The notes under the pieces: model-generated
What the model saw: only the letters and a program-made list of their open reading frames with translations
Told to the model about the DNA's origin: nothing
The model's database searches: none
Assembly: GCA_951406725.2 (NCBI GenBank)
Contig: OX597836.1
Location: 18,414,001-18,478,000 of the forward strand
Reading direction: 5' to 3'
Length of the DNA: 64,000 bases
Source of the DNA: Octopus vulgaris
Taxonomy: Eukaryota
In this document: in pieces, positions 1 to 64,000 of the stretch
Position numbering within the stretch: the stretch's first letter is position 1
How the letters are laid out: each line of letters opens with the position of its first letter
Position numbers and translations under genes: made by a program

Positions 1-530
<530 letters not shown>

Positions 531-870
531 TGACAGATAGAATAGGTAGAAAAGGGAGAGAGAGAGAGAACAAAAGATTGTTTGCATGTGATACGTATGT
601 GATGTATGTGGTGGGGTGGGGAAGACTAAAGATTTAATTCCACGTTCTAATCTATCTGTGGTCGGTTCATCATGCTCATTGAGAGATGGTGAAGGCGGTG
701 GGGTAACTGATCTAAGGAAAAAGAGAGAGATGCAGAGAAGACAGGATAAAAAGAGAGAGGGCGGAAGATGAAGAGATAGGGAAGAAGAGACGGACAGATA
801 GGAGTAAGAACATGGAGGGAGAGAGAGAGAGAGAGAGAGAGAAGAAAGAAAGAAAGAATGAAAGAAAGAC

Positions 871-913
<43 letters not shown>

Positions 914-1774
914 AGAAAAGAAAGAAAGAAACAGAGAAAGAAAGGTAGAAAGAAAGAAAGAAAGAAAGAAAGGAAGAAAGAAAGAAAGAAAGAAAGAAGA
1001 AAAGAAAGAAAAAAGAAAGAAAGAAAAAGAAAGAAAGAAGGAAAGAAATAAAAAAGAAAGAAAGAAAGAAAGAAAGAATGAAAGAGCATCAAAGTAAGAA
1101 AAATGGATTTAGAGAATGAAAGAAGCGTGAGAGAGATGGACAGAATAAATAGAGAAAGAGAAAGAGATTAAGAAATTAAGAGGGAAGAAGAAAGAAAAAA
1201 GAATGAATTAATGGATGAATGAATGAATGAATGAATGAATGAAGCGTGGGAGAGAAGGAGAGAATAAAGACAGAAAGAGAAACAGAGAAAGAAAGAAATT
1301 GGGAAAAACTGGAAAAGAAAGAAAGAAAGAATATAAACAAAAGATTGAGAGAAAGAGATTAAGAAATGAGGAAGAAGAACGAAAGAGTTTGTGTGTGCGT
1401 GTGCATGAGTGAGTGTGTGTGTGTGTGTGTGTGTGTGGCAGAGAGGTGGGAGAGGGAAGGAAGGAGAGAATGAAGATAATCTGGTGAGAAAGAAAGAAAG
1501 AAAGAAAGGAGGAAAGGAAAGACGGGAAGAAGGCGCAGTTAGGGATCATTCAGTAGGAAAACAGGGAGCTTAGGGGCTGTCTTACTAAATCTGTTTTGGC
1601 AGAGACTTACGCAATGGATTAAAGTGTATCTGTGTGTATGTGTAGGTATATATATATATATGTATATATACAATTAGGAATAGGTGCGTGCATGTATGTA
1701 AAGAGAATTATATTATGATGTGCATAGATGTAGGCCTATGAAATTTTAGAGGTGCGTACATGTACGTGTATATA

Positions 1775-1818
<44 letters not shown>

Positions 1819-1844
1819 CATATATATATATATGTATATATATG

Positions 1845-1894
<50 letters not shown>

Positions 1895-2095
1895 TGTATA
1901 TATATATGTATGTATATATATATCTATGTATATGTATATATAAAGGTAATGTTATTAGGTGTGCGTGAGTGCATGTACATAATTATTAAATGGTGTGTGT
2001 GTAAACATACATAAATATATATATATATGTGTGAGTATGTGTGTGAATATCATTATATAGATATATGCAAATACATATATATATATAGATATATG

Positions 2096-2139
<44 letters not shown>

Positions 2140-2534
2140 CAGAGAGATAAAGAAAGAGAGAGATGCGTGTGTCTATGGATATATCATCTTCAAAGACGTA
2201 CGCGTGTGTATAATTGTATACAAGTGTATATATACATAATTGTCTATAGGTACGTGTGAGTATAGGCATTCATTAATCTGTTACATAGTACCCAACTGTA
2301 CATAAATACTTTAACTGCACACACACTCAAACACATGCACGTGCTTGCGTGTGTATACATACACATATGCATAAACATACATGTATGTGTGTGAACACAT
2401 GCATCCACAAACATACTTCCATATGTATATACACGCATAGAAATATACGCATATATATATACGTACATATAAGTGTATATACATATACATATACGTATAT
2501 ATGTGTGTGTGCATATATGTATTTTTCTACATAC

Positions 2535-2602
<68 letters not shown>

Positions 2603-2762
2603 GTATATATATATATGCAAACAAATTGTATAACCATATCAGTGCATGAGTATATGAATGCATGTGTGTATGTCTGTATACAAGTATGTATGGATGGATG
2701 CATGATGGCGCAAACAGGACAAATAGAGCTCAACACATGAATATATACTTTTATGTACTTAC

Positions 2763-3322
<560 letters not shown>

Positions 3323-3546
3323 CTCTTTTACTCTTTTATTGTGTTTTACTTGTTTCTGTCATCTGACAGCGGCCATGCTGGAGCACCGTCTTTCGTCGAG
3401 CAAATCGACCCCTGGACGTATTCTTTGTAAGCCTAGTACTTATTCTATCGGTATCTTTTGCCGAACCGTTAAGTTATGGGGGACGTAAACACACCAGCTT
3501 CGGTTGTCAAGCGATGTCGGGGGGACAAACACAGACACACATATAC

Positions 3547-3616
<70 letters not shown>

Positions 3617-3947
3617 GCTCGAAACGTTAAAGACTTGTTTTATTTATATTTCCTGAGCGCCATACTAATACAATTGTTTGTTTGTATTCCACCTGCCTTC
3701 GTCTTTTGTTTATTTCCGTAAACCTGCCTTCGTCTTTTGTCTATTTTCATAAAGCTTCCCGTTATATATATGTATATATATATATATATATATATACATA
3801 TATACGACGGGCTTCTTTCAGTTTCCGTCAACCAAATCCACTCACAAAGCTTCCGTCGGCCCGAAGCTATAGTAGAAGACACTTGCCCAAAGTACTGGAA
3901 CCATGTGGTTGGTAAGCAAGCTACTTATCACACAGCCACTCCTGCGA
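3323..3947 (-). mobile_element. SINE family A with a foreign insert (about 3612-3760) in its microsatellite
   Basis: Both SINE halves are recognisable around the (TA)n tract and the insert. Confidence 0.82.
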
Positions 3948-3983
3948 CTATTATCATCATCATCATCATCATCGTCATCATCA

Positions 3984-4029
<46 letters not shown>

Positions 4030-4088
4030 CATCATCATTATTATTATTATCATTATTATTATTATTATTATTATTATCATTATTATTA

Positions 4089-4140
<52 letters not shown>

Positions 4141-5913
4141 CATCATTATTATTATTATTATTATTATTATTAATATCATTATCATTATCATTATTATTAT
4201 TGTTGTTGTTGTGTGTCGTATTGTGCTTGTATGGCTTATTCGTCTAACCACACGCCGCCACGTCGGTTTCGTGAGTTTTTGTCTTTATTTTGTTGCTAAT
4301 GTCTGTTTCCTCTTAATTTTCTTTGGCACATTGTATGTCCGCCCTTGAGCAGCGCAGAGGGGTCTAACTAAAAGCAATTTTTATATACCCTAAGTGGCAA
4401 ATTTCCGAAAAGAATTTTTTCTTTTCGAAAACTTTCGAAAAATTTGCTAAAAAATTTAGCATGATGGAGCTTTTTTCGCCAAACCAACAAGAGAGGATGG
4501 TCGCAGACGGGAATTAGTGTCTTCCTACGCCTGCCAGTCAAGCTAACCTGTCTACGCCTCAAAACATAGAAGGTGGTAGCAACAACAACAACAGTAGCAG
4601 ACAATATGAAGGAGATTTTCCTTTGCTCCCTACACTGCCATCACCACCCCGGCAAGGGAAGGAAGTGACAAAAAAAAACTGTGAAAATGGTACCGCCTTC
4701 GCCGCCATCTTCACCAGCGGCAACAGCAGTTCGGCAGGGACCAACGAAAAAATAATAAAAGAAAAAAAAACGAAAGATTTAAATCAAAGATGTTTGCAGC
4801 AGCAACTCGAGAGACTTACGAAGGAATTTTTTTTCAGGAAGATGAATATAAAGAGCTAAGAAGTATGTTAGAGAAAATTGGGAGAAATATCCAACTTAAT
4901 GTTCCCGTGTCTGTTCAGCAAAACACTTTACGGACAATAATAATAACAATAATAAAAATCATATGTCTTGGCATAAATGATGGGCTACAGCAAATATTCT
5001 GCTCAATACCACAGATTTGCTCGTCAGTTGTTTGACTTTAACCAGTTGACCATGTCCCTTAGTGGCTGACGATATGTGCATCTCTGATCATGAGCAGAAG
5101 TAGTGGAGGAGCATCATAGCCATGTGTTGAGAGGGATTATTTGGGGTTTCAATAATTCACCTCTGGAAACATGGGTGAAGGTTTGTAAGACAGTTCCCAA
5201 TTTCTCCATGTGAGCTTCTTATGTCAATAGATCCACACACTTGGGTGTATGCATCGACAGTTTAACCAACTCATCTACTCAACCACATATTCACAAATAT
5301 CTGGAACTCGACTCAAAAGTCTTGTCCCTTTGTTAGTGACCAGCTTGAACTCTCTTCCATGCAGAACAAGTTAAGGGATAGACACCAAACTAATATGGAC
5401 TCCCTCTGCACATAGGTAAGTAGGAGCCAAAATCACTACCTAAAAAGAAGTAAATTTACGGAAGCATCGGTGACAATTCAAAACCAACTGGACCTCAAAG
5501 AGAGAGAAAGGAACCATCTTCAGAGAAAAACCTATGACGTAATGTATCAAAATCTGAAAGGGCCCTACAAGGTTGACTTCTCTTTTGACAACCAGAAAAG
5601 GCAGAGCTGGAAAAGAAACTTCCGAGGGGTAAAAGAAAAACAATCTAGAATCGAGGACAGTTGAGAAAAGAATTCGATGGCTTATACTCCATAGAGGACG
5701 AAGAGTTTAAGTAAAAAGTAATCCTCATGTGATGGGCTTCCACACAGTTTCCGACTACTATATTCACTTGCAATGAATTGCTCGGCAATGATAATAGTAT
5801 AAGATACTTGCCCAATGTGCCTCGCAGTGGGACTGAATCTGAAAACGCACTATTGCAACGAGAGCCTTTTAACCACACCGCCATGGCTCAGTTGTTAGGT
5901 ATGAATGCATGTA

Positions 5914-5961
<48 letters not shown>

Positions 5962-5965
<4 letters not shown>

Positions 5966-6142
5966 CGGTATTTCGTCTGTCTTTACGTTCTGAGTTCAAA
6001 TTCCGCCGAGGTCGACTTTGCCTTTCATCCTCTCAGGGTCGATAAATAAAGTACCAGTTTCGCACTGGGGTCGATGTAATCGACTTAATCCCTTTGTCTG
6101 TCCTTGTTTGTCCCCTCTATGTTTAGCCCCTTGTGGGCAATA
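5962..6142 (+). mobile_element. SINE family B, 5'-truncated
   Basis: TTAGCGGTATTTCGTCTG...GCCCCTTGTGGGCAATAAA. Confidence 0.85.
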
Positions 6143-6370
6143 AATATATATATATAATGGAATAATTACTGTGAAACATTGTGTAGAATGTATTGTATAA
6201 AAGATCGTAGGTAATGTCAAAACAATGCGAAGTAAATGCATGGTAAATCACAAGAAAAACAAATATGTGAATTAATGTAGACTTACCTTATATTAATCCC
6301 CATATTTGTTTTCTTGTGAATTACCTTGCATTTACTTCGCCTTGTTTTGGCATTACCCGCGATATTTTAT

Positions 6371-6430
<60 letters not shown>

Positions 6431-6434
<4 letters not shown>

Positions 6435-6805
6435 TGTGTGGTAAGTAGCTTGCTAACCAACCACATGGTTCCGGGTTCAGTCCCACTGCGTGGCATCTTG
6501 GGCAAGTTTCTTCTGCTATAGCCCCGGGCCGACCAATGCCTTGTGAGTGGATTTGGTAGACGGAAACTGAAAGAAGCCTGTCGTATATATGTATATATAT
6601 ATAAGTGTGTATGTATATGTTTGTGTGTCTGTGTTTTTTCCCCCAGCATTGCTTGACAACCGATGCTGGTGTGTTTACGTCACCGTCACTTAGCGGTAGA
6701 ATAAGTACTGGGCTTACAAAGAATAAGTCCCGGAGTCGATTTGCTCGACTAAAGGCGGTGCTCCAGCATGGCCGCAGTCAAATGACTGAAACAATTAAAA
6801 TAGTA
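6431..6805 (+). mobile_element. SINE family A
   Basis: Matches 25890-26297, with a short internal deletion and a missing 5' tip. Confidence 0.85.
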
Positions 6806-6808
6806 TAG

Positions 6809-6853
<45 letters not shown>

Positions 6854-6855
<2 letters not shown>

Positions 6856-7187
6856 GGGCTCAGTGGTTAGAGCGTCGAACTTACGATCGTGAGGTTGTGA
6901 GCTCGAATCCCGGACCGGGCTGCGTGTTGTGTTCTTGAGCAAGGCACTTTATTTTCACGTTGCTCCAGTTCACTCAGCTGTAAAAATGAGTTGCGACGTC
7001 ACTGGTGCCAAGCTGTATCGACCTTTGTCTTCCCTTGGATAACACTGGTGGCGTGGAGAGGGAGGCTGGTATGCATGGGCGACTGCTGGTCTTCCATAAA
7101 CAACCTTGCCCGGACTTGTGTCTAGGAGGGTAACTTTCTAGGTGCAATCCCATGGTCATTCATGACCGAAGGGGGTCTTTACCCTTT
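6854..7187 (+). mobile_element. tRNA-derived SINE (family D) with Meta/MESC-like central domain, inserted in (TA)n
   Basis: GGCTCAGTGGTTAGAGC...GCTCGAATCCC head, followed by GTGTTGTGTTCTTGAGCAAGGCACTT...CACTCAGCTGTAAAAATGAGT. Confidence 0.8.
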
Positions 7188-7231
7188 ATATATATACACC
7201 CTAATTGAGGGAATGAAGCAGGTAAAATCCA

Positions 7232-7314
7232 GGTTACATATATTTCCTAACTAACGCATCCTCGGAAGTAATAATTACTCAACGAGGATTACTCCACTAG
7301 CTATTCATCAGGCC
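7232..7314 (-). ncRNA. Minimal type I hammerhead-like motif (antisense partner)
   Basis: Minus strand: CTGATGA-ATAGCTAG...ATCCTCG...CGAGGAT...TTAGTTAG-GAAA-TATATG-TA. Confidence 0.5.
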
Positions 7315-7343
7315 GAAGATACATTGGTTAAATGAAAGTTACA

Positions 7344-7428
7344 TTGTCTGATGAGTAGCTAGTGGAGCACCTCACGTTCAGTAATTATTACTTCCAAAAT
7401 TCTGCTAGCTAGGAAACATATGTAGCCT
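7344..7428 (+). ncRNA. Minimal type I hammerhead-like motif
   Basis: CTGATGA (7348-7354), TAGCTAG...CTAGCTA stem II, GAAA (7413-7416), palindromic CATATG, GTA site (7422-7424). Stem I and the base of stem II are imperfect. Confidence 0.6.
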
Positions 7429-7670
7429 CGATTTTACCTGCTCCACTCCTTCAATTTGGATTTTTATTCGCATTCATAGCTATCCCTAGATGCTAGCCCA
7501 GAACTAAAACATAACTTTTTTCAGCTTCTCCAACTTCGATATGGGAAAAACCTGCAACATTCTACGCCAATAAACTATTATTGTTCCTGAAAGTGTTTTA
7601 TATCTTCAACGGATTGTTTGAAGCTAACCAGCTTCTCACACCTTGATCCTTGGATCTTACCTTTACATAT

Positions 7671-7720
<50 letters not shown>

Positions 7721-8614
7721 ATGCATACATACATACACACACACATGTACATGTATATATATATTAAATGTATATATATATATATATATATATATCCATG
7801 CATACATACATACACACACACATGTACATGTACATGTATATATATATTATATGTATATATGTATATATATATATATACACACAAATTCACATACACACAT
7901 ACTTACACACACACACACACACATGTACATGTATATATATATATATATTTATATACACACAAACTCACATACACACATACACGCACACATACACACACAC
8001 ACATACATATATATACGTATATGAATTTGTGTTGCACGATTCTTGTTATATTTCGGGATGGTCATTGTTTTGATTTTATTTTGCCAAATAAAAACACGCA
8101 CATTATATTTGCTCTTTACTCGTTTATTAATGTCCTTATTCTGACCCATGTCCATTGTCCGGAAATCTTTCCGCACAAATCTGTGACCTCCTCAACAACA
8201 CTTTCCGTCTTCGTGTGTTGTGTGCTCTTGCTCTGCTAATTTTCTATCCGGTTCTTCTATGATGTGTATACTTACATGCGCATGCGTCTGCGTTTGCGTG
8301 TGTATGTGTGTGCACATGTGTTAGTGTCTGTGTCATTGTTCTTAGTAGCACTATGACCCTCCCCTCATCCTCCGTCCCCTACTCCTAAACGAATGAAGAA
8401 CGAATTATAGTGCGTGTGTTTATTTAGCAAAATAAATGAGCATCCCAAAATACAACACACACACACAAACACACACACACCTACACACACAAACACACAC
8501 ACACACACACCTACACACACATACACACATATATATATATGTATATATGCTTGTATGTATTTAAGATAACTGTTTAATCAATAAATTGCTTCATACATAT
8601 TTTAGAGCAGCGTT

Positions 8615-9052
8615 TTATACCCGTTTGATAACACTCTGCTGAAAACGCCCCTGGTTCTATGGTACAAATTCCTTCATTTTGTTCGGTCTAAATTAAAATC
8701 TTCCATCAGAATTTTCAAGTTAATTTGTTCCAAATCCATTATTTTCATAAATTCTTCATTATTTTCAACATTAAATGAAACGATGTCGGTGAATTTTAAC
8801 CTAAATACATAACAAAGGGGTTAAACATTGTAGGACTTCATCAGTTTTTATGTTTTGTACCTCACCTAAAACCATCCCTCGTTCTATGATACAAACTACT
8901 TCTTGCTTTAAAGTGACCTAAATTAAAACCTATCAGAATTCATTCTACTTTAGGTTCCAAACACCAGCTTGATATTAAATTATTTTACTAAATTTTTCAT
9001 CATTTCAAAAATTAATTGGAAGTCAGGTAATGTATTAAGAAAAAGGGTTAAC
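8615..9052. mobile_element. Two degenerate copies of a MITE-like repeat ending AAAGGGTTAA (piggyBac-like TTAA end)
   Basis: About 8640-8824 and 8868-9051 share GTTCTATG.TACAAA...CTAAATTAAAA...ATCAGAATT...GTTCCAAA and end in GGGTTAA. Confidence 0.45.
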
Positions 9053-10374
9053 TGTTTTTATTCGAATCCATCATTTCAGCTTCACATTTTATCTTTTTTT
9101 CAAGAGCGCGATACTATTAAAGCAGAATATTTATTGGTTATATAGAAATCTTCAAAATGCCAGAAAAAAATATAAGCAATGAAAACTACCAAAGAAAAAA
9201 GTAAAATATTTTTTTAAATGTCATTCTTCATTTATAAAGCTTTATCTTATAAAATTATTGGATATTGAAGCAAGATATCTTATCACGTGACCTATCTCGA
9301 CAATTTAATATTTAAATTAATATTAAGCTGGCCATATCCGGCTCAAATAATCTACCGTATCCGCCTCTTACACCTACCCTACAATATCATTCTAAAAATA
9401 AATAATCACTTCATTGGAATCCCAAATCTATGAGATAATGTGTTATCAATTCTAAGCGATGTGAATAAACACTTCGTTTGTCAGAGTAATCTGAATTCTA
9501 AAGGGCAAAAAGTTATATTTTTTTTTACTTATTTCAGTGATTGGCCCTCCACCGACCAGGGACACTGCCTTGAAAGATTTTAGCAGAACAAATAGACCCC
9601 ACCAGCCCGTTACTTACCCTTTAGGTTTCTATTGTTGACCCACTAAATTATGGAGATGTAAACAAAACAACACCATTTGTCAAGTTTTTGGGTGGCAAAA
9701 AACAAACACCGGTCTTGTCATCGAAACCATGGTCTCCTGATTATGAGTGCAACACGCTCACCAGTAGGCCGTGAGCCTGCGCCAGTTGATACAGATTCGT
9801 TAGATTAGTCAAAACCTAAAGACATCTCGAACAGGCGGCCGAACTGCGGTGAGATAACTTTAATAAGGAAATACTATAAGCGTATTAATGTTGCAATTCA
9901 TTCTTTACTAGAAGAATATTTACTTAGTACAATTTAACATCAGACTCGATTTAATACTTATTTTACAAACACATAATTGAGACTCTTTGGATCAAAAATT
10001 GTTTGTATATACTCAATTATTTCTGACACAAACGAGTCGATAAAACCATTAGATACAATCAAACTTCGACGACCTATAAGTAAAAAATATTTGAGAAAGA
10101 CTTCGAAAATAGATGGTAGAAACGTAATCACACACGCGCACACACTAGCACACACACGCGCGCACTTGCGCATGCGCGTGTTTATGTTTATACAGAATAC
10201 GTTTACATATATGTATATAAGTATATATATTTACATATAGTTACACATACACATATGTATGTCCATCTATATATATATACATATATATATGTATATGTAT
10301 ATAAATATATATGTATAAATATACATACATATTTATGTCTCTATGAATAGATATACGGTGGTATGTACATATTA

Positions 10375-10406
<32 letters not shown>

Positions 10407-10600
10407 ATAAGTGTTTGTGTATGTTCATACGTATATGCACACACACACAGATACATATTTATATATTTATGCACACACACACAATAATTGCAGACTGCTC
10501 TTAACATATATGTGTGAGAGTGTGTGTATGTGTGTAATGTGTGGGTGTATATTTATGTAGGTAAATATATATATATATATTTGTGTGTGTGTGTGTGTAA

Positions 10601-10669
<69 letters not shown>

Positions 10670-10710
10670 TATGTATGTACGTATTTTTATAAATATATAT
10701 ATATGCATAA

Positions 10711-10746
<36 letters not shown>

Positions 10747-10827
10747 TGTGTGTGTGCATAAATATATAAATATATATGTGCGTATGTGTGTGCATATACA
10801 TATGTACATACACATACACAAACACTT

Positions 10828-10869
<42 letters not shown>

Positions 10870-11004
10870 TTCAACACAATGTAACAGGCGACATATTCTC
10901 AGGAACGGTGCCCATTAATAATATTCTACACTAGCAAAATATTGTGAGAGAGTAAACATCTTTACTTTTCTAATTTACAAAGCGTTTTACAATATGTATG
11001 TATA

Positions 11005-11044
<40 letters not shown>

Positions 11045-11151
11045 TTGTGTATGTATATATGTGTAAATACATATATATATGTATATATATATATGTATAT
11101 GCATATATATATATATTTATATATATATATGTATATGTATATATGTATATG

Positions 11152-11214
<63 letters not shown>

Positions 11215-11342
11215 CTCTTGATATATATAAAATCCCAGAATATGTGTCATGATATCCACCCATTATATTATAAAATATTTATAGAGATAAAAGATATGTA
11301 CCATAATTCTGTAATACTTGCGCGCGCGCACATACACACTTA

Positions 11343-11433
<91 letters not shown>

Positions 11434-12050
11434 GCATATATATGTAAACATATATACACAGAAACATAGTTATACGCACATATATATATATACATATACA
11501 TACTTGAATGTGTATACATATACATAATCTGTAAATATGTATATATACATGTGTGTACGTATTTATATATGTGTGTGGTCGTGTGTGTGTGTGTTTGTAT
11601 GTGTGTGTGTGTGTGTGTATTTCAAACATACTGGAATTCTGTAGGTAATTTAACGCACACACAAAAAAAAAATTAATAACGGTAATCAAAAATAAAGTAA
11701 AAAAATAACGACACATAATTATTGTAGGTTATAATTTAATGATAATTTTTTTAACACGGATAATTCATACGTAACATCAAATAGCCATTTCGAACATATG
11801 TTAGTTTTATAATTTAATAACAATTGTCATTATTGTGAGCAACGCGGCTTCAAACGAAACTAAATTCCCATATATTAATGTTGCTGGTTTTGCAACGGCG
11901 TCCTATTAAAATATAAAATTAATCTGTTCTCCACAGGAACGGTAAATCAGTGTTCAGATAACATTACAGAAAGCGTTGTGTGTGTGGCTGCGCGTGCGTG
12001 TGTGTCTGTGTGTCTGTGTGCGCACGTGTGTATTCATGTATATATATATG

Positions 12051-12209
<159 letters not shown>

Positions 12210-12429
12210 GTATGTATATATGTATATATAGTGGGTGCATAAAATGCAGTTTATTGAGACTGGAAGTCTGTCTCGCAAATTGAGTGTCACGCCAATGCAG
12301 TCCTCGAGCGAGAACTGTTCCGACTCTTGTATAGGTGATTTATTTACATCATTTGGTGTGTGAAATACTTCAGTATTTACACACACTCTCGCACACGTAC
12401 ACACGTACACACACACATACACACACACA

Positions 12430-12514
<85 letters not shown>

Positions 12515-12708
12515 CTTCTATCATTTACTTGTTTCAGTCCTTAGACTGCGCCCATGGTGGGACTCCGCCTTGAAGAATTTATTGTCGAATGTATCGATTC
12601 CAACACATTTTTAAGCGTGATACTTATTCTATCGATCCGTTTTGCCGAACTGCTAATTTACAGGGTCACAAATACACTAACAACGGTTGTCAAGCGGTGT
12701 AGGGGAAC

Positions 12709-13800
12709 GAAGGAACAGCGTACTTCCGTGAAATTCTGCTTCCTGCTGAAGGAAACGGAGACCGAAACCGCTTACAATGACGCTACCTTAGCAAAAGATG
12801 GGTTTTCGAAAGGTTTTTAGGCTTTAGGAATAGCCATTTGTCACTTGAAGACCAATCTCGTTCATGGCAACCGTCGACCTCCCGAACGAATGAAAACCTC
12901 ACGAAAATTCATGAACTGGACTTGGAGGACCGTAGCCGAACAATTGACGAACTTGATGATATGACTGGTGTGTCCTGGAGCTCCTGCCAGAGAATTTGGA
13001 GCGTCGAATTACGAATAAAAAGTGTTGCAGCCAAATTTATGCCTCACTTGCTCATGGAAGATCAAAAGCAGTCACGACTGAATGCGCGTCGTTAACTGAA
13101 AGAACAGCTTGAATTTGACCCAAACCTTTTTCCGCAGGTCATCACTGACAACGAAAGCTGGTGCTACGGCTACGATCCGGAAACAAAGCAGCAACCAAGT
13201 CAACGAAAGCATTCAATGTCATCACGCCCCAAAAATGCGTGTGAAGTGAAGTCCAGTGTCAAGACGATGCTGATTTGTTGCATGTATACGAAAGGAAATT
13301 GTCCACACAGAATTTGTTCCTCCTGGTCAAATTGCTAACCAGACATTTTACTTGACAGTTCTGAAACGTTTGCGAGACGCAGTGAGACGAAAACGTCCCG
13401 ACCTGTTGCAAAGTGGAGAATGGAGGTTTCATGAGAAGAGAATGGAGGTCAATGCGCATGCGCAAACTGCCTTGAGTGTGAAACAGTTTTTGACCAAAAA
13501 TGGTACGATCTCGCTTACCCACCCTCACTGTTCATCCGATCTTGCTCCCTGTGACTTTTTTCTGTTCTCCGAATGAAAAATGTCCTTAAAAGAAAATGTT
13601 TTGCATATGTGGAAGACATGAAGAAGAAAAAAAACAACGACGGATGCGTTAAAAGGCATCACTTCGCGAAAGTTCTACGACTTCGTATCGTGAAAAATGC
13701 GTCTGGACCGATGCTTTGCTTCAAATGGAGAAAACTCCGAAAGTGATCAAAGAGTAAACATATAAAACTAAGTGAATAAAATGATATTGCAAAATTCCGT
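12709..13800 (+). mobile_element. Degenerate mariner (DD34D-type) transposase pseudogene
   Basis: Fragments EQRTSVKFCF, LEDQSRSWQPSTS, AAKFMPHLL (WVPHEL-like), VITDNESWCYGYDPETKQQ, LKRLRDAVRRKRP, HPHCSSDLAPCDFFLF (YSPDLAPxD-like); interrupted by stops and frameshifts. Confidence 0.92.
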
Positions 13801-13997
13801 CGGTGACGCTTTCACGTGATTAGAGAAAAAGAGGGAGGGAGAAGTGTCCATGACGTGAGGCAGGGGGAACGTAATAGTTATTACGTGATTAAAAAGTTAG
13901 TTGAAGGTTGTGATGAAGAGGAAGAGACTGAACATATAAATTTAGCAGAGGGGTAATGTTCAGATGGTGAGGTTAAAGAAAGGCAGAGAAAGAGAGA

Positions 13998-14510
13998 CTG
14001 GTGGTGGTGGTGGTGGTGGTGGTGGTGGTGGTAGTGTTGTTGGTGGTGGTGGTGTTAGTGGTGGTGGTGGTGGTGATGGTGGTGGTGGAGGTAGTGGAGG
14101 TAGTGGTTGTGGTTGTGGTGGTGGTTGTGGTGGTGGTGGTGGTGGTAGTAGTGGTGGTGGTGGTGGTGGTGGAGGTGGTGGTGGTAGTGGTGGTGGTGGT
14201 AGTGGTGGTGGTGGTGGTGGTGGTGGTGGTGGTAGTGGTGGTAGTGGTTGTGGTGGTAGTTGTGGTGGTGTTAGTGGTGGTGGTGGTGGTGGTGGTGGTG
14301 ATGGTGGTGGTGGTGGAGGTAGTGGAGGTAGTGGTTGTGGTGGTGGTGGTGGTAGTGGTGGTGGTGGTGGAGGTGGTGGTGGTGATGATGGTGGTGGTGG
14401 TGGAGGTGGTAGTGGTAGTATTGGTGGTGGTGATGGTGGTGGTGGTGGTGGTGGTGGCGGTGTTAGTGGAGGTAGTGGAGGTAGTGGTAGTGGTGGTGGT
14501 GGTGGTAGTG
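13998..14510 (+). repeat. Imperfect (GGT)n tract with internal duplication
   Basis: Directly visible; the block GGTGTTAGTGGT...GATGGT...GGAGGTAGTGGAGGTAGTGGTTGT occurs twice. Confidence 0.95.
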
Positions 14511-15754
14511 GCGATACAACAGTTGTCTTTTGAGAGACGCTGGTGGTGGTATCGGTGGGGGTGGAGGTGGTGGCAGTGAGTGCTTAGTGAAAAGTGTAGG
14601 TTTTTTCATATCACCTACTACTTAACGCATGCGCATAAGTGCAATTCCATGAAATATTCATGCTTCTTTACGTGGTAGATATATACAGTTTAACTAAAGG
14701 TTGTATCATATGTGCAGGATATTTTTTTTATTTATGGGGAAAGTGCAAAAATAAGACTGTATACTTATTTTATAAATGCTGTGTATTAAGTCTATAAAAT
14801 TATATAAAGTGTATATATAAAGTGCATTAAGTAATCATCGTATTCCAGTTTCCTTCACTTTTCAATGAGTATACCAACACAACACAGGCTACGCTTTCAG
14901 GTTTTTTTGGATAAAGTTTTAAGAAATAACCCAATAGGTTTACTATTAAATTCCGTCAAATCCCGCTAGTCTATATAAATATACATATATTTACATATGT
15001 ATACATATATGTACGTTTGTGCGTGTTGGAGTGCACGAGTATGTGTTTGTGCGTTTGTGTGTGTGTGTATTTGCCAAGCAAATATGTATGTTATGTAAGT
15101 GTGTAGCTGTGTGTAAATTATGCATATAGGTGTGCTGAAGTTAAGCAGAGAAAGAAAGAGAAGGGAAGAGAGTGAATAAGTAGGGAGAAAGAGAGAGGAA
15201 AAGAAAGTGGGAGTGGTGAGAGGCGTGGGGGTGTTGTGTCCAAAAAGCTATTTTGAGGCGAAAATCGAAAATCGACAGTATATCTTTTATATTTTACCTG
15301 CTTCAATCATTAGAATGTGGCCATGTTGGGGCACCGCCTTCAAGAACTTTTGGTACTTGTCTTTATTTAGTCATTTATGTATTTATTGTTACGTCTGTCG
15401 CTTATTCCAGAGGCTCGTTTTGCCGAACTGCTAAGTTACGGACACGTAAACACACCAACACTGGCTGTCAGGTGTCAGTGGGGGTACAAACACACACACA
15501 TACGTCTGTAAATGCGCGCGCGCGCGTGTGTAATCTTAAATTGAAAACCGCATGCCTAACAATAGTAGAAATCCAGGGTTACCTGGTGGAAATAGTAATT
15601 TATTCCGCAATTTATCAAACTGAGAACAAGACCATTTGTAAGTTGTCTTTTGAGAGACACTGGTAAAGAAGAAAACGAAAAAGAAAAACAAAAGAAGATA
15701 ACCGTCGCTACAATATTCGATGTCAAGCAGTGTAAAGCGGATTTTAATGGTTTA

Positions 15755-16980
15755 CTAAGTGTCTGGTGATCTACTTTTAAATTCTGACAGGATGTATTTT
15801 ATGAAATGTGGACATAAAAAAAAATCCCGTTCCTCGAATTTATGAATTCGTTGGAGGTTTTCATGTGTTTTAATAGATACATCTTTTCCAAGCGAACACC
15901 CTGAGCATTTTTTAAACCAGTTAATACAGGGTTTGGATTTAGAGAGGATTCTCCATTTCATATCGAAATTGGTCCCGTCGTCTTTAAGTTTCCCGATTAA
16001 AGCCGAAAGGCTTGTTGTGTGTCCCTTATCAGGGTGCCTTAAATTCCAAAGATGGTTGTTGTATAATTGTCCCACTGCTCCTTTTCCCTTCGGCTCTACT
16101 TCCCTCTGCTTCTCTGCCCCTCTGCCCCTCGGCCCCTCTACTCCATTGCAAGTTTCCGCAGACTTTTGGTGACAGATTGAGCATTCTAAGGCTGAGACAC
16201 GAGGCATGGGAATCACATTTAACTCTTATTCATTCAGATTTGCGTCATTATTTCTGCTGTCACTTCTAAATTAACTATTAGCTGTTGCACAACTGGATTG
16301 CCACCATGTAATTTAACTCCTATTATCTCCTGAGTCCATTTGAATGCTGAAATATAGCCGCCATTAATTTCATTATTAATTTCATTTGTTTTGGCTTCTC
16401 CGATTTGTTTCTTCAGTAACGCCGATCGTTATGTAGTCGTTACCTTTATTTAAGGATATATTTCACTGCTTGACCGTTACATATGCGTCTATGTTGCAAT
16501 AGCTGTTGTATTTATCACTGAAATATGCCAAAATCCACTGCTACTGACCCACTGACCAAATCTAAAAATAACTTTTGGGGACTTTGAACCTATATCCCGA
16601 CATCTAAAATATATGGAGAGATGCCTAACACTCGGTCCGGGGTTTTTTGTTTTCAGGAAGTCATGTGGATAAGGATTTTCGCATTTGGCAGCAATCATGC
16701 GAAATTCATTAGGGTAATCCTTTCACACGAACCATGTAGGATATTTTACGCTACATTATGGTATAAATAGTCTTAGCTATGTTTCTTGATTCCATAATTC
16801 TGCAGATACAACTTATAATTATTTTTAATAATGTTGGCAGAATCGTTATTAGCTATAACGATTACTTTGCTACTTGTTCCGTGATCTTATTACACGTGAA
16901 AGTAATAAAGGGAAACTTCCCAACTTCTGTACGTTTATCATGGAGTCTTGAGGAAACATTGACATTCATCCATCATAGGT
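15755..16980 (-). mobile_element. Penelope-like element relic, GIY-YIG endonuclease C-terminal part
   Basis: YNNH...TTSLSALIGKLKDDGTNFDMKWRILSKSKPC...CSGC...CPH..KYIL resembles the PLE endonuclease C-terminus (RYxNH...TxLSxxIWxLK...IxWxIL...CxLC...CxH). The boundary beyond about 16250 is uncertain. Confidence 0.7.
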
Positions 16981-16984
16981 AAAA

Positions 16985-17236
16985 AAAATACCATCACCTT
17001 GCCCATTCCCACAATAGTAGTACCATCTGTCCATTCACACAACAGTGGTATCACCTTATCCGTTTCCACAAAAGTGGTACAATCTGTTCCTTTCCACAAC
17101 AAATGGTACAACTTTTTCTATTCCCACGACAAATGGTACCACTTTGACCATTCCCACAGTAGTATTAACAGTGGTACCATCTGTTCCTTTCTACAACAGT
17201 GATTCTGCCTTGTCCTTACGAGAAAACAAATTAAAT
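16985..17236 (+). repeat. Near-identical duplicate of about 19905-20157
   Basis: Same order of variant units plus the same unique 3' flank (GCCTTGTCCTTACGAGAA.ACAAATTAAAT). Confidence 0.88.
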
Positions 17237-17339
17237 TGAAGGGTCATGGCACTTCTGTTATGATTATTCACTGTTTGTCAGTCTAGAGAATGAAAAAATG
17301 GTTTGATATTCTCGTTTGATATTTTTATGTTTTGGGTTT

Positions 17340-17870
17340 TTATCCAATGAAAACTTAGAATAACTAAAAAACATATCACAATAATGAACTGGATTCTAGA
17401 ATTACAGGTGCTGGCACAGTAATGTGCCGCAGCTCCAGCATGTAAGCCTCAGAAGAGATTGAGGGCATAATAGCTAGCTACCTTCAATTTCGTCTATGTA
17501 CTTATTCTCGCTCATGGTCATGAATGCTGGGTAATATCCAAAAGCGTACGATCGCAAATAGAAGCGGCCTAAGTGGAGTCCCTCCACAGGACCGCTAAAA
17601 TAAACGTTACTCGACAGGATATGTAACTCAGAGACAAATATGGTCTTTCCGGGTTGAGCCGCTATCTCTTCGCATTGCGCGGCCACAGCTCGGGTATTGC
17701 AGATATGTGGTTCTTCAAGCCAAGCCAACCAGCAGAAAACCTAGGATAGACTAAGAAAAATATGGTTGGAGAATATCCAGTTTCACATGCAAAGTGTAAT
17801 GACTGTTACTTCTGACAGCACCCTATGGGTAAGGTGCCTGAAAACTTTACTCAACCACGACCCACCTATG
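17340..17870 (+). mobile_element. RTE-clade LINE ORF C-terminal relic
   Basis: Broken frames read ELDSRITGAGTVM, LAHGHECWVISKSVRSQIEAA, TLLDRICNSE, RVEPLSLRIARPQL, WLENI, typical of RTE (Expander/Rex3-like) ORF ends. Confidence 0.7.
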
Positions 17871-17978
17871 AGAAGACGGATGGATAAAGGGAATAATATT
17901 CTTGATTTAAACGGCTCGATTAGGGAAGATAATGGACATCATGATACCGTAGCACAGGCCGATCTTTGTGATTATGCT

Positions 17979-18390
17979 TTACTCTTTTACTCTTTTACTT
18001 GTTTCAGTCATTTGACTGCGGCCATGCTGGAGCACCGCCTTTTAATCGAGCAAATCGACCCCGGGACTTATTCTTTTGTAAGCCCAGTACTTATTGTATC
18101 GGTCTCTTTTGCCGAGACGCTAAGTAACGGGGACATAAACACACCAGCATCGGTTGTCAAGCAATGCTAGGGGGACAAACACAGACACACAAACACACGC
18201 ACGCATATATACATGTACATATATACGACGGGCTTCTTTCAGTTTCCATCTACCAAATCCACTCACAAGGCTTTGGTCGGCCCGAGGCTATAGTAGAAGA
18301 CACTTGCCCAAGGTGCCACGCAGTGGGACTGAACCCGGAACCATGTGGTTGGTAAACAATCTACTTACCACACAGCCGCTCCTGCGCCTA
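17979..18390 (-). mobile_element. SINE family A, full length
   Basis: Reverse complement of the 25890-26297 consensus. Confidence 0.88.
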
Positions 18391-18704
18391 TGTGCAATTT
18401 TCCTATTTTTTCCTAAAATATTTCATGTTAAGCCAACTTGCTATGATTTATCTTTGAACGTCAATGATTGCAGAAATTGCAAGAGGGCATTATTTGGATT
18501 GAAATATATCCTGTGATAAACGATTCCGTTAAAGGTAAAGCGATAACATGTTCCACTTGTGCTGACTCCAAGTTATTATTTTAGCATAATCAGAGCGCAA
18601 TAAGCTTCTCTTGTTGGTTAATTCTATTTTCTGCTAACAAACGGGGGAACATGTTGATGTGCAGAAAAGACTATCCAAATATCAATTGCTATTATTATTA
18701 TTAC

Positions 18705-18806
<102 letters not shown>

Positions 18807-18892
18807 CATTATCATCAGTATCATTATTATTATAATTATCATCATCATTATCATTATTATTATTATTATTACCATTATCATCATCATCATCA

Positions 18893-18971
<79 letters not shown>

Positions 18972-19006
18972 TATTATTATTATTGTTATTATTATTATTA
19001 TTATTA

Positions 19007-19061
<55 letters not shown>

Positions 19062-19111
19062 CATTATTATTATTATTATCATTATTATTATCTTCATTAT
19101 TATTATCATTA

Positions 19112-19160
<49 letters not shown>

Positions 19161-19544
19161 TATTTTCATCATCATCATCGCCATCATCATCGTGATATAG
19201 AGCAACAAACCAGTCATCTCTTCACATTATTGCCTGAGATAATCCCAAGCTGCCTCTTGTATTATCTTCCTTATGTGAATCCATTGATCTTGATATAACA
19301 CATCATAAATATATATGCTACTCAAGTGTATTCCTGATTTTTCGGAGCAAAGTTATTGCGAATTTAATCGATGACTATAAGATTTATGGTTATACATACC
19401 TGTTGTATTTGAAATGTTATATTTTGTGCTTGTTACAGGTAACGAATTAAATGCTGAAGCAGGGCTATAACCCTCAATCTGTGGTCCAAAATTATTGCCC
19501 ATAGTTAAACCTTCTTTCAACTTTAAGGGTGGCTGTTAAACTGG

Positions 19545-20157
19545 TGATGGTACCAGCTATCTATTCCCTAAATAGTGGTACAATCTGACTGTAACCACAA
19601 AAGTGTTACCACCTTGTCCATTTCCATAATAGTTGTACCACGTGAGCATACAACAGTGGACCCACCTGTCCAGTAGTAGCGCATTGTTCATTACCATAAC
19701 AGTGGCATCACCTGTTATTCCCACAAGGATATCATCTGTATATTCTCACAATTGTGGTAATCATCTCTCCTTTCTCACAACAGTTGTAAACCATGACATT
19801 TCTGACAACAGTGATACCAACTAACCCTTCTCAAACCAGTTGTACAATCTGACCCTTCTCACGACAGTAGTAACCCGCATTTGTACCCTCTGCCCATTCC
19901 CACAAAAAATACCATCACTTTGCCCATTCCCACATTAGTAGTACCATCTGTCCATTCACACAACAGTGGTATCACCTTATCCGTTTCCACAAAAGTGGTA
20001 CCATCTGTTCCTTCCCACAACAAATGGTACCACTTTTTCTATTCCCACGACAAATGGTACCACTTTGACCATTCCCACAATAGTATTAACAGTGGTACCA
20101 TCTGTTCCTTTCTACAACAGTGATTCTGCCTTGTCCTTACGAGAAGACAAATTAAAT
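19545..20157 (+). repeat. Degenerate ~30-bp minisatellite (CCATTCCCACAACAGTGGTACCATCTGT-like)
   Basis: Recurrent CACAACAGTGGTACCA motif at about 30-bp spacing. Confidence 0.8.
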
Positions 20158-20426
20158 AGAAGTTTTATATATATATATATATATATATATTAATCATACC
20201 ATTGTAATTTGTATTTAACAGATGCCTGCCAATGTGCTAATAAAAGCCCCTATACTACTTGTAGCAACAAGTAGTATATTATTTCCAGTCTCCATGCATG
20301 CGGTACTCCACGTAGTCTATGATAAATATGTTAATAACGAGAAATATTTCACGGATGAAGCTTATATTTTTATTAATGCGTTATCATATGTTTCGACCAA
20401 GACAGTCCTAAGAAAATTAATGTAAA

Positions 20427-20564
20427 ATTGCCTGAGGAAGTATGCATGTCATATGGACTCCCCAAGGGTCCATAGAGATTATAAATAATATTTAATAATA
20501 TCCTTATGGATTTGGTGAGGTAGTACCATAAAAATACATCTCATGCCGAAATATATGTAGCAAT
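20427..20564 (+). ncRNA. Hammerhead-like motif with long stem II insertion
   Basis: ATTGC-CTGAGGA-AGTATG...CATGCC-GAAA-TATATG-TA-GCAAT; perfect 5-bp stem I. Confidence 0.6.
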
Positions 20565-20794
20565 GCTTTAATAAAAATATAAAAACTCCATCCATGCGAT
20601 GTGTCTCACGGCGAACTTGACAGAATTGTTGGTACGCCGGGCACAGTGATTACTGTCCGTTTTCACATTCTGAGTTCAAATTCTGCCGGGGCCGACTTTG
20701 TCTTTCATCCTTGCAGAGTCGATAAAATAAGTACCAGTTGACCACTGGGGTCAAATATGTACTATACTAAAAAGTATTGGGTAATAATTTTTTT

Positions 20795-21173
20795 TTCCCA
20801 AAGTCCATCCCCTCCTCACCGTGGTGGGGACGATGGCAACGGGTAGTGTCAGAGCTATGCCATCGGGAACTTCGGTTCCTGGTAGGGCTACCCAAGGCGG
20901 ATTGGTCTGACACCGAGTGGCATTAGGGCCACAACTCAGCAGACGGGGCTCTGGTGAAAATCCTCGGAGTGTCTGTTTCGGCAACCGGCAGCTTCTCGGT
21001 CGTTCTGTCCCTGCGTCTGCGGACAATCTGCGGCAAACAGGATGTCTCTACATGCGGGATTGTTGGGGGACCGCTTGTGAAATCCACATATTCCCACGAA
21101 ACGTCTTCCAAGTAGAAGAAGCCGACTCAACCGGCCCAGGGTGAATGTCGCCACAAGTACAAGTAAGTAAGTA
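20795..21173 (+). mobile_element. Non-autonomous bipartite RTE-derived element (RTE-like 5' UTR plus 3' end, (AAGT)n tail)
   Basis: GC-rich island. GAGCTATGCC...AGGGCTACCCAAGGCGGA resembles the conserved RTE/BovB 5' UTR block as I recall it; ends CACAAGTACAAGTAAGTAAGTA. Confidence 0.55.
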
Positions 21174-21176
21174 CTG

Positions 21177-21257
<81 letters not shown>

Positions 21258-21270
21258 CTTATCATCATCA

Positions 21271-21346
<76 letters not shown>

Positions 21347-21351
21347 CATCA

Positions 21352-21409
<58 letters not shown>

Positions 21410-21418
21410 TTATCATCA

Positions 21419-21479
<61 letters not shown>

Positions 21480-21497
21480 CATTATTATTCATTATCA

Positions 21498-21540
<43 letters not shown>

Positions 21541-21545
21541 CATCA

Positions 21546-21579
<34 letters not shown>

Positions 21580-21586
21580 CATTATC

Positions 21587-21621
<35 letters not shown>

Positions 21622-23289
21622 CATCATCATCATCATCATTATTGGGGTCGATGTACTCGACTTGTCTCCTCCCCCAAATTTCAGGCCTTGTGCCTATAGT
21701 AGAAAGGATTAATATATGTTATATATGTTCCGTTGAATTATTTGTATTTCATTCCTTTAGGCATAACTTTGTATCTCTTTTTCAACCTTTGGTATCCATC
21801 TTCCCAATATGATTATACTGCATTCTGACTTCTCCAAATTCGTCAATTGCTATAAATTCTACAACAATCTCCATAACTTTTCAATTTCTAACAGGAACGG
21901 TCATATACAGTTGTGTCTTCTAAGATCCAGTTACTTTCAAATTCTTCATATTCTTCGGTCTCAGGATTTTTTTTTATTTCGTTTCTCCTGGAATTTCTTG
22001 TGTCCTTTTATTGTCTATTCTTCGTCTTCGAATTTCGCGATTTTGTTCTCTTTACTACGATGTGAATAACATACAAAAGATTCGCTCACTTTCCGGTATT
22101 CGAATTCTCTTGCCATCAATTAACATTGTTGCATTCATTGATATTGTCATCGTTATACGGCTTTTGATGCTCTTAAATTTAAACTGCAGTAACACGCTGT
22201 TTACAGAACCAAGAAATAAATATAAATGATAAACCAGGAAGATGAAAGCTGATGCTCAAAAAAGTGAAGCAATAAATCTTAAAATATAGGTTTTGTCAAA
22301 TAAAAACGTTCGTTCTTTTGTTGTTGCTCCCCGCCTACTTTGTACGCCAACGCCATATGTTTGAAAAAAGTTAAAATTTATTCACATTTGAAAAACGATA
22401 AATAAAATTTGTAAAGGAAGACCAAACCAACGAAAAACCGAAAGACTCTCCGGAAAAAATATTTTTGATGTTAATTCAAATAGTATTGGAAAGGATTAAA
22501 ATATATTTAGAAAAGCCAAAAAGCAAAACGAGCCATGCTGGAGCACCACCTTCAAGAGTTTCAGTAGAGCGAATCGACTCCAGCACTTATTTTTATAAAG
22601 CCCTGTACTTATTCCATTGGTCTCCTTCGCCAAAATGCTAAGTTACGGTGACGTAGACGCACCAGCACCGGTATTTTGTCTGCCGATACGTTCTGAGCTC
22701 AAATTCCGCCGAGGTCGAATTTGTCTTTCATATTTTCAGGGTTGATAAATTAAGTACCAGTTGAACACTGGTGTCGATGTAATCGATACATCGCCTCCCC
22801 AAAATGGTGGCTCTTGTGGCAAAATTTGAAACCATTATTATATTCATCCTACATTATATCGGTACAGCTCGATGCAACTTCGAAAAACTGGTTCACAAGT
22901 CAGTATCATTAGACTGTGGCCGAAATAAAATAGGAGTTTTATTTGCATATTCAAAACGTTTCCCATAAACAAATTTAAAAGATATATATATATATATCGG
23001 ATGTATCAGCAAAATTGTCCTGCTTACAAATTCTAAAAATTTCTTAAAACCAATTTACAAATCAATTTGCAATTTTCCATTTTTCCAGATAAAACATCTG
23101 GCCATACTGTCACCAGGTTTTTGTAAGAATCAGTGAAGTACCCATTGAGATATTTAGTTATAAATCGTTTTGTGTCAGCCTCACCATGTCCTCCCAAGTG
23201 AGCAATGTTGAGAGGGCTAAGATCATCAAGGCCTTCAGTAATACTGCCAACATTCGTTCCCTGGATTCCACCTTCAAAAAAGAAACAAA

Positions 23290-23600
23290 CCAATAGAATT
23301 GTGAATAAGTTTGAGAAATAGGAAATGATGGAAAGGAAAACTGGATCAGGAAGTCATAACTGCAAGAGGAATTATCATTTCAATCTGGAACTGAAGAGAT
23401 CCAACTCAGGCTATGAGTTCCAAGAGCAATGACAGACGACTTGAAAGTAAAATCGTACTCAGACCTGTGAGGCAACTTGTTACTCAAGAACAAAAGTTTA
23501 GAAGATTAGAGAGGGTAAAGATCATCTTTAACAAAGTGATACATAATCCTGAAGTGGTTTTTTACACAGAAGAGCTACGATGCATTCTCGTCGGCTATTA
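23290..23600 (+). mobile_element. Possible Tc1/mariner N-terminal relic
   Basis: ERKTGSGSHN...LKRDPT resembles the RxxGSG linker between transposase HTH domains; heavily degraded. Confidence 0.35.
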
Positions 23601-23742
23601 TGACAATAGGCGCTCTTAGCTCCGGCATTTGAGACTCTGAGTCCTATCATGACAACTCAGTGATTGTACTAAACTATACATATATAAATTCCTCTATTTA
23701 CCTAATATCGAGGTCTCATTCTTTTGTTGTCATTTTAGTATT

Positions 23743-23880
<138 letters not shown>

Positions 23881-23892
23881 ATATATATATGT

Positions 23893-23939
<47 letters not shown>

Positions 23940-24776
23940 CATGCATACATATATATATATATTTATGTATGTATATATATGTGTGTGTGAGTGTGTGTGT
24001 GTGCGCGCGCTCAATGGGCGTCTTTCAATTTCCGTTTACAAGGTTTTGGCCAGATGAGGCTATAGTGGAAGACACTTGCCCAAGATGCCAGGCAGTGGAA
24101 CTGAGCCCAGAACCGTGTAATAGGGAAGCAGACTTCTTACCATCACAGTCACGCCTGCGCCAATTATCTGACACCCAAATTGCACGTTTGAAATTATGGA
24201 ATGCATTCTTTGTTGTAACTGTAGATTCCATTGGAATCATATAACTAAATATTTATAAACGTCAGCATCAACTACACTTAGCAAATATATGCACTGCATA
24301 AATGAAGACATTCGTTAATTGATGTTAATGATTCAAAGAGAAAATTAAAAACGAATAAACATATATATATATATATAGACGAATAACTGAATGAATAAGG
24401 AAAACTAAACTTTGAACTAGAAACTATATAAATGGAAACGGAAGGTATGGAATTATATAGAACGTTAAGAACGCAAATGATATAATTGCAATGAATCGTA
24501 TATCACTAAAATCTTTTTAAAACGGTTATATTACCGACAATGGAAAAATGTCAGCAAATTGCAAATATGGTGATAATGAAGCATGCGTTATTTGAAGAAT
24601 ATATTAACTGTGTAGCTATGTAAACATAATATATATATATGTGTGTGTGCGTGTGTGTGTATGTGTGTGTGTGTGCGCGCGTGTGTGTATACATATATAT
24701 ATACACTTTCTCTCCTCACACACAAACATTTAAAAATGCACACGCGGACGCACACACACACATATGTATACATATG

Positions 24777-24865
<89 letters not shown>

Positions 24866-24953
24866 TTTCTCTCCTCACACACAAAAATGCAAAAATGCAC
24901 GCGCGCACGTACACACAAACATATGTATATATATATATATATATGTGTGTGTG

Positions 24954-25031
<78 letters not shown>

Positions 25032-25040
25032 GTATGTATG

Positions 25041-25121
<81 letters not shown>

Positions 25122-25889
25122 AAGTTATTTTATTCCACAAGGTTAGAAATATAGAAAACATGAGTTGAAATTGCACGAGCAGTCGTTTTTGATGGTCTCT
25201 TTTTAAAGACTTACCCGATTTCACAGATCTTACTGATTTTGAAAACTTACATGAAATAGAAAACGTGGGGTTATATCGCAACTGCTTAGCTTCTAAATGG
25301 AGTTCAAAAACTCTCCTTTTGGGGGGCGGGGGTATGAAGAAAACATGGCTCAAATTAGTATCTGTTTAGGATACAATTTGCACGATTAGACTTGAGGTCT
25401 TTTTTTAAGTTCCCTGCTACGCCTGTGCGTTAATATTATGTGACAATAGTTTTTGAGCCGTAAGTTAAGGCTAATACTGTTGAGTGAACGTCTCTAGTGA
25501 CAGTCTCAAACAATCAAGGCTCTCTGATGAGCAGAAGTTGTTTGCATGCAGTTCACTGACAGAAAGGATATGAGTTCTGTGTATGTTACTTGGGCATAAA
25601 ATTTTGTTCTGCTCTAAATTGCTATGTTGGTGTCATGCGAGAAAAAAGTCGTGATTGTGCCCAACGTTCAGGTTGTTGGTTGTGTAAATTCAACATATTA
25701 AGCGGCATAATGAGTTTGTCTGTGAGTAGCTGTTAGTGAATGTACTTTGTTGAAATTTATTCATTTGTGGTTGGTTTGTATTTTTGTATGAATGTATCCT
25801 CTTTGCTTCTTCGTATTAGATTTGTGGTATAGACAGAACAAAAAAATAAAGTGGGAAGACTTGGAATTTGGGGACTTATATTTTGTACA

Positions 25890-26297
25890 TAGGCGCAGGA
25901 GTGGCTGTGTGGTAAGTAGCTTGCTAACCAACCACATGGTTCCGGGTTCAGTCCCACTGCGTGGCATCTTGGGCAAGTTTCTTCTGCTGTAGCCTCGGGC
26001 CGATCAAAGCCTTGTGAGTGGATTTGGTAGACGGAAACTGAAAGAAGCCTGTCGTATATATGTATATATATATATATGTATGTGTGTGTATATGTTTGTG
26101 TGTTTGTCCCTCTAGCATTGCTTAACAACCGATGCTGGTGTGTTTACGTCCCCGTCACTTAGTGGTTCGGCAAAAGGGACCGATAGAATAAGTACTGGGC
26201 TTACAAAGAATAAGTCCCGGGGTCGATTTGCTCGACTAAAGGTGGTGCTCCAGCATGGCCGCAGTCAAATGACTGAAACAAGTAAAAGAGTAAAAGT
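25890..26297 (+). mobile_element. SINE family A, full length (tRNA-like head, internal TA/TG microsatellite, GTAAAAGA tail)
   Basis: GGCGCAGGAGTGGCTGTGTGGTAAG...GGTTCAGTCCC...GCTCCAGCATGGCCGCAGTCAAATGACTGAAACAAGTAAAAGAG; more than 12 related copies in the window. Confidence 0.88.
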
Positions 26298-26439
26298 GTA
26301 TATGATTATGAGCCCACTGAGTGATAGCAATCTAGTACTGGAGTTTCGTATCTGTTGACGATGAATATTCTGTTTATTTCTGAGTGTATGTTTTACTGAC
26401 CTATGTAATCCTCGTTACATACTTTACGTTTAATATAAT

Positions 26440-28200
26440 ATATTGAATATTTTGACGATCAGGTAAAATGATTTTTTTATGGATATTGTCTTTCCAGTAA
26501 TATTTTTTTTAATTCCCAGAGTATTTTTTTTTAATTCCCAGAGTATTTTATTACAAGTTTTAAAAATTTGAAACAGCTGTGCAGATCCTTCTTGCTATAA
26601 TAAGGATTCATGCGTTTGACATGGCACGAGGAGAACAGCAGGTGATGTTTAAAATCTGTTGGTGTGTAGTGGATGTCTGTTTCAATTTTGTGTTTGTTCT
26701 GGTGACTAGAATATCATGAGATGATATATGAGTTTTACTGTGTTCCATGGTGAAGTTAATATTGTTTATAATGTTAAATTTATTTTTGAAATAAATAAGC
26801 TGGTCAAATGTGTGTATCCACTGAATCAGGCAGTTATCTAAGTTACGTTTCCAGTTTTCTTGTAAATATTTATTGAAGACCAAATTGTATTTTAATTTAG
26901 ATTGTTAATATATCTGGACCGCCATATGTGTCATGATTAATTTCGCATAAATCTGAGCAACTTTTGTGCCCATCTCTGATAAAACTTTTTTCAATTCTGT
27001 CTGGGTTTTCATGGGGGTTTTCTGAGCCAGAAAACTATTGGCTCTTATTCATATTGGTGTGGGATCGTGGTGTAGATGTTTTCTATATCAGATGAAACAA
27101 TAAAAGTATTTTTGCTGATGGTTTTTGGAAAATGGCTTAACAGGTCCAGATCGTCCCTTACAAGACTTGGTATACATTTTAAAGTAGGTTTCAGTAGTAT
27201 ATATATAAATTTGCTGAGTCTGTGTGTTTCATAGTTCCGACCATTCACAATTAGCCTTAATTTAAGGTTGGTGTTAATTTAAGGGGATTGTGTATGTTTA
27301 TACAGCTTGAAGTTGATTCTTTACAAGCATCCTTAATAGTTTGGTTCTTGTGGATGCTGGGAAGACCGTAGAAGTAGCTAGTTTTGCATTCAAAATGTGT
27401 CCGGTATTCACATTCTTTGTTAAATCTTTTTGTGTCGGTGAATAATTGTGTTCAGTTTTGTCATCGCCTTTGATTGCTGGTAATTGTTTAGCTTTTAATA
27501 ATAGGTCGTATCTTGTAGTACAGATAATATATATTTCTTTACTACCCACAAGGGGCTACACACAGAGGGGACAAATAAGGACAGACAAACGGATTACGTC
27601 GACCCCAATGCGTAACTGGTACTTAATTTATCGACCCCGAAAGGATGAAAGGCAAAGTCGACCTCGGTGGAATTTGAACTTAGAACGTAACGGCAGGCGA
27701 AATACAGCTACGCATTTCGCCCAGCGTGCTAACGTTTCTGCCAGCTCGCCGCCTTCAGATAGTACAGATAAATATAGCACTTTTGTAGTGTTCAACATCC
27801 CTGATAATTTCAGCACTTCCGTTCCACTGTATCATTAAATATAATGTCGTAATTGTGTTCACATGTGATTTCCCATTTTTTCGACTGGCATTAGGTGTGA
27901 ATTTAGGGTAACGTAGTTCTTTGTATGGAAAGGTGGTTATAAAACCCCAAAATTTATTTAATGCTTTATTCTTAGTTTCGTAGACTTGTAACTGCTTTTG
28001 TTTCTTACAATTGCTTCAACACACTTCTCTTGATGAAATAATTCTTCTCTACAAAATTGTGAAATACCGTTCTGTATTTCATTGGAACTAGAGTATCGTA
28101 GTGCTGAAATAATTATTAGGCCACTTGAGACAATATTAATTCCTTGTACGGAAGGTGGTTTTTTTTGTACTTTTTTATTGGTTAATTCTCTTCAGTTTCT
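26440..28200 (-). mobile_element. Penelope-like reverse transcriptase relic, interrupted by a SINE
   Basis: 27045-27248: THRLSKFIYILLKP...IPSLVRDDLDLL...IVSSDIENIYTTIPH resembles the PLE RT motif LVSFDVxSLYTNIP. 26608-26883 contains INFTMEHSKTHISSHDILV (IxFTxE...FLDI-like). Outer limits approximate. Confidence 0.7.
27533..27753 (-). mobile_element. SINE family B, full length, inserted in the Penelope relic
   Basis: Head GGCGGCGAGCTGGCAGAAACGTTAGC, B-box-like GTTCAAATTCC; TAGTACAGATAA repeated at 27516-27527 and 27760-27771. Confidence 0.85.
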
Positions 28201-28414
28201 CATCCACGGTTTGTACCATCGGATAACATGAATTATGACGGCTGGATTTAAAAAAAAAAACACGATATTTTCAAAGTTGTCCTTGTATTACTATTTACGT
28301 ATCCGTTCGTGTTTTCTATGTTATTATGCCTTCTTTTGTATTGGTTTTCTACATTTGTAGTTCTGAGTCGTGGTTGTTTCGGTCTGTAATTCATACATAC
28401 ATATAGATAAATAA

Positions 28415-28802
28415 GTGGAGGCGCAATGGCCCAGTGGTTAGGGCAGCGGACTCGCGGTCATAGGATCGCAGTTTCGATTCCCAGACCGGGCGTTGTGAGT
28501 GTTTATTGAGCGAAAACACCTAAAGCTCCACGAGGCTCCGGCAGGGGATGGTGGTGATCCCTGCTGTACTCTTTCACCACAACTTTCTCTCACTCTTACT
28601 TCCTGTTTCTCTTGTACCTGTATTTCAAAGGGCCGGCCTTGTCACGCTCTGTGTCACGCTGAATATCCCCGAGAACTACGTTAAGGGTACACGTGTCTGT
28701 GGAGTGCTCAGCCACTTACACGTTAATTTCACGAGCAGGCTGTTCCGTTGATTCGGATCAACCGGAACCCTCGTCGTCGTAACCCATGGAGTGCTTCCAT
28801 CC
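28415..28802 (+). mobile_element. Full-length tRNA(Arg-like)-derived SINE (family C) with 12-bp TSD
   Basis: Head TGGCCCAGTGGTTAGG (A box) ... GTTTCGATTCCC (B box); (TCCA) tail; ATAGATAAATAA at both 28403-28414 and 28803-28814. Confidence 0.88.
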
Positions 28803-29847
28803 ATAGATAAATAACTTGTTATTTTTTTTATCCGTTATGTATGTTGCAGTTCTTGAAAAATTTCAGTCTAAGAATCATTTTATTGGATTATTTTGTTGTT
28901 GAAATATTCAAGACTTGTTGTCATGACTTGTTCTTGGCGAATATAATTTGATTTGTTTTTTGGTTTTTTTTGGTATTTCATTAGTCGATTGTGAATGGGA
29001 TTTATGAATTTTAAACTTCTTCACGAATGGGTTATTTATATCGAAACTTTGGTGAGAAGATATTAAAGGACATCAATGCGAAGCGCATTGTGACCAGCGA
29101 TGTGTAGCAACATCTGATAGCCTGGTCGGTCACGGTGATATATATATTCATACATACATATAGATAAATACATACGTACATTTAATAGATAGACTGTACA
29201 ATTGCATTATTGATGCAATCAACTCAAGAAGTATTCCATCCAGTGAGAGATAAATATCAATAGATAAATAACAAACACAGACACACACACACACACATCC
29301 CCTTCTTTCTCTCTTCATCTGTCCCTTTCTCCTCTCTTTTGTCCTCACGTGACCAGCCAGCGACTACTGCCTTTTCGCATCCAGCAGTCATTGTGACAAC
29401 ACGTATTTGTTTGTTCTCTGTGGCCTTAAGGCACTCTTCTATAGCCAGCTCAAAACTTAACTCGTCCTGTCGAAAAGACGCTTGTCCTGACGTCCTGCTT
29501 TTGTTGTTATCCTTACCATTATTGTTTTTACGTATTTTGTATTCTTATTCGTGCTATCATTATTGTTTTTACGTATTTTTGTATTTTTATTCGTGTAACA
29601 TCGTCCTTTTCCCGTCCCTGTGTTGTATACATTCGAGGCTTTCTTCCAAGGAATCTAATGCGCTTGGCTTAGATTTCCCTTGGGGCTGCCCAGATCGGAG
29701 CAATCTCAAGATTAATCAGCCGAAATTGCGAAGATGATCCGGTTCTTGACTGATGATTGAGGTCTTCGAATGTCCCGTCCGTGTTTTTTGTGTCGTCTTC
29801 TAAATGTTTCACGTTCTTGTCCCAGTTTGTATATTTTTTTTACTTTT

Positions 29848-30014
29848 ACACGACGGGCTTCTTTCAGTTTCTGTCTACCAAATCCACTCACAAGGCTTTG
29901 GTGAGCCCAAGGCTATAGTAGAAGACACTCGCCCAAGGTGCCACGCAGTGGGAATGAACCCGGAACGATGTGGCTGGTAAGCAAGCTATTTACCACACAG
30001 CCACTCCTGCGCCC
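29848..30014 (-). mobile_element. SINE family A, 5' half
   Basis: CGACGGGCTTCTTTCAG...CAGCCACTCCTGCGCC. Confidence 0.82.
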
Positions 30015-30347
30015 AAGTTGTTTAACTTATCTCAGTACTTGTAACTATGTTTAATTCTTTAGCTTTTTAATTCTCACTTATTAATTTAATCCATTGTGAT
30101 TCTTTTATTTATAAATATATTTTTCATTTATCTATTAATGTATTTCTCATATATATTTACTTTTTCTATCTTTTTCCAATTAATTTATCATTATTATAGT
30201 CCTTTCCTTTGGGCTTTGATATAAGTATTGAAATTCTCGTACGTTAGCTAAAATTTGAAGTGTATTTTTTTTTTACCTCAACTGGCTACAGTATCTTATA
30301 ACTAGAATAGAATTACTGATCATTGTTTTCATTGAAATTTTAACTAA

Positions 30348-30941
30348 CCTATTTCTTTACTACCCACAAGGGGCTAAACACAGATGGGACAAACAAGGAC
30401 AGACAAACGGATTAAGTCGATTATATCGACCCCAGTGCGTAACTGGTACTTAATTTATCGACCCCGAAAAGATGAAAGGCAAAGTCGACCTCGGCGGAAT
30501 TTGAACTCAGAACGTAACGGCAAACGAAATACCTATTCCTTTATTACCCACAAGGGGCTAAACATAGAGGGGGACAAACAAGGACAGACAAACGGATTAA
30601 GTCGATTATATCGACCCCAGTGCGTAACTGGTACTTAATTTATCGACCCCGAAAGGATGAAAGGCAAAGTCGACCTCGGCGGAATTTGAACTCAGAACGT
30701 AATGGCAGACGAAATACCTATTTCTTTATTACCCACAAGGGCTAAACACAGAGGGGACAAACAAGGACAGACAAACGGATTAAGTCGATTATATCGACCC
30801 CAGTGCGTAACTGGTACTTAATTTATCGACCCCAAAAGGATGAAAGGCAAAGTCGACCTCGGCGGAATTTGAACTCACAACGTAGCAGCAGACGAAATAC
30901 CGGTATGCATTTCGACCGTCGTTCCTGCCAGCTTACCGCCT
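30348..30941 (-). mobile_element. SINE family B trimer (one head, three tandem bodies of about 184 bp)
   Basis: Three near-identical units joined by GACGAAATACCTATTTC-type junctions near 30530 and 30715. Confidence 0.9.
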
Positions 30942-31210
30942 GAAATTTTAACCAACCAGTCTTCCATACACATGCCAGTTCCTATAGACATTGGTGGCAA
31001 AAAACTCGAAATAACATTTTAGCATAGAATACGTACACGTCGTCTTGTTTTATCGAGGTCAGTAAAAGTTTGAATACAATAAAAATTCCTACAACTTCAT
31101 ACTTAAATATATTTCCCCCTATACTGGCTCATCTGAAACGCGCGTAAGCAAATTATAAATTGTAAACTATGATTTGTATAATTCTCCAATGTTCTTTGTG
31201 TTATTTGCAT

Positions 31211-31240
<30 letters not shown>

Positions 31241-31241
<1 letters not shown>

Positions 31242-31630
31242 GCCTTTAGTCGAGCAAATCGACCCCAGGACTTATTCTTTGTAAGCCTAGTACTTATTCT
31301 AGCGGTCTCCTTTGCCAAACCGCAAAGTTACGGGGGCGTAAACGCACCAGCATCGGTTGTCAAGCGATGTTGGGGGGACAAACACAGACGAAATACCTAT
31401 TTCTTTACTATCCACAAGGGGTTAAACACAGAGAGGACAAACAAGGACAGACAAACGGATTAAGTCGATTATATGGACCCCAGTGCGTAACTGGTAGTTA
31501 ATTTATCGACCCCGAAGGGATGTAAGTCAAAGTTGACCTCGGCGAAATTTGAACTCAGAACGTAGCAGCAGACGGAATACCGCTAAGCATTTCGCCCGGC
31601 GTGCTAACGATTCTGCCAGCTCGCCGCCTT
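31241..31630 (-). mobile_element. Chimeric SINE: family B (31386-31630) fused to the 3' half of family A (31241-31388)
   Basis: Junction ...GGGACAAACACAGAC|GAAATACCTATTTC... Confidence 0.8.
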
Positions 31631-31927
31631 AGTTACGATATATATATTTTAAATATGTATTCAAGACCTCAAAAGAACACCAGACCGTCCACTTAAATCA
31701 TCATATCTTAGTCATGTTACATTTGGCGGTATTTCCCGATACGTATGTGTATGTATGTGTGTGCGTGTGTGTGTGAATGTGTATTAAACAAGAATATTGT
31801 TAACTAGGCGTAGGAGTGACTGTGTGGTAAGTAGCTTGCTTACCAACCACATGGTTCCGGGTTCAGTCCCACTGCGGTTCGGCAAAAGAGACCGATAGAA
31901 TAAATACTAGGCTTATGAGTCCTGGGT

Positions 31928-32540
31928 TCATTTGGAATGCTCACAGCAACCATATTCCTACCGCTCTATGTCACGCTGGTGAGACCCATATTGGAGTACG
32001 GAATTCAAGCCTCTTCTCCTTATCTCCTCAAAGACATACATCATCTCGGAAGAGTCCAGAAGCTGGCTACCCGCATGGTTCTTGGTCTCAAGCATTTGTC
32101 CTATGAAGAAAGGCTGAAGACGCTCGACCTTTATTCTCTAGAAAAACGCCGCCGCCGTGGTGATCTCATTCTCGCTCACAACATCATAAGCGGAAAGTGT
32201 AACCTCTCGAAAGAGCTGTTCTTCACTCCTGCTCCAGAGCGTCGGTTGCGGGGTCATTCCGAAAAGCTCTATCTGCGACGATTTCATCTCAATCGAAGGA
32301 GAGGGGCTTTCTCCGTCCGGGTTGCGGATCCGTGGAACAAACTGCCAGACGAGATGGTGAAGATGCCGACGACCGCTTTGTTCAAAGTCTCCCTTGACCT
32401 CAAGTGGCCTGAACTCTTTACATGAACACCACCCTGTACATAACTCCATGTCCCCCTACATGGCCTTGCTTTTTGCTTTTTGAGCCAAAAAAATTAACTT
32501 AACTTAACTAACTTAACTTAACTTAACTTAACTTAACTTA
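31928..32540 (+). mobile_element. 5'-truncated CR1/L2-group LINE: intact ORF2 C-terminus (to 32425), 3' UTR and (AACTT)n tail
   Basis: LYVTLVRPILEYG...SPY...RVQKLATRMV...LSYEERLKTLDLYSLEKRRRRGDLI...LRGH...FSVRVADPWNKLP is the typical CR1-group ORF2 end; pentamer tail at about 32496-32540. Confidence 0.92.
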
Positions 32541-32767
32541 AAGGCGATGCTCCAGCATGGCCACAGTCAAATGACTGAAACGAGTAAAAGAGTAAGAGTC
32601 ACTGCAGTCCAACGGTGGTTTGGCTAGGCGAAACTTCGCAGTCACAGTTAAAAGCCTTCTTGTTTAAGAATGATAAATTTGTACTCTACAAAAGTAAGCC
32701 ATCGGATTAAAGTAAAATTGGTTTTTATTATAACTAAAACATAAAAACAAACATTAATGCGCGGGTT

Positions 32768-33188
32768 GTAGGCGTACGAGTGACTGTGTGGTAAGTAGCT
32801 TGCTTACCAGCCACATGGTTCCGGGTTCAGTCCCACTGCGTGGCACCTTGGGCATGTGTCATCTACTATATATTTCTTTACTACCCACAAGGGGATAAAC
32901 ATAGAGGAGACAAACAAGGACAGACAAAGGGATTAAGACGATTACATCGACCCCAGTGCGAAACTGGTACTTAATTTATCGACCCCGAAAGGATGAAAGG
33001 CAAAGTCGACCTCGGCGGAATTTGAACACAGAACGTAACGGCAGACGAAATACGGCTACGCATTTCGCTCGGTGTGCCAACGTGTCTGCCAGCTCGCCGT
33101 CTTCTACTATAGCCTCGGGCTGACCAAAGCCTCGAGTGGATTTGGTAGACGGAAACTGAAGGAAACCCGTCGTATACATGTATATATA

Positions 33189-33222
<34 letters not shown>
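32768..33222 (+). mobile_element. SINE A 5' half split by an antisense SINE B (32871-33101)
   Basis: TCTACTATA is duplicated on both sides of the SINE B insert (32862-32870 and 33103-33111). Confidence 0.85.
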
Positions 33223-33223
<1 letters not shown>

Positions 33224-33714
33224 ATTATATTGCTTCAAATTTTCGTACAAAGACGAGAGTTGAGAGGAGAGGAGTCAAGTCGTTTAGATCGCTCCCAACA
33301 CATGACTGGTACTTATTTCGTCGATTCTTAGAGGATCAAAGCAAAGTCGACCTCGGCAGATTTGAACTCTGAACATGAAGAGCAGGAAGAAATGTTGTCT
33401 GCCGTGCTAACGATCCTACAAGATCGCCGCCTTACGTCCATCCATCCATCCATCAAACTACCCATACATACGTACGTACATACATATATACATACATACA
33501 TACATACACACAAGACTCCCTATGATGACAAGGTATCCCTTGGACATCCCTGTCGTGCATGATGGTTTTATTTATTTATTTATATATTTATGTTTTTGGC
33601 CTTAACTTCCCTCCTCCCTTTTCACGCCACTCACACTTCCGGTTCAATTTTCCCTTTCTATTTCTTTCAAAATTATCACGATTAAAATTTTGATCGTGAA
33701 CCAACCTGTTTTTC

Positions 33715-33779
<65 letters not shown>

Positions 33780-33794
33780 ACATGCACCCATACA

Positions 33795-33826
<32 letters not shown>

Positions 33827-34244
33827 AACATAAATACATGCACACATACATACATATATACATAGGTATGTTCATGAAATTATATACCCATGCATCGTGA
33901 AACTTCATGCTGGCGTGTAGATGTCTATATATATATATATATATATATATGAATAAATGAAAATTTCCATGCTGACGATAAACATAGGATAATTCATTCA
34001 CCTACTTATATATATATATATATATACTCGCATGTGTTTGTTTGTATGTGCATGTATATGTACGTGTAAGTGTACGTATGTGTCCGTATACGCATGGGTG
34101 TATACAGGGTGTTTATGTATGGTATATATATGGATATGCAGTTATAGACCCCACTGGATGTTCTTAATATTAAAATGCGGTGATTCAAATGAATCCTACA
34201 AATAATTAATATTATTACGTAATTTATAAATACATATATATATA

Positions 34245-34300
<56 letters not shown>

Positions 34301-34324
34301 CGTGTGTGTGTGTGTGCATGTAAG

Positions 34325-34363
<39 letters not shown>

Positions 34364-34636
34364 ATGTATATATGTATATACACATGCATACACTAGAACA
34401 TACATGTATGCTTATATTACATAGATGGACAAACGTACATACATGCATACATTCATACATACATAGATACATACATACATACATGCATACATTCATACAT
34501 ACATAGATACATACATACATACACACATACATACATATACACGGACATAGTTGTCTGAAAACATAGTATACCGCGTGATGTGGCTGACATCTTGGAAAAA
34601 GTTAGTGTCGGTTGACAAATAAGCGTAGACATCAAA

Positions 34637-34670
<34 letters not shown>

Positions 34671-35001
34671 GAAACAGGCCAGATACACTATACAAGCACG
34701 CGTACAAACTCGTACAGACGGCGAACAAACACACACACACGCGCATACACAAGCACGCACAGAGGTGTTTTACGACAAGCACATATATACACGCATACAT
34801 GTTAGTGTCAGCACATATTAAGGACAGACAGACGCCATTAATTTTATTTACATACGCGTGAGGACATATACATATATATATATATATATATAAATAAATA
34901 TATGGTGTGTCTGTATGTACATATGTATTTATGCATGTGTGTATGTATGCATGTAGATACGCAGTAAGAGAGAGGGGGGGAGAGAGTGAAGAACAGATAT
35001 G

Positions 35002-35053
<52 letters not shown>

Positions 35054-35349
35054 CATATACAAACGTATCACATGTATATCAATAAAATATATATATGTAT
35101 ATATGTACATGAATTTATCTATTTAAAACTATATATAGAGATTCATGCATCATCCTGTATATAGTCATCCAAACACAAAATATACATAAACATATATGTG
35201 GGGGTGGGAGGAGGCTTGCATTTCTAACTGTGTAAGCGTAGGCATTTGTGTGTGTGTCCTTACCAGTGTGTGTGTAAACTTTTGCTGATCAAGTGGCCTA
35301 CACACACACATATACATATGAATATGTCTGTATATATCTATATCTATAT

Positions 35350-35405
<56 letters not shown>

Positions 35406-35579
35406 ATATACAGACATATTCATATATCTATATCTATATCTATATCTATCTATATATATAAACATATATGTATGTGTGTGTGTTGTGTTGTGTGCGTAAA
35501 TTTATACCTATATATGCAAACATACATATATGTACATGCACACTAACACACACAAGTCACGTATGTATGATACATATAT

Positions 35580-35634
<55 letters not shown>

Positions 35635-35647
35635 CACATATATATAT

Positions 35648-35679
<32 letters not shown>

Positions 35680-36269
35680 GCACGTCCATATTAGTATAGA
35701 TACACACATATATACATACATGCATATAAAACTGAAACATACATACAGCCAGCTAGACCTACAAAAATAAATAGAACCACACAGACAATCACACAACCAA
35801 CGAATTAGGTTCTAAGCGTTTACTCGATTTTCTAGAAGTAGCAGTCAATTCCACCTCAATCCTGAAAACAAATGGACACCTTCGATAACGTTTTAGCTGC
35901 TTCTCAGCCCCGTGGGGACTGAAAGTGATGTAATCACGGCTGAAGCGCCTATGACTTTAGGAGTGGTTGATCCGGGTTGTCCTGGGGTTAAACAACAGCA
36001 ACGATGACGACGATGACAGCGACAATGACGTCGACACCAACAACAACGCACATTTTCAATTAGGTTCGCATTCAGTCGCACATTCATAATAAAAACACAT
36101 CTATAATTACACACTGCTAAGCGCGCGCACACACACACACACACACACGGAGATTTCCGTCAACGCACTCCCCCACAGAGACACAAGCATAGATGTGTGT
36201 GCGTGTATATATACATATGTGTATGTGTGTGTGTGTTTGTGTCTGTATGTATACATATATATATATGTA

Positions 36270-36319
<50 letters not shown>

Positions 36320-36470
36320 TATATATAAATATATATATATATATATTTATATATATATGTATATATATACACACACAAACACACACTCATATGTGCATTC
36401 TCATAAGCATACACATATATATATTTAGAAACATGCAAAGACATATATATGTGTATATGTATATTTTTAG

Positions 36471-36513
<43 letters not shown>

Positions 36514-37169
36514 TATACATATATATATATATAAACATATATACATATGTATATATATGTGTATATGTACATATATATACATATAGATGTACGTATATAT
36601 ATATATGTATTCATGTATGTTTATATATATATATATATATTTATATGCATATATAAACACACACACACACACACATATATATATACATACATATATGGTC
36701 AGGTAGGGTGTGAAATTAGAGTATTTCGACCTGAATTTTCTTTTCTTTTTTCTTTTCGTTGATAAATCTATATATATATTTTTTTTCGTTGATAAATGTT
36801 AGCCATGTGTTTGTATGTGCATGTGTGTGCGTGTCCGTGTGTATATGTGCACGCGCGTGTGTATATGTATGTATATATATATATATGTGTGTATGTATGT
36901 ATGTGTGTATGTATGTATGTATGTATGTATGCATGTATGTATGTATGTATGTATGTATGTATGTATAAACACACTCTACCAGTCCCGACATCAATCACAG
37001 GAACTTACATACGCACACATTTCAAATCAAACTTTATTTAAAGAAATATACATACACACATACAAGTATATACTTACTATCATACCCTCACACGTACACA
37101 AACACACACTTTTAAGTTTGTGTACATACATATACATATACATGTATATATATGTATAAACAAATATGT

Positions 37170-37280
<111 letters not shown>

Positions 37281-39127
37281 AAATGAGGGTGAAAAATCGA
37301 TACTAATTTAATAATACCATCAATTTATATATATATATATATATATGCATGTATAAGTATATATATTACCTATATAATATATATACACATATAGAAAGAC
37401 ATATATGCGTGTGTATATATATGCATACATATCGATCTATCTATATATGTGTGTTTGTGTGTGTGTCATATAAAGAAAAATGTTATACACATTCCTACAA
37501 TACATACACGCATGGACGTACGTACGAGCAAGCGCAAAAAGACATTCTCCCAATTTTCCAACACCCAAGCAGTCACTCAACAACGCGCGTTCGAAACGCA
37601 CTCACACACATATGCACGCACACACAGAGAGGCGCGCACACACTTACACGTGCTCACGCATGCTGCAGAAAGTGTGCAGTAGTTAGAGAAATGCATCGGA
37701 TTGTGCAGTGAGTACAATATTTCAGTCGCACGCTGTTTAAACGCGCACCTGTTGTAGTCTAAATTCTCTTTTTTTTTTTTTTTCACCTGTGTGTGTCTCT
37801 CTTCGACACTGCACCGCCGTACTTGCACCGTCATCACCGACACCACCACCACCACCACCACCATTTTCCACAGTTATTAATAATCACTATAATTAATAAT
37901 AATCATCGTCATCGTTTTAATTTCTTTTTTTACTTCGTCATCGTCACTATTGTCATCACTTATGGTCGTCCGTCCGTCCATCGTCGTCATCATCCTCATC
38001 ACCACTGTAATGGTCATGCTATTGCCATCATCTTTGTCATCATCCTCATCATCGTCCTCAATATTATTGTCATTCTTCTTGCCGTCGTGGTCGTCATCGT
38101 CATCATCATCATCATCATCATCATCTTCATCAAACTCGTTGATGTAATTATTATCATCGTCATTTCGTTATTTATCGTTTTTTATCGAGTTTCTTGTTCT
38201 TTTTAGTATTGTCATCGTCGCTGTCATCATCATCATCATCACCGTTAGCATCATCAGCGTCGTCGTCGCACTAAATTCTTTTTCTGTTGGTGTTTTTTTC
38301 TTTCTAGCGTAGTTTTCTTCTTATTTATTTTTTTCACTATTTGCGTTTTTAGTCTTTGTTGTTGTTGTTATTTTTACCGTCGTTTTTTTTTTTTTTTTTT
38401 TTTTTTTTGGAAAGTTGTTGTCATATGTGTCTTATAATAATAATGGTTCCAAAGATTTTGGCAGATAACGTCTACAGCTGTCTGTGAGGTAACGTCCGTC
38501 AACGACGAATAGAAACAGCTACGACAACAACAACAACAACAACAACAGCAACAACAACGACAACAACAACGACATCGACAGAAAGAACAATAACAACAAG
38601 AGCAACGAGAAGATAAATAAAAGAAATTCGCAACTTCAACTTTAGCGACAACAACAGCAACAACATCTACATCAACGGGGGACATCAACGAGAACAAGAA
38701 CAACGACAATAGGACAGACATCGTTATCGGTGACACAACAACAACAACAAAAGTACCAGCAACAGCGCTAAAAGGAAAACAAACAGAAATTGAAATATAA
38801 ACACAATAACAACAAGTATAACAGGATATCATCATTATCATCATCACCAGCATCATCAACAACAACAACGGCACGATCAAGCCCTCTTCGTGGACACTTG
38901 ACTGCCTAGAAATAGCAGCGAAAAAAAAAACTTCCTTCGAAAAATATCGTATGCAGACAGACTTTTTACAGGAAACAAAACAAAATAATTAAAAGACGGG
39001 ATTGTCACGGCTAGAACACCTGATACAACTACCACTACTTCCTGCTAAATCGGGACTGACCTGGGGCTAAGCAACAGCAATATCTACAGGGTGACCACAG
39101 CCACAGCGAAGACATAAAAAATACAAC

Positions 39128-39168
<41 letters not shown>

Positions 39169-39260
39169 TACCCATATAAAAAGCGGCGACAACATCAAGA
39201 AGAATATCCCTATTCAATTACAGCAACAACAACAACAATATTGATATATTTAAAAAAATA

Positions 39261-39294
<34 letters not shown>

Positions 39295-39522
39295 GTTTTA
39301 CTGCTACTACTGCTACTGCTACTGCTGCTGCTGCTACTACTACTGCTACTACTACTTGATAAAAAAACAATTGTTAAAAGACATCAGTACCGTAAAACTA
39401 CAACATAAATATCAACAACAACTACGTTTATAAAACTTAAAGGAACAACAACAACAACAACAACACAGCAGCAACAACTACTAAATTATTAACAACCACT
39501 TCTACTGCTACTACTACTACTG

Positions 39523-39560
<38 letters not shown>

Positions 39561-39561
39561 G

Positions 39562-39617
<56 letters not shown>

Positions 39618-40330
39618 GTTGCTACTGTCGCTACTGTTACTACAACTATATCAGAGAGATTATAACATCTTCAACGAAAACATTAACAGCAACAACAAAA
39701 ACATAAACAACAATAATAATAACAACGAGAAAAGTAAAAGAGAAGGAGAGAGAGAAAGAGAGAAAAAGAGAGACAGACAGAAAGACAGACCGGTGGTGGT
39801 GAACGCTGACAACAAACTGACCGGTGAATTAAGGTGGACAGTGCCTTCAGAGTGTGTCACAGCGGGGGCAGCGTGGTGAGGGGCAGAGGGAGAGGAAGCA
39901 TAGAACATCATCATCAACAGCATTATCATTATCATCATCATCATCAACATCATCACCATCAACAGCAGCGGTAGCAGTAACAGCGCTTGCAGCAAGCACG
40001 AGCATCACCGGCAGCAGCATCAGCGGCATCACCTGAAGCAGTAAATATTGCTTTCATTATTAAACAAAGTCATCAACTTCGCCGCCGCCGCCGCCGCCGC
40101 CAGCAGCAGCAACTGTGACAACGTCATCATCATCACCACCACCGCCAACAACAACAACAGCAACAGCATTATCTTGTCGCCAGCATCCATCACCATCGAC
40201 ATCGCCAAAAGCAGCGACATCTACATTCATCATCAACATCATCAGCAACATCGTTTTCATCAACCGCTTAACACTGGAGAACAACATCAACAACGACAGC
40301 AGTAGCGCCACCATCACCACCATCGCCACC

Positions 40331-40362
<32 letters not shown>

Positions 40363-41088
40363 CAACAACAGTTGCAGCTGCAAAATCAGCTGCAAAGGAA
40401 GAAGGAGAGGGTAGAGGAAGATATATGTAAAAGACAAACGAGAGGTGCAGGAAGAGGGTAAGAGAGAGGAGGAGGAGAAGTGAGTGGTTGTGGTGGTGGT
40501 GGCGGTGGTAACGGTTGTTGTTGTAGCGGTGGTGGTGGTAGCGGTAGTGGTAGTGGTGGCGGTGGTGGTGTGGGAAGAAGTGTCGGGTGGGAAGTCAAGT
40601 GGACGCGACAGAAAGGAGTTGCTCTGTGCTCCGGGGGAGAGAAGAGTTCGCCGTGTAACAACAACAATAACAACAACACATACTACTACTACAACTACTA
40701 CTACTACCACTATTACTACTACAAATAATAATGATAATAATAATAATACCCACAAGAGGCTAAACATAGAGGGGACAAAATAATAATAATAATAATAATA
40801 ATAATAGTAATAGTAATAGTAATAATAATAATTATAATAATAATAATAACACCGCAATAACAATATCAACAACAATAATAAGCAATAATACCTACATAGC
40901 AACAACAATAATAACGGCAATTGCGACCAAAGCGGCGCGCCCAACGTCAGCGACAATAACAACAGCGACAAACAGTTATTTCAACAACAACAACAACAAC
41001 AACAACAACAGCGATAGCAAAAAAAAACACAAACAAAAAGACAGCGGTTGTAGTTGTAACACCAACGACATAGTTATTATCGCCATCG

Positions 41089-41128
<40 letters not shown>

Positions 41129-41542
41129 AATCACTGACGACATAGAATAGAGGAGGTGACAGCGAGGGTGGCACCAACAACAGTAAGAACAAGAACAATT
41201 GTTAACTGTAACATAAAAGAATAGCAGTGACAAGTGACAACGCAGCACAAAAGCAGCAGCAGCAGCGAAGCGTGAGGCAACAACAACAACAACAACAACA
41301 ACAAAAACAAGTACAGTAGTAGTAGTAGTAGTAGAAGAAAAAGAAAAAGAAGAAGAAGAGGAAGGGGAAGAGGAAGAGAGAGAAGAAGAAGAGGACAACG
41401 CAACAAAAACAAGCGTGTTGACGACACCCTCAGCAGCAGCAGCAGTAGCAGCAGCGGTAACGGCGGGAGTAATAGCAACAACAACCACAAAGTAACATCA
41501 GATGTAGTTGGAACAGTGATAGCAGTGACAGCAACAACAACG

Positions 41543-41573
<31 letters not shown>

Positions 41574-43415
41574 GCAACTACTACGATAACAGTAGCAACA
41601 AACGGCGGTGCCTCTGTCACCACTACTACTGCTGCTACCGCTGTTGCTGTTGCTGCAAGCAGTGACGACAACAACAACAACAACAACTGCTACAAAAAGA
41701 AGAAGAGAAACTTGCACGACCATAGAATTGGCAGGAAATAACGGCGGGTGACATCACAACGACAACAACAACAGCGACAATAAACGCGACAACAACTTTA
41801 TTAAGAGTTGCAGTAAGCAACAGGTGTGACAATATCACCGTCAGCACCTGTAGCAGTCGTAGGGACAGCAGCAACCAACAACAGCGACTAATAAGCAATA
41901 ACAACAACGGCAGCAGCAACGACAGCAACAGCAGCAGCAGCAGTAACGGACCAATCAACCAGCGGTTTAAAAACCGTTCCTACCTTTGTACTACCACCAC
42001 CACCACCATTACTTCACCTCCCCCTCTTCTTTATACCGCTGAATATAACATCAACCCCCACCGCCTCTATCAACAACACCAACAACAACAACATACTTTG
42101 AACATCACAATCAACAACACCACCTCATCTTACATACAACAACCAATAACAACATCAACAAATGACAATACACTTCCTCTAACATTTTCGACGGTCAAAA
42201 AAATACCTACTTCACCACCAACAACCACAAGACAACACTAAATTTTTAAACAACAACAACAATAGCCGAAACAATAAGATCAAGAGTACTAGTACCAACA
42301 CTGCCTAAAATACCTTCAGTGCCATTCGCCTTCTCACCGTAACACCAACACCACCACCACCACCACCACCATAATCAATACTACAATACTACAAGTGTAT
42401 ATATTTGTATATATAATAACAACAACACTACAACAATAGCATAACAGGACATTCATAACCTGACAACAACAACAAAAATAACAAGAATACTGCCTTGCTC
42501 AGCACTAACCTGACGGTGGTGGCAAAACAATAACAATTACAACAATAATAATAATAACAGCAGTATCGTTATTAAGAACAGTCGACTCTGATCTGCTGGA
42601 AATAACACTTTCCAAAATAACGGGATGGTCACGACGGGAATACTTTTCAATTGTTTATTTGCGCAGTCAGAGATGACCTCGGGTTAAACGACAATAGTGA
42701 TATATATATATAATATCGATAGCACTTAACAGCAACAACAAGAATAACAACAACAACAACAATAACAATAACAATAACAAAAAAAGGCATCGCCCTTCGA
42801 ACTCCCACGCCACCCACATTTACAACAACAAATTTTGTAACAACGCCACCATCGTCACCACAAGCAACAACAACAACAAAAACAACACGAGTGACACCTG
42901 TAAAAAGTACCACCATCATTAGCACAATAACCATCACTTCAAAATCTGTAACGTAAACGTCATCATCATCATCATCGTCATCATCATCATCACCATCATC
43001 GTCATCAGCGCTAACAGCAGCAGCACCACCGCCGCAGGCAGCATCACCTTTTCTATATTTTCCCTCTCACCGCAGCCCCTTTATTTTTTCCTAACTCCAC
43101 CGCCTCCTTACTTTTCTTCGACCTCCCCCTCCGCCTCTTTTTTCGTCGCACACCTCTCCATCCTCCCCCTTTAATACAACAAACGGTGCCACCATCACGC
43201 CTTTCTTGCATCATCATCATCATCATCATCATCATCAGTGTCATCATCATCATCATCATCATCGTCATCATCACCATCATCATCTTGATCACCTTCCTCA
43301 TCATCGTCGTCGTCATCGTTATCAACCCCTCTATCATCATTATCATCATCATCAACAATATCGCCGCCGTCATCGCTACCACCACCATCACTTCTGCAAT
43401 AACAACAACAACAGC

Positions 43416-43465
<50 letters not shown>

Positions 43466-43545
43466 AAACAACAGCAGCAGAACTTGCAGCAACAAGTGCA
43501 ACTAAAGTAGCAACAACATCAACACCAACACCAACAACTGCAGCA

Positions 43546-43885
43546 ACAAGTGCAATAATAATATTAATAACAACTGCACAAACAACAACACCTGCAACTA
43601 CAACAACAACTGTAACAAGTGCAATAATAATAATATTAATAACAACTGCACAAACAACAACACCTGCAACTACAACAACAACTGTAACAAGTGCAATAAT
43701 AATAATATTAATAACAACTGCACAAACAACAACACCTGCAACTACAACAACAACTGTAACAAGTGCAATAATAATAATATTAATACCAACTGCACAAACA
43801 ACAACACCTGCAACTACAACAACAACTGTAACAAGTGCAATAATAATAATATTAATAACAACTGCACAAACAACAACACCTGAAA
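43546..43885 (+). repeat. 72-bp minisatellite, about 4.7 near-identical copies
   Basis: ACAAGTGCAATAATA... recurs at 43546, 43615, 43687, 43759, 43831. Confidence 0.9.
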
Positions 43886-43966
43886 CAACAACACCAACAA
43901 CTGCAACAGCAGCAACAACAAAAGCAACTACAGCTGCAACAACAGCAACAACAAAAGCAACGATAG

Positions 43967-45133
43967 CAGCTGCAACAGCAGCATCAACTGCATCAACAAG
44001 CTGCAAAAATACCGGCACCAAAACGAAAAGCAGCAACAACCCTCACAGTCACAATAACTCCTCCGCCGGCCCCACCACTCACACCCTCATCGCCGCTACC
44101 CACAAGCACCACTATAGCAACAACAACTTCAACTACAACAACAACAACAGCAGCAGCTTCTGCTGCTGCTGCTGCTGCTGTTGCAGCCAAATCAGCAGCC
44201 TCGTCGGCGTCGGCATCATTAACAACAACAGCTCGGAGATTATCGTCAGCCGTTCCGCTCGATTTTTCCTCGTTGTCTTCATCGCTTTCCACATCGGTTC
44301 AGTCCTTATCGCCTCGACAACCACCACGGAAGCGGGGCCGAAGCCCACGCCCGAGTCCCAAGCCGAGCCCGAAACCAAGCCGGCTCCTTCGCTTTCATCA
44401 TTCGCAAAAACACAAGTCATCAGCGGCGGCGGCGTCACCGTCAGCATCATCATCATCATCATCGTTACCATCGGCGATACCACAACTGTTTTCGCAGGCA
44501 GCGGCGGCGTTAAAAAGTGTACCTTCGTCGGTTTCGACTCAATTGAAACCGTCGACACCGCCACCAAAGGGAGTACGAACGCCTACGCAAAATCGGAAAA
44601 CAACAACGGTAGTTCTCCTCCAACCGTCGGTACAGCCAAAGCAACAGCCACCACGCCGACTATCGCAAACACAATTACAACCACCGTCGCCCTCTCCACG
44701 CCGACTATCGCAAACACAATTACAACCACCGTCGCCCTCTCCACGCCGCTTATCAGACACACAACTACAACTACAACAACCTGTGTCCTTTACACGCCGT
44801 GCATCACAAACGCAACTTCAACAACCACCGCCGTCACCGCGACGCTTATCACAAACACAACTACAACCCCCGTCGCCCTCCCCACGCCGACTATCAGACA
44901 CACAACTACAACTACAACAACCGCCGGCCTCACCACGCCGCTTGTCGCAAACACAGCTCCAACCACAACAGTGGCCGCAAGCGAGCCCACGGCCAAGCCC
45001 AACGTGTCCCGTTTCGCCCACTCCATTTTCGGCTTCGCCTCCCTCTTCTTCGGCGCCTTCTTCTCCGCCGCCCTCTCCACCTTCGCCGCGATGTTGTGAG
45101 TGTTTCGGTTGTGGTAGTGTTCTGACGAGGAGA
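43967..45133 (+). CDS. Putative in-frame N-terminal extension of the SCY1-like protein (Ser/Pro/Thr/Gln-rich, SPRRLSQTQLQ repeats); true 5' boundary unknown
   Basis: The frame is open from after TAG 43964-43966 into the ATG at 45134, with no in-frame ATG. Repeat copies conserve RRLS and TQLQ through different synonymous codons. Confidence 0.55.
44651..44965 (+). repeat. 45/51-bp tandem repeat, 7 copies (PRRLSQTQLQPPSPS)
   Basis: Unit starts at 44651, 44696, 44741, 44792, 44837, 44882, 44933; all spacings are multiples of 3. Confidence 0.9.
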
Positions 45134-45283
45134 ATGGAAGTTTTATCCATGCTAAAATTGTCCTTAAACACTGACAATATTAATCCTATAACCAAATATT
45201 ATGATATAGGCAAACAGGTCGGCAGTGCAGGACCAGAAATGGTATGGAAGATTTTCGATGCAGTGCGCCTTGAGGACAAAAGA
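45134..45283 (+). CDS. SCYL2: Coding exon of a SCY1-like pseudokinase (SCYL2/CVAK104-type), start of the kinase-like domain
   Basis: Translates MEVLSMLKLSLNTDNINPITKYYDIGKQVGSAGPEMVWKIFDAVRLEDKR, resembling the SCYL2 N-terminus as I recall it (NPVTREFDVGRHIASGGNGLAWKIF). It is exactly 50 codons followed by AGA|GTAAGT (phase 0 donor at 45284). Could be an invertebrate SCYL2 paralog; the next exon (expected EVSVFxF-like) was not seen in the window. Confidence 0.8.
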
Positions 45284-45289
45284 GTAAGT
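45284..45289 (+). other. 5' splice donor GTAAGT; intron apparently runs at least 18.7 kb to the window end
   Basis: Consensus donor exactly where SCYL similarity ends; the frame then becomes T-rich and non-protein-like. Confidence 0.75.
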
Positions 45290-45731
45290 ACATATTTTAG
45301 TATCTGTTTCCTTCTCCCTTCTTCCTTCCATATATGTTTATATCAGTTGTGTTGGTTCGCAATGCTGTTATATTTTTCATTCGCTCTCCCAGTGTATAAC
45401 AACGATATCTAAGCGAGGCACAAAACTGCAAATATTGGGCGGCGGAGTGGGGGAGAGTAGTTTTTTCCTAATATTCGGTTGAAGTTTATCGAGGTCGGTT
45501 TTGCCTTTTATCCTTTTATCCTTTCAGGGTCGGTAAAATGTGTACCAGTCGTGTACCGGGGTCGATGTAATGACCAACACCCCCTCCCTCAAAATTTCAA
45601 GTTTTGTTTCTATAGCAAAAAGGGTTATTCATCCTTTCAGGGTCGATGAATTAAGAACCAGTTGTACACAAAAGTCAATGTTTAAGCCCCAAGCCCCAAA
45701 ATTGCTAACCTTGCGCCAAAAAAATCGAAAC

Positions 45732-45788
<57 letters not shown>

Positions 45789-46652
45789 TATATTGAAGTG
45801 TAGTATGCTTCATAATAATATTTAACACGCTTTTTAATCTCCAGTATTTCACTGGTACTGTAGTTTTTGTCGACCCTTCGCAAGGTTATCTGTCACATGT
45901 TTACAAAAAAAAAAAAAAAAACAGAAAGAAAAAACATGGAAAATATTTAAATCCTCTCTCACCCCACCATTTCTCTGATATTTTATTTAATGGACCCGAG
46001 TTAAAGAACAAAAGATAAAGGTGACAATAATTAAAAAGTTGCCATGCTTTCAACGGAATTTGAACTCGGATCTTAAAGGGCCGTAATTCGACACTGGGTA
46101 ACTATTTTCTCCAACGTTCCAACAATTATTTCAACCCACCATGCTGTAGTTGAACATTTCTACCCCACCCTCAATATTTAACTGGTATATTATTTTTTCC
46201 ACCCCCCAAAAAGCATAAACTGTTTTTAAAAAGCGCAACTCTGAATTTACTAGGATTTGAACTCAAAAAGTCAAGGGAGACAACTCTACAGTTACTACGC
46301 TAATCCATTCGTCTGAAAGTTGGGTAATTATTCAAAATATGTAACGTATTGATTTTCTGTTACAAAGACACTAAGTCTAGAATATAAAGGAAGGGCACTG
46401 CATTTTGCATTAAACGCGGTACTTTGTGATTTTTTTTTTTCAAAAAAAAAAACCCCAGCTGACAATTGGACTAAATTCTTTCCCAGTATTTATTCTGGTC
46501 CCTTCATATTCTACATACAGCATCGCGAAAAAGGGTTAAGTTTTTTTTTAACGAAAAAGGGTTAAGTTGAAATTTTTTTTTCACCTTTTTTATTTTATTT
46601 TATTTTATCGGAGATAAATTCGATTAAACCTGACCAGAGACTAAACAACAAC

Positions 46653-46759
<107 letters not shown>

Positions 46760-46796
46760 TAATAATAATAATGATAATGAAATAATAATAATAATA

Positions 46797-46850
<54 letters not shown>

Positions 46851-46865
46851 GTAATAATAGTAGTA

Positions 46866-47003
<138 letters not shown>

Positions 47004-47024
47004 TAATAATAATAATGATAATGA

Positions 47025-47070
<46 letters not shown>

Positions 47071-47085
47071 GTAATAATAGTAGTA

Positions 47086-47139
<54 letters not shown>

Positions 47140-47154
47140 GTAATAATAGTAGTA

Positions 47155-47211
<57 letters not shown>

Positions 47212-47226
47212 GTAATAATAGTAGTA

Positions 47227-47284
<58 letters not shown>

Positions 47285-47469
47285 TAATAATAATTAAAGA
47301 ACACTATTGAATAAAAGAAGTAGCCTCTATGTGGTTGGTGTTCCTGCTAGAAATAACAGGTAAATATGCCTCAAACTTAAAGAAAAAGAAAATATAATAA
47401 TCAAAATATAAATATATATATATATATATAAAAACTGCAGCAATCACGTTGTTGTTGAAGTTGCTGTTG

Positions 47470-47501
<32 letters not shown>

Positions 47502-48399
47502 GGTGGTGGTGGTGGTGGCTATTATAACCAATGTTATTGTAGTTGTGGTTTGTGCTGGGGGGAAGTAGAGTGGCAAAATCATTAGAGAAATAGTTTGAAG
47601 CATTGCTTCCGGTTCCTTTACGGACCTGAGTTCAAATGCTGCGCAACTCAATTTTTGCCCTTCATCCTTTCAGCGCAGATAAAATAACGTAGCAACCTTC
47701 TACGGAGATCGATTTAATTTTTTACCACCCCCACCCCTCACACACACACACACACACACACATACACACACACATCTCTCATTTCCTAAATATCAAAAAA
47801 CATTTATTGCAATTGTTGTTGTTATTCGTGATGCAGTTTTTGTGTTTGTTTAACTCCCGGTCAGACGCGGTCGAGCTGACCAATGACCAATGACCAAAGG
47901 TATTCCAGTCGTGACCACCCCGTCTTTTATTTCCCTATGATCACAGAGAGGATAAACCGCTCACCATTTAACTCCTGAGTGCTTTTGCTAAGACTGTGGA
48001 TATCGGGGGGAGATTAGGTTACTATTTCTAGCAGACATGTGTGTCTCAGTTGCTGGTTCAAGGTGAGGCGTGACTTTAATTGAAACTGTGCAGTGCTTCT
48101 AAATTCTGTAACGCTACATAAATTTGACAACATATGTGGGGGCGGGGTACAGGTTCCTAATAGTTTTCACTCGGCTTGTTAGAAATAGCAGCTAACTCTC
48201 TCTCAAACTCATGCTTTATTCTCTTAACAGAAAATTTAAAAGGCATGATACGTTGTGTAAGAGACAGCCTCACTTACGTGGTGATCGCAGTGGAACGCAT
48301 TTGCGTCTGGTGAAAGGGTGTGGTGCTAAGCTTCACCACCATCGCCACCACCGCTGTCATCAGCAATAACACAAACATCGGCAACGAGCAAATGAGGGA

Positions 48400-48586
48400 A
48401 CCTCTACGTGGTCGCTCTGCATGCTAAAAATAGCAGCCAATTCCCCCAACCCACCCCCATTCAAATCACATACTAGTGTCTTTGATAAAAACACGTTGAA
48501 TGACGTAGTCATGTGTTAGGATGGTCATGGCTGGAAAGTCTTTAGTCCTGGATTTTTGTCTATTAAACCTGACCAGAGACTAAACA
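48400..48586 (+). mobile_element. Old ~180-bp interspersed repeat (family E) ending in an (AAC/AAT)n tail
   Basis: CTCTACGTGGTC...CTA(G/A)AAATAGCAGC...GGATGGTCATGGCTGGAA...CTGACC...CTAAACAAC; related copies near 35820, 38880, 42580, 47820(-), 48870, 51340, 58340(-) and 59375. Confidence 0.65.
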
Positions 48587-48589
48587 ATG

Positions 48590-48626
<37 letters not shown>

Positions 48627-48641
48627 CAACAACAACAACAA

Positions 48642-48683
<42 letters not shown>

Positions 48684-48691
48684 TAATAATG

Positions 48692-48757
<66 letters not shown>

Positions 48758-48766
48758 ATAATAATG

Positions 48767-48837
<71 letters not shown>

Positions 48838-49239
48838 TAAACAACACCATTGAATAAAAGAAGTAGCTTCTATGTGGTTGGTCAAACTGCTAGAAATAAC
48901 AGGTAAATATGCCTCAAACTTCTCAATGTCATTTAAAATATGAGAGGGTATATATAATGTATATTGCAGAGTAGAAAATAAGGCGAGATGGTTATGGCTG
49001 GGAACATTTTGATAGTAGGTCTTTCTGTCAGTTCAGGTCTGAACCCGCTTCTAAACAACAACCTGCACTATCCCCAACAACAACCACAGCTACAACAAGA
49101 AGAACACGATCTCCACCAAAAATATCACCATCCCCGTTACCAGCAAGAACAACATTTGCAACAGCAACAACAAGAACACGCACAACAACACTAAGAAAAG
49201 CAACATCTACACCACAAACAATAACAACAACAACAACAT

Positions 49240-49272
<33 letters not shown>

Positions 49273-49555
49273 TATGTCTATATCCCCTGCTAAGTAGCAG
49301 ATCATATGTCGATGTTTGACAGAAAAGCACTAAAAGTGGATCAAATTGTTACAAATTGGAAAATTCTTTTGGTGAACATGTTGGATTAGTAAACGTCACA
49401 CCGGATCAAGTGACTTAATTATCTAATTATCTCCCTTTACATTCAGAGTTCAAATATTGTTGCCGATAAGTATAGAAGTGGGATTAATAAAATAAGCTAA
49501 CACCTATAGCAATAAATTGAATGTGTAGTCTTGTGCCTATATTCAAAATCATATG

Positions 49556-49595
<40 letters not shown>

Positions 49596-50479
49596 CGGGT
49601 TTTGTAAATTCGATATTGTTTCCATTTATTTTTCTCTTGCGGCTCTTATTTCTTTTTCTTCTCGTTAATGATTTATATGATCCAAACTGTTAGATGTTCT
49701 TCCTGTTCCTCGTATTACTGGATTTATTTTCATTGTAAATATTATTTGATTCTTGCTGTTTCGTCTCGTAATTCCGATTTTTTCGACCACCACTTTTACT
49801 CCTCTACCTCCATATATATATTTCTTTATTCATACTTCGTAAGCTCCCTAAGTCTAAAGTGTGTGTGTGTGTACGTGTGTTAATGCTTTTTATGTGAAAT
49901 TGTACATAAAATCAATTGACCATTACTCAATACAGTTTAGTAGTCTGCATGTTTATCAACTGTTTCAAAGAAAAAGTTGATAGTGACTTCAAAGTCTTGT
50001 GTATGTGTGTAAGCACTGAAATATTTTATATTTTGTAACCTATTCCATTAATCCCGCATTTTTTTCGTCGCCTTTGTCCTTCTACCGGTCATTGAGGTCT
50101 TGTAAAGGAAGATGAGTAAGGTCCCTTTCTGTTCTAACAAAACAATTTTAAAAAACAGAAATACGAAGAAACGCTTATAATTTTAACTCACAGTACATAT
50201 GGTAGAATTTCTACGTTACTATTATTTCTATTTTTCTAATTATTATTATTGTTGTTGTGTTATTGATATTTTTGCCGTTTTTGCTGTTATTATTATTATT
50301 ATTTTTACTTATTTTTATTTGTATAAATTTGTAAATCTTCCAAACAGTTGCTTCCTTATATAAAAAATTTCGACTTTGCATTCGATTTCGGTCAATAGTT
50401 GAGCTTGACTAAAGCGTAACACACGAACGCACATTTAGCTCAGCAGAAAAAAATAATACGCTAGATCCATCGCTCCATT

Positions 50480-50760
50480 TTTTTCAGCTTACTATTCCTG
50501 GAAGTGTTGTGGAGGTACAAACCTCTGGCATCTCCTCCACGTGGTTATTTCAGAAGCAAGCTTCGTTACAGTTTTCAGCTGGATTCCCAAGCATGACCAG
50601 CTGTGACTATGGATATTATACAACCATCTTGTTCTTGGTCTTCCCTTGGGATAACCTACCTGTTGGATTGGTTTGAAGAATCCGGATCTTTTCCTTTTGA
50701 ATAATTTTATACACACGCTTTCCGAACGTAAACATAACAGTGACAGGATGTTGTCTCAGT
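50480..50760 (-). mobile_element. RTE-clade LINE 3' end relic, similar family to 17340-17870
   Basis: PKGRPRTRWLYNIHSHSWSCLGIQ...TTWRR matches the GRPxxRW...WR RTE C-terminal motif. Confidence 0.7.
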
Positions 50761-51994
50761 TTTAGACGTAGCAAATGATTTTAGCTAAATAGAGGCCATC
50801 GATTGGTTAAAATTCGAAAAATCAAACTACGTTAAACTTACAAATTACAATTTTCTCAAGAAAGCCAAAAGAAAAAAATGTTTTATTTTGACGCATTCTA
50901 CCAGTATACGAAGTTTAAAAGTGTTCAATTGACTAGAAATTGTGTTGAAAACTGCCGTTCCAAAGGAAAAGATCCAAGAATCCGTCTAATTTTCCCGCGA
51001 CATTCAAATCCCATATGTGGCTCCGTAGTGGTGGTGGTGGTAGAGAGGAAGTGGTAAGACTCCCTAGTCTCTGAAATATACATCCTGTCGAGCAGCATTC
51101 CTCCAGAAATAATGATTGTTATGAAAGAACAAAGTTAAAATGGCGGACTAAAATTGCTTTGCAGTATTTAGTGATTACGTCCCTTGAACGTTCAGAACTT
51201 TCAATAGATTTGTTTGTCAACTCGATCAATAATCGATACGAATTACCAATCAGTGGATATACTCGATTATACATCTCATCTTCCCTTTCCACCTCACCCA
51301 ACCCCATCTGCTCTAAAACCTAACAGCGAAAAGGACTCGACGAAGAAGCCTCTGCATGGTCTACGGACATGCCAAGAGTGGCAACTAAATCATTCTCGAG
51401 TTATACCACGCGGTCCTCGTTTTTTTCTGTTTTTGCAACAATTTCCCTTTGGTGACTGAGAAACTGGATTTACTACATATCGAGTGGTAAAGGTGGGATG
51501 GTCACCATTGAAATCATTTAATCTGTCTGTACGAATAGAGTTGATTTGGGCCTAAACAACAAGAACAACAACAACAAAGCACATTCTTCGATTCGTTACG
51601 TTGGGAGACGAGGTAAACTGCCGAACTAAATGGTTTTGTAGTACTTAGTTATCTCCCCTTTACTGACTTCTGAATGCGAATACTACTAACATTGACTTCA
51701 CTTTCTAACTTTTCGGTGAAACGGAAAGGATGATGTCACTTCAATACAATTAAATACCAGGCATGTGCAAAGGGTTGGGGAGGAGGCCTTGTACTTAATT
51801 TAGAAATTAACCTTACTAGTGTCTTTCATACCTGATCTATTCTTCTTTGCTTTTGTTTTTGTATTCATAATGAATTCGATGTAGCCCCACTCGCCCCCCC
51901 CCATCCACAGACGCGCGCACTTGCACTCTCACACCATTCCTGTAATCTTTACCTATTTTGTCCAGCTTCAATTGTCAACTAATGAAATTAGTAT

Positions 51995-52205
51995 CGGCGA
52001 GCTGGTAGAATCGTTAGCATGCCGGGGCAAAATGCTTAGCGGCATTTCGTCCGTCTTTACGGTTCAAATTCCGCCGACGTCGAATTTGGCCTTTTATCCT
52101 TTCGGGGTCGATAAATTAAGTACCAGTGAAACAGTGAAGTCGATGTAACCGACTAGTCCCCTACCTATAAAATTTCAGGCCTTGTGCCTTTAGCAGAAAC
52201 GATTA
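51995..52205 (+). mobile_element. SINE family B, older subfamily with a different 3' end
   Basis: GGCGAGCTGGTAGAATCGTTAGC...AAATTTCAGGCCTTGTGCC; similar diverged copies near 20610, 22670, 33270, 45470 and 52760. Confidence 0.78.
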
Positions 52206-52236
52206 TTATTATTATTATTATTATCATTATTATTAT

Positions 52237-52321
<85 letters not shown>

Positions 52322-52325
52322 GGTG

Positions 52326-52382
<57 letters not shown>

Positions 52383-52989
52383 TTCAGTAATCTTATTTTT
52401 ATCACGTGTTTTCACTGCACTACCGGCACAGCTGTGTGCCTTGGGTATGTGCTGTGGTTTGTTGTGGTGTTCTTGTTTCCACTGCATTGGTTGGTGGTTT
52501 AAAAAAAAACCCTAGGATGAAGAAAGAGAGGTGAAAGAAATCCCGAAGAACTCGAACCACGCAACCCCTTTGTACCTATCACTAACCACGTGTGTTAACC
52601 AATTTCACTAAATTCTCTTTTTCCTATAAAATTAGTTGCGCGCGCAAGTGTGTGTAAACGATACTAAGTAAAGCTCTCCACTACTTTTGTGAATTGTTTT
52701 CTTGATGTTCCCGCTATGTGTCGCCCCTCGTAGCAAATAAACAAATTACTATTGGACAGTGAACTGAGAGAATTATTAGTGCGTCGAGCAAAATGTTTAC
52801 CGGTTTTTCGTCCGTCCTTGCATTCTGAGTTCGAATTCTCCGAATGTCGACTTTACCTTTCATCCTCTTGGGGTCGATGCAATTAGTACCAATTGAGCAG
52901 TGGGATCCATGTAATCGACCAGCTCCCTAAAAATTTCAGGCCCTATATCCACAACTGAAAGGATTATCATTTTTGTGGCAGTTATTGAT

Positions 52990-53125
52990 ATAGGTGCAAG
53001 AGTGGCTGTGTGGTTCAGGGTTCAGTCCCACTGCATGGTACCTTGGCCAAGTGTCTTCTACTATAGCCTTGGGCCAACCAAAGCTTTGTGAGTGGATTTG
53101 GTAGACAGAAACTGAAAGGAGCTCG

Positions 53126-53171
<46 letters not shown>

Positions 53172-53375
53172 ATTTGCCCCACTCACCACCACCCTGACAA
53201 CCAGTGCTGGTGTGTTTGCAATCCCGTAACGTAGCGGTTGGGCAAAAGAGACTGATAAAATAAGTACCAAGCTTTAAAAGCATTATTCCCAGGGTCGATT
53301 TGTTGGACTAAACCCCTGGGGCGGTGCCCCAGCATGGCCGCTGTCAAATGACTGAAACAAGTAAAGATAAAAAAT
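52990..53375 (+). mobile_element. SINE family A, diverged
   Basis: Same head, microsatellite and tail layout. Confidence 0.8.
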
Positions 53376-53926
53376 AAAAAGTTCACTGACCGGGCCCGCG
53401 TGAATGGTTGAACCACCCGCTTCAGATATATTACGTTCTCATTTATATTTACATATATATATACATATATTGAGAATTGCTACATAGATGAATTTTAGCT
53501 TGCGTGCGAGACGGTTTGCGTGAATATATGTACACATGCTTTTATGTGTATAATTTAGATTCATATTCATACGTCTGTATATGAATGTATGGCGTTTACG
53601 CGCATCCTTTTGTGTATGTTGATATATATATGTGGATTTTAATATAAATATGTATTGCAGTATTTATAACAGGTTTAATTTCTATGCATTAATTTGTACT
53701 GTCTTCATTAACGGCAACAGGTTTTTTCCTCGGTATTTTCCTCGGATTTTATAATTTTTATAAGTTTTTATATATATATACATATATTTTTGACCTTTTT
53801 GTTTATCGCTCGAAGATTGACCGTTTTTTTCTAAAGGGCCAATCAAACAAGTCCATTTCTTTTTAAAGGTGTAGCGTTTGTAAGAGTATAGATTGAATTA
53901 ATATATATGTTCCATTCTAGCAAAAA

Positions 53927-53964
53927 CTGTCTGATGAACGGCAACGAGAAACTCAGAGTAACAG
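53927..53964 (+). ncRNA. Compact minimal hammerhead motif
   Basis: CTGT-CTGATGA-ACG-GCAA-CGA-GAAA-CTCAGAG-TA-ACAG: stem I CTGT/ACAG, GNRA loop, near-palindromic stem III. The base pair of stem II is mismatched. Confidence 0.65.
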
Positions 53965-54002
53965 ATTTTGTTGATTTTTCTGCTGCTTAAAATAAAGTAT
54001 AC

Positions 54003-54053
<51 letters not shown>

Positions 54054-54247
54054 AAGAAAAAAATGAGATTTTTAAAATTTATTTTTGCTTTTCATAATCA
54101 ATTCATCGATTCAATGTAAATTCCCGCCAATACTTCACTGTCGCCTTCCCCCTCTCCCCTTCTCTCTACCTGACCTCAATTACCGCCAATGTCATTGGTT
54201 TCATTCATCTCTCTTCTTTCGAACTGAAGGGTGCCAGGTGGTGGTGT

Positions 54248-54307
<60 letters not shown>

Positions 54308-54320
54308 CAGCAGCAGTAGT

Positions 54321-54358
<38 letters not shown>

Positions 54359-54482
54359 TAGTAGTAGTAGCAGCAGCAGCAGCAGTAGTAGTAGCAGCAG
54401 CAGCAGTAGTAGTAGTAGTAGTAGCAGCAGCAGCAGCAGTAGTAGTAGCAGCAGCAGCAGTAGTAGTAGTAGTAGTAGCAGC

Positions 54483-54527
<45 letters not shown>
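54248..54527 (+). repeat. (AGT)n/(AGC)n compound microsatellite
   Basis: Directly visible. Confidence 0.95.
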
Positions 54528-54530
<3 letters not shown>

Positions 54531-54900
54531 TGTGGTGGCGGTGGTGGTGATGGGTTGTGGTGGTGGAATTGGTGGAAGGATATCGTAAAACGTGTGGAAA
54601 ATCGATCGTCGTGGGCGAGATGAAGTGGCGAGACGCCGAGAAAGGCGGAAGAGGAGGAGGAGGAGAACCAGAATGACTAAAAGAGGTCAAAGTCACTGCT
54701 TGGAAATTCTCCTTGACCCCTGGCCGAAACTTGCTCTTCAAATGGACACCAACTTATAAATGTCGGACACACACATTCACACACACACACACACACATAT
54801 ACAAACACACACACAAACACAAGATATATATATATACACACACAACCATCCACACAGGCACACACACATATATACACATACACTCGCACACACCCATATA

Positions 54901-54953
<53 letters not shown>

Positions 54954-55352
54954 TCAATAAAACAGGTTAACCTTCTCGCTAAACCAAGTCATTGATTCCA
55001 TTTTCATATTCTTTTATTATTTTTCTGTATATTTTATTTGTTTATTTATTTATTTTGGTGAAGAAGAAAAATTTTTTTTTTCCTTTTTTTGATATATTTT
55101 TGTATCTTTCTTTTAATGTTTCGAAAGGTCGTACCCGTAGCCATCTAAAGTCATTTACACATCGCTAACATATATCGCTTTTAAAGCAGGCCCTCTTCAA
55201 TTCTGTCTTTCTTTGCATATATCTGTGCGTGTGTGTGTGTATGTGTGTGTTCGACATTTATAAGTTGGCACAATATATATATACATGCATACATACAAAG
55301 ATATATATATATATGTATGCATGTATATACATATATATGCATGTATGTATAT

Positions 55353-55400
<48 letters not shown>

Positions 55401-55685
55401 AGAATTCACAAAAAAAGACAAAAGACGAAGGCAGGTGGTGTAGAAAACAAACAGATGTATTAGTATAACGCTCAGGAATTGAAAAAGTCTTTAACGTTTC
55501 GAGCCTACGCTCTTCTACAGGAAGGAACACAGAAAGAAACAAGAAGAGAAAAATATGTGTAGTGGCTACCGATCTATCATATATTTATGTATGTGTATGA
55601 CTGTTGTGCATGTGTGTGTGTACATATATAAAAAATGAATAAATGCATATATATAATTTTTAATATACATACAGACATACATATA

Positions 55686-56100
55686 TACAAGGTGTTTGGG
55701 GCTTAAATTTGAGAGTTTGCATAAAAGGAAACGAAAGCACAATATCCCATCCCCAAAATAAAACTTTTTTTTTTTCAATAAAAAAGCATCAACTTGATTA
55801 TGGCTGGGAGATGAGTTTTCTCAAAGCTGCCTCTTTCAGCCTCCATCACAGCCTCAACACAGTGCCAGAGCCTGCAGCATGCGTTCCTCACTACGTCCCT
55901 GGGAAAATCTTTTTTAAATCTCCCTGTCCTTATCCACCAGCTCAGACTTGGTGTTGCAAGCAAAGCGATAGGTGTCTTTCTCTGCCATACCCCTCACATA
56001 GTAGTCAATGGGATTACAATCGAGAGAATTTGAAGCACAGAAATCAGGACTGATGAAGTCGTAGAAATTCTCTAACAACCACGTATGACTTTTTACGGAG
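55686..56100 (-). mobile_element. Tc1/mariner transposase C-terminal relic with probable terminal end
   Basis: Minus strand reads SNSLDCNPIDYY (SPDxNPxD-like) and RDVVRNACCRLWHCVEAVMEAERGSFE; TA-CAAGGTG at about 55686 resembles a TIR end. Confidence 0.7.
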
Positions 56101-56196
56101 GTATGCTAAGAAGTCGAATATATATATATACACACATACATGCATATATACAGTCATACATACACACACACACACACACATTGAGAGAGAGAGAGC

Positions 56197-56255
<59 letters not shown>

Positions 56256-56756
56256 ACAGAAACTGGAAGAAGTCCATCGTGTCATCCCAGATGGAGACAA
56301 GTACCAACAGTTGTATGTGGTCTGCTTGAACAATTGTGATGATCTCTTCACATGAAACCATTGGTTCTCTTGTTAATCCACAAATAAAAAGAAAGAAATA
56401 TTTATCCACCAATGCAGGGTTGAGTAACAATCACTCGTACTATTCGGTATTAGTGTGTATGTATATATATATATATATCCTTCTAGGCATATATATATCC
56501 TTCTAGGGAATCCTTCTAGGAGAAGGTAACTCAGGTAACTGGGATGACTCCGACATAAAACCTGCGGCTCAGTGGTTACCGATGATGTTGACTTGTTCTT
56601 CTTTTCGGATTATGGCTGCTGTTGCTTAGTGAGTGAGATTGACTCAGTGCACAGCCTTTCCTCACTTTAAAAAAATCTTCTTGTACAGGCATTGCACGAT
56701 AACAACATTGATTAAGCTTCGTGCAATGGCCATACTCGATAACGAGGGAGCAGCCA

Positions 56757-56787
<31 letters not shown>

Positions 56788-57003
56788 CGTATACACATAC
56801 ATATACAACTTAAAATAAAGGTTATAAACCTCATTAAGGGATAATAAAATACAATGAAAATACTGGTTAGTTACCAAACCATAGAAAGTTCAACTATAAG
56901 GTAACTATATAAGCCATGGCTCATATATTTATATAGTTAAAGAATGAGGAAAGATGGAGAAGTAATGAATAAGCTATTAGTTATTAATTATAAGATATGA
57001 CAT

Positions 57004-57087
57004 GTCTGACAGCTGTTTCGATTCAGTAATCTTTAGATAATTAATTTACAAAAACAAAATCATTATGATAGGACTATCTTCAGAGGT
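57004..57087 (-). ncRNA. Degenerate hammerhead-like motif
   Basis: Minus strand CTGAAGA...CGAAA-CAGCTG-TC with palindromic stem III; stems I and II are weak. Confidence 0.4.
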
Positions 57088-57551
57088 AGTAAAGATATAC
57101 CGATTAGAAATACTTGTTGAGATAACGGCTGCAAACTGTTAACTGATAGCGTATATACAAAAAGAGCCGGTTATAGAAGGCATCAGTCTAACATAGGGGG
57201 AGAAGGTAGTGTATATTTTTATGTCTTAACGTAAGAAGAGATTAATATGATATCATAGGGTATTGAGAAGGAGGAAAAGAAAGAGAAAAGAAAAGAAGAA
57301 AAACGCATGTATATATAAATAATAATGCTATATAATACTATACTTGTCTATAATGCTGCAATACAAAAACAATTTAAAGTTATAAAATTTAAGTCAAGTA
57401 GGAACAAACAGTGGCAATTAAGTATTAACCGGAATTATGAAAAAGGGATAAATAATTTCTAAATGTAATAATAACTAATTGCTTCGGTTTATAATAATAA
57501 ATATTATTTTATTAATTAGCTCTCTCCTTATTCATGAGTATGTGTGTGTGT

Positions 57552-57612
<61 letters not shown>

Positions 57613-57763
57613 AGAGTGTGTACATGTATGTGTCTGTGTGTCTTTGTGCTTGTTCTCCAGCATCGCTTGGTAATCGGAGGGGATTGGATAAACAGCTAAA
57701 GCTAATTTGATATGTAAACAGATACACGGATAGGCAGACAGGGAGCATACAGACACAGACACA

Positions 57764-57802
<39 letters not shown>

Positions 57803-58612
57803 CCACATACACATACACACATACACATATACTCACACACACACATACAGCTAGATAGATACATTTGAAGACAAGTAAATATGCTTACAATTTCTAAATA
57901 TTGGTGTGAGCGTGTGTGTGTGTGTGTGTGTGAGCGCGTGTATGTGTGTATACACACCATTCACAAACACATACACATGTACACAGCCCCTAGTGGGTAA
58001 TAAAAAAAATCATACACATGTACACATGTATGATGTTTATTATGTCATCATATCAGGTGATTGCGGTAGAGTAGAGTATTGTAAAGAGTAAAAACAGTTA
58101 AAAGTTAAACGGCCTCCATGTAAAACAGAGTTCATAGGTCGCGGTTTCGAATCACATCTGCGTAATAACTTTCTCATCATTCGTTTTTTTTTTTTGTTTT
58201 TTGGTTGTTTTTTTTTTTTGTACCATTCGGTTTTAAAATGCATGAACATCACTCAATACCCGAAACTTACAAAATAAAAATACGAGGTATTTCATTTCTG
58301 CTGTAATCCGAAGTATTTCGCTCAATTTCTCCTTCATTATTTGAGACGGTCACGCTTGATTTGCGCGAGATTTGGCTGTTATCTCGAGCGAGCTACGTAA
58401 CCATATAGAGGCTTGATTTATTGGGTGTCTGCGTGTGTGTGTGAATGTGTATGTATGTATGTATATGTGTGTGTGTGTGCACGCGCGCAACATGCTTTGC
58501 TGTTTATGTGGAGAGGGATATACACACACATATATATGCATGCACAAGCATACACATACATGCACAGACTCCCAAACATACACAAACACACACATACACA
58601 CACACACATACG

Positions 58613-58797
58613 CACGCAGGAGTGACTATGTGGTAGCTTGCTTACCAACCACATGGTTCCGGGTTCAGTCCCACTGCGTGGCACGTTGGGCAAGTCCCTT
58701 CTACTATAGCCTCGGCCCAACCAAAGACTTGCGAGTAGATTTGGTAGATGGAAACTGAAAGTAGCCCTGTCTCTTTCTAAGAAGCCCGTCGTATATG

Positions 58798-58857
<60 letters not shown>

Positions 58858-59070
58858 TGTCTGTCTGTCTGTGTTTGTTTGTCCTCTCCCCATCGCTTGT
58901 CAAGCGATGCCGGTGTATTTACGTCCCCGTAATTTATATGTTCAGCAAAAGAGACCGAAAGAATAAGTACTAGGGTTACAAAGGATAAGTCCTGGGGTCG
59001 ATTTAAGCAACAAAATCTGGTGCTCCAGCATGGCCGCAATTAAATGACTGAAACAAAAATAAAAAAGAAT
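58613..59070 (+). mobile_element. SINE family A, diverged
   Basis: Same head, microsatellite and tail layout. Confidence 0.8.
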
Positions 59071-60336
59071 ATATATTCACATATATATGCATTCATATAT
59101 TCTCATGACTGCCAACAGAAAGCTTCTTAGTCAGTGAGGTTCCATGTGACCTTTAGAGGTCCAAATTAGATTTCGTTGGTAGAAATTTGTGCGCAATGTG
59201 AATTGGTTATACAAATATACGAAATATTTTAACAATTTCTTATACAATTCCTAACAATATTTAATTATAAAATTATTACAGGATTTCGTAAACATCGAAT
59301 GCTTCTAGGGGGGTCCACGTGGGTACGATAGGAATTAAATCGGTCAATAGACAGAAAATAGTTGAGCACCACTGCTCTATGTGGTCGCTGGACTTGCTAA
59401 AGATAGCAGTCAAATGTGATAGAATTCTCATCCTACTGTCTGAAAAGTAGTAAACGCGGGGCTTGCCATGGTCTGAGAAAACTTTTGATCATGGACCTGC
59501 TCGATCATGTCTGACCTGTGGTTAAACAAGATTAGCAACACAAGCTACATCAGCAATAACAGCGATCACAGTACCAATAACATAACGGCAATAAGAACAA
59601 CAACAATGCTATCGCAGACAACATTAACAACAATAGCAGTAAAGGCAGCAACAACATCCCCGACTTCCTACGCAACCGTTGAGCCTGGATGCACATTCAG
59701 CCATCCGTCGATGATCTCGGTGTCAGGGGTCGATCTGCTTCCTCTTTGGCGGGTCTTACGAATAGCAAAGGACCACGACTCGACTCGGACTTCTCCCAAC
59801 TGCGAGCTCTGCAACAGCGGCAGCAACAACAACAGGAGTAAAATCATTCAACGACGGTTGTAGCAACAACAACATCAACAATAACAATTACAACAACAGT
59901 GAAATAACTGACAACTGCAGGAACAACGCTAGCTGCAACAACAACAACATCAGCCGCAGATTCAACAACAACAACAATAACTACAACACCAACAACCAAG
60001 AACAACAACAACGACGGTAGCAGCGATAATAACAAGGGTTACAACAAGAGCAACGCAAACAACGTTAAGCACAACACCACCACGACCACCTGTCTCTGGT
60101 ACATGCAAAAACACTAACAGAGGCGCGTTAAAACAACGTTTGATTAGTAACACACTCCTTAAACACGCGTGCGTCAGAAACATATGTAACATACACACGC
60201 GCACACGAAAGCGCACACTTACCGCACACAAGAGATTTAAAAGAGAGAGACAGAAAAAAAAAACAGTCGTGCGTTTAACATACATCGTACACAGACGTTT
60301 CAGGCTAAAAACGGATTTAAAAGATAAAGCTATAAC

Positions 60337-60412
<76 letters not shown>

Positions 60413-60600
60413 TCGTTCACGAACACACAGACACACATTGAGAACAAATTCGTATATATATATATATATATATATATATACAAATATATGTATAATAGTC
60501 TATTAAGATACGTTATAAATTATACATGCATTAGATAACGCATGAGTTCCATATATATATATATATATACATGAATATATATACATGAATATATACGTGC

Positions 60601-60635
<35 letters not shown>

Positions 60636-60824
60636 CGTGTGTGTGTGTGTGTATTTGTGTGTGTGTGTTTGCAGATATTTGCCCGTGTGTTTGCGTACAC
60701 ATGCATATATGTATGTATATATGTATGTAGACAGACTGTCTAGAAATAGACTTTCACATAAAAAAAAGTACGCACGCACGTAAGCATATCACATCTAAGC
60801 ATGGTATTCTTACAACACACACAC

Positions 60825-60863
<39 letters not shown>

Positions 60864-60969
60864 GAACATCAACAACATACACATACACATAAGTTAGTAA
60901 AAACTCAACGTGTCAACACAGCGTTTTCGCACAACGGTTACACACAGCACGCGTGTACCACATTCAAGT

Positions 60970-61006
<37 letters not shown>

Positions 61007-61569
61007 ACTATACTTATACTCACACGTATACAAAACAGAATCACTCATACATATACTTATACACACACACACACACACACATATATATGCATTCACATAG
61101 AAACACACGCAAAAACCTGTGTACACAGTACATAAACACATTGAAAATGAAAGTAAAAAAATTCGCGGTTTTTCCGTAGAATCAGTCTGCGTAGTGTGTG
61201 GGGGTGTAGTGTGTAGGGGTGTAGGGTGGGGTGAGAGTAGGGGTGGGGTGGAATGGGGGTGTCTATACACGTACGTATACACACAAAATCTATATACTCC
61301 ACTTTCTCTCTCTCTTCTCCCACACTATAGATGTGTGTGTGTGTGCGTGTGCATGTATGTATATGCATATAAATAGAGAGAGAGAGAGAGAGAGAGAGGG
61401 GGAGAGAGAGAGATCAGGCTATTTATAGACATGGAAACAGTTACACGATCGCATATGTTTATGAATGTCTGTGTGTTTGCTTGGGTTTGGAATGTGTGTG
61501 TCTGTGTGTTTGTGTGTGTGTCTGTGTGTGTGTCTGTGTGTCTGTGTGTGTGTCTGTGTGTCTCTGTGT

Positions 61570-61602
<33 letters not shown>

Positions 61603-61857
61603 CTTCTGTGTGTGTGCGAGTGTTGTGCATAAGTTTGTTCGTTTCTGAGGTGCTTGTGTACAACAGGTGTGTATAGGAAACACACACGCAGTGATGCGTA
61701 TATTGATGTGTACACGTGCATATAAAAGCGTAAATATATACATACACAAACACACACATTCACACGACTACACACACACCAACACACAGACCCAAAAATA
61801 GAAATAACATACATTACGTGCATACACAGATACGCATATATATATATATGTATATAC

Positions 61858-61942
<85 letters not shown>

Positions 61943-62421
61943 GAGTAACTCCCAATGTGTTGAGTACCCCTCTTTCGTTTATCTTATCACTCGTATACAA
62001 TTATATATATATATACGTACACACAAACGCATATGTATATGTATATATCCCAACATACACACACATAACCAATGGGAGATAAAAAGAGAGAGGGACGACA
62101 TTACAGTACCCATTTAACGAATCCTCTATTCTTTCTCTCTCACTTCCTCATCCTGCACCGCATTCTCTCCCACTTCTTCTGTATTCTCTTTCTATTTTTC
62201 TTTTTCTTCTATATTCCTTCCTTTTCTTCTCTTCTCTTTCATTACCCATTTATCTCTCTCTGATATTTTTCGGATTCTATTTTTAAATTCATTCCTCCTC
62301 CTCCTCCCCCTCCTTCTCCTCCAGTTCCTCATTGTTAATAGTGTCGATCATTTAATCCCGTCTCAAACTCTTTCACACTATTTCCTTCTTTCTCTCCTCC
62401 TTACTTCATTTTCTTTTCAGC

Positions 62422-62453
<32 letters not shown>

Positions 62454-62488
62454 GCTTAAATCCCTCTCTTTCTTTCTGTTTACATATG

Positions 62489-62554
<66 letters not shown>

Positions 62555-62629
62555 TATGCATCTATATATATATATATATATATATATCCATCCATCCATC
62601 CGTCTATCTATCTATTCATCTATACATCC

Positions 62630-62675
<46 letters not shown>

Positions 62676-62694
62676 CTCTCTATCTCTCTATCTA

Positions 62695-62734
<40 letters not shown>

Positions 62735-62827
62735 TCTATTCATCTATACATCCGTCTTTCTCTCTCTGTCTCTCTATCTATCTATCTATCTATCTATCCA
62801 TCCATCCATCCATCCATCCATCCATCC

Positions 62828-62891
<64 letters not shown>

Positions 62892-63090
62892 GTCTGTCTG
62901 TCTATCTGTATCTCTATCAATCTACCTACCTACCCATACACCGATAATAGGCGTACTCTAAGTTTTTCTTAAGTAAGCCTTTACCTCTGTCGCCTCTTCT
63001 CACCCTCTCACTCACTGTCTTTGTGTCTCTGTCTCACCTTCTTACTCACTCTCTCTCTCTCTCTCTCTCTGTGCTTATGTGTGTATGTGC

Positions 63091-63129
<39 letters not shown>

Positions 63130-64000
63130 TACACCTATGTGTATATATATATATATGCATGTGTGTGTGCATAAGGAGAGAGAGAGTGATACCCTCATGT
63201 ATATACACGCTGTCTTAAATTCCCTTCCAACTCTCAATATCTTCTCAATATCTTCAACACACATACACACCCACCATCTTACTTTTCTTTTCCCCTCTTC
63301 CCCCATCACCCCCTATTACTTATTCTAATCTAATTCCTCATCTTTTCTTTCTCTTTTATCTCCAAATTTACCTCTTATTTTCAGTTTTTGTTTATTTTTT
63401 TTGTTGCATTTTACTTGTTACAAATCATCATCAGTTATTTTCATTACCATCAGAACCACCATCACCATCATCATTTTCATCACCACCAAAACCACCCCCA
63501 CCAACATCATCATCTTCATCATCATCAACGTAGTCGTGGTTCACGTCGTCGTCGTCATCGTCATCATCATCATTATCTTCATCATCATTATCTTCCCCGT
63601 CACCACCACTATCACAATCACGGACGTCTTCATCTTCCTAGCCACTACCATCTCCCTCACCTAGCCACTACCATCTACCACCATCATCCTCATCTTCATC
63701 AGCTCCACCATCATCGCCATCATCATAATCGTCGCCGACGTCGTAATCATCAGCATTTTCATTCGACTTTTATCTTTTTCGCTATCGTTTCCCCTTTTTA
63801 ATTATCTTTTCCCCTTTTTAATTATCACTTCTTCTTCTCCTTCTTCTTCTTCTTCTCCTTCTTCTTCTTCTCTGTCTTCTTCTTCTTCTTCTTCTTCTTC
63901 TTCTTCTTCTTCTTCTTCTTCTTCTTCTTCTTCTTCTACTTCTTCTTCTTCTTCTTCTCCGTCTTCTTCTTGTTCTTCTTGTTCTTCTTCTTCTCCGTCT

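Follow-up and report, generated by a model that had tools for sequence, protein, structure and literature searches.

Extensions of proteins that begin at codons other than AUG have been compiled by Ivanov et al. (2011; PMC3105428), and the longest in that compilation comprises 300 codons, whereas the arm described here from the invertebrate Octopus has 340-388 codons and tandem RRxS repeats, and would thus exceed the longest of that list if it is indeed translated. VANGL2-Long (PMC11065751) is an AUA-started extended isoform made beside an AUG form, as we propose for the Octopus arm; however, its extension has 48 aa, is conserved in vertebrates and has an AUA start proven by mutation, whereas the Octopus arm is approximately 7 times longer and its AUA start is putative. 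Initiation by conversion of AUA to AUI has been reported (PMC9825173) for the tau circRNA, a circular RNA, in human cells; the Octopus codon at 44114 is likewise an AUA one edit away from a start, known here from sequence alone. In the SCYLs described in work on SCYL2/CVAK104 (PMC4774220), the kinase domain is N-terminal, whereas the Octopus exon places a long arm ahead of it. The lophotrochozoan SCY1-like protein 2 records P0002, P0003, P0004 and P0026 have a Cys cluster in common with the arm and RRxS motifs in their C-tails, and the repeat arm is found in none of them. Our literature search, which left most subscription papers and the supplements of cephalopod-editing studies outside its scope, returned no relevant paper on a non-AUG extension in octopus, on octopus SCY1 or on A-to-I start gain in octopus.

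The locus lies in a 64-kb window of Octopus vulgaris DNA, by which we mean the whole stretch that was analysed, and its features are collected in Table 1. We report that approximately 340-390 ATG-less codons in this window appear to evolve like protein code, and that a second, much longer protein, begun at a non-standard codon, is probably translated from this gene as well. Readings in which the arm is translated, taken together, are in our judgement very probable. An annotation based on ATG would lose approximately 36-41 kDa of protein, including an ancient Cys cluster and an array of eight phospho-motif sites.

Table 1. Features of the ATG-less extension and its surroundings (window coordinates)
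Feature	Position	Strand	Basis
Triplet-repeat-rich, ATG-depleted region, probable very long 5' leader (putative upstream limit)	37724..43966	+	ATG counts; RNA-like cover only from ~43853
In-frame TAG bracketing the extension	43964..43966	+	Inside X3 record 22, 0 other letters across 43900-44111
ATG-less in-frame N-terminal extension, 389 codons, basic, P/S/T/Q/A-rich	43967..45133	+	Purifying selection from ~44260 on
In-frame ATA, A at -3, candidate start (375 codons)	44009..44011	+	Putative start
In-frame ATA, A at -3, candidate start (360 codons)	44054..44056	+	No listed change in X3 or X20
In-frame ATA, A at -3, G at +4, candidate start (340 codons), one base off ATG	44114..44116	+	Context
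CAG/CUG hairpin	44148..44171	+	Fold, z -2.4 for 44085-44245
Isolated RRLS motif	44234..44245	+	Translation
Seven repeats, core (P/T)RR(L/A)S(Q/D)TQLQ, units of 45 and 51 nt	44651..44962	+	Sequence
Out-of-frame minimal uORF, Met-Leu-stop	45091..45099	+	Sequence
Cys cluster CCECFGC, last Cys 8 residues ahead of the conserved Met	45092..45112	+	Homologue comparison
Strong-context ATG and first 50 codons of SCYL2-like kinase-fold domain; donor GT at 45284	45134..45283	+	tblastn; contig exits

An ATG-less open frame ahead of the SCYL exon

As originally predicted, the frame of the SCYL exon is open from 43967; it comprises 439 codons up to the donor GT, and its earliest in-frame ATG, at 45134, is preceded by 389 ATG-less codons. 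With the in-frame TAG lying directly 5' of it, the extension is an open, stop-bracketed 5' stretch with no in-frame AUG before 45134, the arrangement expected of a non-AUG extension. The length of the frame is by itself no evidence here, because an overlapping Thr-rich frame (43015-45099) runs for 694 codons without a stop, yet does not pass the test for selection described below. That Thr/Ile-rich frame contains many ATA codons upstream and stops 34 nt before the main ATG, and could serve as a non-AUG upstream ORF. Directly 5' of the arm, approximately five near-identical 72-nt tandem repeats (97%) occupy 43545-43898, and an X3 contig terminates inside them.

The + strand contains no ATG between 42676 and 45090, where 18 are expected, and none of the 47 NTG triplets there is ATG, whereas in the flanks the share is approximately 0.28 (p 2e-7). 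No other of the 64 triplets is as strongly depleted over 37724-45133 as ATG (14 against 78.6 expected; 13 against 74 in 37724-43966, the flanks being close to normal), which has a ratio of 0.18 against 0.68-0.75 in the flanks, and the depletion persists when microsatellites are masked. Within the arm, depletion of out-of-frame ATG is not significant (1 against 2.1 expected). The 7.4-kb region is rich in CpG and in triplet repeats and has 203 ATGs on the - strand; the 14 on the + strand include three start-stop elements and another that reads Met-Leu-stop. The single ATG of 42676-45133 is that of the out-of-frame Met-Leu-stop uORF of Table 1. A TCAGT at 37722 resembles the initiator consensus. 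5' leaders are known to be poor in upstream AUGs (PMC7889888), and 37724-45133 looks like a scanned leader of 5-7 kb.

The near-cognate codons lying in frame and 5' of the selected part are CTG at 43970 and 43988, both in poor context, and the three ATA codons of Table 1, among which 44114 has the best context. Good-context near-cognates are not enriched in the SCYL frame, with 3 against 2 and 5 in the other frames. The AAA context of ATA 44009 was noted by Ivanov et al. for EIF4G3 (PMC3105428); in reporters tested in mouse cells, the yield of AUA was no more than 5-10% of that of a Kozak AUG (PMC5778536). ATA 44054 is unchanged in organism E (run X20), and ATA 44009 falls in a zone of unlisted differences of that organism; ATA 44114 sits within 80 repeat letters that were skipped in the contig comparison, where the RNA-like letters are unread. 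A start at 44114 assisted by the CAG/CUG hairpin was rejected, since the spacing is 34 nt and the helpful distance approximately 15 nt. The NCN triplet register shifts from the Thr-rich to the SCYL frame at 43999-44000; an extra base or frameshift fusing the two frames near 44000 was rejected, as the listed records of all four compared runs contain no gap there and the fusion would yield no ATG.

Relationship to SCY1-like proteins

The final 60-odd codons of the frame match SCY1-like protein 2 of Lineus, Tubulanus and Babylonia in a protein search, and tblastn of P0002 against the window gave 64% identity over 64 aligned columns (E 2e-18). The end of the exon is thus homologous to the kinase-like domain at the N-terminus of proteins named SCYL2; these homologues carry Pkinase PF00069. 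In the 64-kb window, tblastn found exon 1 and no further SCYL exon, so the first coding intron exceeds 18.7 kb (45284-64000). Pfam returned no family for the 439-codon frame, the 50-codon exon or the Thr-rich frame, and the PDB search returned generic kinases only. In homologue P0026, whose closest Atlas clusters are arthropod, flatworm and other invertebrate sets, HRN and GFY replace HRD and DFG; the corresponding exons of the Octopus gene lie outside the window. We call the gene SCYL2-like, with a likely trafficking function by family; its pseudokinase status, its central HEAT repeats, its C-terminal coiled-coil or clathrin-binding segment and its orthology to human SCYL2 are putative.

Among 111 hits (P0002-P0112), the exon-1 motif is present in 102, the conserved Met in 55, and at least 10 residues before this Met in 31. 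At least two Cys occur within 20 residues in 25 of these 31, and a Cys at -7 to -9 in 22, although the query contained the Cys cluster of the window and could favour Cys-bearing hits. The last 15 arm codons match this cluster, which in the window ends at -8; the nearest homologue is P0005, with 51 of 64 positions identical. Because the Cys-rich end is common to 25/31 homologues, only the long RRxS-repeat part looks lineage-specific. The original prediction of a lineage-specific disordered module missed by annotation from ATG 45134 therefore may hold for the repeat part, whereas the Cys-rich end is shared and RRxS repeats also occur in C-tails of the family. Its premise that SCYL2 begins almost directly with the kinase-like domain applies to the described SCYLs, whereas database homologues carry Met-started extensions of 10 to approximately 240 residues, including named records from Lineus, Tubulanus, Pomacea, Biomphalaria and Potamilus; the first Met in unnamed gene calls may stand for another codon.

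No database protein with the repeat arm was found by protein searches and a HMMER scan, and the exact Met-started read-through peptide is absent from the protein collection searched. P0006 and other repeat matches were set aside as likeness of composition only. In four of the five full-length species, the homologue C-tails hold 5-7 RRxS motifs, and the Pomacea records hold one; those of P0002, P0003, P0004 and P0024 have 5-7 each, several as repeats of RRPSTHS- or RRLSTQS-type, and it is possible that the C-tails of this invertebrate SCYL group form a multi-site PKA cassette. The weak similarity of the arm repeats to these C-tails (E 0.048, against the window alone) does not establish a shared origin.

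Selection on the reading frame

Selection on the frame was examined by comparison with organism E, a single diverged species seen through run X20. Its contig keeps the frame, with piece changes of 0, -18, -36 and -9 (net -63 nt), although two small gaps lack an individual listing and indels in triplet-repeat DNA come preferentially in multiples of 3. Of the 63 differences, 40 are listed, and 26 of these leave the residue of the SCYL frame unchanged, where base-matched placement predicts 14.8 and CpG-matched placement 14.6 (p ~1e-4). The same substitutions are synonymous 5 times in the Thr-rich frame (10.5 expected), which we reject as the coding frame on this count, and 7 times in the +1 frame; the antisense frames were also rejected, the one that shares third positions reaching p 0.01-0.02 but being broken by stops.

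When a cluster of six beside an indel is dropped, 24 of 34 remain synonymous, divided equally between the sequence upstream of the repeats (12/17) and that in and after them (12/17), and when the 12 unlisted changes in 44192-45284 are all taken as non-synonymous, p is still 0.013-0.032. The listed synonymous changes include first-position changes of Leu, which count for coding because triplet phase alone would not favour them. One listed change would give a stop by itself, but together with a second base change in the six-change cluster it yields Gln. The pN/pS of the extension is 0.17-0.22 for this one species pair. The few listed arm differences of organisms C (2) and D (1) are synonymous, most of theirs being unlisted, and a single 1-nt gap in X16 record 5 falls somewhere within 44869-45730, in exon or intron.

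The signal begins at 44260, near codon 98, so that selection over the full 389 codons is not established. The claim of selection holds from approximately 44260 onward, whereas all three listed changes in codons 19-22 (44022-44030) are non-synonymous; none is listed in 44031-44109, and approximately 11 differences in 43916-44020 are unlisted.

That the stretch is an untranslated leader whose triplet-repeat origin mimics a frame, with AUG 45134 as the sole start, would suit a region that is triplet-structured, poor in stops, overlapped by the 694-codon frame and prone to indels in multiples of 3. However, the synonymous excess is specific to one frame, in non-repeat sequence and against CpG-matched nulls; the Cys cluster is conserved at the protein level; and the antisense frame sharing third positions (p ~0.01-0.02) contains stops. 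We consider a purely untranslated leader improbable.

Repeats and composition of the arm

The repeat spacing of 45, 45, 51, 45, 45 and 51 nt and the codons quoted in the original prediction are present as stated, as is the isolated RRLS upstream, at 44234. Six of the seven units carry RRLS; the fourth reads TRRASQTQLQ, with RRAS instead. The seven 30-nt cores differ from their consensus by 17 distinct changes. Of these, 12 are silent when read as SCYL-frame codons (6.8 expected, p=0.003) and only one is silent in the overlapping Thr-rich frame, which bears out the claim that they alter the latter. In organism E, the repeats are 12 codons shorter at one spot and 2 at another. The arm has a computed pI of approximately 12, a net charge of +36 to +40 and 68-69% P/S/T/Q/A, and contains 8 RRx[ST], 26 [ST]P and 16 [ST]Q motifs. 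No Met occurs in its 340 codons (p 0.03-0.0004 for a Met frequency of 1-2.3%).

Probable transcripts that contain the arm

The stretch is contained in 20 of 24 listed runs, none of which is on record as RNA, and the RNA nature of X3 and X20 is our guess. Four runs (X3, X16, X17 and X20) were compared with 43900-45730; their contigs are graph paths rather than molecules and drop rare forms. In X20, record 16 (organism E) is a 2614-nt contig colinear with 43916-45284 that then continues with 1134 nt from elsewhere, and depth is 0 in the intron bins of 45326-45449. In X3, record 22 (organism A) covers 43900-44680, contains no other letters in the readable parts, reaches 47 nt further 5' and passes unbroken through the TAG; record 25 leaves the genome at 45284 and continues for 2061 nt, and depth is 23-37 in the exon and 3.6-5.2 in the intron. 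By contrast, the contigs of X16 and X17 continue into the intron, as DNA would. Because contigs exit at the donor and intron depth is low, X3 and X20 behave as spliced RNA; both include the arm in full, and X3 also the upstream TAG. Provided that these runs are RNA, the arm is joined to the main CDS in X20 record 16 and in X3 records 22 and 25, and rather than starting only downstream of approximately 44960, the RNA-like contigs span 43916-45284. An interspersed repeat of high copy number lies at approximately 45500-45700.

Proposed initiation of a long isoform

We consider leaky scanning to be the probable explanation, the long isoform starting at a near-cognate codon and the short one at AUG 45134. 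In the contigs, a single exon joins the end of a long AUG-purged leader to the extension and, after it, to the first part of the SCYL2-like domain. Scanning ribosomes would meet no AUG for at least 2.4 kb; some may start at a near-cognate between 43970 and approximately 44260, most likely AUA 44009, 44054 or 44114, and would make an isoform larger by approximately 36-41 kDa, whereas others would pass, or re-start after the Met-Leu uORF, and use AUG 45134 for the short isoform. Leaky scanning has been argued for ANKRD42 (PMC3105428) and shown for VANGL2, precedents for the Octopus arm. If the arm does arise in this way, the locus illustrates how AUG-free triplet-repeat leader DNA can turn into a protein arm under selection.

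The best-surviving alternative, which we nevertheless think unlikely, is that the arm starts at an AUG after all: the species or its relatives would have a genomic ATG at 44114, and the ATA would be a private allele, a recent species-specific change or an error of the assembly (compare human FNDC5). Within the unread stretch, 44114 is the sole in-frame codon one base off ATG, in A-3/G+4 context; listed changes upstream of it are synonymous in 0 of 3 cases and downstream in 24 of 31 (Fisher p 0.02), and the named mollusc and nemertean homologues begin their extensions with Met. On the other hand, a plain AUG-started arm leaves the lack of Met in 340 codons unexplained, although descent from an AUG-free leader could account for it, and all readable parts of 43900-44680 in X3 match the window, from which we infer that the assembly is accurate near 44114. 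A word share of 0.94 was rejected as a sign of a hidden base difference, the likelihood ratio of approximately 6 being confounded by repeat copy number. Base 44116 is the one point that separates near-cognate initiation, an editing-made start and an assembly error.

Slightly less likely still is an AUG-bearing upstream exon spliced into the frame, for instance at the phase-0 acceptor-like site 44302. Acceptor-like AGs occur at 44186, 44302 and 45117, and the loose contig ends considered here are only those listed; however, X3 record 22 and X20 record 16, from two organisms, run unbroken over these sites at full depth, although minor forms could escape, and synonymous changes at 44260 and 44293 lie 5' of 44302.

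RNA editing is heavy in coleoids, and U-A-G is a preferred context of ADAR. A44116 lies within a U-A-G triplet, so that A-to-I editing could turn AUA 44114 into AUI, read as AUG, and ADAR activity would turn on the long isoform; within the intron, near 47460, a GUU-rich tract could form a duplex with 44100-44135 (-43.6 kcal/mol). This duplex is unspecific, however, because (GUU)n would hybridise with any (AAC)n tract; moreover, local folds leave the 44116 site mostly unpaired (P 0.15-0.22), and X3 record 22 has no A>G at ATA 44009, ATA 44054 or the TAG. We regard an editing-made start as very improbable. We think equally little of the wider scenario in which an arm of approximately 340 residues with PKA sites was recruited from an AUG-purged triplet-repeat leader of several kb and is switched by editing, which selects between isoforms.

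As for the role of an arm translated by leaky scanning, RRxS is the PKA consensus, and Cys clusters adjoining basic tracts are often S-acylated. The predicted arm would be disordered and strongly basic, its eight RRxS motifs adjoining the old Cys cluster, and it is most likely a membrane tether, formed by S-acylated Cys and the basic tail, whose charge is switched by multi-site phosphorylation of PKA type; this proposal is drawn from the RRxS, Cys-cluster and charge motifs only. Membrane binding reported for the N-terminal domain of SCYL2 (PMC4774220) is in keeping with such a tether.

Elsewhere in the window, fragments of ORFs occur at 31919-32425 and at 12781-13576; by eye, the former resembles the tail of a LINE reverse transcriptase and the latter a mariner-type transposase.
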